Positions 1 to 64,000 of a DNA stretch of 64,000 nucleotides are shown in pieces (positions within the stretch are counted from its first letter, which is position 1; every line of letters starts with the position of its first letter). The stretch covers positions 1 to 64,000 of the forward strand of contig NIVC01003967.1 in the NCBI GenBank assembly GCA_002269645.1. The letters run 5' to 3'. The notes below the pieces were generated by a model. It was not told the origin of the DNA. It searched no databases and saw only the letters and a program-made list of their open reading frames with translations. The stretch comes from Macrostomum lignano. Lineage: Eukaryota. A program made the translations under genes and the position numbers.

Positions 1-142
1 TGTTAGTTCGAAATCGTTTTGGCGTTTTTCGTTGTATCTCCTTGTACTTGTAATTGTATTTTTTTGTTGTAATTGAATTTTTTTGTAAATGTAAAATTGA
101 TGTCAATGTTGTCACTAAAGAAGTATTTCATGAGTACGTTGG

Positions 143-144
143 AG

Positions 145-193
<49 letters not shown>

Positions 194-243
194 AATCTAT
201 CTATCAATCAATCTATCTATCTATCTTCTATAGATAGATAGAA
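143..243. repeat. Short (GATA)/(TATC)n microsatellite
   Basis: Tandem TATC units flanked by GATAGATAG. Confidence 0.85.
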
Positions 244-862
244 GATGAACGCGTCTGACTTTCCCGCCGCCACAACTTTTGGTCCTGTGAATGTCCTGCG
301 AGTACTAATGCACTCTCATTGACATTTCCTGTTCTGTTAAATCATTTTGTGACTCTATGTAATTTTTTTTTCACTGGCCTGAAAAAAAGCTGGATCAACT
401 CATAACGATAAAATCTTCAATACTCTCAGTAACAAGTTATTAATTGGATAAGTTGTCGTCATTCAAACCAAGCTACTTAGTAGCGGTAATCTAAGTAAGC
501 ACTTGCGAATGTAAGTGACGTGTTTTTTTCACTAATGTGTGCCGCACGTTTTTACCAAGACTGTAGTGAATTACAGAATTCAATTACTAGTATCTGCAGA
601 AATACCGGTAATGCCAACTTACTCGTAGAAGGAAGAGCAGCCAGGAAAGACAGTCATTTTAGTATGATTTATCTATCAGAACGCTTTTTACGGATGAGAG
701 ACTGAAATAAAATCATAAGAAGAATTATTTAGATCTTGGCATCGATGTGATGGATTTACGTATCGATAGAAGTTCATTGCTTTTTCGTTCGTAGCGAGTT
801 TTCCAAAATAGATAGGAACTGCTCAAGACTAAATTGGAGTTATTTTCTGAGAGTCAGGCGGA

Positions 863-1225
863 GGGGCCGTAGCCCAGCGGTCTAGCGCAGGCTCTGGTGT
901 GCCAGCGACCCAGGCTCAATTCCAAGTGCAGTCACATTAATTTAGGGCTGAATTGGAATCTCGGCTTGGCTCTGCTCGTGCAATTAATGGCCTTGAGAGT
1001 CAACCCCCCAAGGCGCAGTGAAGTGTACATGCCTAACGATGAAATAAAGTTAGGGCCGCTGTACACTCCTGTGTGAGTGTGTGCCTGCGTACGTACCCGC
1101 GCGCTTTTTGTATGCCTGCTCAGGGGAGTCGGCGGAATGGGCAGCAATGCCTCTCGCCGGTTGTGTGCCTATGTCGCTTAAAGTGCGCCAGGGTGCACAC
1201 AACCCCCTGCCTCTAATAAAAAAAA
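863..1225 (+). mobile_element. tRNA-derived SINE
   Basis: tRNA-like head with A-box-like TAGCCCAGCGG and B-box-like GGCTCAATTCC; core shared with copies at ~1370 and ~36610; AATAAAAAAAA tail. Confidence 0.7.
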
Positions 1226-1334
1226 TTATTGGTTAAATAAGATCAAAACGCACAGGAGCTCTACCGCTTTGAGCAAGATAGCTACGTTGGAATTTGAGCA
1301 CTTTTTGGGAAAATGCACTGCTGGAAAATACTTC

Positions 1335-1603
1335 AGACCGGGGATTGTCGTTCGATTCACACCCACGAGGCCCAGCCCCAAGGCACAGAGAGGGTGTACA
1401 TGCCTGACCGATTAGAAAGCCAGGGCCGCTGTACACCCTGTGTGAGCGTGTGTTTGAGTACGCGGATGCGTGTGCAGTATTGACGCGCTGGTGTGTGCTC
1501 AGGAGTCAGCGGACTTGGCAGAATTGCCTCAGCGCTGGTCGTGAGGACAATGTCGCCGTGGCCACAGCCCTCCTGCAAGTATTATTAGTATTATTATTAT
1601 TAT
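1335..1603 (+). mobile_element. Second SINE (related subfamily, 5' truncated or degenerate)
   Basis: Same GTGTACATGCCT..CAGGGCCGCTGTACAC..TGTGTGAG core; (TTA)n tail. Confidence 0.6.
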
Positions 1604-3725
1604 GTATTGCTGGAACTGCTGAAAGCAGTTTTCTTGCATTTTTTCAAGGCTTCCTTAATTATATTCAGGGGCTTCCTTTCCAGTTGCAAACAGGAACCGA
1701 TGGCTTTGTTCCGGGTAGGGGCTTCTTTATGAGGTTCAAGTTGCATTAATCAAGCTAAAGTGTATCCAAGCTGAAACAAAAGACAAATAGGCAGGTAGGA
1801 CTGAGCTGAGAGTCGAAATTCCATTAGTGTGATTTTGTTAAATAAGCTTTTCAGGCTGCCCGTCATTGGTCGATGCTGATTCCGAATAGAATTCTATCTG
1901 GGTGCGGGACAGCAGAGGCGAGGGAGACAGAGAAATAATATTAAGATCGGCGATGCCAGTGAATAATTAACCATTTATGGGTCTGCCGTCTGATATAAAA
2001 ATCTGGTCCCACTGAGCAAAGAGCAGACGAACTATTAACTGACGCATCAGTGATCAGAAAATCAGGTCAGAATCCAAAAGTTATAAACATTACTGGGACA
2101 CTGAGCCCCTAAAACTGACAAAGCGCAGTACAAAGCGCACGATTCCCAACTGTTTAGATATCAACTGACGGCACTGGAAACTTGACCGGACGACTTCAGT
2201 AAGTAATCATGTTTTTTTATGCGTTTGACTTCTTATAGCCTCCGTCTGACCGTGTTTCGGTGGGAGGCCCTATAAAAACAAATATGGTTATGGAAGGCGC
2301 GGGTTGCCTTGGATCAAAGACTATGCGGGCGAAAGATAATGGCAGATTGACAGGGCATTCCTGGGCTAAGAGAGCGGTACAGAGCGAGGGCGGATGGGGT
2401 TAATAGAGAGTCTGCGACGCAAAGAAGAGATCCATATTGATGAAGAGCCAGCTAGTGGTTCGCTAAACCAAAACCAGTCCCAAGCCAGGCTTCCCCAGGG
2501 AATTCGCTCACGAGTCGAGTCGAATAAAAGAGTAGGTTGGTGGGCAGCGAGTGAGTGAGAGAGAGAGGAAGTTAAGGGGCGACAGACATGAGACACAGAA
2601 AATGCCAAGAAAATTTCATGTTTTACTGGCATCGGCTGGCTCTGGGAGGTTATGAGGGATCAGAGTGGCTGTCCAGCGGCATTCCAGTGCGGCCGAGATG
2701 AGCGGTTTGCAACGGATCAACAGAGTGAAATCACTGCTCAGTTCGAGTCAAGTTTCTATGCAGCAATCTTCGTATTTCGCAGTTCTCCTTGGGGAAAAGT
2801 TCGCCCACTACTCTATTGTGACGGCAAGCGCTTTGCAACACTATATATTCCTAGTTTGCAGCCTCTGCTAAACGTTGCTGAGGGAAAAAGCAGAGTTAGA
2901 GAGAGAGCTGGGATACGAAGTTGGAAAACGCTTCAGGCTTAAGTAGAGAATCATCGATTTCTGTCTAAGAGAGTTGGGAGCAATCCCAATCATCTCATAA
3001 GTCCATCCAGTTGCTTCTTTAGCGGATTTCTTCCACACTCCCGCCCCCACCTAAAAGCGCGACTGACTTTAATTGCTATACTTACCTTCTAGATAAATGT
3101 TATTCTAGCGCGGAAAGGTTGGGATTATCGTGTTAGCCTCGTTGCTTGACCCCCGATCCCCCCTCTGGGCAGGTGCGTCGTGTCGGTAAATTAATTAAGG
3201 TCGAAAGCTGCTGTAGGCATTATTGCGAAGGCCAAAGTGTACAGATAATATTGCACGAGGCACCATTGATGTTGGAAGACTCTCTAGAGGTCTGTGATTT
3301 CATATTCCAGGTTAATGTGTTTTTTCACCAACGCTAGTTTAACAAATTCTTTGCCCGAGATTGTAATCCATGCCCCCAAATGCTCGCGGGTTCTTTTTAA
3401 TTTGTTGAAGAATTTGACCACAAAAAAGAACTGATTGGATTGGAAACAATAATCTTGGAGATTATCCCTGAATAAAAACTTTGGAGCAATTTATTTGCAT
3501 TGGAAGACACAGTGTAATTTTTTTTACTGAACACACCTGTTTATTTAAGAAGTGCAGCATAAAGTTGGCTTTATACAAAATGAACAAATAGAGCTTTTGA
3601 GCAACTATAGATTTTCCAAAAAGTGGATTTAGCTAGATCTTGCACAAAACACTGTTGGATTGCACATGATGCATTAGTATGTCAGTAAATTTTACAAAAA
3701 ATAATACAATTTTTTTGGATACATT

Positions 3726-4539
3726 TTACATGAAAACACTATATTGTCTGTGTAGGTCTTACATGAAAACACTATATAGTGTCTGTGTAGGTCTTACATG
3801 AAAACACTATATAGTGTCTGTGTAGGTCTTACATGAAAACACTATATAGTGTCTGTGTAGGTCCTACATGAAAACACTATATAGTGTCTGTGTAGGTCTT
3901 ACATGAAAACACTATATAGTGTCTGTGTAAGTCTTACATGAAAACACTATATAGTGTCTGTGTAGGTCTTACATGAAAACACTATATAGTGTCTGTGTAG
4001 GTCTTACATGAAAACACTATATAGTGTCTGTGTAGGTCTTACATGAAAACACTATATAGTGTCTGTGTAGGTCTTACATGAAAACACTATATAGTGTCTG
4101 TGTAGGTCTTACATGAAAACACTATATAGTGTCTGTGTAGGTCTTACATGAAAACACTATATAGTGTCTGTGTAGGTCTTACATGAAAACACTATATAGT
4201 GTCTGTGTAGGTCTTACATGAAAACACTATATAGTGTCTGTGTAGGTCTTACATGAAAACACTATATAGTGTCTGTGTAGGTCTTACATGAAAACACTAT
4301 ATAGTGTCTGTGTAGGTCTTACATGAAAACACTATATAGTGTCTGTGTAGGTCTTACATGAAAACACTATATAGTGTCTGTGTAGGTCTTACATGAAAAC
4401 ACTATATAGTGTCTGTGTAGGTCTTACATGAAAACACTATATAGTGTCTGTGTCGGTCTTACATGAAAACACTATATAGTGTCTGTGTAGGTCTTACATG
4501 AAAACACTATATAGTGTCTGTGTAGGTCTTTCATGAAAA
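3726..4539. repeat. 35-bp minisatellite, ~23 near-identical copies
   Basis: Unit TTACATGAAAACACTATATAGTGTCTGTGTAGGTC. Confidence 0.95.
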
Positions 4540-5904
4540 TACTAGACAATGTTCGAAGGTACGTTCGTATTAAGCATTAGTGGCTGCATAGGTTCATACA
4601 GGAAACTTCATTATTTCACTATTATGATTTTCAACTTCAATCTTTTAGTCGATCGAATAGTCTCTAAGCGCCTATCGTGTTACGTCATAGCCTGTATTAG
4701 AAATGTGTCAAGCGCGATCAAATATTCCAACAGGTCTGTCAAGTCATACATTATGATAATACGCTCGTACTTATTGTAATTTAATTTCCCAGAGTCCAGT
4801 GAAAACTGGTCAATAATTTAATAAACAAATATAACGAATATACATTGGCGATTTAGAGGAAGCTAATACAGAGAGAATAAAATGACAGATTAAGCGATTA
4901 ATACTATCAGCTTTCAGAGGGAAATTAAGTCTGAGTTGCCAAACTTGCCAATGGAGGCGCTTTTCTCGCACTTCTCTTCCTCGACTTCCCCTGAATTTGC
5001 AGGAGAGGAGAGGAGAGGCCTTCTCAGCTGACTGCCTGGTTGCAGCTCGGTGCACTGGGCTCGGAGCTGCAGTACTGGGATCGCGTGAGGGGAAAGAGAT
5101 GTAAAAAAGTTTCATCCTCCTAAAGCGACGTTCCGTGAAGCCAAGAAGCGCGCGAGAAGCGTTGGCAGTTTTTATTTCACTTTGGCTGCTGCTCAGGGAA
5201 GCATCACGACTTGCGTCAGTTTTTCAGACCCGCAGGTCCGGAACAGTTTAGCAGTTAGCGAGGTGGGCAATCGGAGAAATTGTTGCTTGTAGTTGCACTT
5301 TTATCCTCCGTAAATTAGGCTTGAGAAGCGCCGTTTTTAGTGTTTGAGGCGTCGCTGGTGCTGCGGTGTCGCGCACAGAGATCCGGTGGTGCCGGTGTCC
5401 TCAGCGCGGTCCCCCTCCGGAGAGTCCAGGAGGTGGATGGTCGCTCGCCCGGTAGTCCTCAGGGTAGCGAACGACACTGGTCACCGCCCTGATGTCCCTG
5501 CGGTTGAGTCCAAGCAGGGCTCTGCGGAGGGCGGGGGTTCAAGCCACCACAAAATTGAAGCTGCAGTTTCGTAAGAAAACGATAGTTGATGACTCAAACA
5601 GGATCTGAGCAGCTCTTTTTTGAGAGTCTAAATTGATTAAAAATTAATGCTCAACTCTGTTTGGCTAACAGAGAGCAGCTTCTAAAGAAATCATTTAGCT
5701 TTTAATCAAGCTGGACACACAGGACCGAGTAAGTCACGCTTGGCTCAGTTGGGAAAGCTTTGAACAAAAATTGCAAAAAAAGCAAAAAGTCAAAGGAGAC
5801 CATTCTTTCCTTTTCCGTTGAAATGTGTTCTCATGAAATTTTAATCTGCAATGAAGCAAGGCCAGTAAAGTACAGTTAATTTATATTTCACATGGCGAAA
5901 GTTT

Positions 5905-6241
5905 CATTGATTCGGCGCCATTTCGTTTGATTAGGCGCCATTTCATTTGATTGGGCGCCATTTCATTTGATTAGGCGCCGTTTCATTTGATTAGGCGCCA
6001 TTTCATTTGATTAGGCGCCATTTCATTTGATTAGGCGCCATTTCATTTGATTAGGCGCCATTTCATTTGATTAGGCGCCATTTCATTTGATTAGGCGCCA
6101 TTCCATTGATTAGACGCAATTTCATTTGATTAGGCGCCATTTCATTTGATTAGGCGCCATTTCATTGGATTGGGCGCCATTTCATTCGATTAGGCGCCAT
6201 TTCATTTGATTGGGCGTCATTTCGTTGGATTGGGCGCCATG
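5905..6241. repeat. 20-bp minisatellite, ~17 copies
   Basis: Unit GGCGCCATTTCATTTGATTA. Confidence 0.92.
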
Positions 6242-6801
6242 GACTCTCATTAGCAGTCTTCATAAATTCAGTTGCCAATACATTCGAGTCCATTTTATAT
6301 ATTAAAATCGAATATGAAAAAGCCAGACCATGAAGCCATTTTTATTGCGTGTCCCGAATTTTCGGTCGTATCTAGCTATTTCATTGCCAAAAAAATAGCC
6401 AGCATAAAAGAACAAGCCGGGTATTTCGGGAACCGACTGAGAAAATAATGGAAGGAGGAACTGGTGCTTCGGGATTGAACTATCAAATAATGGGATTGAT
6501 TTAACCCACAGAGAGGATTTCGCGAGTCTCTGTTGCTCTCATATGTGGCTTGGCACACGCCATCTAGAGTTCCATCTGCTCTGTAAAATTCTTGCTGTTG
6601 TCGGGAGCCTTCCACTCAGAGTTGAATCAAAGCAAGCGCCGACCGACCAGCAACCGTCTCTCGACCGATCCATTAGTTAAATTGAAATTCGTCGGCTTTC
6701 GTGAGCATCAACCGCCATCATTCTTTTTTACTTCTCTGCTCCTAATTTTACTCCTTATTTTGGTTCCTACATTTCGAAATATGCCGGAAATTTTTTTTTA
6801 G

Positions 6802-7260
6802 AGGGATACCAATGTACACGATTCTCTGTCTGTCAGGGATACCAATGTACACGATTCTCTGTCTGTCAGGGATACCAATGTACACGATTCTCTGTCTGTC
6901 AGGGATACCAATGTACACGATTCTCTGTCTGTCAGGGATACCAATATACGCGACTCTCTGTCTGTCATGGATATTAATGTACACGACTCTCTGTCTGTCA
7001 GGGATACCAATGTACACGATTCTCTGTCTGTCAGGGATACCAATATACGCGACTCTCTGTCTGTCATGGATATTAATGTACACGACTCTCTGTCTGTCAG
7101 GGATACCAATATACGCGACTCTCTGTCTGTCATGGATATTAATGTACACGATTCTCTGTCTGTCAGGGATACCAATGTACACGATTCTCTGTCTGTCAGG
7201 GATACCAATGTACACGACTCTCTTTCTCTCAGGGATGCCAATGTACACGATTTCTTATCT
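6802..7260. repeat. 33-bp minisatellite, ~14 copies, three unit variants
   Basis: Unit GGGATACCAATGTACACGATTCTCTGTCTGTCA. Confidence 0.92.
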
Positions 7261-8273
7261 TTCCAGGGGCTCCAATCTACATCTCTGTCAGCGGAAGAAC
7301 TCATCGAAAATGTAACTATAAAGGAAATTTAAAGACACTGTTGCGTCGCATGTTTGCAAAAGCACTTCTAAGGAGTCAATCACTCTCAATGCAGCATAAG
7401 ACACAGCTACTCGTCATTCTGCATAATTTATCACCCCAGCTAACTCCTATCAAGCTCAATGATCTTAAACGCAGTAGAAATCACTCACCAAGCCCCCAGT
7501 CAGTTTCAGCGGACCAATGAGGATCCTGGTAGCTACCGGAGCCCAATTCTATTTGTATTAAATATCCCATCCCCCAAAGCCACTGGGCTGGCCCTAGCCA
7601 TAAAAATCTAGAGGAAATTGAAGTTATTTCAGCTGAAAATTTGCTCCGACTAAAACCGTGCATTTCGATTATCTGGATGAGGCAGAATTTTACAAGCAGC
7701 AATTCTACTGCTCCTGATGAGTTCGAGATGAGTAAGTATTTCACTCCCCAAACCTGTAGACAGTCAGCAATAATGAAATCGTATTTGTTTTATTAGGCTC
7801 TCGACTCAGAGTGATCTATGAGACCTCGGTTGAGACTAGCCTGGTATAGGAAGGCATATATTATTTAGCTGCATTAAGTAACGACTTGTTTTTTTCTGCG
7901 AGGTGTGCAGTAAACAGTTTTTTATTCCTCGTTTTCACTGCTGCTCTCACCGCGGCCAGCAAGTGTCAGAGCTGCGACGCGGGGCAGCTTGTAAATCAGC
8001 TGGCCAAAAATGCTTTATGTCGCATTTCTAGTCAGTATGAGTCTGCCTAGCTCGGGGGCCGCTTGCTTGGGAAGGCAGGGAGAGCAAAATGCTCGTCCAT
8101 TTCTGCGGAGTGCCCGGTTGCAGTGGCGTCAGTCTCCGATGGGTGGGGGAAATGATGGACTGACCGGCACTGACTCGCTCCCGGGGCTAATGCTGCCCGG
8201 ATCCGAAAGCTGCTGGGAGGAGTGTCTAATGATGAAGGATACCAGAACAATGGGAAAGTAAGAGACTTTAAAA

Positions 8274-8279
8274 AGATAG

Positions 8280-8312
<33 letters not shown>

Positions 8313-8321
8313 TAGGTAGAC

Positions 8322-8415
<94 letters not shown>

Positions 8416-8745
8416 ATAAGTAGATAGATAGGTAGATAGATAGGTAGATAGATAGGTATATAGATAAGTAGATAGATAGGTAGATAGATAGGTAGATAGA
8501 TAGATAAGTAGATAGATAGATAAATAGATAGATAAGTAGATAGATAGATAAGTAGATAGATAGATAAGTAGATAGATAGATAAGTAGATAGATAGGTAGA
8601 TAGATAGGTAGATAGATAGATAAGTAGATAGATAGGTAGATAGATAGATAAGTAGATAGATAGATAAGTAGATAGATAGATAAGTAGATAGATAGATAAG
8701 TAGATAGATAGATAAGTAGATAGATAAGTAGATAGATAGGTAGAT
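8274..8745. repeat. (GATA)n microsatellite with GGTA/AAGTA variants
   Basis: Direct reading. Confidence 0.95.
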
Positions 8746-9321
8746 ATGAATAGCCAGTTTGACATGTGGATGATCGGGCAGATAAACAAAGGCACACAGG
8801 AGATGGACAGAGTCGACTGCTTCAAAGAGGGAATCAAATATGAACTCCTGCCGTCATTAGAAAATTCAGAGGCGGATTGTCCGAGGTCGGCAGCTCCATT
8901 CACTTTTCCAAATCCCATTCATAGCAGTCAATGGGGAGTCCGCTGTCATTGTTGAAAAGATAATTAAGCCTTTCAATGGCAGCTGTCAATCAATGCGGGC
9001 CATTTCTTATCGATTTTTTACACAATAAATACCTTTTTTGTGACCACCGCTCCCCGCAGAAGACCTGGAGGCTGAGCTGCGTCAGGTGTTTATTGAGAAG
9101 CCAAGCAGTCCTGAGCAGCTCGGAGGCCGCGCTGAACTTCGTCAACAGAAGAAGATAAAGGCGCCCGTTTCAGGTAAATGCTTGGGCGGAGGTGGCAGCG
9201 CATCTGCTCAGCTCTTGTTCACAGCAATCATGAGTGCTGCGGAGCATGTACTGGTAAAATGTAGACAGAGAAGCTTCTGACTCTCGCGCCGCGAAACCTG
9301 GTGCGATCAGTATACGCACAA

Positions 9322-9887
<566 letters not shown>

Positions 9888-11198
9888 GTGTCAGTCGGTT
9901 TCTTATTGGCTGACAGGAGGCCCCAGCAGGCCAGAAGAAGCCGGCCGAATGCACCGGGAAGGGGAGGGGGCAGCCAAGCCAGATGTTCAGGGAGTGTCGA
10001 GGCGCGGCATAATGAGTCGGGCGGCATCCCCCCTAGCAATATGTATATGAGCATATGAGTATAAATATCCGCGCGGACGAACTCGGGCTTTTATGGCTGG
10101 ACAAGGCAAAAGTGGAACTTTTTCTTCAAGCCTCGAAGTTGCATTTGCTGCAGCTCTGATCAAGACCGACCGGAACAGAAGGCGCTTGTCTGTCAGATTT
10201 AGAAGAGAGTAAATGGACCAGCTGGGCGAGTACTCGAGAATGCGGGATGCTCAGAGCGTCTGCGGGGCTGCTAAATCTGGCGCAGCTGCACCGCCATCGG
10301 CTGCCCACTCAGCCCAACATCGTGAGCCTCCCTGAAATGTCCACCAAGTAGCGCCGTATAATAAATAAGCGTAACTCCCTTCATTAGTCCTTTAGCATGC
10401 AATACAGGAAGGCAGAATATTAGGCCGGAGCCATCCATCCAGGTTAATTCGTTTAGTAAATATTTTTAATGCTTCACTCTGTTACACGCGCTAGAATATT
10501 GAAGCTGTCTCGGCCATTCGATCATATGGGGACTTTAAATCCGCTGTTAATTGTGCCTTGCTTCTAACACCGTTTTTTTAACAGGAAATTTAAAATTTCT
10601 ACCTTCCGTTTTCAATGTTTGGCACCTTTTTTTGCATTTTGCATTTCGCACTTCAAGAAGACAGATCAGCTCAGATACGGCCGTCATCTTGGACTTTTAC
10701 CAGACTTATAACTCTATAGTGCATTAGCACATCCCCGTCTGAAGTAAACTCAATCAGTTAATGCAGCGCTTGCTTTAACTTGCCGTAATAAATCAGTTCA
10801 GTTATGCTACGCGCTCTCGCTGGTTCTGTAAATGGCATACTTGAGTCGTTAATAAAAGCATTGCCATTGGGTTTTTGTCAAATTTCAGTAAGTAAATGTA
10901 TTTCAATAGCAGCGGAACAAGGGAATAACAACTGTGATGTATAATGCTGTTAATAACAAAGAAGGCTTTACAGATGCTGTGTCCCAACTTACAATGATTC
11001 TAAAGCATTGAAGCATATTGACGCTATTGACGCCTAGTGGGTATTTGAACAGGATAAAATACATGTACACGCTTTCAAGATTTCGTATGTACTTTCAGTC
11101 AAAATATCAAACACAGTGATAGAATTGCATTTGCTGAGCCATGCAATTTAAAAAGTTGCAAGCATCCCGGACACGACCCCCACCCCTCAGGTGGCGGC

Positions 11199-13046
11199 AT
11201 GGAGCGGCGCAAGAACGGCGTCATGCTGTTCTGCGAGTGCAGCTCGATCCGAGGAATGCCAAAGATCGCTCGCTCGTCATCAAAATTTCTACGCAAAATG
11301 TGGCTCGCATTTGTCGTTGGAATGAGTCTGGCGTTAATAGTTTCCGTGTCCTTCTCTGTCCATCGCTATCTCAACTATGACGTCATAGTGCATATTTCCG
11401 ACAAGCAGAAGTTCAATTCAAAGTTTCCAGCTATAACGGTGTGCCTGCACCAGCCGTTCTCACGAAGCGCGTTCCCGTTGTGGTCCAACAAATCGGTGAT
11501 GTCGCCGAGAAGCTACAACCGACTACTGCGCGATCTCGCGTTGAAAGCGATCAATAGGACTGGCGATTTCTCAGCTATTAGCAACGATAACATGGACCCC
11601 ATAGAATATGCCCTGTACTACGACTCTGTTGAGGTTTACTATCAGAACATTCCTTACGAGAGCATCATCAGGCTCAGTCACGCACAGAGCGTTATTCGAA
11701 AGTGCATCGTCCGCCAAATGGGCGTTATCTTCTTCAAAGATCCCTGCGACCTCAGCGAGCACGGCTTCGATATAAAACTTTTTTCGCATCCCAAGCACCT
11801 AAACTGCTACACCGTAGAGCCAAGAGAACAGAAAACCTCTCTAGAAACCTACTCCCTTGGACTGGCTGTTGACCTGGGACCCAAGCCCGACTACGCCAAC
11901 CATCAGCAGGGCTTTCTAAACGACGTCTTTGATCAGGCGGCGGGTCTGCGCGTGGTAATCCACGAACCGAACCGCTATCCAGATGTCGAACATCAAGGCA
12001 TGAACATTGAGGCGGGAAAAATGACTGAACTGGCCTACACACCGACTATCTGGAACCGGAGCAACACGCCCGTGAATCCGTGCATCGAGGGCGAGGGTGA
12101 GTCCTACATGGATCTAGGTCGGAACTTTGACTACTCCCAAAAAGAGTGCATCAAGCTCAACAGGCAGCAACTAGTGATGGAGAACTGCAACTGCATCCTG
12201 GGCGTGCCGGGCTACCCCAGGCCCCGAGTGCCCACCAAGGAGAATGCCTACTGTGCTGCTTTCAGCGAGGCCTTCAACAAAACCTTCAAAGACTTCATAG
12301 ACCGTGTTAGCTGCGTCGGCGAAATCATGAGTCGACCTGAGCCGCCTTGCCTATCCCGTTGCGTGCTGTTCGAATACGAAACGAAGATCTCTGTGACCGA
12401 GTGGGGCGCCACAGACTGGCAGGTAGACTGGTCAGGCAGGTACGTGAACGATATTGAAACTCTGGTGAAGCTAATCGAGGCAAGAGAGACAACGCCTGAA
12501 GACTCTCGATCACCGGGATGGCGTAAGAATTTTGACAACGTCAAGCAGCGTCTACTGCGCTACCTAGAGGAAGACAACCTGACTTCGACTGCTCAGACCA
12601 ACGATCGCATGTTGGAATCGAAGAGTTTCGCGTACGTTTTGCTGAAACGAAAGGGCGACAACCTAATTTTAAAGGAGGAGAAGCAGGTGCTGACATTGAA
12701 TGCCCTGATGTCTCAGATTGGCGGGCTCTGCTCCCTAACCATCGGCCTCACTTGCGCTGTCGCCGTTGAAATTGTCGAGTTTGTCTATATCTACCTGACG
12801 TCAAGGCGAAACGACAGCACTGAGAACTCCGCTAATGCCACGGCCGCTGCGGCGGTGACAACAGCGGCTGCGACAGCGGAGAGTCAAGCAGCCGCAGCTG
12901 CGACATCCATGTCAGCCGATGCCATGCGCCTTAGGGCCGCTAATTCTGGATCTGACGGGGACGACATGGACGTCGATGCGGACGGCGATGGCAGCGACCA
13001 GCTTCCGATGAACTGCCACCGTCGGGCGGATGTCTCCCGGCTATGA
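11199..13046 (+). CDS. DEG/ENaC (amiloride-sensitive sodium channel family) subunit, intronless, 615 aa
   Basis: TM1 after the FCECSSIRG motif; FPAITVC; GLRVVIHEP; Cys-rich thumb (ECIK..CNC..C..C..C); TM2 MSQIGGLCSLTIGLT; Ala-rich tail. Confidence 0.92.
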   Translation: MERRKNGVMLFCECSSIRGMPKIARSSSKFLRKMWLAFVVGMSLALIVSVSFSVHRYLNYDVIVHISDKQKFNSKFPAITVCLHQPFSRSAFPLWSNKSVMSPRSYNRLLRDLALKAINRTGDFSAISNDNMDPIEYALYYDSVEVYYQNIPYESIIRLSHAQSVIRKCIVRQMGVIFFKDPCDLSEHGFDIKLFSHPKHLNCYTVEPREQKTSLETYSLGLAVDLGPKPDYANHQQGFLNDVFDQAAGLRVVIHEPNRYPDVEHQGMNIEAGKMTELAYTPTIWNRSNTPVNPCIEGEGESYMDLGRNFDYSQKECIKLNRQQLVMENCNCILGVPGYPRPRVPTKENAYCAAFSEAFNKTFKDFIDRVSCVGEIMSRPEPPCLSRCVLFEYETKISVTEWGATDWQVDWSGRYVNDIETLVKLIEARETTPEDSRSPGWRKNFDNVKQRLLRYLEEDNLTSTAQTNDRMLESKSFAYVLLKRKGDNLILKEEKQVLTLNALMSQIGGLCSLTIGLTCAVAVEIVEFVYIYLTSRRNDSTENSANATAAAAVTTAAATAESQAAAAATSMSADAMRLRAANSGSDGDDMDVDADGDGSDQLPMNCHRRADVSRL

Positions 13047-24643: not shown

Positions 24644-26513
24644 TTATATTTGAGTAGGAGGTTTTTCCAAATAAGCAGTAGAGGGAAAAACATAACCAAA
24701 CGACGTACTACCACATACAACTGCACCACGAATAAAATGTGCAGCATCCGATCCTCCAGTTCGAGCACCAAAACCCATAAGGGTTCCAGTCTTATCCAAC
24801 GTTCCCCAAGTGCCACTATCATATGTGAAAACGTTCTGCCCAATGAGGGTATAAGAATCGGCCGAAACATTGTATGAATTTAATTGATACCAAACCCTTT
24901 GATTTAAAATATTAATTTCAAATAAATGCCAATCGCCGTTATCAATATTTGCATAATCTACCGTTTGATCTGCGTCAGTATTAACATCCGCGCGGCTTGA
25001 TCCGTCTGATTTTTTATTACTCCATACAACGCCAAATTTATCATGCCACTCACTTGCAAAAACTATCAATCCGGCGTCGGTTGTTAATCCAGTCCCACCT
25101 TCACTTGTTGGGCGTTCGTGACAATATGCATAAAACCAAACCGCATCTGCACCATCTCCTGTAGAATTAGCGACTCGGAAATAGAAAGACGCAGATATAT
25201 TTTGAAAATGTGTGAAATTGAATTGTAATGCCCCACTTACTCCACCAGTTTCACGAGTAATTCTAGCTCCATTTTGATAATCGATATAAGAAGCGTCGCC
25301 AATTAAAGAACCAACTGGATATATATCTCCAGCGGTTGTTGGATTTTGATATCCAGTCCAATTACAAATTACTGGCTCGAATAATGCGGCATCAATCGCG
25401 GGAATATTATCCAATTTATTTTTATCACCGGCAGACATTCTACCATTTGAAGTTGGAGTTGCTACCTGATCTACGTACGCTCGCGGGTAGCAGATAGTAT
25501 TTCATTTGGCCAATTAAGATCTTGAATTTCAACTCGGTGTTCAAATAATTGTATTAGACGAACCTCGATAGGTTGTGTAGCGGTGCCACCAGTTGGGAAT
25601 AAAACGCTATAATATTTCCAAAAATTAACCGTTAAATTAGTTAACGCAAATGAAGTTGCTTGAATTGGTGATCCCGACGTTCGTAATACCGTCCATGCAT
25701 CGGTAGCAACATTTTTTGCACGAACCGACCATCCCGATGGAATATCAATAGTTGCGCTGCCTGTAATTCTTAATTCATTTATTCTTCGATTATAACCTAA
25801 AAATTCAAATTGAATTTCCATATTGGTTGTGGTTCCGGTATTTGGTGACCATTGTGTCGCAAGGCTTCCATCTCCAACTCGAAAAGCATCGTTGGTATTT
25901 TCGGATGCTGTAAGAACAACATCTGGATTTGAAGTATTTGATGTAAGCGGCGTGGCAAAAATATCGGCGTCGGTTACATTAGCTCGAGCGTTGACCTGCC
26001 CTAAATTGACCGAGTCTGTGGCCTCTGTTCCAAATAATAAATTTGTTAATTTAAAATTATTCATATTGATATTGCCGTTACGACTACCAACCTGATTATC
26101 GACATAGTTCTTATCAACTACCGAGTTATTCGTTGTAATTGCAACATTTATAATTCGATTGTTATCCATATCTAAAGTTCCGGTTGCGGTGGCTTGAACA
26201 TAACGCGAATCAGAATCAGTTCGAGAATAAGAATCAGTTATATCTCTTTTTAAATTTAACCCAGTGTCAACCTCTGATTTTGTATATGAATCGCTAATAT
26301 CTCTTTTAAGATTTAATGAAGTATCGATTTCAGTTTTGGTATAGGAATCTGCAACATTCCGTTTCAAATTTAGTTTAGTATCAACTTCACTTTTTTATAA
26401 CCTTCATCTTCATTAATATATCGATTATCTCCGAAGGTAACACTTATTCCACCAGACGTACCACCACCAGTACTTGTTGTTCCGTTCCATGAGGGTGTTC
26501 CAGAAAATATCAT
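24644..26513 (-). CDS. Fibre/receptor-binding protein, ~623 aa, split by two -1 frame breaks (~26391, ~25485)
   Basis: YTKxEVD repeats; LDMDNNRIINVA and TDSVNLGQ adhesin-stalk motifs; F5/8-type-C-like domain; GRMSAGDKNKLD motif; C-terminal legume-lectin-like GDGADAVWF..NGDWHLFEI. Confidence 0.8.
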
Positions 26514-26524
26514 TTTTTTACTGT

Positions 26525-26965
26525 CTATTTTATAGAGTCTAAAATAGTCTTAAATACTTTGTGGTTTACACGAGCTTCATTCGAAAGTCGATATAAAAAA
26601 TATAACGCTGCTTGTCCGCAATAACTTTTATCAAAGGTTTGAAACTGTTCGTGATGATCTCCACATAAACGATTTTTAGTATGATTAAATTTATCTTTTA
26701 TTTCCTGTAACGGAGGAAGCGCGTATGAATCAAAAAAATAAACAAGTTTAGGTTTGGAATAAACTGCCGACCAATGAGCCCCGTTTTCTTTTGTAGTTTC
26801 GATGTTGACAATGTAAGATCCATATTGTGGTAAGTCTTTTATCTCATCCCGCATCACACATCTGAATGGTTTTATTTTTAACTGCCGCGCCCAATTTGTT
26901 AATTCGATATTGCTTGTTGTGTCTGTTCCATATCTTTGTTTAAAATCATCCCACGTCATGGTCAT
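26525..26965 (-). CDS. PRO: Adenain-family cysteine maturation protease, 146 aa
   Basis: GAHW, FFDSY, Q..SYCG: catalytic His/Asp/Gln/Cys present. Confidence 0.92.
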   Translation of the reverse strand: MTMTWDDFKQRYGTDTTSNIELTNWARQLKIKPFRCVMRDEIKDLPQYGSYIVNIETTKENGAHWSAVYSKPKLVYFFDSYALPPLQEIKDKFNHTKNRLCGDHHEQFQTFDKSYCGQAALYFLYRLSNEARVNHKVFKTILDSIK

Positions 26966-26966
26966 T

Positions 26967-27140
26967 TTATGTTCCTGAAAAACTCTTGGTTTTAGTTAGT
27001 TTTGTAGGTTTGGATTTTAACAGTTCCTTTCGGATTTTTTCTGCCTGTAATTGTTTCAATTTTGTTAGTTCGATTTCATAATTATCCTTTGCATTTTGAA
27101 CTTTATCTGATTGTTTTTTTAAAGCATTGTTGTTACCCAT
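26967..27140 (-). CDS. Small basic protein, 57 aa, possible N-myristoylation (absent from ORF track)
   Basis: GTAAAAATG then MGNNNALKKQSDKV...TKSFSGT; its stop abuts the protease start. Confidence 0.55.
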   Translation of the reverse strand: MGNNNALKKQSDKVQNAKDNYEIELTKLKQLQAEKIRKELLKSKPTKLTKTKSFSGT

Positions 27141-27184
27141 TTTTACTATGGGAAACGGACGATGTCCTCGAACCTTTGGTTCGG

Positions 27185-27969
27185 CTAAACCTGTTTTATA
27201 CGTAAAATTACTGTTATTGATTGCCCACCAAAACTTATTAATCTATCGGTTTCATCTACAATCCTAATATAAATTGATTGAACATTATATTGATTTAATG
27301 GGTAATATATTGGGGTTTGGGTGAAACAATCATTTTCTCTCCAATTGGAACAGCAAGAAATGGGATGGAATAAATAATTCCACGTTGAACCAAAACTCCA
27401 TTATTATCTGTTATATAACCGCCGTTTGATATGTCGGTTGTTATATTAATTGTATTAACACCACCCTCAATATTTCCAACTGTATCGCCGGTGCTTGATG
27501 TGGTAACTATTCGAGAATTAAATCCAAGTATGGTTCTGAGTGAATTTGCAATTGTGAAATCAACCTGATATCCGGATTCGAGTGATAGTGTGAATCTGCC
27601 AGATGGTAAATCAACACCTATAACAATTGCGCCTGATACCCAATCGCCGTTAGATGTTAATTCTCCTTCTATATAAGCATTCAAATCGGTATAAGAATAT
27701 GCTCCTGGGTTAACGCTAAATGTTGTCCAATTGGCTCCGGAATCTTTAGAATATCTAAATTGATTATTTGTTGCATTAATTAATTGAGGCATGTTAAAAA
27801 CCGAAAATAGTATCAAACCTATTTGATAACTTAGGCTTTGATCAAGTTGTAACGGGTCGCGCAATTGAATACGTTGTTCACTGGTTGTCATTATAAACTG
27901 TAAGGTTGTACTAAATTTTGAATTAGTTCGATCTACCAATTGTTTTATAGTATTTAAATTTGTAGTCAT
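27185..27969 (-). CDS. PX: Minor capsid protein (penton, single jelly-roll), ~261 aa, one -1 break at ~27312
   Basis: Adding one C restores IYYPLNQYNVQSIYIRIVDETDRLISFGGQSITVILRIKQV*, a typical Polinton penton C-terminus. Confidence 0.85.
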
Positions 27970-27984
27970 TTTTATAGTGGGAAA

Positions 27985-28738
27985 TTAATCCTCATCGTCC
28001 TCTTTCATCAGATCTTTTAAGATTCGATTTTTCCTTTCTAACCTTGGGTTGATATATATATGTTTGTATTGGCTATCATCCCAAATTTTTTTACACAACT
28101 TTTAAATGTTTTGTATCCAACCCAGGATTAAATCTAGCGTGTATATTTTGTAAATCATAATTATCTAAATCAAACATTACACAACAACTTGCATTCTTTT
28201 TTATAATCGATTCTAATTCTCTAAAGGACTGTGTTAGATAAAAAGCTCCAATTCCATCTCCTCTACCACTAACAAAAATTTCCTTTTGCAATTCTTGATC
28301 ACCGTCATTAATACAATCATCAAAAATAATTAGTGTTTTATCATGTTTTGGAATTTGATCATAGGCTAATCGGGTTGATACTCTAACAGTTGGGGCTCGT
28401 TCGGTGATGTTTTCTGGTTGTTGTGCCATTGTTTTACATAAATCCTCAATGTCATCGAGTGTAAATCGCGGTTCGTCATCATCCTCATATTGCTCATATG
28501 CTCTTAACATTCTAAACAAGACATCTTTTTTTAATTTGTTTTTTAATCCATGTTTAAGAAATTCATAATATTTTATTCTAGGTTTGTTAGTATAAATTAT
28601 TAAATTATTATAGTCTAACATTCCATCTGTTGTTAATAAATCGTAAACAAAGTGTGTTTTTCCTTTACCTGATCCTCCGATTACTAAACAAAGAAAAGGA
28701 TCATTTGGAAATATCTTATCGTGTTTTGCCTTTACCAT
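27985..28738 (-). CDS. ATP: FtsK/HerA (A32-like) genome-packaging ATPase, ~251 aa, frame break near 28105
   Basis: Walker A GGSGKGKT; Walker B LIIFDD; SGRG..I..FYLTQS; C-terminus FKKLCKKIW..QYKHIYIN in another frame. Confidence 0.92.
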
Positions 28739-28753
28739 TTTTAAAGAAATAAT

Positions 28754-30226
28754 TTAAATAGGCGCGTCCCGAACAATCGTGCCATCAGCTTTAGCAATTG
28801 ACATATATTCCTCTAGAAACAATACGTGTGCGTCTATTGCCTGATTACCAGTTTTATTAATCTCTAACATATAATTAAGTCCAATATTGGCTACGTTTTC
28901 TTTCTGTGCCGTTAGATCATAAACAACCACTGGATGAATGTTTAGAAACTCTGTGGGTGTGTACTGAGGGACGGCATACGCTTCATTTTTGGCATAATCT
29001 TGATAATATTTTATAAAATCATTAACATTATTATTTGCTATATTTAAATTTAGGGGGTCTTTAACCGGATAATATTGATCATCAACCTGCAGGCGGATAT
29101 TCTGAACATTAAACTCGTTAATAGCTGCAGCCGCATTGTCTGTTGCGGTGGCTGCTTGTTCTGCTATGGCACCGGATTGAAGCCAATATAAATCCCCATT
29201 TGCTCTTTTACTCCTTCTGTTTGTTATTTTAAACCAAACAAAAATATATCTCACCCGACGTTTTGATGTCAGTATTTGCCACTGGAATGAATCCTGGTTA
29301 TTATTAATGGTTCGCATAAAATGTCGACGATTCAAATAAAATATTTCCTGATCATGCGTTAACTGATTATCAATGTGTTTTAAAAGTGGGGCTGTTACCT
29401 CAATAGTTGGTACGACTAATTGAATTGAATCTATACGAACTGCTATATCGGTTGAAATTGAGGTTCCATAAAGTATCCTAGGCTGATATCCACCAGATAT
29501 TTGCAACTGTATCCCAAATTTTAATCCTTTCCATACCCGATTTGGTGAGAAGAACCCAAATAGCGGGAAGATTGAAAAGTCCTGCTCATATGCCGTTGCC
29601 GTGGTTAAAACTGCAACTGGGAATTTATTCTGGCGATCTATAAAGCCGGTGTTAATATCTTTTGTATTAGTCATAGTGGTTACAACTGGAACTATGTTTG
29701 TATTAAGGTAAGCAATTAGAGCTGCAGTATCTGCACCAGCTGCGTTTTGTACATTAGGGAAAACTACTGCTTGACCGTTACCTTTATCCGGCATCCACCC
29801 AACATTATCACCAACTTGTTTTGATAAATAAGTATAATTTAAATGTTTCAAAACTCCATTAATCTCTGCGGGGTTTGATGATGTCTCAACCTCAGCACCA
29901 TTAACAGTTAGTTGAGCTTGGGAAAAACATTTATAAAACCAATCATTTTCTATTATTATTCCGGATCGATCTGCGATATCTCCGGCTGCAAGAGCAGTTC
30001 CATCATTTCTAGTATACAACCATCTAACGCGGAAAAACGCATTTTTCATATCCAATATAGTGTTGGTTGCGCCGATGTCAAAAGTTACCGTTCCAGTAGT
30101 AAAGTTATTTGAATTATCACTTGTTGGTAGGGTATAATTTAAATCTCTTGCTCTGACCTCATTAATATACTGTCGGTGCTTTTTGAAATGAAATTTATCA
30201 CTCCACATAGTTTTTGTTTCAGCCAT
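28754..30226 (-). CDS. PY: Double-jelly-roll major capsid protein, 490 aa, intact
   Basis: Size and position; Polinton MCP-like segments FSQAQLTVNGAEVE, FGFF, RYIFVWF, NIRLQVDDQYYP, VYDLT. Confidence 0.88.
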   Translation of the reverse strand: MAETKTMWSDKFHFKKHRQYINEVRARDLNYTLPTSDNSNNFTTGTVTFDIGATNTILDMKNAFFRVRWLYTRNDGTALAAGDIADRSGIIIENDWFYKCFSQAQLTVNGAEVETSSNPAEINGVLKHLNYTYLSKQVGDNVGWMPDKGNGQAVVFPNVQNAAGADTAALIAYLNTNIVPVVTTMTNTKDINTGFIDRQNKFPVAVLTTATAYEQDFSIFPLFGFFSPNRVWKGLKFGIQLQISGGYQPRILYGTSISTDIAVRIDSIQLVVPTIEVTAPLLKHIDNQLTHDQEIFYLNRRHFMRTINNNQDSFQWQILTSKRRVRYIFVWFKITNRRSKRANGDLYWLQSGAIAEQAATATDNAAAAINEFNVQNIRLQVDDQYYPVKDPLNLNIANNNVNDFIKYYQDYAKNEAYAVPQYTPTEFLNIHPVVVYDLTAQKENVANIGLNYMLEINKTGNQAIDAHVLFLEEYMSIAKADGTIVRDAPI

Positions 30227-30259
30227 TTTTTTAAGTTAAAAATTTTTTTATGTTAAAAA

Positions 30260-30931
30260 ATGAGTCAATTTATGGACGTTGATGGAGAGTTAGCGATTTA
30301 TAAAGAGAAGCAAAGATATTCTGATTTTGTTAGAAATTTACAAAAAAGAAAGTTAGGAATACAATTAGCTGGCGAAAGATTTGCTGCTCCTTTTGTTAAT
30401 CCTATTACTGGGAAAATTAGTGAACTAGAAAAAACAGATAAAGATCTTCTGGAAAAAATTGCTACGAATACTGAGCCAAAAGAGGATGAAATTTTGGATG
30501 AGCCGCCTACTTATGGTGTTGCTCATGCACAATTGAGAGTTGCAGAGATTAGACGTGCAGAAAGGAATGGAGTTGAACAATATCAGAGAGCTGCACCACA
30601 AAGTATTGCTGTGATGGATTTAGGTAATGATAATTATCGAATTGGTGGAGTTGATAAAAATCAGAATGAACTATATACAGAATTGGGTGGAGCGTTTAAT
30701 ATTATTATGAACCCTAGGGTAAAGTTTAACCCTGAATTATATACTAGAGATGAATTAGTAAGTGCAAAAATTTTTTATGATGAGTTGGGAATAAGAGCTG
30801 CTAAAAATACCAGCTTGTATAAAAGGATTGTTGATTCTATAAATAACAAACCGGTCGTTGGTGAAGGATTTAAAACTCCTAGAAAACTTGTTTTAGCTGC
30901 TGCGAAAGCTGCTGGACATACTGGTGTTTAA
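30260..30931 (+). CDS. Conserved-type Polinton protein (PW/PZ-like), 223 aa
   Basis: FVNPIT N-terminal motif; GEG..KLVLAAAKAAGHTG C-terminal motif. Confidence 0.55.
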   Translation: MSQFMDVDGELAIYKEKQRYSDFVRNLQKRKLGIQLAGERFAAPFVNPITGKISELEKTDKDLLEKIATNTEPKEDEILDEPPTYGVAHAQLRVAEIRRAERNGVEQYQRAAPQSIAVMDLGNDNYRIGGVDKNQNELYTELGGAFNIIMNPRVKFNPELYTRDELVSAKIFYDELGIRAAKNTSLYKRIVDSINNKPVVGEGFKTPRKLVLAAAKAAGHTGV

Positions 30932-30958
30932 TTAATTGTTAAATTTATTTTTTATAAA

Positions 30959-31528
30959 ATGGATGAAACAAAAATTTGTACTACGTGTAAAATTGAGAAA
31001 CCGATGACTAAAGAATTTTTTTGTTGGAGAAACGATTCGAAAAAATTTAGAAATGATTGTCGATCATGTCATAATACTTCGTCTACAATGTGGATGAAAA
31101 ACAATAAAGATAAATGGAAAGAATATAGAAAAAATAAATATCACACCGATGAAAATTACAAAAATATTACTCTAATTAGAAATAGAATAAATTGGGCGTT
31201 GAAAAATTTTAATGACAAGGACTATATCTCATATCTTGGTTGCACAAAAGAATTCTTTTTTGATTGGTTAAATTTCACAAGAAATTATTATGTATCAAAA
31301 GATTATACTGGAAAGTTAGATATTGATCATTTGATCCCCGCTTCTTCATTTACTTACAAAGATAATGACCAGATGAAAAAGTCTGAAAATTGGAGAAATA
31401 AAAGATACTTAACTAGCGCAGATAATCGCTATAAAAAAGTTAAGCAACCAACTATCGAAGAATTTGCAAAACAATTAGTGTTAACTTGTATTTTTAAGGC
31501 TATTAAAAATGAACCAACTTGTGTTTGA
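30959..31528 (+). CDS. Zn-finger plus HNH endonuclease (giant-virus/phage type), 189 aa
   Basis: CTTC..CRSC; YLGCTKE; IDHLIP..WRN..ADNRYK. Confidence 0.8.
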   Translation: MDETKICTTCKIEKPMTKEFFCWRNDSKKFRNDCRSCHNTSSTMWMKNNKDKWKEYRKNKYHTDENYKNITLIRNRINWALKNFNDKDYISYLGCTKEFFFDWLNFTRNYYVSKDYTGKLDIDHLIPASSFTYKDNDQMKKSENWRNKRYLTSADNRYKKVKQPTIEEFAKQLVLTCIFKAIKNEPTCV

Positions 31529-32783
31529 AGGAGGATTGTTAGATGTTCAAAAAGGATTAACAAGCTTACCACCAATCTTTACTACTGGAAGGTATACAAA
31601 TGAATTACACATCCCATCTTACAACTTCGCAGGCCCGGGGACTAGGTTAGATTTGAGATTAAATCCTGATAATACTCCAAAAGCCGATTCAATTCCCATT
31701 AACGGTATTGATTGGTTAGCATACTATCATGACTTAGCATACAGAGATGCTGATAAGAACTCACCCGAGGAAGCATTAAGATTAAAACATGAAGCCGATA
31801 GAAAAATGATTCAAGGATTAGATAACTTACAGGGCTTATCGGTAGGTCAAAAATTAACTAGATGGATGGTTAAAAAAATCTTACAGTCTAAAGTTAAATT
31901 TGGTTTGGGAATTAATTATAATCAACATGGAAATAATTGTGTTGAGTGTTTATTATTAAGTGGTAGTGGGTTAAGTTCTGATGAGGCAAAAGTTCTTCAT
32001 AAAGAATATCGAAAACCTAAATTTTATAGAAAAATCATGAACTTCAAAAAGAATGAAATTTGGTATGCTGATTTAATGTCATTGCCGAGCGACAGAGGAT
32101 ATAAATATATTTTAACCATATTGGATGGTTTTACTCGATACGCGTGGGCAGTTCCTTTAAAATCCAAAAAGGGAGAGGAGGTTGCTGCTGCTTTTAGAAG
32201 TCTTGATGAAAAAAGTGAACGGTTGTGTGTTGATGAGGGAAAAGAATTTTACAATCCTCATATGTATAAATTATATCATTTTGAAAAAGGACAAGAAAGG
32301 AAAAAAGACGCGAATGGGGAGTATATTAATAAAATTTATTCTATTTATGGAGAAAGTAAAAACGCATTAATAGAAAGATTTAATCGAACTTTAGGTAAGA
32401 AATTATGGTTTCAGTTTAGTCTTAATGGAAACCAAAAGTGGGTAAAAATATTACCAGACGTTGTAAAAGATTATAACAATTCATATCATTCGGCTATAAA
32501 GATGACTCCTCAACAAGCTTATAACAATCCTGAAAAAGTTAAAGTTACTTTTGGAGAATTTGAAAAAAAGAAAACTAAAGGTTTTAAGGTTGGTGATTCT
32601 GTTTATATCTATAAATGGAAAGATAAGTTTGAAAAAGGAAGAAAAGGATATTGGAAGATAAGTGAGAAATTTACCATCAGTAAAGTTTTAAATACAAATC
32701 CTACAACCTATATAATTGCTGATAAGGATGGTGAAGAAATATTGGGTTCTTTTTATGAGAATCAGATATTATCTGCAAACTAA
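31509..32783 (+). CDS. INT: Parvovirus VP1u-type phospholipase A2 fused to retroviral-like DDE integrase, 424 aa
   Basis: YNFAGPGT, AYYHDLAY, EADRKM (PLA2); WYADLM, CVDEGKEF, LIERFNRTL (D,D,E); FKVGD..GSFYE C-terminal domain. Confidence 0.95.
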   Translation: MNQLVFEGGLLDVQKGLTSLPPIFTTGRYTNELHIPSYNFAGPGTRLDLRLNPDNTPKADSIPINGIDWLAYYHDLAYRDADKNSPEEALRLKHEADRKMIQGLDNLQGLSVGQKLTRWMVKKILQSKVKFGLGINYNQHGNNCVECLLLSGSGLSSDEAKVLHKEYRKPKFYRKIMNFKKNEIWYADLMSLPSDRGYKYILTILDGFTRYAWAVPLKSKKGEEVAAAFRSLDEKSERLCVDEGKEFYNPHMYKLYHFEKGQERKKDANGEYINKIYSIYGESKNALIERFNRTLGKKLWFQFSLNGNQKWVKILPDVVKDYNNSYHSAIKMTPQQAYNNPEKVKVTFGEFEKKKTKGFKVGDSVYIYKWKDKFEKGRKGYWKISEKFTISKVLNTNPTTYIIADKDGEEILGSFYENQILSAN

Positions 32784-32793
32784 GTTCGAACAG

Positions 32794-32961
32794 TTACTTA
32801 AGACAACAAGGTAGTAAATTTTTTATAACAAACAAAAACAATATTATTACTATTATTGTTACTAATATTATTATTGACATTTGTTCAACTGTTATCAAAC
32901 TTAAATTTTCATTAAGTTCATTAATCGGCACATTTCCGATGTAGGAATAATTTACCTTCAT
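32794..32961 (-). CDS. Small single-pass membrane protein, 55 aa (absent from ORF track)
   Basis: TAAAAAAAATG start; MKVNYS..SIIILVTIIVIILFLFVIKNLLPCCLK*. Confidence 0.55.
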   Translation of the reverse strand: MKVNYSYIGNVPINELNENLSLITVEQMSIIILVTIIVIILFLFVIKNLLPCCLK

Positions 32962-33022
32962 TTTTTTTATATATATTTTTCATAATAAATGTCGTTTCTG
33001 TTATAGAATAATAATTCATTTT

Positions 33023-33337
33023 TTACATAAAAATTTCAATTTCATTCTCAGAATCACTGGTTTCATATGAGCTATTTGTTGATTCGGAATCTGTTGATCT
33101 AACCTCCCAATCATCCGAATTTAAATAATCTCCAAGTTGAAATATTAACTCTCCCTCTTGTTCTAATTCATACATCTCATCTAGCTCTAATGGATAAAGC
33201 TTTAGGTCATGCTTGTCGTCATATTTTAAATAAACTTCATCAATTATTCCATTCAAAATATGTTGTTTTATTATCTCTGCATTTTTAGCAACAGTCTCAA
33301 AAGTATCACTAACAGAAAAGGTGTAAACTCGGGTCAT
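33023..33337 (-). CDS. Polinton acidic orphan, 104 aa
   Basis: TAAAAATG start; D/E/S-rich C-terminus. Confidence 0.65.
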   Translation of the reverse strand: MTRVYTFSVSDTFETVAKNAEIIKQHILNGIIDEVYLKYDDKHDLKLYPLELDEMYELEQEGELIFQLGDYLNSDDWEVRSTDSESTNSSYETSDSENEIEIFM

Positions 33338-33354
33338 TTTTAGTAACAGAAAAA

Positions 33355-33660
33355 GACCCTTCGCGCCTGCGGCGCGGGCAAGGGGTTATAGAGTAGTAGT
33401 ATAGAAAAAGACGCTTACAGATCAGACCTTATTTTAATGGCCGTTTTTAAGGTCTTAAGAGGGGGGACGCGAGGGGGTGTTGGGGAGTGTTTGGAAGTGT
33501 TGGGAATGATTTTTATTGTTAGGGGTGATTATGGGTGATTAGATGTATTAATGGTGTTTAGATGTGTTTTTTTATTTACCCCCCGTGTCCCCCCTCTAGA
33601 CCCTTAAAACGGTCATTAAAAAAGTGCTCTGGGTCTGTAAGCGTCTTTTTCTATACTACT
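33355..33660 (-). repeat. Right terminal inverted repeat (306 bp)
   Basis: Reverse complement of 16488-16793. Confidence 0.98.
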
Positions 33661-33666
33661 GAACAG

Positions 33667-33960
33667 GTCGACGCATCGCTCGATCGAGCAGTGCCGAAAA
33701 TCCGCTAACGCTGACGAAGCTTACAAGCAGTTGTGGCTGCAAGCCTGTCACCTGCCATTCGACAACGATCTGGAGACCAGCGACATAAGGGAAGGCATAG
33801 AGTGCGACGATTTTCGAGTTTGGCGCAATTTCAGCACCGATCTGGGACTCGATCTGTCGAGTGTCGGGTCCGAACGAGGCCGTCGAACCGCCGCCATTGC
33901 CGAGTGCTACCCGTTCAGAGTGCCACCGCCAAGCCGCATGGGCGTCAGTTCGCTCGGCGA
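33667..33960 (+). CDS. TEX52: 3' part of the interrupted TEX52-like exon
   Basis: LWLQACHLP..DDFRVWRNF..VPPPSRMGVSSL resembles TEX52 WLDVCRLP..VWRWL..IPPPSWMG (recalled, not searched); donor GTAAGT at 33961. Confidence 0.6.
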
Positions 33961-34639
33961 GTAAGTGCTGCATGGCGTTAGGCACGCAGATTTAAGACCA
34001 CAAAGTGTCTTTTGATAGACAAAGAAGCCTCGCTGAGAAGGTTAACGATAATTTATGGTCGGATCACTACCAACGGCCATATCTCGTATGCATTAGCAAG
34101 CTCAATGAAATCTCAAGAAGGCCTTCTGCAACGACAGACAGTAAAAAAGAAGACAATAAGACACACTAGGGTACACTAATACAATAATAAAACTCATAGA
34201 TAGTACTAAGACAGCTTAAGACTAAAAAGTGCATCAGCCAGAGACTTATGTACAAAGCGACGAAAAGAGATATGCAGGCTTTGTGAGAAGGGAAAAAACT
34301 CCTTCTGTGTATTTGATGCCAGTGTGAACGAACATTATAGCTCTCTATAATAAATTCTCTATATAGTTCTCTACAGTTAAACTATTGTTGCATGCCATTG
34401 ATCGATGTATGCATGGAGAAAGTGAACAGGAAGATTAGCAATTTTGAACGACTTGGAAAATTGTTCAATAAGTGAGGACCATATACGAGATTGAATGATT
34501 TCCAGTTTAAAAAAACTGAAACCATTTTAGTATATGGGGACTAGACAGTGCACCCCCAGGGGGGATAGTCAGGTAAATTATTTTCGATTTTCGACAGCTG
34601 ACACTGCCGCATACAGAAACTGCTCTCAACTTTGTGCAG

Positions 34640-35102
34640 CTATCTCGAATCCTCTGTCGTTGGGCGGCAGAAACGGAGCCGACAGCTCGCCCAGATGCGC
34701 CGCTTTGAGTCCCGAACGGCGGCGCAACTCGCCGGCTTGTCGTCAGTTCGTCGGCCGTCCCTGGACGCTGTCGGCCGAATCAAGCCGCCGCCGGGCTACA
34801 AACGATACCCGCCGACGCGTTTGTCGAAACCAACGGCTCTCGTTGACGAACTGGACCCGGACTCCGCCGAGGTGATCACGGCTGACATGCAGCCGGACCT
34901 GTTTGGAAAGCTGGTGAAGAAGCGCCCGCCAAAACTGTGGAAGCTCAGCTACAAGACTGCTGGCGGCGGTGGCGACCAAGCCTTGAAGCGACAGCAGGCG
35001 CCTGCGAAGATAAAGACCCGATTTGAGCTGGCGAAATCTCCGACTAAATCGGCGTTTGCTACCGCCGACTGCATGCTGGCTCCGTCTGGAGGCAGAGACT
35101 GA
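34640..35102 (+). CDS. TEX52: Last exon of the TEX52-like gene
   Basis: Acceptor tttgtgcag at 34639 in matching phase (GA|C); RRPSLDAVGRIKPPPGYKRY resembles TEX52 [20 protein letters not shown]; reconstructed protein 310 aa. Confidence 0.6.
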
Positions 35103-36609
35103 TTTGAGTGTTGCTTGTTTGGTGCACTCAATTTGACTAACAACATAAGGGGCAAATCCGGGTGTAAAGTCGGGATTTTAATTGGTGAATCACGGCAATC
35201 TTTAGTGACGTCAATTCATTGGAGTATGGAGCCGAATAGTTACTGGGACCGCACCCTAATTGCGGCCATTCGATCGCTATGTACAGTTAACTCGTACACC
35301 ATCATGTACATGAACACCAACTTTTTTCTAGTGATAAGTAAGCAACGGAATGATGTGAAATTTGGTTTTTCAAAGAGTTGAATAATCGTGTTTCTCTTGC
35401 GACTTTTATAAACAAAAAGTTGTCTCTCTTTATATTCGTGAAGAAACAATAAAATATACCCATTCTTATATTGCAAAATGTTGAAGATATACTTAAAAAA
35501 TCTTACAATTATTACTGCCAGTAGTGCAAAAAGCAAAAAAAGCTTATCCTCGGAAGGAGAGAAATCAAAGCTAAATACTACGTAGCTTTTCTATGCATAG
35601 ATAGAATTACGTAGGGCATTAGCTAGGATATAAAAAATGCGAGCATTCGAACACTCAAAGCCATCTACACTTGAGACAGTCAAACTCTCGCTTTATAATT
35701 AAATTTTTATCTATAAAGCCTATAGAAAAGATGGACCAGGGACAGACGCGTGCCAAACACTGACAAGTTGCTGTTTGCATTGCCACTATGATGAATAGAA
35801 AAATAAGAAGCCTCGATCGCTTAAGCTGACTACCTGCAACGGCAAGCTGGTACTCACAGAAGGAGAAGGCAAACCCTGTGTCTTTTCGTAGAGCTAGTTT
35901 GAGACACTGGGCAAGACAAGCAGTCAAATTTCTGTGACATGTCAGACGTGATTTTGTGCTTGAAGAAAAGAAATAAACGCGAGATTGAGACTTTTTTATC
36001 TTTTTATTTAAACTAAACTCAAACCAGAGAGTTGTTTTGCTGCAAGGAAAATACTGACGGCAGCAACTGACAGAATTATATTTAGTAGTCAGTAGTTTTA
36101 ACCAATAATTTATCCGGGGCCCACAGCATGGCCGCACACCCGGAAATGGAATTCAGTTCTAGCTGATAAGGGCGCTCCAGACATTTTTATGGTGCTTAAC
36201 ACCCCTAAAGCAGCTGGCGCACCGTCTGTTCAGTTTAATGTCAAGGATGCCTATGGTAGTCTTAAGTCCTTGTTAAATTCCATAGCTAGCAGTTATTGAG
36301 ACCAACAATAGATGAAAAGCTCGATTTAATTTGATTATAAAAAACTGACAACCCAAAGTTCTGATCATTTGAGTGATTTTTGCAGAAGCGAAATATGGGC
36401 ATAAAATTGGGTTTTAGCGCAAAATTCAGGACTGGAAGTCATACGCGTATTATTCCTACAGGTTTTCTCAGGTTCTTTTCATTCAAAAGGCTTTTGCAAA
36501 ATTCAGACGCAATGCATAAGACACGACAATTTAAGTAACCAGCATGTAGAGACAGAGTACAACGGTCACAGCGGTAAACGCGTGACTCGGACTGGTTGTT
36601 CACACCTAT

Positions 36610-36700
36610 AAGTGGCCCCCAGGACAGTGTACATGTCTGACTATTAGAAAGTCAGGGCCCCTGTACACCCTGTGTGAGCGTGTGCATGAGTCCAGGGTGC
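36610..36700 (+). mobile_element. SINE core fragment
   Basis: GTGTACATGTCTGAC..GTCAGGGCCCCTGTACACCCTGTGTGAG, same core as 863 and 1335. Confidence 0.55.
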
Positions 36701-36721
36701 TCTCAGATCTCCTACGAATAC

Positions 36722-36870
36722 TATAGCATTTCTCAAGCCAATTGATCCTAGGAGCAAGCAATTTAATCCTTAGTGGGAAAATCAAGCTATTGAAGACTTG
36801 CTTTTCATCGTCTATGGCCTAAGGATTAAATTGCTTGCTCCTAGGCTCAATTGGCTTGAAAAATGCTATA
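36722..36870. mobile_element. Foldback MITE-like element
   Basis: 52-bp inverted arms (36722-36773 / 36819-36870) with two mismatches; TA at both ends. Confidence 0.7.
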
Positions 36871-37958
36871 TTACTATTTACACTGTTCGAGATTTGTATT
36901 TCACACTACACACTACTACGCTCGTATTTGACAAGAGAAAATAAAAAGCAGAAGATACGAGCATGCATGCAAATAATTCTGTGACGGAACACCTCAAATT
37001 CCGCAGGTTTTCCTTATTATTTTTAATCCAAACTTCATTTAAATACAGGTAAAAGAGGGTTAAAATTATTTTCGGAGTCCTTGAATGAGTAGTAAAAGAT
37101 AATCACATACTATTACGGCCATAGACATCAAATCTGATTGGTATTTAAAGTCATTTGAAACAAGGTGTGGCTCTGCCAGTCGATCCCAAAACAACTAAAA
37201 CAGCTACTCGCACATTAATCGACTATAAGAAGTTGCATTCTTACTTTCTGGCAAGTCAACATAGCAAATATAGCAAATAATTTGCTTTGCACTTTGTTTC
37301 TGTTTTGACTGACTCTGCATGGTTCCACGATTGCTTTCTGGCTGCATTGCTGATTCGGACATTTAAAATTATTTTAGGCTGAGTAAATAATCGTACGAGC
37401 AGATCGTATTTAACTTAGGTACGAATTAATTAAGCGACTTAGCACTGGAGGTCGGTCTGCAGGAATGTTTAACCAAAGTTCCCAATAGCCTAGTGTCGGT
37501 CAGGACACTTCCCTACGTTCCCTTCTCTAAAAAGCCTTCCCTACGGGGCTTGAATTACATGAATTGTACTAAAAAAGACGACAAAGCAAAGCTGCGCGTT
37601 CGAGAATAAAATTTGCCAGGTGTTCAAGCAAAACTAATAAAACCCACCAACAGCATTCACCGGCGCGGTAGAAAAGACCGCTAGATAACGATTATAAGAG
37701 ACCTTGCTCAGGCCACAACAGGGGCTAAGATAGGCGCTGGAAATTCTGTCCGGCCTTAGCACTTTTCCGCCATTGGCTGGCCGAGCGACTTCTGCACGAA
37801 CTGACCGTATTTAAATAAAAAAGCAACGCTGATTATTTTGTTGCGCGCAGTAGAACAGACGGCAGAGTTATAACAGCTGGTAGCTCTGAACTCAATCTAA
37901 ATTGAAAGCATAGAAACAAACAACATTATAAACCTGTCAGCTCGACTGCTTGGAAGAA

Positions 37959-39131
37959 ATGGACACTTACAGCGGCGAAAACGCCACGGACTGTATGCAG
38001 AGTCTCGAAGATCGCTACAACAGCACCCTGGGAGTGTGCAGCGCATTTCTACCGGGTGTTGTCACCTTTGCCCGAATCATCATTCCGATGTGGATAGCCC
38101 TAGGCGTGCCAGGTTCGCTCCTGAGCTTGCTGGTGTGGAGCAGCAAGCCGATGCGCTCGTCCTCAAGCGTCTACCTCTGCGCACTGGCTATTCTAGACCT
38201 GATGTTCCTGCTCTGCCAGCAGCTGCCGTTTCACCTGTATTTATACTACGACATCAAGGTAATGTACAATCCACTCATGTGCAGAGCATTCCCAGTGTAC
38301 AACATGTGGCTGCAGTACCTGTCGCCCCTGCTAACCCTCGGTTTCACTGTCGAACGCTACATCGGCATCTGTCATCCATTCAGCCGGAAAGAATTCTGCA
38401 CAGTTCGACGCGCTATTATCGTTGTCTCATGCATGACCGTTGCCTGTCTAGTACTGGGCCTAGTGCAGCTGCACTTTTACCGGTACAATCCAGTCGAAGC
38501 CACTTGCTCGGAGGATTTGCGAATATTCGATCCGAGCACGTTCGAGCATCGGTTCTACAGCGGCTGGTCCAAGCTCACCGAGGTGCTGTTCTTCGCCCTG
38601 GCTCCAGTAGCCATTCTAGTCTTCAACATTCTCGTGCTAGTCGAGGCTCGACGTGTCATCCGGAAACGACCAGCCGGTACTGGTCAGAGAAAATCCGCCG
38701 CTACCACGGCCACTCTGCTAACCGTCAGTTTCTATCAGATTGGCGCGGTGCTACCCGTCACGATTCTATTGTTTGTCGGGCTGGCAATTCTCACCGAGGC
38801 GCCGCAGCTTCCGTGCGGCATTTCAGACTCGGACGCGCTGCATCAAATTACCGATGGCCAGTGGCCGGTGGCCAGGTCCTACCTGACCTACCTGACAGTG
38901 AGCCGAATAGTCGACTGTCTGGCTGTCAGTCATTACGCTATGAAGTTTGTCATCTACCTGGCAACAGGCCAAGGCTTCAGGCGCCAACTGGGTCAAAGCC
39001 TGCCGCGCTTCCTGCACTGCGGCAGCGCAGACGACTACGACGGGATCCGACAGCACAGGAGTCAACAGCGGAGAAGGAAGCGAGCGGCGAACAGCTGCCT
39101 GGCGTCGGATGGTACAGCAATGCTGCCATAG
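37959..39131 (+). CDS. Rhodopsin-family peptide GPCR (FMRFamide/sex-peptide-receptor-like), intronless
   Basis: Seven hydrophobic segments; LAILD (TM2); ERYIGICHP; N-glycosylation sites at N-terminus; ATG at 37959. Confidence 0.92.
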   Translation: MDTYSGENATDCMQSLEDRYNSTLGVCSAFLPGVVTFARIIIPMWIALGVPGSLLSLLVWSSKPMRSSSSVYLCALAILDLMFLLCQQLPFHLYLYYDIKVMYNPLMCRAFPVYNMWLQYLSPLLTLGFTVERYIGICHPFSRKEFCTVRRAIIVVSCMTVACLVLGLVQLHFYRYNPVEATCSEDLRIFDPSTFEHRFYSGWSKLTEVLFFALAPVAILVFNILVLVEARRVIRKRPAGTGQRKSAATTATLLTVSFYQIGAVLPVTILLFVGLAILTEAPQLPCGISDSDALHQITDGQWPVARSYLTYLTVSRIVDCLAVSHYAMKFVIYLATGQGFRRQLGQSLPRFLHCGSADDYDGIRQHRSQQRRRKRAANSCLASDGTAMLP

Positions 39132-39329
39132 AAACTGACATTTTGTTGAATAGTTCACGGTAAATGTGCATGCATTGACTTCTCCACTCTGTAATTCTAA
39201 GTGTATGATATAAAAAAGGAAAATAAATTCTATTGACTTTCAGTAGCGTGCTAACAGTAGCAATGATGCCCATTTTTAGGGCTCCTTAATTATATTCAAA
39301 TCAGTCATTCAGTCGGTAACAGATAGATA

Positions 39330-39365
39330 TTTAGGTTAGTTAGTTCGTCAGTTAGTTAGTCAGTC

Positions 39366-39420
<55 letters not shown>

Positions 39421-39545
39421 CAGTCAGTTAGTTAGTTAGTGAGTCAGATATTTAGTTAGTTAGTTAGTTAGTTAGCTAGTTAGTTAGTTAGTTAGTTAGT
39501 TAGATATTTATTTAGTTAGTTAGTTAGTCAGTCAGATATTTAGTT
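39330..39545. repeat. (TTAG)/(TCAG)n microsatellite
   Basis: Direct reading. Confidence 0.9.
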
Positions 39546-39861
39546 ATTCGGTCGTTTATTGTTCCTACCTAAAAATAGAATCGCATTGGGAACAAATAAT
39601 GACAGCTAAGCTGATAAAGTTAGGGAATCGAATACAAAAGATAATTTTTGTCTAAACCGAAAATACCTTCGGATAGTAAAGCTTACAAATATTTAGCAAA
39701 ACACAAAAACATGTGACGTCGAAAATATCTTTAGGATAATACAGAAAATATCTGCATTAGGCCGGCTTCAAGGACTAGAGACGAGAAAAAATATGGCTTC
39801 CATGATATGTAAGGTTATTGAAATCCCACAAGAAAAAAAGAATCGACATCGAATGTACAGC

Positions 39862-40475
39862 TGAATCTTATCCATATCTATCGGCTGAATCTCATCTATA
39901 TCTATTAGCTGAATCTCATCTATATCTATCAGCTGAATCTCATCTATATCTATCAGCTGAATCTCATCTATATCTATCAGCTGAATCTCATCCATATCTA
40001 TCAGCTGAATCTCATCTATATCTATCAGCTGAATCTCATCCATATCTATCAGCTGAATCTCATCTATATCTATCAGCTGAATCTCATCTATATCTATCAG
40101 CTGAATCTCATCTATATCTATCAGCTGAATCTCATCCATATCTATCAGCTGAATCTCATCTATATCTATCAGCTGAATCTCATCCATATCTATCAGCTGA
40201 ATCTCATCTATATCTATCAGCTGAATCTCATCTATATCTATCAGCTGAATCTCATCCATATCTATCAGCTGAATCTCATCTATATCTATCAGCTGAATCT
40301 CATCTATATCTATCAGCTGAATCTCATCCATATCTATCAGCTGAATCTCATCCATATCTATCAGCTGAATCTCATCCATATCTATCAGCTGAATCTCATC
40401 TATATCTATCAGCTGAATCTCATCTATATCTATCAGCTGAATCTCATCTATATCTATCAGCTAAATCTCATCCAT
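39862..40475. repeat. 24-bp minisatellite, ~25 copies
   Basis: Unit TATCTATCAGCTGAATCTCAT(CT/CC)A. Confidence 0.93.
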
Positions 40476-40959
40476 CTCTAAAACATTATGCAGATTAGGA
40501 TAAAAAATAAATCATAAAACAGAGCAGAACTATTTCACAGGCATTTCCAGCTTAATGCTAAGTTTGTTTTAATTACACTTTTGCAGATAAGGTCGGTATA
40601 TTTTACAATGGGAAATTCAACCAAAAGACAAAAAGTACAAAGTTAAGAGAGGAAAATGTTTATAAGAAAAATAGCATATATTCTTAGTATAGGCGTACGA
40701 GTATACCATTGTACATACATAGTGTTGAAAGTAAATGTGTATAAATGCTTCATATAAAAGTTCACACGTACTTTTATGCGCAAATATATTAAAAAAGCAT
40801 GCAAAACTTCAACAACATAAGATAAGTGTGCCATTTCAAACTTACGCCTACACGGTGAATTGCAGCCTACAATCACCGAATCTCACATTAAATCCTACAA
40901 ATTCTAGGATTCTCAAGTCCAAAGAATTTTGAAATTCCAAGGACATACCAAATCTTTTT

Positions 40960-41310
40960 GAATCTCACCCTAAAACCACAATCTTACCCTGAAATTATAA
41001 TCTCAGCCTAGAATCGAAATCTCACCCTAGAATCACAATCTCACCCTCGAATCACAAGCTCACCCTAGAATCACAATCTCACTATAGAATCACAATCTCA
41101 CCCTAAAATCACAATCTCACTATAGAACCACAATCTCATCCTATAATTAAAATCTCGACCTAGAATCACAGTCTCACCCTGAGATAACAATCTCACCCTA
41201 GAATCAAAATCTAACCCTAAAATTGTTAAAATCTCGCCCTAAATCAGTAAATTCTCACCCTTAGGCACGAATATCTCACCCTAAAATCACAAAATCTCAC
41301 AGGCCCAGCT
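40960..41310. repeat. Degenerate ~20-bp tandem repeat
   Basis: Unit AATCTCACCCTAGAATCACA. Confidence 0.8.
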
Positions 41311-41342
41311 TATATCCCGAAAAATTGTCTCACTATAAAAAG

Positions 41343-44300
41343 TCAGACATCCTCGCCAAGGAAGCGCCTGGTCTTACGCAGAGCAGCCTCAACATCCGGC
41401 ACACCACCCGCCGGTGGTCCATCATCGCGCAGAGCATTCCGAATTTTCTCCAACTCAAAGCGAGCCTCCTCAGGCGACGGTCCGAATTCGACTTCGTAGA
41501 ATCTGCCCCGATCTGAGCTGTTCAACCACATGGACCACTCCACAGCCGCTCGAGCATATTTGCTGTAGATCGACGGCGGTTCCGACAGGTTCAACGTCAA
41601 TTCGCTACCGTCTCGAGCGAGCAGACGAGCAAAGCCCATCGGCGGCAGGTCGATAGGAGGCGCCAATGCAACTCGGCTACAGGCGGCTGGGAGAAGCTCC
41701 GGCCTCAGCTGGATGGCGTAGTCTAGCTGGACTCGATCATCGAATACGATTCGTGCACGGCCATTGACGTTGACAGAGAATCGACCGACGCCAGGCACTT
41801 GGCGACAGTCGAGACCCACAGCTGGCTTCACGTCAGACTCTGTTGGCTGGAGAGATAAATGCGTCATGTACTATGTATACATTATGGGGATTACCGCTTG
41901 AACACACGATGGGAATTACCACTTAAATACACGATGGGGATTCCCGCTTGAACACACGATGGGGATTCCCGCTTGAACACACGGTGGGGATTTCTCCCTT
42001 GAACACACGATGGGGATTCCCACTTGAACACACGATGGGGATTTCTCCCTTGAACACACGATGGGGATTCCCACTTGAACACACGATGGGGATTTCTCCC
42101 TTGAACACACGACGGGGATTCCCACTTGAACACACGATGGGAATTACCACTTAAATACACGATGGGGATTCCCGCTTGAACACAAGATGGGGATTTCTCC
42201 CTTGAACACACGATGGGGATTCCCGCTTGAACACACGATGGGGATTCCCGCTTGAACACACGATGGGGATTTCTCCCTTGAACACATGATGGGGATTCCC
42301 GCTTGAACACACGATGGGGATTTCTCCCTTGAACACACGATGGGGATTCCCGCTTGAACACACGGTGGGGATTTCTCCCTTGAACACACGATGGGGATTC
42401 CCGCTTGAACACACGGTGGGGATTTCTCCCTTGAACACACGATGGGGATTCCCACTTGAACACACGATGGGGATTTCTCCCTTGAACACACGATGGGGAT
42501 TCCCACTTGAACACACGATGGGAATTACCACTTAAATACACGATGGGGATTCCCGCTTGAACACAAGATGGAAATTTCTCCCTTGAACACACGATGGGGA
42601 TTTCTCCCTTGAACACACGATGGGGATTTCTCCCTTGAACACACGATGGGGATTCCCGCTTGAATACACAGTGGGAATTCCCAATTAAAAACGCAAAATG
42701 AGGATTCCCACTTAACACGCAATGGGAATTCCCTCTTGAACACAAGATGGGGATTCCCACTTGAACATACGGTGGGGATTTCCACTTGAATAAAAGATGG
42801 GGATTCCCCCTTGAATACACGATGGGAATTCCCCCTTGAACACAAGACGAGGATTCCCGCTTGAACACACGATGGGAATTCCCGCTTAAACACACGATGG
42901 GATTCCCGCTTGAACACACGATGAGAAATCCCGCTTAAACACACGATGGGAATTCCCGCTTGAACACACGCTGGGGATTCCCACTTAAACACAAGATGGG
43001 GGTTCTCACTTAAATACACGGTGGGGATTCCCACTTGAATAAAAGATGGGGATTCCCCCTTGAATACACGATGGGAATTCCCCCTTGAACACAAGATGAG
43101 GATTCCCCCTTGAATACACGATGAGAATTCCCACTCGAATACAGGATGGGGATTCCCGCTTAAACACACGATGGGGATTCCCACTTGAATACACGATGAG
43201 AATTCCTGCTTGAATACACGATGGGAATTCCTACTTAAAAGCACACTTCTCAAAAAGCAACTACGCAATAAAATTGATATTAAAAAAGCTAACTTACGTC
43301 AACATCTCGATCGTCTTGATCGATATTCCAACAGCACTGAGCCGGAACTGACAACTGAGACTGCTCAGCTTCGATGGCCAGCAGTGAGCACAGAGCAGCA
43401 GCTCTCTTAACAGTCCGAGCCAGATACTGGTCGCTGCTGCCTCCGCCGCCCCGACAGACCAGATCCGCAGTACGGCACCAGCTCTGCGACCCGTCGCCAG
43501 CTAAGCGTTCAAAATAAGCGCCGCGTAGGTCGCGAGAAATCAAAACGGATTTGTCGCCAGGTTGCACCAGAACTGCTGGCGAGGCAGCGCCACTGCCGCT
43601 GCTGCGTCTAGCGAGTCTGATGATGGAGATTGGGCGAAACATGAAGATTGGCCTTTATGGGCGTGAATCGCAGAAAACCCCACCTGGACAATTCTCGAAT
43701 CTTCCAGGCCGTCAGGAAGAACAAGCATAATAGATATTTCACAAATTTATCCAATTCAACTTGCAGATCTGTTTACACTACTAACAGTAGGCTCGCTTGC
43801 AAATCACCTGTACACGACGCCATCTCGGCAGACGATGCGTATGGATTTCAGCTCAGGCGCCGCCGCAGACAGCCATTGAAGGCCCGAAGGTGGAGTTGGA
43901 GCTGAGGATGCGCCGAAACCGAACTCGTGCAGATGTGGCTGACGACAGCGGCGGGGCACTGGCTGAGTACGGGGAGTGGCCACCGCCCACCGCGACCCGG
44001 ACTGGCCTCTGTGTGATAATTTATTAACCAATATGTATGCATAGGTGTGATGACTTACCATTTAGGATTGTGAAATCAGCGAACTCAAATAGCGCATGCT
44101 TTACGAATTCAGTTATAATGCGATTCACTAATTCAGAGACACAGATTCACTGATTCCGAAATACAGATTCACCAATTCAGAGATACAGATTCACCAATTC
44201 AGAGATACAGATTCACCAATTCAGAGACACGGATTCACTGATTCAGAAATACAGATTCACCAATTCAGAGATACAGATTCACCAATTCAGAGATACAGAT

Positions 44301-47300
44301 TCACCAATTCAGAGACACGGATTCACTGATTCAGAAATACAGATTCACCAATTCAGAGATACAGATTCACCAATTCAGAGATACGGATTCACCAATTCAG
44401 AGATACGGTTTCACTAATTCAGAGATACGGTTTTACCAATTTAGAGACACGGATTCACTGATTCAGAAATACAGATTCACCAATTCAGAGATACAGATTC
44501 ACCAATTCAGAGACACGGATTCACTGATTCAGAAATACAGATTCACCAATTCAGAGATACAGATTCACCAATTCAGAGATACGGATTCACCAATTCAGAG
44601 ATACAGATTCACCAATTCAGAGATACAGATTCACCAATTCAGAGACACGGATTCACTGATTCAGAAATACAGATTCACCAATTCAGAGATACAGATTCAC
44701 CAATTCAGAGACACGGATTCACTGATTCAGAAATACAGATTCACCAATTCAGAGATACAGATTCACCAATTCAGAGATACGGATTCACCAATTCAGAGAT
44801 ACGGTTTCACTAATTCAGAGATACGGTTTTACCAATTCAGAGATACAGATTCACTAATTCAGAGATACAGATTCACCAATTTAGAGACACGGATTCACTG
44901 ATTCAGAAATACAGATTCACCAATTCAGAGATACAGATTCACCAATTCAGAGATACAGATTCACCAATTCAGAAATACAGATTCACCAATTCAGAGATAC
45001 AGATTCACCAATTCAGAGATACAGATTCACCAATTCAGAGATACAGATTCACCAATTCAGAAATACAGATTCACTAATTCAGAGATTCGGATTCACCAAT
45101 TCAGAGATACAGATTCACCAATTCAGAGACATGGATTCACTGATTCAGAGATACAGATTCACCAATTCAGAGATACAGATTCACCAATTCAGAGATACAG
45201 ATTCCCCAATTCAGAGATACAGATTCACCAATTCAAAGATACAGATTCACCAATTCAGAAATACAGATTCACCAATTCAAAGATACAGATTCACCAATTC
45301 AGAAATACAGATTCACCAATTCAGAGATACAAATTCGCCAATTCAGAAATACAGATTCACCAATTCAGAGATACAGATTCACCAATTCATAGATACAGAT
45401 TCACCAATTCAGAGATACAGATTCGCCAATTCAGAAATACAGATTCACCAATTCAGAGATACAGATTCACCAATTCAGAGATACAGATTCCCCAATTCAG
45501 AAATACAGATTCACCAATTCAAAGATACAGATTCACCAATTCAGAAATACAGATTCACCAATTCAGAGATACAAATTCACCAATTCAGAAATACAGATTC
45601 ACTAATTCAGAGATTCGGATTCACCAATTCAGAGATACAGATTCACCAATTCAGAGACACGGATTCACTGATTCAGAAATACAGATTCACCAATTCAGAG
45701 ATACAGATTCACAAATTCAGAGACACAGATTCACCAATTCAGAGATACAGATTCACCAATTCAGAGATACAGATTCACCAATTCAGAGATACAGATTCCC
45801 CAATTCAGAGATACAGATTCACCAATTCAAAGATACAGATTCACCAATTCAGAAATACAGATTCACCAATTCAGAGATACAAATTCGCCAATTCAGAAAT
45901 AAAGATTCACCAATTCAGAGATACAGATTCACCAATTCATAGATACAGATTCACCAATTCAGAGATACAGATTCGCCAATTCAGAAATACAGATTCACTA
46001 ATTCAGAGATTCGGATTCACCAATTCAGAGATACAGATTCACCAATTCAGAGACATGGATTCACTGATTCAGAAATACAGATTCACCAATTCAGAGATAC
46101 AGATTCACCAATTCAGAGATACAGATTCACCAATTCAGAGATACGGATTTACCAATTCAGAGACACAGATTCACCAATTCAGAGATACAGATTCACCAAT
46201 TCAGAGATACGGATTCACCAATTCAGAGATACGGTTTCACTAATTCAGAGATCCGGATCTACCAATTCAGAAATTCGGACATGTCAACTCAGATAGGATA
46301 TTCACTGAACTCGAACTAATAGAAGAAAAAGTCATAGTAGAGAAAGCATTAAACTTTACCTACCTAGCTCCCAAATCAGGCCAATGTCCTATGTGGTTTA
46401 TTTGAACCAATCGACCAAACTTTTCCGGCGTTGTTGCGGCGTCAAACGGTTGGCCAAGAGCCAAACCGACAGGAACCTGAAATTGATTGGTTGACTGAGA
46501 AAATGAAACTCAAACTTTTAGTCTAGGGGCCAATCTGGGGGCGCCAATGTTAAGAAAAATGTATTATTAAATGTACGTATGAGGGTATCCAATCTAGGGT
46601 GCTAGGGGGCGCCAATCCGGGTGCTAGGTGAGGCGCCAATCCGGGTGCTAGGTGAGGCGCCAATCTGGGTGCTGGGGAGGCGCCAATCCAAGTGCTAGGG
46701 GAGGCGCCAATCTGGTTGCTAGGAGAGGCGCCAATCTGGGTGCTGGGGGAGGCGCCAATCTGGGTGCTAGGGGAGGCGCCAATCTGGTTGCTAGGAGAGG
46801 CGCCAATCTGGGTGCTGGGAGAGGCGCCAATCCAGGTACTAGAGGAGGCGCCAATCCAGGTACTAGGGGAGGCGCCAATCTAGGTGCTGGGAGGGGCGCC
46901 AATTCAGGTGCTAGGGGAGGCGCCAATCCAGTTACTAGGGGAGGCGCCAATCTGGGTGCTAGGAGAGGCGCCAATCCAGGTACTAGGGGAGGCGCCAATC
47001 TGGGTGCTAGGAGAGGCGCCAATCTGGGTGCTGGGAGAGGCGCCAATCCAGGTACTAGGGGAGGCGCCAATCTAGGTGCTAGGGGAGGCGCCAATCAGGC
47101 GCCAATCTGGGTGCTGGAAAAGGCGCCAATCTGGGTGCTAGGTGAGGCGCCAATCTGGGTATTAGGTGAGGCGCCAATCTGGGTGCTGGGGGAGGCGCCA
47201 ATCCGGGTGCTAGGTGAGGCGCCAATCTGGGTGCTAGGTGAGGCGCTAATCTGGGTGCTAGGGGAGGCGCCAATCTGGGTGCTGGGAGAGGCGCCAATCC

Positions 47301-49134
47301 AGGTACTAGGGGAGGCGCCAATCTGGGTGCTAGGAGAGGCGCCAATCCAGGTACTAGGAAAGGCGCCAATCTGGGTGCTAGGAGAGGCGCCAATCTGGGT
47401 GCTGGGAGAGGCGCCAATCCAGGTACTAGGGGAGGCGCCAATCTAGGTGCTAGGGGAGGCGCCAATCAGGCGCCAATCTGGGTGCTGGAAAAGGCGCCAA
47501 TCTGGGTGCTAGGTGAGGCGCCAATCTGGGTGCTGGGGAGGCGCCAATCCGGGTGCTAGGTGAGGCGCCAATCTGGGTGCTAGGTGAGGCGCTAATCTGG
47601 GTGCTAGGGGAGGCGCCAATCTGGGTGCTAGGAGAGGCGCCAATCCGGGTGCTAGGTGAGGCGCCAATCTGGGTGCTAGGTGAGGCGCTAATCTGGGTGC
47701 TAGGGGAGGCGCTAATCTGGGTGCTAGGAGAGGCGCCAATCCAGGTACTAGGGGAGGCGCCAATCTGGGTGCTAGGAGAGGCGCCAATCTGGGTGCTGGG
47801 AGAGGCGCCAATCCAGGTACTAGGGGAGGCGCCAATCTGTGTGCTAGGGGAGGCGCCAATCAGGCGCCAATCTGGGTGCTGGAAGAGGTGCCAATTTGGG
47901 TGCTGGGAGAGGCGCCAATCTGGGTGCTAGGGGAGGCGCCAATCTGGGTGCTGGGAGAGGCGCCAATCTGGGTGCTGGGAGAGGCGCCAGTCTGGGTGCT
48001 AGGGGAGGCGCCAGTCTGGGTGCTAGGGGAGGCGCCAGTCTGGGTGCTAGGGGAGGCGCCAATACCTCACAAAAAATCAACTCTCTCACAATCCAACAAT
48101 CCGGAAGATCTTCTCCCGGCATGAGCGACAGCTTCAGCCAAGTGGTACGAAATCGGCCCTCCTGCTCTTCAGGGGCAGTTGAAAGTCTGGTGGAAAATTC
48201 TGCGCAAATTTCTCGCCCATTGGCTGACACCGTAAGAAAGGCGCGCCCGTCTATTGAGGAAAATCTGTTGATTTTGGCAAGTTTATTCCATTATTTTTAA
48301 ATAAAAAATAATTTACATTTCTACCCATCCACTACTTTCTTTACTTATAGTAGTAAGTAAAGAAGAACTGCATTATTTTAAGTAATAAAGAAACCAAAAA
48401 AATTATGTCGTATCGTTTTGTATGTCAGCCAGACTGTCAGTCAGTCAGAAACCCACTCAAGTCAGTCAGTCAGTCAGCCACTCACTCAAGTCAGTCAGTC
48501 AGTCAGCCACTCACTCAAGACTGTCAGTCAGTCAGCCACCCACTCAATTAAGTCAGTCAGTCAGTCAGTCAGTCAGTCAGTCAGTCAGTCAGTCAGTCAG
48601 TCAGTCAGTCAGTCAGCAAAATGCTTACCTAGTTGACCTTCCTAGTTGCCAATCGCTTGGATCGGATGGCCAATAAAAGTGGCTGCTATCAAACAACTCA
48701 TCATCATAGTTGCTGGCCCATTCAACTCCGTGACGCATCAGTGACGGCAGCAGGCAGGGTTGCCAAGCAAACATGTTGCGGAGATGCAGCGCTTCGGCCA
48801 CTTTGCCGTGAAATCTACTAGTAGCAAATTCCGATTTCTGTTGAATTGTTCGGCTACCCGAGGTGTCTGAAAAACAATAAAGATGATATATGACTTCTGC
48901 AACTCTCAGGGATCTCACCGCAAAATTCAGCATCTTCGATATACAACTAAATTATAAATACATTACTAAAGTAATCGATAAAAAGCTTACCAAGCAGAGA
49001 AACTTCATGCGGCGGCAATTCAAACTGAAACACAGTGCCGCATGGTGACAATTGAAGTGTAGACTCATCACTGTACTCAACTAACACAGCATCATTTGAG
49101 TACACAACAAACAGCACTGGTATGGGCTCTGATT
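41343..49134 (-). CDS. C5orf34: Multi-exon C5orf34-like gene (exons ~49134-48991, 48866-48629, 48264-~48070, ~44010-43808, ~43640-43290, ~41867-41343)
   Basis: VVYSNDAVLVEYSDESTLQLSPCG, IQQKSEFATSRF..ALHLRN, SIDGRAFL, PHLH, VQPGDKSV, GVGRF..VFDD and ELEKI follow human C5orf34 motifs in order (recalled); GT-AG junction at 48629/48264 is phase-consistent; start exon not located. Confidence 0.72.
41885..43230. repeat. ~21-22-bp intronic minisatellite
   Basis: Unit CTTGAACACACGATGGGGATT(T)C(T)CC. Confidence 0.92.
44125..46270. repeat. 22-bp intronic minisatellite, ~97 copies
   Basis: Unit AATTCAGAGATACAGATTCACC. Confidence 0.95.
46540..48062. repeat. 24-bp GC-rich intronic minisatellite
   Basis: Unit GGCGCCAATCTGGGTGCTAGGGGA. 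Confidence 0.95.
48423..48616. repeat. (GTCA)n microsatellite
   Basis: Direct reading. Confidence 0.9.
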
Positions 49135-50151
49135 CTGGAACCTTAGAGGTGTCTTTTTCGCCGATTTTAATTAGTGATGATGCCTGAAATGATGAATTAT
49201 TGATTGTAGTATTTTATTGCTCTAAAATAGGGGTCTATTGGGTCATTTTGAAACTTTAAACTGACAAATGGCAATCCTGTTTACATAAAATTTGTATCTC
49301 TTCTTAAGTTATTTCGTTCATTTCCTTTCCTTTCTCTCCCCTTTTTGTATTTCCTCCTGTATCTCTCTTCTAGTCCCAACTTAAGCCACTTTTAACCTAT
49401 CAAGGGGCCTAATCATAATCAATTCAGTGGAGATACAAATAGGGAATACAAAATCCTAAGTTTGACTTTGAAAATCCCAGGATTCTTGGGAAAGTTTAAA
49501 AAAAATAAAAAAGTAAAGTTTATAATCTTTGTTGGTGCAATTTTGGTTTACAAAGCCATCTAATCTGATTTTAAAGGGCTTTAAAAATATAGTAGAACAG
49601 TAAATCAAAATTGCTAACAAGAAATTGATAGTGAGCTCTGAATTGGAGTGTGATATATGGGCTGGTGTAATAGACTTGTTTTTTATATACCAATATAAGC
49701 ACAAGAAAATCACACTTGATTGTGATTGTGATGTCACCTGCATAGGAGAATGATAGCTTACAGAGCTACAGCCTGAGGTATTGACACCAGGGTAAAAGGG
49801 GATCAGACATTCCCTCCCAGGGGCACCCGCCTTAGAAGGAGAATTGGTAGCTTTGGTTCTGGTCCAATAGCAAGGTCCCACTGTTCTAATCCCAACTATA
49901 GCCAAGGAGTTTTGAAGTTATGGACTGCTTAAAGTACATGTAGTTCTGCCACCAACCCTATGCTGGGCATCTAAAGGGTGTCCTAACAGTGCTGAGAACA
50001 AGGTCTTTTGCATAGGGGGCTTCTGATCTATGCAAGGTCAAGACCCCCTAATTTAGCTAGGTTTGAGATACAGGAAAAGTTCAAATGAACAATGATTTGA
50101 CTCTTATCTAGCAAGCTATAGCACTTTGATAGGAAACAATGGGGTATTGGC

Positions 50152-52081
50152 TAGTGTTCCGCTGTAAGGGAGGTCCATGGGCCATAGCCAGTGTTGGGCA
50201 AAGTTCTGGCACTTCTGGCACTTTTAGTACCGGAAGTTACTTTTTTTTAAAGGGGCACTTTTTTCCGGTTCTTTTTTTTTAGAATGCTGGACTTCGGTAA
50301 CGGAAGTTACTTTTTGATAAGTCCGGTCCTCCGGTACTTGAACATGAAATTTTTGGTGCCAAACAGTCAATTTAATGCTAAATATTTCCCAAAAGCACAA
50401 AACTTTCACCAAAATGCTTGCAGTACAGTTATAAAAGGTAAAAGATGATCATAGATCATGTGGTTTTTTATTTTTAAGTTAAAGGACGTTTTAAGCATCA
50501 TATACAATCAGAATGAAGTACGTGTAGTTAATGGCAACTACTAATGCGGAAACAAGATGCATTCAAAACAATAAACATCCTTGTTTAACAACTCCTTGCA
50601 AGTTTTCTAACAAGCAATAACTACATGTAGCAGTACATCAAGATGCTATTAACACTCGTGATTCGTGGAACATTTTTTGAAGGCCGATTTCCTCATTTCA
50701 ATGTTTGTGCAGGAAGACACAAGTAATGCATTCTAAGAAGCTGGTTTTGAGTTTTAACTCTTTTGAGGCTAATTTTAATTTTTTGATTGCAGCGCAAAGG
50801 CACTATTAATTCAAGCTATTTTAAAGTCTTGTGCATTGGTTCATCTATCAAATTCCAGCCATTTGTTGTTCAACATCTTCTTTGTTAATTGTTAACTGGC
50901 ATTTCTAAGGCTGCTAGAATATTATTTTTGACTATAAATGATCCAGCAGTACAAAAGTACTTACACTACTGTAAAAGTATGCTGCCATAAAACTACAGCA
51001 TAATCTATAGTAGGGCGACGAGAATGGCCCACACAAACTAAAAGTCGCCTTAAGTATTCTACACTGATCATTGTGACACATCTATTGGACAAAAATTACT
51101 TCTCAAGAGTCAGAATCAACATTTGAAAATTGGCCTCCAATTTTTTTCTACGAATCGCGAGTGATTCATCCTGATGTACTCCTAATCTTTTTTGTAAAGG
51201 TATTGTATATTCACTCAAATTTTGGATGCGATAATAACAAAAAACATTATGTAGCATCTTTATTTGAGGAATAACATCGTGTTTAACTCAAGACCAACAC
51301 ATTTTTTTTTTGTTTTTCTCACAAAGACATGTTTAAGTACTTTTTAATTGGCGGTTATTTAAAATTAGAAAGGACCGGTAACGGAAGTACCGGAAGTTAC
51401 TTTTTTTAAAAAGTACCGGTACCAGAACAAGTGTCAGAAGTTACTTTCCTTGGAACTGGAAGTTACTTAACCGGAAATTACTTTTTCAGAGTAACTTGCC
51501 CAACACTGGCCATAGCCATAGCCATAAGCAAAAATATAGCTTATTTTAATTCTTTATATTCTGTAATTGTAGCCATAGCCATAGTTTTAACAAAAAGTCT
51601 AGGAAACAAAATATTTTTAATCAAGAAGATAACCTGGTGTTTAAACAACTGCAAATTAAGTTAGAAAATAAAACAAATACTTGATTGCCTTTGTAAGATT
51701 ATATTTCATCTTTTTTACAAAGAGTAACAATACTTAATCACAACTGAAAGTACTAATGCTGAACTTTTTCACATTGATAAAAGTTAGAGTTTGCTAGTGT
51801 TTTATTGTACTTTATTAGTATAACCTATAAGTTTTTAAGTCTATAATATAGTTTACCAAATTATCTTTGTTTTAGAGCCTACTTTACCTGTTTCTAATAT
51901 TTTTTTTAAATTAATAACTATGGCTATAGGAATCTATGGAATGTGATAACTATGTGATAACTATATTTCCATAGTTGTAAGAGCAGCTATCTACAATATA
52001 GGCATATCTATAGTTGCCATAGGCACTTGTTTTACCATATTTGCTATAAGATCCTGCAGCCATAGCTATGGCAGAATACTA
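50152..52081. mobile_element. Outer non-autonomous hAT-type element
   Basis: TIRs TAGTGTTCCGC / GCAGAATACTA; 8-bp TSD GTATTGGC at 50144-50151 and 52082-52089. Confidence 0.75.
50189..51508. mobile_element. Inner non-autonomous hAT-type element (1320 bp)
   Basis: TIRs CAGTGTTGGGCAA / TTGCCCAACACTG; 8-bp TSD GCCATAGC; subterminal CGGAAGTTAC repeats. Confidence 0.88.
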
Positions 52082-52489
52082 GTATTGGCCTCTATTGCTT
52101 TAAGCTCTGTGTATAGAATAAAGAACACAATAAGTTTCAGAATTATTATTACATTAGTCTATGAGTACCATATATATATATATAATTAAACATACATTAT
52201 TACACTTAATCTCCTTATAATCTGCCAACAGCTTTAGTTTTGTATCCCTGCATCCTTGGTCTTTTTACTAGCCTATATGCTAAAAAGATAAATAAATCAA
52301 AGCAGGACAACTAGGTTATAATTTTACCTAACAAATAGCTCAGCTGCAGATATTTGGTTGTTGAGAAAGTTCTTGGGGTTTCTAGAAAATTTGATCCCAA
52401 AACTTTATGGAACATTCTAAAAGCTCACTATGTCGGTATATAGTGAGGGTGGGTATGTGCAATCTTGACAGACTACTTTTCATGATTGC

Positions 52490-53700
52490 TGCTATCAAAG
52501 CCAGACCAACTACATGGATCTTTCTTGACCTTATATTTGTGGTACATTACTCTATAACTTCAAATTTGGTATCAAAGCAGCAAAATCAAGCCCCTATACT
52601 AACAGTGCATTTGGTGCTAGTACTGTGTCCGAATGCATTGTGCAAGATTGGTTTGCTCACTTTCACCAAGGAGATTTTAGCCTCAAAGACTTGCCCTGAT
52701 CAGGGCATCCTTCTAAGGTAGATGATGACCACCTATGCACACTCATTGAGGCTGACCCCCGACAAACCATGCATGAGTTGGCGCAAGTCCTTGGGGTAAA
52801 CCATCAAACAATTGCTACTAACTTGCATCAACTGGGCAAAGTGCACAAGTTGACTCAATGGGTACCCCATGAATTGTCCAACCAAGACTGCAAATGCAGG
52901 GCAGATGCAGCCATTACTCTTCTCTCCTATAGGCATATGCACAATTGGCTGAAGTCAATTGTTACTGGCAATGAAAAATGGTGCTTATACGTGAACATCA
53001 AGCATTGACAATTATGGGTAGATGCTGACGCAACCCCTGAGCCACAGTCTAAAGCCAGACTCCATCCCCACCTAGTGACTACTATCTTTTCTTGGCCCTG
53101 ACCAAAGCCTTGACAAGCAAAAAAATTGCTGATAAGGAAGCTCTGGATAATTAGCAGGGCTTCCTTATCAGGATTTTGCCTCAAAATCTGAGAAATTCTA
53201 TGCTGATGGCTAGAGGTTGGACGGGATTGAAATCTACAGGCAGGATCAGGATCAGGAATAATTTTTTTCTCGGGATCGGGATCGGGATCGGGATTTGGAT
53301 TTGGGAATCAGGATCAGGTCCTTTAATGTATTATAGCTTGTAGGTCCATATAAAGTTAAACAAAATTGAGCTAAAAATGTCAAGATAAAAAAGTAGAATA
53401 CAACAAAATTGATGCAAAGTTTTGTAACCAACAAATTAATAATGTAATGAGTATAAGGTAAAACAAAATACATTCAAGTAATCACTAATTCTATAAATTT
53501 TTAATCAAAAGACCTGTTCCCGTTTTTTTATGGTTGGGATTCTAGTCTTGGGGGAATCCAATTTTCCTTGGGATCCCAAGATTTCAGGATCGGGATCCTG
53601 TCCGACCTCTACTGATGGTATTGCCATTATGTCTGCCTGAAAAATGCCAGAATGGCAGGTGATTGATTCAGATAGGAATTACTTTGTCTTAAAGTCTTTC
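52490..53700 (+). pseudogene. Decayed mariner transposase with internal deletion, interrupted by a MITE
   Basis: WF..F..GDFSL; WVPHEL; IVTGNEKW (DEKW decayed); stops; C-terminal FYADG/..YF split by the MITE. Confidence 0.8.
53211..53611. mobile_element. hAT-type MITE (401 bp)
   Basis: TIRs TAGAGGTTGGACGGGA / TCCTGTCCGACCTCTA; TSD CTGATGGC/CTGATGGT; GGATC subterminal repeats. Confidence 0.8.
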
Positions 53701-55449
53701 CATATTTAAAAAAACTTAGTTTAGAAGAAGGTTCTAGAAACTGCAAGAGCTTTCTCAATAACCAAATACTATTACTTGAGAATGAATGATTAAATTATTG
53801 CAAACTGGGTTAATTGAAATCTTAGGATTCAGAATCCTAGGATTTGGGTCTAATCTTGGGATTATAAGATCCTAGGATCTAGATCCTGTAGTGACTGGAT
53901 CCTGTATTTAGATCCTGTATCCTAGATCCTGTTTCATGCGCTCACCGCATGAAACTCACGTGACTTTTGGGGTTCCGCTCGGCTATAAATATGGAGCATC
54001 TGCGAGCCATTTTTCTCCAGACTGCAACGTCTCATGGAGTAACACGGAGCCAAACTGCATCGTCTCGCGGAGCATCGTGGCTGACTCGTGAAGCCTCCTC
54101 TGAGCTCTCCTCTCTCATTTCAGGTTTTACAGGTTTTCAGGTTTGAGCAGCATTCTACTAAGACAATCAACTGTTGAGACATTTTTCAGATTTGCCTTTG
54201 CTCCGAGCGACTTTGTTATTTTCTTTCAGGTGACGGATAGACAACTCTGCCAATGCGTCGAGTCCACACACCAAGGTGGCAGCAACCCTACCAAGTCACG
54301 GCTAACGTTTTAGGTTCATTTTTAGGCAACTTGATAGGTAGTACAATGGTGCTATCTAGCTTCTTCAGGAGCAGCAGGTTCTATTTCTAGGAACATCTTT
54401 AAGAACCCGAGAAGGAGAAGTACTTCAATCCCAAGGTTATATAATATATCCTATTACCAAACCAAGGCAAATTTTAAAATTTATTTTAATAGGCCTTATG
54501 CCAACTTTAAATAAAAATGCAAAAGAGATAGCAAAAGAACCTTAGGCCTAAGGTAGGATAAGAAACTTTGGCCTATAAAGAAGATACAATTAAAAATAAA
54601 GAGACAACCAAAAAAGTAGGCCTAGAAAAAAAGGAAGTTTAAACTAGACAAATAGATGAAAAAAGATGCAATTCAAGCTAGGCCCTATTGTATCCAAGCT
54701 AAAATTAATAAAACTAAGTTATATAGAGCCTGTATAAATTACTAATGAGACATGTCTGATTTGCTGATTATTATTAATAATATAAAGTTCTATATTAATT
54801 ATATATTATGATTTATGGGCCTAAGTAATTAGGCCTAAGTTATATTTTCGTTGTATTGACACCATGTTCCATTCATTAAATTTAATTGTACATGTTTAAT
54901 TAATTAAAGTTAAACACATTTTGTAGATCACTTTGGCAGTTGATACAATTTTATAATTGCTAGTGCCTACCTAGGCCTACAAAAATATTACATTTAGCAA
55001 GTAGGCTAATCCACTAGTAAAGACTACAGGCAGAGTTAGAAGGAATCATTTCTGTAGCTTTAGAAAGTCAGAAAAGTGATAATTTAAAGTTTAAACATGC
55101 TAGATCCAAAAAAGCATTGCATTGATGATTCCCTGAATCATCGGTGGTCGTAATCACGCAGAACAAAGTTAAATTACAATCATCAGATTTCTTAGAATAC
55201 GTTAAGAGCCGTTAGGCGGAATAGTGACATCCATGCTTCATGCTTCGTGCTTAAAAGTTGCTAACACGTAGATATCGCTGACTAACAGTGCGCTTCTCAC
55301 TAATTTTTAACTCCGTTTAATAATTCCGCTTAAACTATTTTGGATATGCTCAAAAACCTTGTATTAGTTATGACTGTTTACTACATATTTAAAATTGGCA
55401 ACATATTAAATGCGTGCAAGTAAATAAGGATTTATTAGCAAGTATACTT

Positions 55450-55760
55450 TTACACTACACCGACTCTAAACTCAGCAAATAAATCAAATAACTGAAAAAT
55501 AAATTCAAAGCGTGGACGCTGGAACATGCAGGGCGTACATGACATAACCCATCTGTCATAGACAGAAATATATGCATGCGCATGCGCAGCGTCCAGCTGC
55601 TTCTCCAAGGTCTCGGCGTTGTACAAGACAGTGTCAGCGACTGCCTGAAACAGCCAAGCCTTGAGCCCGTCATCCAGGGTCTCAGAATGTAGCACGGAGC
55701 GCACAGAACGAAACACGACCCAGGCCACCAGATCGTCGGCAACGTCCGGCACGAGGCCGC
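55450..55760 (-). pseudogene. Remnant of non-LTR (RTE-like) reverse transcriptase C-terminus
   Basis: LKAWLFQAVADTVLYNAET..LEKQLD resembles the LLYGxETW region. Confidence 0.4.
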
Positions 55761-57479
55761 TGAGGTGCAGGAACCGCTGGCAACGGGTAAGCATGATTGC
55801 CGATCCCCGGCAGCGTCTCGGTAGTTGATCTCGGCAGGCAGGTAAGAACAAATGTACGACATTTGTTCAAACAAATGAAATGAACACGAACAAACAAATG
55901 AACAAGAACAAATGAAACTCGTATAATGTTCTGATGGGTTTCGACCTTTCAGGCCCCTTGTGAGGAAGCCTTCGGGCCTCAGGTCTCAGAAATAAATCAA
56001 TTAGAGTCCTGGCCCCCCACTCCTGTCAGATGGTCAGCCCCATGGTAGCTTGATCGTGTGGCGAGCAGTCTAGGTCCTATAGCTAAGAGAGGGACAGCGA
56101 GAGACAAGCAGGGAGAATTTTGAAGGTAGAAATTAGCTAACCCGCAGACTAAGCTAACTCGCTGCCACCAGCCCGTGCGTCCTGGCTCACCACACCGGGA
56201 CTCTCGAAATCGGGCTTCCGACTAGAAGGGGCTTTGCACTTACCTGCCAACTAGTGTCTTTTTGCTGTCAATCTCGAAGTCATAGCCGATGATAAGGGAC
56301 ACTGCTGGGACTAGATCGCATTGGCCATGCAGGTACAGAGGGGACTTGTGCAGGGGATTCTTGCAGTTGGCGAGACTATGAGGTAGCTACATGTACTATT
56401 ACATTGCTAAATACGAAGATATGTACTTTTGGCCTTCAACGCGCCAACTAGCCTCTCATAGCGCTGATGATAAACTAACTCGAACTTCAGAGACCGCATG
56501 ATTCATTACCCGAGCCGCTTGGCTAACCTAGAGTGCACAAAGTACATCTCTGGCGCCGATTCTGCACTTCTGGCGGTTTTGCTCACTGATTTGATAGATT
56601 GATCGACTGAGAACCGCCTTGCCATTGGTCCACTGTGACCGGCGCCTACTAGCTTAGCTACTCATCTGAGCCATCGGCGAACAAAGAACTAAAACCGATA
56701 AAAACAACTGTTAGATTTAACCTTCTCCTTAGATCACTTCACACTTCAGATCGAATTGGAGTTTCAGACTACTAGCCGTATTATTAAGTGATTTCTGCCT
56801 CAGCAACAGCACTACTGAACAAAATGAGCAAAAGTGTGCGCCTAATTCAGCTACTGAAACAGGGGACAGATAGGGGATCACCCAATCAAGCAAGTCTAGG
56901 TAGCCTCTCACCCAACCAATCAGAAACTCAACAGCCGGAGACCAGGTAATCCACAGTGACCGAATCGGCTTGATGCTTCGCAGCTGTAGACTCGGGATGA
57001 TGCTGACACAATCTTCGCTGATAGCTAGCAGGTGATGATCTTCGCTTGATGTTCGCTGCTGACGACCGGGGGTTTCGTCCTTGATGATGATGGGGGGGGG
57101 GAAGTCGCAATCCGAGGATCAAGAAACGACGGTCGCGCTACGGGAACCAGAAGTTGCGTGCTGGGCCCGAGCAAGTTGGAGTCCGAGCGGGCCAAAAACT
57201 CCAGTTTAAATAGCCGCCAACTGGACCGCAGTTTGTTATAATGGAACACGTCGATTCTGATTGGCTGAGCCGTTTTGTTAAAATGAGCGCCGAATTTTCT
57301 GATTGGCTAAGCTTGTTGCTACCCAGAATCACGTGACCGAGAGATCCTGTCAGTTCCCACAGGGTCGTAAAAAGATGACAGGTGCGGCCATAAATCACTC
57401 AAAATCGCAACAAAATGATTTATGACTTTTCGCGTAGGATTGACAGAAATTAATGAAAAAATATACATTGATAATGATA

Positions 57480-58798
57480 CGAGGGGTGATCAAAAAGTTC
57501 TGCAAGTGACCTCACAACTCTGTGCTACAGCAGCCGAGGCGTCTAATCAGTGTCACATTCCCTAAAAGTACTTTCCACCACTATCTATGCACCGTCGCAT
57601 CCGTGTGCACCATGTCTGAAAGCAGTCCTGGTACTCCGAAGTTGGTATGCCCTGTAGAGCTGAATGTACCGCTTGGGCAAGGTCTTGCATGCGTGAAAAC
57701 GGCCTCCCAGAAATGACGGATTTGATCCTCGGGAACAGCCAAAAGTCGCAAGGTGCTAGGTCTAGAGAGTAGGGTGGATGGGGCAGCAGCCGGACCCCCT
57801 GCTGCTCCAGGTACGCCATGGTTGATGCCGCTCTGTGCGGTGCCGCATTGTCATGGTGCAGCAGGAGTCGAGGTCCATGCCTGGTTCGCGCACGTTCCTG
57901 CCGCTCCTGCAGCACGCCTGGCAGAACAGTGTCTGTGTAGTACCTGGCAGTCACTGTGGCACCCGCTGGAAGGATGTTCACCGATACAACACCCTGAGAG
58001 TTGAAAAAAATGGTGAACATCCGCTTCCGACTGCGGAATCCGGTCTTCAGCACCTCAGGCCTTGGCTCATCTTCTGCCAGCCAGACCATGTTGGACTGCT
58101 TATCCTTCATGGTAAAAGAAGGAGATCCAACATTCGTCTCCTGTGATGACATCCGACAGTCGTCGTGGGCCGTGGGGCTCAAAAATTTGCAGCCACAAGC
58201 GACAGATGCGCACCCTCTCTGCTTGCTGCTCCGGAGTGAGAAGATGGGGTACCCACCGAGCGCAGGTCTTTGTGCGGCCTAGTTGCTCATGCATGATGTT
58301 ATGAGCACTTCCACAGCTGACACCAAGCTCATAGGCAATGAATCTTAGCATAATGCTTCAATCCTCACGAATTATTGCATCGGCATGGGCCACGACATCT
58401 TCGGTCACGGATGTCCGGGGTCAGCCAGACCTCGGTTCATCGTTGAAGCTGTCCCAGCCTTCCAAGAAATGGCGCAGCCAGCGGGCAACCATGTCAAATG
58501 ATGGAGCAGAGTCAGCTAAAACATTCACCAGATCGGTGTGAATCTCAGTCACTTTGCAACCAAGTTGCATGCACATAAAGATATAGAAGCGAACACTGTC
58601 TTTTGTTGTTTCCATCAGCTACTGAAAACACATGGAAAATATATGGCTGTGAAATTTTACTGGAGCACATTTGGAAGCCAAAAATGCATATAAATATAGC
58701 AAACAGATACAGCTGCATATGTGTAAGTTTTTGTCTTTTCCCGATTCTATAACTAAAAGCTATAACAAAAGGTTGCAGAACTTTTTGATCACCCCTCG
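57480..58798 (-). mobile_element. Full-length mariner (DD34D), transposase inactivated
   Basis: Perfect 26-bp TIRs CGAGGGGTGATCAAAAAGTTCTGCAA; TA TSD; WVPHLL, TGDECW, HHDNAAPH, YSLDLAPCD; stop and frameshifts. Confidence 0.95.
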
Positions 58799-60796
58799 TA
58801 ATGAAGAGAAATTGCTAATCGCTAATCCCGAAGTACTTTTAGGGGTAAAACGCATAGCTGTCAAAGCTGTCACACGCTTGAGTGAACACGAACAATAGGC
58901 TCTGACCTCATAAATCTTGATGGCCTGTCAAAATGATGAGAAAAAAGCTACCGCCCGCATCCTCTCAGACCATCTGGCGCCCGTCTCAACACTGAGTGAG
59001 GCGCAGGTGGCTGTCAGACCAGCTTCGAAAGCGATGATTTATGACCCAAAAAGCTGCGCCTATGTTATTATGACTACTAGTATGACCCGACATTATATCT
59101 AGTATAGATTCTATGACTATTCGCAGAAAAGGGATAAAAATGCCCATTGCCCACTGTTACGAGTAGTAGGCTAGTAAGTTTAGAGCCCATGTGCTAGCGC
59201 GGGGTTTGGAAAAAAGTGCGTCCTCATCAGTTCAATATATGCGGATGACTTACAATGTACTATACATGTATGTACTAATAATTGTATACTGAGGCCTGAT
59301 CTACGATATATCAGTTTCCAAAAAAATTCTTCGATACACGTGCAGAGAAGTATCGATCGTCAACGAAAGCTTTTCAGGATCAAATTAGGTGACACTCATA
59401 TCCGTGAAAAAATTGGCAGTTCTGTCAGATATGGAAATAGGAAATTGAGTTCGTTGCTGCTGTTCGATTCGGGACGATTCCCCTATACAAAGGCTTAAAT
59501 TGTTCTAGCATGCCTGAAAGACGTAGAGGAAAAGACGTGTGGAACGGAACAATTGAGCGCTACAAATAAGTTCCATATCCAAGAACTTGCAGCAGCTGGT
59601 AAACTTGTCGTCTTGATGATCGATCCTCCTCAGTGGGCAAATAGTGTGTGTAGGATGATGTGTACTTACTGTATTTGACTGTTAGCTAAATACGCTATGT
59701 ATGCACTCGTTGCTGCTGGCGTTAGTAGCTATTCTTTCTATATGTCACGAAAAATTGGATTTTAGTTTGCTTTCATTTTGGAAACGGAGAATGATCGTTA
59801 ACAGTAGAAGCTTAATCGCCTTGACCCTGACTAGATTTTGCTGCGCTTGAACGGAGCAACACAGGCACAAGAAGTTAAGCAAGAATGTGACAAACATCAA
59901 GTCGAAAGCCCCCCAGACCGTCGGGTTGTTCAGCGATTCTGCCAGATTTTTTCTGTACATGTGAGTGGTTAGTGCGTTCAGTACACCCCACTTGTATAAT
60001 CTGCAGCATTTCACATGAGTCTCGATCTATCCTTCACTTAGGCAGAGTCTTTGGACCTTCAAAGGTGGCACCAGATGACTTTATGAACACCCTGTTATTG
60101 CGACTGTTGGAATTTTCTGATTTAAGCTAAACTGCTGGACATCTTCAACAGTTTAACTCAAGCAATAGGTGATCATCCTGGCGCCGTCGGAACCTTGTGC
60201 AGGTGGCACTAGGTGACTACATGTATGGACTCTAGAACTGTGTATAACAAAGATCGAAAAAATGATTAAGATTGCGAAAAAAGGAATTTGCAATGAAAAA
60301 ATGAACAACTTTTATGGTCAGACGCCATATAGAAACCAGTCTTAGCTATATCAACTCAAATTGGTAATTTTGTATTTGCCAAATCATCGATTTTAAAACT
60401 GGGTGCTAAAGGTAAAACAAGTTGAAATTCAGCTGGCTTCTTCACGTCTTTGCGATGCGAACATGAAGAAAGATAACTATAGATCGAAGTTGAAATTATT
60501 AAAGTTTGATTATCAGAAACTGAAACAGAATTTAGGAATAGAAACAAAATAGATTGGTAAATTAATCAAAAAGGGTTTTTTACATGCATATGTAATTTCT
60601 AAGCAATATTTTAAACTTATTGTGATAAAATGAACAACGTAAAATAATTTAAGCTACTTTGAAAACGCTACAGAAGTTTTTAATCCGGAGCTAAAAAAGC
60701 AATCATAGCTCGTACTTACAATTTTTGTTCAACTTGACAACATTTGGAAGATCGAAACACGGCAGCAGTCGCTCAAACCTAATCGAATTCATTCTT

Positions 60797-62176
60797 CTAG
60801 TCGCCTCTGGTCAAAATCCATATTGACACAGCCAGATTCAAGACAAAGTAAATGATGAGAAAAACTCTGTCCAAAATGATTCCTAGAAAACGCCATTTAT
60901 TCTCGTCCTGTCCGAAATGACTCTCTGGGTTTGTCGTCGACAGCGGCACCTCAGAATCCTCGTGACGCGTCACCGGATTCTGTCCGGCCTGGCGTGGCTT
61001 CATCGCGAACGAGATGACTTTGACAGCGGCCTCATTGTGATGCGTCAGCGGCAATCCGACGTACTTGCCGCTTTCCAGTATCTTAATGAAGCAGGCTGGC
61101 ATGCAGAAGTCCTTACCCTTCAGCGATATGTTGTAGCTGATTATAGTCTTGATGTTGGCGAGGCTCACTAGTGCTATGGCTATGCAGAAGTAGATTCCTA
61201 GCACCGGTACAGCGTCGCCTGATCGGGGAATGTTGTCCGACACCATCAATAGGAAAACCATCAACGACAGTAGAATAGTGGTGACGTAAGCTATCTTCTC
61301 GCCGCACTCGGTTGGCATGATAAAGACGAATAGCGTCAGCCAAGTGAGCAGCATGCACGGGAACAGCATATAGACCTGCTGGAACATGTACTTTCGCTTG
61401 AGCCGCAGTTGGAAAGCAACCTCGCTATATTGTCTCGAACGACCAGAAGCTTCATCGAGACCGACTTTTCTGTCCGCTACGCGATCGAAGGACGGGAAAC
61501 CCTCCACCATCCACTCACCGTTGCTGGCACTGACAAAAGCATGATCTTCTTTTTTGCCGGGCGCTTCTTCTTTCTTGACAAGCAAGAAATTGCTGGTATC
61601 CTTCGTCCAAGAACTGAACGTGATGTTGCAGCGCTGTCTATCGTACGGAAACTGTGCTATGTTGATCCGACAGAAAGACTTGAACACAGCCTGAGCTCCT
61701 AGCTGAATGGAGCCATCGCTAAAGATTCTGGCCTTGGACTCGCCGTAGATGAACATGCCCTCTTCGAAGTTTCCGTGCAGAGACTCGTAGAATATAAGAT
61801 CGGGGTACCAGATCTCCTCCGCCTTGATGACAAAGTTATCAATATTGTTAAAGCGCTTCGGATCCCATGTCAGCCGACAGTCTTTCCATGTCGATTCAAC
61901 CCAGACGTCAACCGTGAGCATCTGGGTTGGTTCGTCAAGATCGAACAGCTGAATAAGCAGCATATCCTGTTGAATCTTCAGCTTCTTTCCCAGCTCGCAG
62001 ATTGGCATAGCGTTCGCCTTGTACGGCGTTGTCTCGTTTTCAAATAAATAAGCCAGTAGGCCATCGTAGATGGTGTTCTTCGGCCCCAGCTGGCCCGAGG
62101 ACGATGCGACAACGCTAGGAAAAACTGAAATACACGATGGTAGGACCAGCAGAAGTATTAGACGCACCAGATGCAT
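60797..62176 (-). CDS. Cys-loop ligand-gated channel, nAChR non-alpha type, intronless, 459 aa
   Basis: Signal peptide; WYPD; Cys-loop CRINIAQFPYDRQRC; no vicinal CC in loop C; GEK before TM2 (cation-selective type); four TMs. Confidence 0.93.
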   Translation of the reverse strand: MHLVRLILLLVLPSCISVFPSVVASSSGQLGPKNTIYDGLLAYLFENETTPYKANAMPICELGKKLKIQQDMLLIQLFDLDEPTQMLTVDVWVESTWKDCRLTWDPKRFNNIDNFVIKAEEIWYPDLIFYESLHGNFEEGMFIYGESKARIFSDGSIQLGAQAVFKSFCRINIAQFPYDRQRCNITFSSWTKDTSNFLLVKKEEAPGKKEDHAFVSASNGEWMVEGFPSFDRVADRKVGLDEASGRSRQYSEVAFQLRLKRKYMFQQVYMLFPCMLLTWLTLFVFIMPTECGEKIAYVTTILLSLMVFLLMVSDNIPRSGDAVPVLGIYFCIAIALVSLANIKTIISYNISLKGKDFCMPACFIKILESGKYVGLPLTHHNEAAVKVISFAMKPRQAGQNPVTRHEDSEVPLSTTNPESHFGQDENKWRFLGIILDRVFLIIYFVLNLAVSIWILTRGD

Positions 62177-63076
62177 TATGACCTCGATAAATCGATGATG
62201 TCAGCAGGGGGCCAGTAATATAGAAGTATCCAGTCAATTTTACTCAACAAGCTTCTTTTTTCTTGCACTAAGTGGCTCTAAAGCTGGGCATTTTTGCTGT
62301 TATAAAGAAAAGCAGAAAGCCTCGAGGGTCGTTTCGAGCTTACAGACCGAAATCTCATTGTCTGCCAGTCGCAATTGGGTGTGTGCGAGTGTGCGGGTAC
62401 GATTTGCCTTTCTGCCTTGCTCTTTATTGTGCTGCAAAAGCCCTAAACCCAACAAGAACTCCAGTACAGTGCAGCAAGCAGCCCAGCATTCTTCATGCCA
62501 GCTTTCTTATTCTCTAAAGCTCGGGCCGCAACTTGTGTGTGTCAAGCGGTGGAGAAGACTGTAGAGAAGCATTGGGACAACTCATAAACACGGCTCAGAT
62601 GTAACAGACACTATAGATACACTAACCTCTTTACTGTATAACCGATATGCAAAACCGCCTACGATAGTAGAGGTACAGCTGTCATTCCGCGAAGCCTAAT
62701 CTCGTACCTCGTAGGATGCAAAGTTCCTTCACTAAGTTTTCTTACCACTTTTTTAATTTTTTGATGCAATATTAAAAATGCACAGCAACGACGCTTATGA
62801 GAGAACCGGCAACAAGTCCCTCTGGCTAATTGACCGGGAAATTTCAGTTAGGGAACGATTAAGACGTGAAATTTATAAAATATCATCAACTATAGCAGGC
62901 AGCAATTGTGGGCGTTATGAAAGTTCATAAAGTAGATAGATAGCGAAAGAGTAAGTCACGAGCAGTGTGACGATGAATTGAACACAGGCCAAGGCAAACA
63001 AATTTCCCAATCAAAATACAATATTTCATACCAGTTTAATTGTAAGTAGCTACCTCTGCAATATTAATCATATATG

Positions 63077-63486
<410 letters not shown>

Positions 63487-63735
63487 CAGTTCCTATGGCA
63501 TCACCGTCAATTGGCTGTGGCATTATCTATCCAATAAGACGCTGCTCTGTATGGAGCATATACCGTTTTGTAAGGATTAAATATCTGCAGAAGAGAAACC
63601 AGGAGTGTCTCCTAGGGACAGGAAGAGTAGATATCCTGACCAGGAATACGGCGTATTTGCTAAAAGCCAGCCGCAAAGCTCCTCTACTCTGTTAACGATG
63701 CGATTTCTAATATCCATAGCCATAATTCTATGCAG

Positions 63736-63928
63736 CCAAATGTCGGAGAGAAGCGTCCACCTGGCCGCCCCGTCGCGACAGTCGGTTCACATCCTGCTCG
63801 TAGGCAGCACAGCCGAACTGTTTTACAACGATGTCTTCTTCTTGAACTATTCGATCGACTACGTGAACAGTCGCGAGGATTTGTTTCCGACGATGCAGCT
63901 GGTGCCGGAGTTTCGATTCGCTGCAGGG
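63736..63928 (+). CDS. Possible host exon resembling the ANF-receptor-type ligand-binding N-terminus
   Basis: tatgcag acceptor, gtcagt donor; HILLVG..YSIDYVNSREDLFPTMQLV. Confidence 0.3.
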
Positions 63929-64000
63929 GTCAGTGCTGCTATTGCTGCTGAATGCTCACTTGAAATTAATTTGTTGCTTTTACATGTACTCTTGGCAATT

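What the first reader, a model, noticed from the sequence alone, without database searches (positions are those of the whole stretch)
24644..26513. Mosaic fibre with two tandem glycan-binding modules
Seen: repairing two 1-bp breaks gives one ~623-aa ORF. Order: YTKxEVD repeats, autotransporter/phage-fibre stalk motifs (TDSVNLGQ; MSAGDKNKLD), an F5/8-type-C-like domain (~25520-25930), and a terminal legume-lectin-like domain (~24660-25330; GADAVWF, DNGDWH). Inference: a trimeric receptor-binding spike built from bacterial/phage-like modules, implying an extracellular stage and glycan-defined tropism.
Basis: partly seen in the sequence, partly recalled or inferred. Interest (0 to 1): 0.75.

Follow-up and report, generated by a model that had tools for sequence, protein, structure and literature searches.

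The report
Broken lectin-tipped fibre gene of a Maverick
The region is the fibre (attachment protein) gene of a recently inserted 17-kb Maverick/Polinton virus-like element in an animal genome; it has a phage-style stalk and a legume-lectin-type tip, is split by two frameshifts in this copy, and belongs to a kind of gene already described in related viruses.

Summary
The sequence-level observation holds. 24644-26513 (- strand) is one gene of about 623 codons, read in three frames and broken by two frameshifts with no stop codons. The closest relative reads the later junction in a single frame.

The gene is the last structural gene of a 17,173-bp Maverick/Polinton element (16488-33660). The element has perfect 306-bp terminal inverted repeats and a 6-bp target duplication, and it sits among animal ion-channel and receptor genes.

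- **Stalk:** three 19-residue repeats match a phage L-shaped tail fibre, followed by a neck motif also seen in phage fibres and autotransporter adhesins. These matches are weak.
- **Tip:** the C-terminal domain belongs to the concanavalin-A-like / L-type lectin superfamily. This rests on profile matches of its relatives, not on the window protein alone.
- **Middle domain:** the discoidin label is only suggestive (E about 0.01, below the curated cut-off).
- **Structure:** both AlphaFold models were unusable.

Trimer formation and glycan binding are inferred, not shown. As it stands this copy cannot make the full-length protein, and the polymerase gene also carries two frameshifts. Lectin-tipped, phage-like fibres are already described in polinton-like viruses, so this is a new member of a known kind. 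The fibre is shared (about 60% identity) with a contig whose other seven genes have no match here.

The parts
24644..26513 (-). Fibre gene of the element, about 623 codons. Broken by 2 frameshifts and 0 stop codons, so it reads as three pieces in three frames.
   Evidence: Continuity across the later junction is shown by relative P0001/L001.
26188..26358 (-). Shaft repeats: three copies of a 19-residue unit (D/N-I/V-x-D-S-Y-T/S-K/R-T/S-E/D-x-D...).
   Evidence: PDB 8hqz 'L-shaped tail fiber assembly' E 4.8e-4. P0003 E 9.2e-8. phrog_5004 1e-5 and phrog_10305 (tail fibre) 1.5e-4.
25948..26085 (-). Neck-like motif (…KLTNLLFGTEATDSVNLGQV…).
   Evidence: Pfam YadA_stalk E 0.019, 15.8 bits against cut-off 28.4. 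phrog_25848 tail fibre 1.4e-4. PDB 4usx adhesin 0.067 and Gp44 8es4 0.082.
25531..25920 (-). Middle globular domain, possibly discoidin / galactose-binding-domain-like. Bounds are approximate.
   Evidence: Sole Pfam hit F5_F8_type_C, E 0.0096, 16.5 bits against cut-off 28.2, model positions 5-87 of 127. Sole NCBIfam hit NADase_discoid, E 0.052. Its C-terminal half is 41% identical to L001 (E 5e-14). No other relatives were found.
25409..25438 (-). Linker motif MSAGDKNKLD. It also precedes the tip domain in distant relatives, and occurs twice in P0001.
   Evidence: P0007 and P0011 begin MSxxDKxKLD just upstream of the domain. BppL_N weak hit in P0004.
24704..25375 (-). C-terminal tip domain of the concanavalin-A-like / L-type lectin superfamily. 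It carries GADAVWFY and FGARTGG…H motifs.
   Evidence: 33 relatives in 1.84e9 representatives. The family profile hits legume lectin 7elv E 5.9e-6, VIP36 2.4e-4 and ERGIC-53 7e-4. 15 of 24 members hit Pfam Lectin_L-type_dom, best 3.1e-9.
16488..33660 (.). The whole Maverick/Polinton element: 17,173 bp, GC 32.5% against 43% in the flanks.
16488..16793 (+). Left terminal inverted repeat (306 nt, 100% complementary to the right one), preceded by the target duplication GAACAG (16482-16487).
33355..33660 (-). Right terminal inverted repeat, followed by the target duplication GAACAG (33661-33666).
26525..26965 (-). Upstream neighbour, a presumed maturation protease. H, D, Q and C residues are visible in adenain order. 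There is no profile hit.
   Evidence: Read in the translation. Pfam and PDB found nothing. Inferred.
27295..27969 (-). Presumed minor capsid (penton) protein.
   Evidence: Position and size only; no profile hit. Inferred.
28091..28738 (-). Packaging ATPase, A32-like.
   Evidence: Pfam Pox_A32 E 4.5e-7, 30 bits, above the cut-off of 22.8.
28754..30226 (-). Presumed major capsid protein (490 aa).
   Evidence: Position and size only; no significant Pfam or PDB hit. Inferred.
18944..22436 (+). Protein-primed family B DNA polymerase gene with an Endonuclease VII-like insert. Broken by 2 frameshifts and 0 stop codons.
   Evidence: Family B motifs are read in order in the translations: Exo I-III, then the three polymerase motifs ...DANNLYG...NNAFYGK and YADTDS, then KCY. 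Frames checked. Endonuclease_7 E 3.8e-7. There is no DNA_pol_B profile hit.
31509..32783 (+). Integrase (rve core) with an N-terminal PLA2-like domain in the same ORF.
   Evidence: Pfam Phospholip_A2_4 E 2e-7. rve E 1.1e-6, 29.2 bits against cut-off 32.6.
23658..24314 (-). Downstream neighbour on the same strand: a 218-aa protein with hydrophobic segments, function unknown.
   Evidence: no Pfam hit.

Best explanation
24644-26513 (- strand) is the fibre gene, that is the host-attachment protein, of an endogenous Maverick/Polinton (adintovirus-like) element that inserted recently into an animal genome.

The encoded protein would have these parts, in order:
- a short Gly/Thr/Ser-rich N-terminus, inferred to be the capsid-vertex attachment;
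- a shaft of 19-residue phage-type repeats and a neck motif, inferred to be trimeric as in phage fibres and autotransporter adhesins;
- a middle beta-rich domain that may be discoidin-like;
- a conserved MSxxDKxKLD linker;
- a C-terminal concanavalin-A-like / L-type-lectin domain.

The tip domain is the likely receptor-binding part, and the receptor is probably a carbohydrate (inferred). In this copy the gene carries two frameshifts, so the full-length protein cannot be made from the sequence as assembled. The fibre module is shared with a contig on which no other gene matches the window. This suggests that fibres move as cassettes between such elements.
For: One gene:
- The three frames overlap by 8 and 10 codons.
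- P0001/L001 reads the end of the middle domain, the linker and the tip in one frame.
- The repeat pattern continues upstream of the first start codon of the middle piece.

Element:
- 306-nt perfect terminal inverted repeats.
- 6-bp GAACAG duplication on both sides, and AG…CT termini.
- A32-like ATPase, rve integrase and PLA2-like domain.
- Family B polymerase motifs.
- All presumed structural genes and the fibre lie on one strand, 30226 down to 24644.

Host is an animal: ASC channel, rhodopsin-type receptor and Cys-loop receptor genes lie in the flanks.

Shaft: PDB 8hqz E 4.8e-4; PHROG tail-fibre families.

Tip:
- phmmer found 33 relatives.
- The family profile against PDB gives legume lectin 7elv at E 5.9e-6 over almost the whole chain, then VIP36, ERGIC-53, neurexin LNS domains and laminin G.
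- 15 of 24 family members hit Pfam Lectin_L-type_dom, 10 hit 3keto-disac_hyd and 7 hit Laminin_G_2. By my own knowledge of Pfam, these all belong to the ConA-like clan.
- GAD aligns with the sugar-binding Asp motif of VIP36 and legume lectin. FG.GARTGG…H aligns with their FG.S..TG…H motif.

Phage link: P0004 (40% identical in the tip domain) lies between a capsid/portal block and a beta-helix tailspike-like gene.

Cassette exchange: L001 shares only the fibre with the window.

Precedent: polinton-like virus fibres with Laminin_G_3, discoidin, YadA and BppL_N modules (PMC12220804); 'Fiber' and 'Lectin' genes in related midsize (MELD) viruses (PMC8502044).
Against: - The window's tip domain itself hits no Pfam or PDB entry. 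The lectin assignment is transitive, through relatives.
- The metal-binding loop of L-type lectins cannot be aligned with confidence.
- 10 of 24 relatives also match an enzyme-named family of the same clan.
- The discoidin assignment is below every cut-off.
- AlphaFold models have pLDDT 33 and 31, so no fold was verified.
- The major capsid, penton and protease identities rest on position, size and motifs seen by eye, with no profile support.
- The junction between the first and second pieces has no homologue to confirm it.
- The gene is broken and no intact copy was found anywhere.
Confidence: 0.7

Rival explanations
1. The gene is intact in the organism. On this reading, the two frameshifts here and the two in the polymerase gene are insertion/deletion errors of the assembly, and the element is a complete, very young provirus.
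For: - All four breaks in the element are frameshifts and none is a stop codon.
- The 306-nt terminal repeats are 100% identical and the target duplication is perfect. That indicates very little time for decay.
- The element is AT-rich (32.5% GC), a composition in which indel errors are commoner (my own knowledge).
Against: - Long host genes in the flanks and the other element genes read through without breaks.
- The metagenomic relative L001 also carries a break, one stop codon, in its fibre homologue. Decay of this gene therefore does occur.
- No reads are available to decide.
Confidence: 0.3
2. The tip is an enzyme rather than a lectin. On this reading the ConA-like domain cleaves or modifies a surface glycan, as phage tailspike depolymerases do.
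For: - 10 of 24 family members match Pfam 3keto-disac_hyd (best 4.8e-9). Single members match polysaccharide-lyase and alginate-lyase families of the same clan.
- The neighbour of P0004 in its phage contig is a beta-helix pectate-lyase-like protein.
Against: - The most frequent match (15 of 24 members; best E 3.1e-9) is to non-catalytic L-type lectin domains, with 3keto-disac_hyd close behind on E-value (4.8e-9), and the best full-length PDB match is a legume lectin.
- The conserved GAD and TG…H motifs are those of lectins.
- No catalytic motif of a glycoside hydrolase family was recognised.
Confidence: 0.12
3. The pieces are independent genes, or only the third piece is used. It starts with ATG and holds the linker motif plus the whole tip domain, and could be made as a free lectin of about 260 residues.
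For: - The third piece begins with ATG.
- Stand-alone relatives of about 275 residues with the same motif plus domain exist among the representatives: P0007 and P0012.
Against: - The Met is part of the conserved (L)MSxxDKxKLD motif and is internal in P0001.
- Homology to L001 runs on upstream of it in the other frame.
- The frames overlap with no spacer, promoter room or intron room.
- The middle piece has no ATG near its start.
Confidence: 0.08
4. The two frame changes are programmed ribosomal frameshifts used to make nested products.
For: Viruses and phage tail genes use programmed frameshifts (established knowledge). The frames overlap, as such sites require.
Against: - The relative reads the later junction in a single frame, so a shift there is not conserved.
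- The polymerase gene shows the same kind of break, which points to damage or error rather than design.
- I saw no canonical in-frame slippery heptamer at both junctions (read).
Confidence: 0.02

Closest known systems
Fibre proteins of polinton-like viruses and other midsize eukaryotic linear dsDNA (MELD) viruses (PMC12220804; PMC8502044; oomycete Polintons in bioRxiv 10.1101/2023.08.22.554363)
   Same: Modular, phage-like fibre genes in elements with the same capsid and packaging module. Modules already reported there include ConA-like Laminin_G_3, discoidin, YadA-type and BppL_N-type parts, and 'lectin' genes.
   Different: - The host here is an animal. In the papers I read, the fibre-bearing examples are from protists, fungi and oomycetes.
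- The tip family here is not covered by any Pfam model at the level of the window protein.
- There is no Peptidase_S74 chaperone domain.
Tailed-phage tail fibres: the L-shaped tail fibre (PDB 8hqz) and the fibre P0004 in phage contig L009
   Same: The YTKxEVD-type shaft repeat (E 4.8e-4), the neck motif (PHROG tail-fibre families), and a tip domain 40% identical to that of P0004.
   Different: - The gene sits in a eukaryotic element with no tail genes.
- tblastn against 50,697 GenBank phage records found nothing.
- Similarity is confined to modules.
L-type lectins (legume lectins, ERGIC-53, VIP36; Pfam Lectin_L-type_dom, Lectin_leg-like)
   Same: Family-profile matches over nearly the whole domain. 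The (G/A)D(G/A) Asp motif and the C-terminal FG.S/G.TG…H motif are shared.
   Different: - The window protein alone matches none of them.
- The Ca/Mn-binding loop is not clearly conserved.
- There is an extra conserved P-T-x-E segment.
- Sugar binding is untested.
Adenovirus fibre
   Same: The expected role is the same: a vertex-attached fibre with a distal receptor-binding domain on a capsid of the same lineage (inference; PMC12220804 draws the same parallel).
   Different: No sequence match to adenovirus tail, shaft or knob models. The tip fold class is different.
Trimeric autotransporter adhesins (YadA stalk/neck)
   Same: A 'TDSVNLGQ'-type neck motif (YadA_stalk E 0.019; PDB 4usx E 0.067).
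   Different: The match is below the cut-off. There is no membrane anchor domain, and the gene is not in a bacterium. The motif is shared with phage fibres.
Fusogen of nematode Mavericks/Polintons
   Same: An entry-related accessory gene added to the same core element.
   Different: It is a membrane-fusion protein implying an enveloped particle. No such gene was recognised here; a fibre is present instead.

Membership tests
Maverick/Polinton element (context of the gene) | Long terminal inverted repeats | tested here: met
   306 nt, 100% complementary, 16488-16793 and 33355-33660.
Maverick/Polinton element (context of the gene) | 6-bp target site duplication | tested here: met
   GAACAG on both sides.
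Maverick/Polinton element (context of the gene) | Retrovirus-type (rve) integrase | tested here: met
   Pfam rve E 1.1e-6. At 29.2 bits it is just below the curated cut-off of 32.6.
Maverick/Polinton element (context of the gene) | Protein-primed family B DNA polymerase | tested here: inconclusive
   All family B motifs can be read in order in the three pieces. No Pfam or PDB profile hit was found. The gene has 2 frameshifts.
Maverick/Polinton element (context of the gene) | Capsid module: packaging ATPase, double jelly-roll major capsid protein, penton, cysteine protease | tested here: inconclusive
   The ATPase is met (Pox_A32, 30 bits, above the cut-off of 22.8). The other three rest on position, size and motifs seen by eye only.
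L-type lectin / concanavalin-A-like superfamily (tip domain) | Significant profile match to the family | tested here: met
   Met at family level: profile A2 against legume lectin 7elv E 5.9e-6, VIP36 2.4e-4, ERGIC-53 7e-4. 15 of 24 members hit PF18483, best 3.1e-9. The window protein alone has no hit.
L-type lectin / concanavalin-A-like superfamily (tip domain) | Beta-sandwich (jelly-roll) fold | tested here: inconclusive
   The AlphaFold2 model is all-beta but has pLDDT 33. No fold search was run on it.
L-type lectin / concanavalin-A-like superfamily (tip domain) | Sugar-binding Asp and Ca/Mn-binding loop | tested here: inconclusive
   The GAD Asp (D98) and an acidic residue (E130) are nearly invariant and align near the expected places. 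The rest of the loop is not alignable with confidence.
L-type lectin / concanavalin-A-like superfamily (tip domain) | Carbohydrate binding | not testable with these tools
   No biochemical data.
F5/8 type C (discoidin) domain (middle domain) | Pfam PF00754 match at or above the gathering score | tested here: not met
   16.5 bits against 28.2, E 0.0096, although it is the only hit. NCBIfam discoidin-type model E 0.052. hhalign to a weak F5_F8_type_C_2 region of L007 gave probability 0.85%.
F5/8 type C (discoidin) domain (middle domain) | Discoidin beta-barrel fold | tested here: inconclusive
   AlphaFold2 single-sequence model with pLDDT 31.
Trimeric autotransporter adhesin | YadA stalk/neck match above the cut-off, plus a C-terminal membrane anchor | tested here: not met
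   YadA_stalk 15.8 bits against 28.4. No anchor or head domain hit.
Phage tail fibre | Match to tail-fibre families or solved fibres | tested here: met
   The matches are to modules only: 8hqz E 4.8e-4; phrog_25848 and phrog_10305 at about 1.5e-4. No whole-gene homologue was found in phage records.
Adenovirus fibre | Adenovirus tail, shaft-repeat or knob sequence models | tested here: not met
   No such Pfam hit at E <= 0.1.

The most novel reading that the evidence does not exclude
An animal Maverick that integrated very recently uses a non-enveloped, phage-style entry device tipped with a lectin, rather than the fusogen known from nematode Mavericks. Its fibre cassette was exchanged (about 60% identity in the tip) with an otherwise unrelated element that encodes a primase-helicase. 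That would make fibre swapping between distant lineages of midsize eukaryotic DNA viruses directly visible in an animal genome.
Probability: 0.3. Interest if true: 0.55.

Novelty: new member of a known kind. Interest (0 to 1): 0.35.

Why it matters
How Mavericks/Polintons of animals leave and enter cells is largely unknown. The best-studied animal case, in nematodes, points to a membrane fusogen.

A fibre with a lectin-type tip in an animal-genome element with perfect ends would point to a second, adenovirus-like route, with host range set by surface glycans. The near-absence of relatives shows how thinly this gene pool is sampled: two close ones among 5.8 billion clustered proteins. The fibre is shared with a contig whose other genes do not match. 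This fits the idea that attachment modules are exchanged as cassettes.

The general principle, phage-like fibres with lectin modules in polinton-like viruses, is already published. The gain is therefore incremental.

Tried and rejected
- **AlphaFold2.** The tip (3-sequence alignment) gave pLDDT 33 and the middle piece (single sequence) gave pLDDT 31.
- **Direct Pfam, PHROG, NCBIfam and PDB searches with the tip alone.** Nothing useful came back.
- **Word-index homology search for the middle domain.** No hit even at E <= 10. Whole middle piece: one hit, on the repeats only.
- **IMG/VR scans.** None for the middle domain or the presumed capsid protein. One distant giant-virus contig for the tip.
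- **JGI metagenomes.** Only distant tip relatives.
- **tblastn against GenBank phages.** No match for either large piece.
- **Exact-sequence look-ups of the capsid protein and the tip piece.** Not on record, so no sister copies were found.
- **DNA tandem-repeat search.** The shaft repeats are visible only at protein level.
- **Rfam on the whole window.** Nothing.
- **Intron explanation for the frame changes.** Rejected. The frames overlap by 8-10 codons, and homology to the relative is colinear across the later junction.
- **Alternative genetic code for the stop in L001.** Rejected. Its other genes have long standard-code ORFs and use TAA, TAG and TGA as stops.
- **Profile support for the polymerase, capsid, penton and protease.** None found.
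Full report
**What is in the sequence**

On the - strand between 24644 and 26513 there are three consecutive open reading frames, one short and two of roughly 260-300 codons. Each is in a different frame. The open stretches of neighbouring frames overlap by 8 and 10 codons. A single frameshift at each junction therefore accounts for the layout, and no stop codon has to be read through. The span is 1870 nt, about 623 codons.

The shaft repeat occurs three times with a period of 19 residues in the middle piece. It is not detectable as a DNA tandem repeat.

**Is it one gene?**

For the later junction, yes.
- The closest relative in 5.8 billion clustered proteins is P0001 (E 1e-99, 59-62% identity), encoded on a 6.3-kb ENA metagenome contig, L001.
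- P0001 reads in one frame from the end of the middle domain, through two copies of the MSxxDKxKLD motif, into the tip domain.
- Upstream, in the same frame of L001, tblastn finds the C-terminal half of the window's middle domain (41% identity over 78 residues, E 5e-14).

For the earlier junction no homologue exists. However, the middle frame is open upstream of its first start codon, and the repeat pattern runs on across the boundary.

Other explanations for the frame changes are weak.
- Introns are excluded by the overlap of frames and the colinear homology.
- Programmed frameshifting is unlikely, because the relative needs none at the later junction and the polymerase gene of the same element shows the same kind of damage.

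Count of breaks: fibre, 2 frameshifts and 0 stops; polymerase, 2 frameshifts and 0 stops. The other ORFs of the element read through as they stand.

**Context**

The gene lies inside a 17,173-bp element, 16488-33660.
- It is bounded by 306-nt terminal inverted repeats that are 100% complementary.
- A perfect 6-bp duplication, GAACAG, flanks it, and the termini read AG…CT.
- Its GC content is 32.5%, against 43% in the flanks.

It encodes the following:
- an A32-like packaging ATPase, with a Pfam match above the cut-off;
- an rve integrase whose ORF also holds a parvovirus-type PLA2-like domain;
- a polymerase with an Endonuclease VII-like insert, whose translation shows the family B exonuclease and polymerase motifs in order.

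The presumed major capsid protein, penton and protease are assigned from position, size and motifs seen by eye only. Profile searches gave nothing for them.

From 30226 down to 24644, the capsid gene, ATPase, penton, a 57-codon ORF, the protease and the fibre all lie on the - strand with short spacers. The fibre is thus the last gene of the structural block.

The flanks carry an ASC/DEG-ENaC channel, a rhodopsin-type receptor, a Cys-loop receptor and a mariner-like remnant. The host is therefore an animal. Together these features are the definition of a Maverick/Polinton (adintovirus-like) endogenous element, and the perfect ends suggest a recent insertion.

**The modules**

*Shaft.*
- The repeats match PDB 8hqz, deposited as 'L-shaped tail fiber assembly' (E 4.8e-4). 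From my own knowledge, this type of fibre is that of phage T5.
- They also match a metagenomic protein, P0003 (E 9.2e-8), and PHROG families including tail fibres (1e-5 to 1.5e-4).

*Neck.* The TDSVNLGQ region matches the following:
- Pfam YadA_stalk only below the cut-off (E 0.019, 15.8 against 28.4 bits);
- a trimeric autotransporter adhesin (4usx, E 0.067) and a phage Gp44 (8es4, E 0.082);
- tail-fibre PHROGs.

This is a motif shared with phage fibres. It is not evidence of adhesin membership.

*Middle domain.*
- When scanned alone, its only Pfam hit is F5_F8_type_C (E 0.0096-0.016, 16 bits against 28.2, model positions 5-87 of 127).
- Its only NCBIfam hit is a discoidin-type glycan-binding model (E 0.052).
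- Nothing was found in PDB, in the word-index database even at E <= 10, in IMG/VR, or in the 32 fetched loci apart from L001.
- A profile comparison with a weak discoidin-like stretch of L007 was not significant.

The label is a reasonable lead, not a result.

*Tip.*
- phmmer against 1.84 billion representatives gave 33 relatives (E 1e-26 to 1e-3). In most of them the domain lies inside long multidomain proteins.
- A 24-sequence alignment of the domain (A2) hits, as a profile, a legume lectin (7elv, E 5.9e-6, nearly full length), VIP36, ERGIC-53, neurexin LNS domains, laminin G and SHBG.
- Scanned singly, 15 of 24 members hit Pfam Lectin_L-type_dom (best 3.1e-9), 10 hit 3keto-disac_hyd, 7 hit Laminin_G_2 and 5 hit Lectin_leg-like. 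By my own knowledge of Pfam, all are families of the concanavalin-A-like clan.
- In the printed alignments, the family's GAD motif lies on the HGDG / GADG motif of VIP36 and the legume lectin. Its FG.GARTGG…H motif lies on their FG.S/G.TG…H motif.
- The metal-binding loop cannot be placed with confidence.

Carbohydrate binding remains an inference.

**Where the tip module comes from**

- The best distant relative, P0004 (40% identity), is encoded in a tailed-phage contig. It lies between a capsid/portal block and a beta-helix tailspike-like gene.
- In reference genomes the domain is found mainly in Patescibacteria/Saccharibacteria MAGs, at about 33% identity.
- In giant-virus MAG contigs it sits in arrays with H_lectin, Laminin_G_3 and, weakly, a discoidin-type domain.

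'Built from bacterial/phage-like modules' is thus supported. Tandem lectin-type modules are a recurrent design in viral proteins.

L001 shares only the fibre with the window. Its other seven genes, including a D5-like primase-helicase, have no match here. This suggests transfer of the fibre as a cassette, but L001 is too short to show its capsid genes.

**What could not be tested**

Both AlphaFold2 jobs gave unusable models (pLDDT 33 and 31), so no fold search was run. A prediction of the whole fibre or of a trimer would have needed a frame-joined sequence, which I did not build. Trimer formation, vertex attachment and glycan specificity are inferred from the families named above.

No reads are available, so real frameshifts cannot be told from assembly errors.
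- In favour of error: all four breaks are frameshifts, and the ends of the element are perfect.
- Against error: the long host genes nearby are unbroken, and the relative L001 has its own break, one stop codon.

**Comparison with what is known**

- Phage-like fibres with ConA-like (Laminin_G_3), discoidin, YadA-type and BppL_N-type modules have been catalogued in polinton-like viruses of protists (PMC12220804).
- 'Fiber' and 'Lectin' genes are drawn in maps of related midsize DNA viruses (PMC8502044).
- Oomycete Polintons carry beta-helix fibre-like proteins, while nematode Polintons carry a fusogen (bioRxiv 10.1101/2023.08.22.554363).

The present gene is therefore a new member of a known kind. 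What is slightly unusual:
- the host is an animal;
- the tip family has almost no close relatives;
- the fibre is shared with a contig of different gene content.

**Verdict**

Interest is modest.

Noticed in passing
window 31509-32783 (+): One 424-codon ORF combines a parvovirus-type PLA2-like domain (Pfam E 2e-7; YxGPG and HD motifs visible) with the rve integrase core (E 1.1e-6). The adintovirus paper describes PLA2 fused to a pX-like domain, not to the integrase.
   Followed up: no
window 18944-22436 (+): The polymerase gene has an Endonuclease VII-like insert (E 3.8e-7) and is itself split by 2 frameshifts. No Pfam DNA_pol_B model recognises any piece, although all family B motifs can be read.
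   Followed up: partly
window 17385-18371 (+): A Gly/Ala-rich hydrophobic 328-residue protein with a weak match to adenovirus core protein X (E 0.0026). It may be the pX-like virion protein of adintovirus-type elements.
   Followed up: no
L001 1-1154: The only close relative of the fibre, on a 25%-GC metagenome contig, carries one in-frame stop codon in its own fibre homologue. It is followed by genes unrelated to the window element, including a D5-like primase-helicase.
   Followed up: partly
L010-L025 (reference genome contigs): The tip-domain family is commonest in Patescibacteria/Saccharibacteria MAGs, at about 26-34% identity. I did not check whether those copies are prophage fibres or cell-surface proteins.
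   Followed up: no
L002 1535-4426 and L007 7769-11533: Giant-virus-MAG proteins of about 960-1250 residues string together H_lectin, LamG-type, Laminin_G_3 and (in L007) a weak discoidin-type domain. These are multi-lectin arrays related to the window's tip.
   Followed up: partly
window 30959-31528 (+): A 189-residue ORF between the capsid block and the integrase has Cys pairs and a DHLIP…N pattern that looks like an HNH endonuclease by eye. There is no Pfam hit.
   Followed up: no
window 45131-46243 (+) and 46001-48000: A BspA-type leucine-rich-repeat ORF (E 2e-19) shows many spurious-looking extra Pfam hits, next to the most GC-rich stretch of the window (56%). The sequence is probably repetitive.
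   Followed up: no
window 36719-36873: A 55-nt inverted repeat pair, 95% complementary and 45 nt apart, lies 3 kb from the element. It may be a small foldback or MITE-like element.
   Followed up: no
window 11199-13046, 37950-39131, 60797-62176, 57562-58182: Host genes are read as single uninterrupted ORFs: an ASC channel (615 aa), a rhodopsin-type receptor and a Cys-loop receptor (459 aa). There is also a mariner-like transposase remnant. This points to an intron-poor animal genome.
   Followed up: partly

What the first reader, a model, noticed from the sequence alone, without database searches (positions are those of the whole stretch)
31509..32783. Parvovirus-type phospholipase A2 fused in frame to the Polinton integrase, with protease-site linkers
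Seen: one uninterrupted ORF carries a complete PLA2 domain (~31602-31910; YxxGPG Ca-binding loop, HD catalytic pair) and an intact DDE integrase. The linker LSGS|G (31956-31970) fits the adenain consensus (M/I/L)xGx|G, and FEGG|L sits at the N-terminus. Established: parvovirus VP1u PLA2 mediates endosomal escape. Inference: the enzyme pair is packaged as one polyprotein and cut by the element's protease, so each virion would deliver both membrane breach and integration. I cannot confirm whether this fusion is already described.
Basis: partly seen in the sequence, partly recalled or inferred. Interest (0 to 1): 0.85.

Follow-up and report, generated by a model that had tools for sequence, protein, structure and literature searches.

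The report
Phospholipase–integrase fusion gene in a Polinton
A virus-like mobile element recently inserted in an animal genome encodes its integrase fused to a parvovirus-type phospholipase A2 domain; the fusion is real and shared by dozens of related elements, but the proposed protease cutting sites are no better than chance.

Summary
The ORF 31509-32783 (424 aa) is real and uninterrupted. Residues ~30-134 form a parvovirus-type PLA2 domain (GPG loop, H74-D75, Y78, D97) and residues ~180-345 a DDE integrase core (D188, D242, E289). A disordered linker joins them. All these residues are invariant across 28 homologues of 32-74% identity.

The gene sits in a 17.2 kb Polinton/Maverick with 306-nt TIRs (305/306 identical) and a 6-bp target duplication, inside a metazoan genome.

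The fusion is not unique: 73 of the 120 nearest integrase relatives carry it. Sister elements encode the two domains as adjacent ORFs or as separate genes.

LSGS|G is at chance level (1 observed, 0.70 expected) and lies in a hypervariable linker; only 4 of 28 homologues have any canonical site there. FEGG|L does not fit the adenain consensus. Two other Gly motifs are conserved at the exact borders of the PLA2 domain: GG-D and K-x-x-hydrophobic-G-x-G. They are better but untested candidates.

PLA2 genes in Polintons are already published (PLA2X, CAP). I found no paper describing the integrase fusion. Verdict: a real, conserved new variant of a known kind; packaging and processing remain inference.

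The parts
16488..33660 (.). Whole Polinton/Maverick-type element (17,173 bp), low G+C (~30-36%) against 42-50% flanks
   Evidence: TIRs, composition, gene content
16482..16487 (.). Left copy of the 6-bp target-site duplication GAACAG
33661..33666 (.). Right copy of the 6-bp target-site duplication GAACAG
16488..16793 (+). Left terminal inverted repeat, 306 nt, begins 5'-AG
   Evidence: 305/306 identical to the right arm
33355..33660 (-). Right terminal inverted repeat, 306 nt, ends CT-3'
31509..32783 (+). PLA2-integrase fusion ORF, 424 aa, uninterrupted
31509..31535 (+). Short N-terminal leader (aa 1-9) ending in the conserved Gly-Gly (G8 at least 90% conserved), followed by conserved D12; leaders of relatives are 0-50 aa, some with Zn-ribbons
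31527..31928 (+). Parvovirus-type PLA2 domain (PF08398-like); Ca-loop G42-P43-G44; catalytic H74-D75 (31728-31733), Y78, D97
   Evidence: HMM hit E 6.8e-52; invariant residues; model pLDDT 90-97; Foldseek hits to entomopoxvirus PLA2-like protein and denso/parvovirus VP1; AAV VP1u profile hit
31890..31910 (+). Conserved K128-x-x-F131-G132-x-G134 motif at the C-terminal edge of the PLA2 domain; candidate processing site
   Evidence: K128 and G132 invariant, G134 at least 90%; stand-alone PLA2 ORFs stop a few residues after it; the disordered segment starts here
31911..32030 (+). Disordered, hypervariable linker (aa 135-174)
   Evidence: pLDDT below 50; 7-72 aa and mostly gapped in homologues
31956..31970 (+).
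32046..32543 (+). rve-type DDE integrase catalytic core (aa ~180-345); D188 (32070-32072), D242 (32232-32234), E289 (32373-32375)
32580..32780 (+). C-terminal beta-rich SH3/chromo-like domain of the integrase (aa ~358-424)
   Evidence: conserved block, strands in the model, PF00385 in some rve-only relatives
26525..26965 (-). Putative maturation protease, 146 aa, clan CE-like (H63, D78, Q108, C115)
   Evidence: invariant or near-invariant residues; sub-threshold profile hits to SENP8 (E 0.12) and adenain (E 0.18); homologue in L001
28754..30226 (-). Double jelly-roll major capsid protein
   Evidence: BLASTP E 2.6e-22 and 1.7e-9 to genes carrying PF21738 in L001 and L003
28091..28738 (-). A32/FtsK-type packaging ATPase
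   Evidence: BLASTP E 2e-29 to a PF04665-marked gene in L001; Walker A GGSGKGKT
27295..27969 (-). Candidate minor capsid (penton) protein
   Evidence: position between ATPase and protease; homologue in L001 (E 3.5e-20); fold not tested
18944..22436 (+). Protein-primed family B DNA polymerase with an endonuclease VII-like insert; broken: read in three frames (two frame changes)
30959..31528 (+). Endonuclease VII/HNH-like gene immediately upstream, overlapping the fusion ORF start by 20 nt
   Evidence: PHROG endonuclease VII E 2.8e-6
17385..18371 (+). Gly-rich and hydrophobic protein with repeated G-x-G-hydrophobic motifs; possible precursor of small virion or membrane-active peptides
   Evidence: 6 motifs against 0.37 expected

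Best explanation
This is the integrase gene of a recently integrated Polinton/Maverick (adintovirus-like) element in an animal genome. In this lineage the retrovirus-type DDE integrase carries a catalytically complete parvovirus-type PLA2 domain at its N-terminus, joined by a flexible linker.

Shown: the architecture is maintained by selection. Both catalytic residue sets are invariant down to about 32% identity, and the fusion is found in most of the nearest integrase relatives. More distant elements encode the same two domains as adjacent ORFs or as separate genes.

Inferred: PLA2 and integrase are both needed by the incoming particle, PLA2 to breach a membrane as in parvovirus VP1u and the integrase to insert the genome. 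The fusion would then be a way to co-express and co-package them.

Whether they are then cut apart is open. They are the conserved Gly-Gly after the N-terminal leader and the conserved K-x-x-hydrophobic-G-x-G at the exact C-terminal edge of the PLA2 domain. The likely enzyme is the element's clan CE-like cysteine protease.
For: ORF intact.

PLA2: invariant G42, P63, N65, D68, H74, D75, Y78 and D97 in 28 sequences. PF08398 is precomputed on homologues. The domain model has pLDDT 90-97 and matches viral PLA2-like proteins. The profile hits AAV VP1u.

Integrase: DDE triad invariant. PFV integrase match at E 1e-13 and MELD-virus and mavirus integrases at E 1e-15 and 4e-12.

Element: 306-nt TIRs 305/306 identical, 6-bp TSD, AG..CT termini. 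MCP, ATPase, protease and PolB identified.

Distribution: 73 of 120 nearest relatives are fused, and they sit in Polinton-like contigs with DJR capsid, A32 ATPase and PolB genes. Adjacent and separate arrangements occur in other relatives.

Boundaries: the linker is disordered. Stand-alone PLA2 ORFs end just after the G-x-G motif. GG-D is conserved behind variable leaders.

Literature: PLA2 in Polintons is inferred to be virion-packed for entry (PMC4642659, PMC8502044, PMC5803895).
Against: There is no evidence here for expression, enzyme activity, packaging or cleavage.

This copy's PolB reads in three frames, so the copy may not be autonomous, unless these are assembly errors.

Canonical adenain motifs are at chance level and not conserved. 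The conserved Gly motifs have non-canonical P4 residues and could be structural caps rather than protease sites. The broad GG-hydrophobic pattern is not enriched in the element's proteome (3 against 1.36 expected, P=0.15).

The protease assignment rests on motif order and sub-threshold hits. Its homologues carry no Pfam call.

Linkers as short as 7 residues in some relatives fit an uncleaved two-domain protein just as well.
Confidence: 0.6

Rival explanations
1. The fusion protein stays uncleaved. The PLA2 domain remains tethered to the integrase, much as VP1u stays tethered to the parvovirus capsid, and so to the genome ends. Membrane penetration and delivery of the integration complex would then be physically coupled. 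The conserved Gly motifs would be helix caps or hinges, not protease sites.
For: Linkers are as short as 7-13 residues in many relatives. No canonical protease site is conserved. The parvovirus PLA2 works while tethered (established knowledge; Zadori 2001, cited in PMC5803895). The integrase lacks a separate N-terminal zinc-binding domain, so the PLA2 occupies the N-terminal position.
Against: Sister elements encode the two domains as separate genes, some on opposite strands, so covalent linkage is not required. The PLA2 borders carry conserved Gly-Gly and G-x-G motifs in disordered segments, and the second coincides with the natural C-terminus of stand-alone PLA2 proteins. The element encodes a clan CE-like protease.
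Confidence: 0.25
2. Exactly: a polyprotein cut by an adenain-like protease at LSGS|G (aa 150-154) and FEGG|L (aa 6-10) under the adenovirus consensus.
For: LSGS|G fits (M/I/L)xGx|G and lies in a disordered linker. The closest homologue, P0001, has IHGK|G at the same place. A post-hoc narrow pattern [DEQ]GG[LI]L occurs 3 times in the element's proteome against 0.05 expected, and one of these is the N-terminal EGG|LL.
Against: One match against 0.70 expected (P=0.52). Canonical matches also occur in PolB and in the ATPase P-loop. Only 4 of 28 homologues have a canonical site in the linker and 4 of 28 at the N-terminus. FEGG|L has Phe at P4. The linker around LSGSG is gapped in most relatives. 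The specificity of Polinton proteases is unknown.
Confidence: 0.08
3. The fusion is an artefact or a dead gene: an assembly or annotation join of two neighbouring genes, or a pseudogene in a decaying insertion whose PLA2 is no longer functional.
For: This copy's PolB is read in three frames. In some relatives PLA2 and integrase are in different frames.
Against: The same in-frame fusion occurs in 73 of the 120 nearest relatives from independent ENA, JGI, Logan and NCBI assemblies, at 31-74% identity and with all catalytic residues kept. TIRs are 305/306 identical and the TSD is intact, so the insertion is young.
Confidence: 0.03

Closest known systems
Adintovirus PLA2X and insect Maverick 'CAP' genes (Starrett 2021, PMC8502044; Geisler 2018, PMC5803895; Yutin 2013/2015, PMC3671162, PMC4642659)
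   Same: A parvovirus-type PLA2 domain encoded by a Polinton/Maverick with a DJR capsid, an A32-type ATPase, an adenain-like protease, a PolB and an rve integrase. It is inferred to be a virion entry enzyme.
   Different: There the PLA2 is a separate gene whose C-terminal part resembles adenovirus pX (PLA2X) or is called capsid-like (CAP). Here the C-terminal partner is the integrase itself. The window contains no second PLA2 gene.
Parvovirus VP1 unique region (VP1u) PLA2
   Same: Same domain family (PF08398), same GPG loop and HD-Y-D residues, similar predicted fold, and N-terminal placement on a larger virion-associated protein.
   Different: In parvoviruses the carrier is the capsid protein of an ssDNA virus. 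Here it is a DDE integrase of a dsDNA element. Identity is low (about 20-28% in structural alignments).
Retroviral Pol / Gag-Pol polyprotein (PR-RT-IN)
   Same: An rve-type integrase made as the C-terminal part of a multi-enzyme precursor that is packaged and, in retroviruses, released by the viral protease. The integrase core is structurally closest to foamy-virus integrase.
   Different: There is no RT, RNase H or aspartic protease and no HHCC N-terminal domain. The partner is a lipase. Processing is not shown. The protease would be a clan CE cysteine enzyme.
Adenovirus protein VI and adenain maturation
   Same: A membrane-lytic virion factor flanked by protease sites and released by a clan CE cysteine protease during maturation.
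   Different: Protein VI is an amphipathic-helix lytic factor, not a lipase. The adenain consensus is not conserved in this family.
Mavirus and MELD-virus rve integrases
   Same: Best viral structural matches for the C-terminal two-thirds of the protein.
   Different: The matching integrases are 327-358 aa, too short to hold the extra ~130-aa PLA2 domain.

Membership tests
Parvovirus-type phospholipase A2 domain (Pfam PF08398, Phospholip_A2_4) | Significant match to the family profile | tested here: met
   Homologues at 31-74% identity carry precomputed PF08398. The window domain scores E 6.8e-52 against an HMM of such domains. The family profile hits AAV VP1 residues 37-120 at E about 1e-3. 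No direct Pfam scan of the window protein was available.
Parvovirus-type phospholipase A2 domain (Pfam PF08398, Phospholip_A2_4) | Ca2+-binding (Y/F)xGxG loop | tested here: met
   F40-A41-G42-P43-G44. G42 is invariant in alignment A2, and G42/T45 are at least 90% conserved in A1.
Parvovirus-type phospholipase A2 domain (Pfam PF08398, Phospholip_A2_4) | Catalytic His-Asp dyad with downstream Tyr and distal Asp | tested here: met
   H74, D75, Y78 and D97 are invariant in 28 fused and 22 PLA2-only sequences.
Parvovirus-type phospholipase A2 domain (Pfam PF08398, Phospholip_A2_4) | Helical PLA2 fold | tested here: met
   Domain model pLDDT 81.6, pTM 0.73, with three long helices. Foldseek: entomopoxvirus PLA2-like protein at E 4e-5, TM 0.53-0.55; denso/parvovirus VP1 at probability 1.0, TM about 0.5.
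Parvovirus-type phospholipase A2 domain (Pfam PF08398, Phospholip_A2_4) | Phospholipase activity | not testable with these tools
   Sequence and predicted structure only.
Parvovirus-type phospholipase A2 domain (Pfam PF08398, Phospholip_A2_4) | Carried at the N-terminus of a capsid protein (parvovirus VP1u arrangement) | tested here: not met
   The C-terminal partner is an rve integrase, not a jelly-roll capsid protein.
Retrovirus-like (rve, DDE) integrase | RNase H-fold catalytic core | tested here: met
   PFV integrase core by sequence at E 5.6e-7, by profile at 6e-11, and by fold at 1.5e-13. IS481 and IS3 transposase models match below their cut-offs.
Retrovirus-like (rve, DDE) integrase | D, D, E catalytic triad | tested here: met
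   D188, D242 and E289 are invariant. The D-to-E spacing is 47 here because of an insertion, read off the alignment as about 20 aa, that is shared with the nearest relatives.
Retrovirus-like (rve, DDE) integrase | N-terminal HHCC zinc-binding domain | tested here: not met
   No HHCC pattern lies between residue 1 and the core. That space holds the PLA2 domain and a disordered linker. The rve-only relatives are also too short to hold one.
Retrovirus-like (rve, DDE) integrase | C-terminal SH3/chromo-like DNA- or chromatin-binding domain | tested here: inconclusive
   There is a conserved beta-rich C-terminal block of moderate pLDDT. PF00385 is called only in some rve-only relatives.
Polinton / Maverick (adintovirus-like) element | Long terminal inverted repeats with a 6-bp target-site duplication | tested here: met
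   306-nt TIRs 305/306 identical, GAACAG on both sides, AG..CT termini.
Polinton / Maverick (adintovirus-like) element | Protein-primed family B DNA polymerase plus rve integrase | tested here: met
   Integrase as above. PolB motifs are present in 18944-22436 with an Endo VII-like insert, but the gene is read in three frames. PF03175 is called on the PolB of related locus L001.
Polinton / Maverick (adintovirus-like) element | DJR major capsid protein and A32/FtsK packaging ATPase | tested here: met
   BLASTP to Pfam-marked genes of related loci: E 2.6e-22 for DJR and E 2e-29 for A32.
Polinton / Maverick (adintovirus-like) element | Adenain-like (clan CE) cysteine protease | tested here: inconclusive
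   His63/Asp78/Gln108/Cys115 are conserved in the clan CE order. The best profile hits are SENP8 (E 0.12) and adenain (E 0.18), both below significance. Homologues carry no Pfam call.
Adenain cleavage sites, (M/I/L)xGx|G or (M/I/L)xGG|x | Match to the consensus | tested here: met
   LSGS|G at aa 150-154 fits. FEGG|L does not, because P4 is Phe.
Adenain cleavage sites, (M/I/L)xGx|G or (M/I/L)xGG|x | More frequent than chance and placed in virion precursor proteins | tested here: not met
   1 observed against 0.70 expected, P=0.52. Matches also occur in PolB and the ATPase P-loop.
Adenain cleavage sites, (M/I/L)xGx|G or (M/I/L)xGG|x | Conserved position among homologues | tested here: not met
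   A canonical site occurs in the linker in 4 of 28 sequences and at the N-terminus in 4 of 28.
Adintovirus PLA2X | PLA2 domain followed by an adenovirus pX-like C-terminal domain in a separate gene | tested here: not met
   The PLA2 is followed in frame by the integrase. The window has no other PLA2 hit.

The most novel reading that the evidence does not exclude
PLA2-integrase is a true 'entry plus integration' precursor of a large Polinton clade. It would be trimmed by the element's clan CE protease at the conserved GG and G-x-G borders of the PLA2 domain. This would mean Polinton particles carry their integrase in the way retroviruses do. In sister elements the integrase frame has no start codon of its own and overlaps the PLA2 frame, so the ratio of PLA2 to PLA2-integrase could be set by a frame change or by splicing, in the manner of Gag and Gag-Pol.
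Probability: 0.15. Interest if true: 0.65.

Novelty: new variant of a known kind. Interest (0 to 1): 0.4.

Why it matters
No animal Polinton/Maverick particle has been characterised, so how these elements enter cells, and whether the integrase travels in the particle, is known only by inference. A conserved covalent link between a membrane-breaching lipase and the integrase is indirect evidence that both belong to the incoming particle. The three arrangements (fused, adjacent, separate) give a natural series for studying how such modules form.

The practical value is modest. It gives a domain architecture that annotators can recognise, and two conserved Gly motifs that can be checked in existing proteomic data. 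It does not change the accepted view that Polintons encode a PLA2 for entry.

Tried and rejected
- **Single-sequence PDB searches.** Searches with the protease, MCP and PolB gave nothing useful. A protease profile reached only sub-threshold clan CE hits.
- **Host identification.** The host species stays undetermined; the flanking DEG/ENaC-like and Cys-loop receptor ORFs show only that it is an animal.
- **RNA genes.** Rfam and tRNA scans of the window were empty.
- **Canonical adenain sites.** Enrichment and conservation were both tested and rejected.
- **Broader GG-hydrophobic pattern.** Not significant (P=0.15). Only a narrow pattern chosen after seeing the data stands out, which I treat as weak.
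- **Assembly artefact or pseudogene.** Rejected because of 73 independent fused relatives.
- **'Stand-alone PLA2 relatives are PLA2X genes'.** The nearest ones lie directly upstream of the integrase, often in another frame. Truly separate PLA2 genes occur in more distant elements.
- **Literature.** Eight full-text searches found PLA2 in Polintons described many times, but no PLA2-integrase fusion. The library is incomplete, so this is not proof of absence.
- **NCBIfam and PHROGs.** They added only IS481/IS3-like integrase matches, an endonuclease VII-like neighbour and a fibre-like ORF.
Full report
**1. What is there**

The window holds a 17,173-bp low-G+C element at 16488-33660 (about 30-36% G+C against 42-50% in the flanks). 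It is bounded by 306-nt terminal inverted repeats that differ at one position. The repeats begin 5'-AG and end CT-3', and a 6-bp direct repeat GAACAG flanks them. This is the classic integration signature of a Polinton/Maverick, and the near-identity of the arms indicates a young insertion.

The flanks encode a DEG/ENaC-like channel (11199-13046) and a Cys-loop receptor with the C-x13-C loop (60797-62176, minus strand). The host is therefore an animal. Its species could not be determined.

Inside the element I could assign these genes:
- A double jelly-roll major capsid protein (28754-30226, minus strand) and an A32/FtsK-type packaging ATPase (28091-28738, minus strand), both by BLASTP to Pfam-marked genes of related contigs.
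- A candidate penton protein (27295-27969, minus strand).
- A 146-aa cysteine protease candidate (26525-26965, minus strand).
- A protein-primed PolB with an endonuclease VII-like insert (18944-22436). It is read in three frames, meaning two frame changes.
- An endonuclease VII/HNH-like gene (30959-31528).
- The ORF of the finding.

**2. The observation**

ORF 31509-32783 is a single 424-aa frame.

The N-terminal part matches a PLA2-only HMM at E 6.8e-52 over 31527-31928. Homologues carry precomputed Pfam PF08398. A family profile also hits the VP1u region of AAV capsid proteins, residues about 37-120, at E about 1e-3. An AlphaFold model of residues 1-144 (pLDDT 81.6, with 90-97 over residues 31-120) gives three long helices. 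Its best matches among viral structures are a PLA2-like protein of an entomopoxvirus (E 4e-5, TM 0.53-0.55) and densovirus and parvovirus VP1 proteins.

The functional residues of the family are all present: the loop F40-A41-G42-P43-G44, then H74-D75, Y78 and D97. They are invariant in 28 fused proteins of 32-74% identity to the query and in 22 PLA2-only sequences.

The C-terminal part matches foamy-virus integrase cores by sequence (E 5.6e-7; profile 6e-11) and by fold (E 1.5e-13). It also matches MELD-virus and mavirus integrases. D188, D242 and E289 are invariant. There is no HHCC N-terminal domain.

Residues 134-174 are predicted to be disordered.

**3. Is the fusion real and maintained?**

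Yes. Of the 120 best integrase relatives, 73 carry both domains when scanned with separate HMMs. They come from independent ENA, JGI, Logan and NCBI assemblies. Two that sit on long contigs lie in Polinton-like gene sets with DJR capsid, A32 ATPase and PolB genes.

A PLA2-only profile finds 2,415 representative clusters in the 1.84-billion-protein library. Of the best 150, most are short proteins and 16 continue into an integrase.

Scanning all fetched loci shows three arrangements:
- Fused in one frame: the window, L001, L002 and L008.
- PLA2 directly upstream of the integrase, on the same strand but in another frame: L003-L007 and L012.
- PLA2 as a separate gene on the opposite strand, kilobases away: L009-L011, L014-L016, L020 and L021.

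In L007 the integrase has its own start codon. In L003, L004 and L006 the integrase frame has no start codon before its first catalytic Asp and overlaps the end of the PLA2 frame, with one frame change between them. L005 is a decayed copy.

So PLA2 is a common component of this group, its neighbourhood with the integrase is old, and the in-frame fusion characterises the window's subclade.

**4. The protease-site claim**

LSGS|G (aa 150-154, 31956-31970) fits the adenain consensus. However, the protein has 1 canonical match against 0.70 expected from shuffles (P=0.52), and equally good matches fall inside PolB and in the ATPase Walker A loop.

The site lies in a linker that is 7-72 residues long and mostly gapped in the alignment. 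Only the closest homologue has a similar site. Canonical sites occur in the linker of 4 of 28 homologues and at the N-terminus of 4 of 28. FEGG|L has Phe at P4 and is not canonical.

Two other motifs are conserved:
- A Gly-Gly followed by Asp (G8 and D12 at least 90% conserved), sitting behind leaders of 0-50 residues that include Zn-ribbons in some relatives.
- K128-x-x-hydrophobic-G132-x-G134, with K128 and G132 invariant, exactly where the last PLA2 helix ends and disorder begins.

Stand-alone PLA2 ORFs stop a few residues after this second motif, usually after a short basic tail. These are therefore the natural borders of the PLA2 unit. They are the better candidates for processing by a clan CE enzyme, since such enzymes generally cut at Gly-Gly or Gly-x-Gly bonds (established knowledge of adenain, Ulp1/SENP and the ASFV and poxvirus proteases). 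Neither motif has the adenoviral P4 residue, and both could be structural.

The protease candidate keeps His63, Asp78, Gln108 and Cys115 in the clan CE order across 17 sequences. Its profile reaches SENP8 and adenain only at E 0.12 and 0.18.

Another protein of the element (17385-18371) is strongly enriched in G-x-G-hydrophobic-hydrophobic motifs, 6 against 0.37 expected. It also has two 'GG plus hydrophobic stretch' modules like the N-terminal EGG|LL of the fusion protein. The general GG-hydrophobic pattern is not enriched in the proteome (P=0.15). The narrow pattern that is enriched was chosen after seeing the data.

**5. Mechanism**

Shown: a maintained two-enzyme protein with both active sites intact, in a young Polinton insertion that also encodes capsid, packaging and protease genes.

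Inferred from established knowledge: parvovirus VP1u PLA2 is needed for endosomal escape, and published work infers that Polinton lipases are packed in particles (PMC4642659, PMC8502044). On that basis the PLA2 acts at entry. The integrase must also act on the incoming genome. The fusion would then co-express and co-deliver the two.

Cleavage is possible but unproven. An uncleaved, tethered PLA2-integrase is a serious rival, because linkers are very short in many relatives.

**6. Comparison with what is known, and novelty**

PLA2 domains in Polintons/Mavericks are well documented:
- Yutin 2013 and 2015.
- The 'CAP' gene of Spodoptera Mavericks (PMC5803895).
- The adintovirus 'PLA2X' gene (PMC8502044).

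In all of these it is a separate gene. Eight full-text searches found no description of a PLA2-integrase fusion. The library is incomplete, and the architecture is plainly visible in protein databases.

I therefore rate it a new variant of a known kind. It is of moderate interest, mainly as indirect evidence that the integrase is part of the incoming particle.

Noticed in passing
window 17385-18371 (+): A 328-aa Gly-rich protein with two tandem 'GG followed by a long hydrophobic stretch' modules and six G-x-G-hydrophobic-hydrophobic repeats (6 against 0.37 expected). It looks like a precursor of small membrane-active or core peptides. No family match in PHROGs.
   Followed up: partly
window 18944-22436 (+): The PolB gene is read in three frames (two frame changes) although the TIRs are 305/306 identical and every other core gene is intact. 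This could be real decay or homopolymer errors in an AT-rich assembly. It carries an endonuclease VII-like insert.
   Followed up: partly
window 30959-31528 (+): An endonuclease VII/HNH-like gene (PHROG E 2.8e-6) lies directly upstream of the fusion ORF and overlaps its start by 20 nt. The element therefore holds two endonuclease VII-like sequences, the other inside PolB.
   Followed up: partly
window 16724-16753 and 33395-33424: Each 306-nt TIR contains an inverted copy (2 mismatches in 30) of its own terminal sequence about 236 nt inward, so each end could fold back on itself.
   Followed up: no
window 25471-26367 (-) and 24644-25438 (-): Two consecutive ORFs with higher G+C. The first has three tandem 'DSYTK.E.DT.LNLKRDI'-type repeats and weak matches to phage tail-fibre families, so it may be a fibre or receptor-binding protein.
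   Followed up: partly
L003, L004, L006 (and L012): In these relatives the PLA2 and integrase ORFs are in different frames (one frame change). In L003, L004 and L006 the integrase frame has no start codon before its first catalytic Asp. L003 and L004 come from two samples and differ by substitutions yet share the arrangement. Sequencing error, an intron or a programmed frame change are all possible.
   Followed up: partly
L009-L011, L014-L016, L020, L021: Related IMG/VR elements keep a PLA2 as a separate gene of about 200-350 codons on the strand opposite to the integrase, with a C-terminal extension. This is the published PLA2X/CAP-like arrangement.
   Followed up: partly
window 11199-13046 (+) and 60797-62176 (-): Host genes: a DEG/ENaC-like channel and a Cys-loop receptor, each as a long single ORF. 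This suggests an intron-poor animal genome. The species was not identified.
   Followed up: no
window 31509-32783, aa ~255-275: By eye from the alignment, the window protein and its nearest relatives have an insertion of about 20 aa between the second Asp and the Glu of the DDE triad. The D-to-E spacing is 47 here and about 35 in sequences without the insertion.
   Followed up: no
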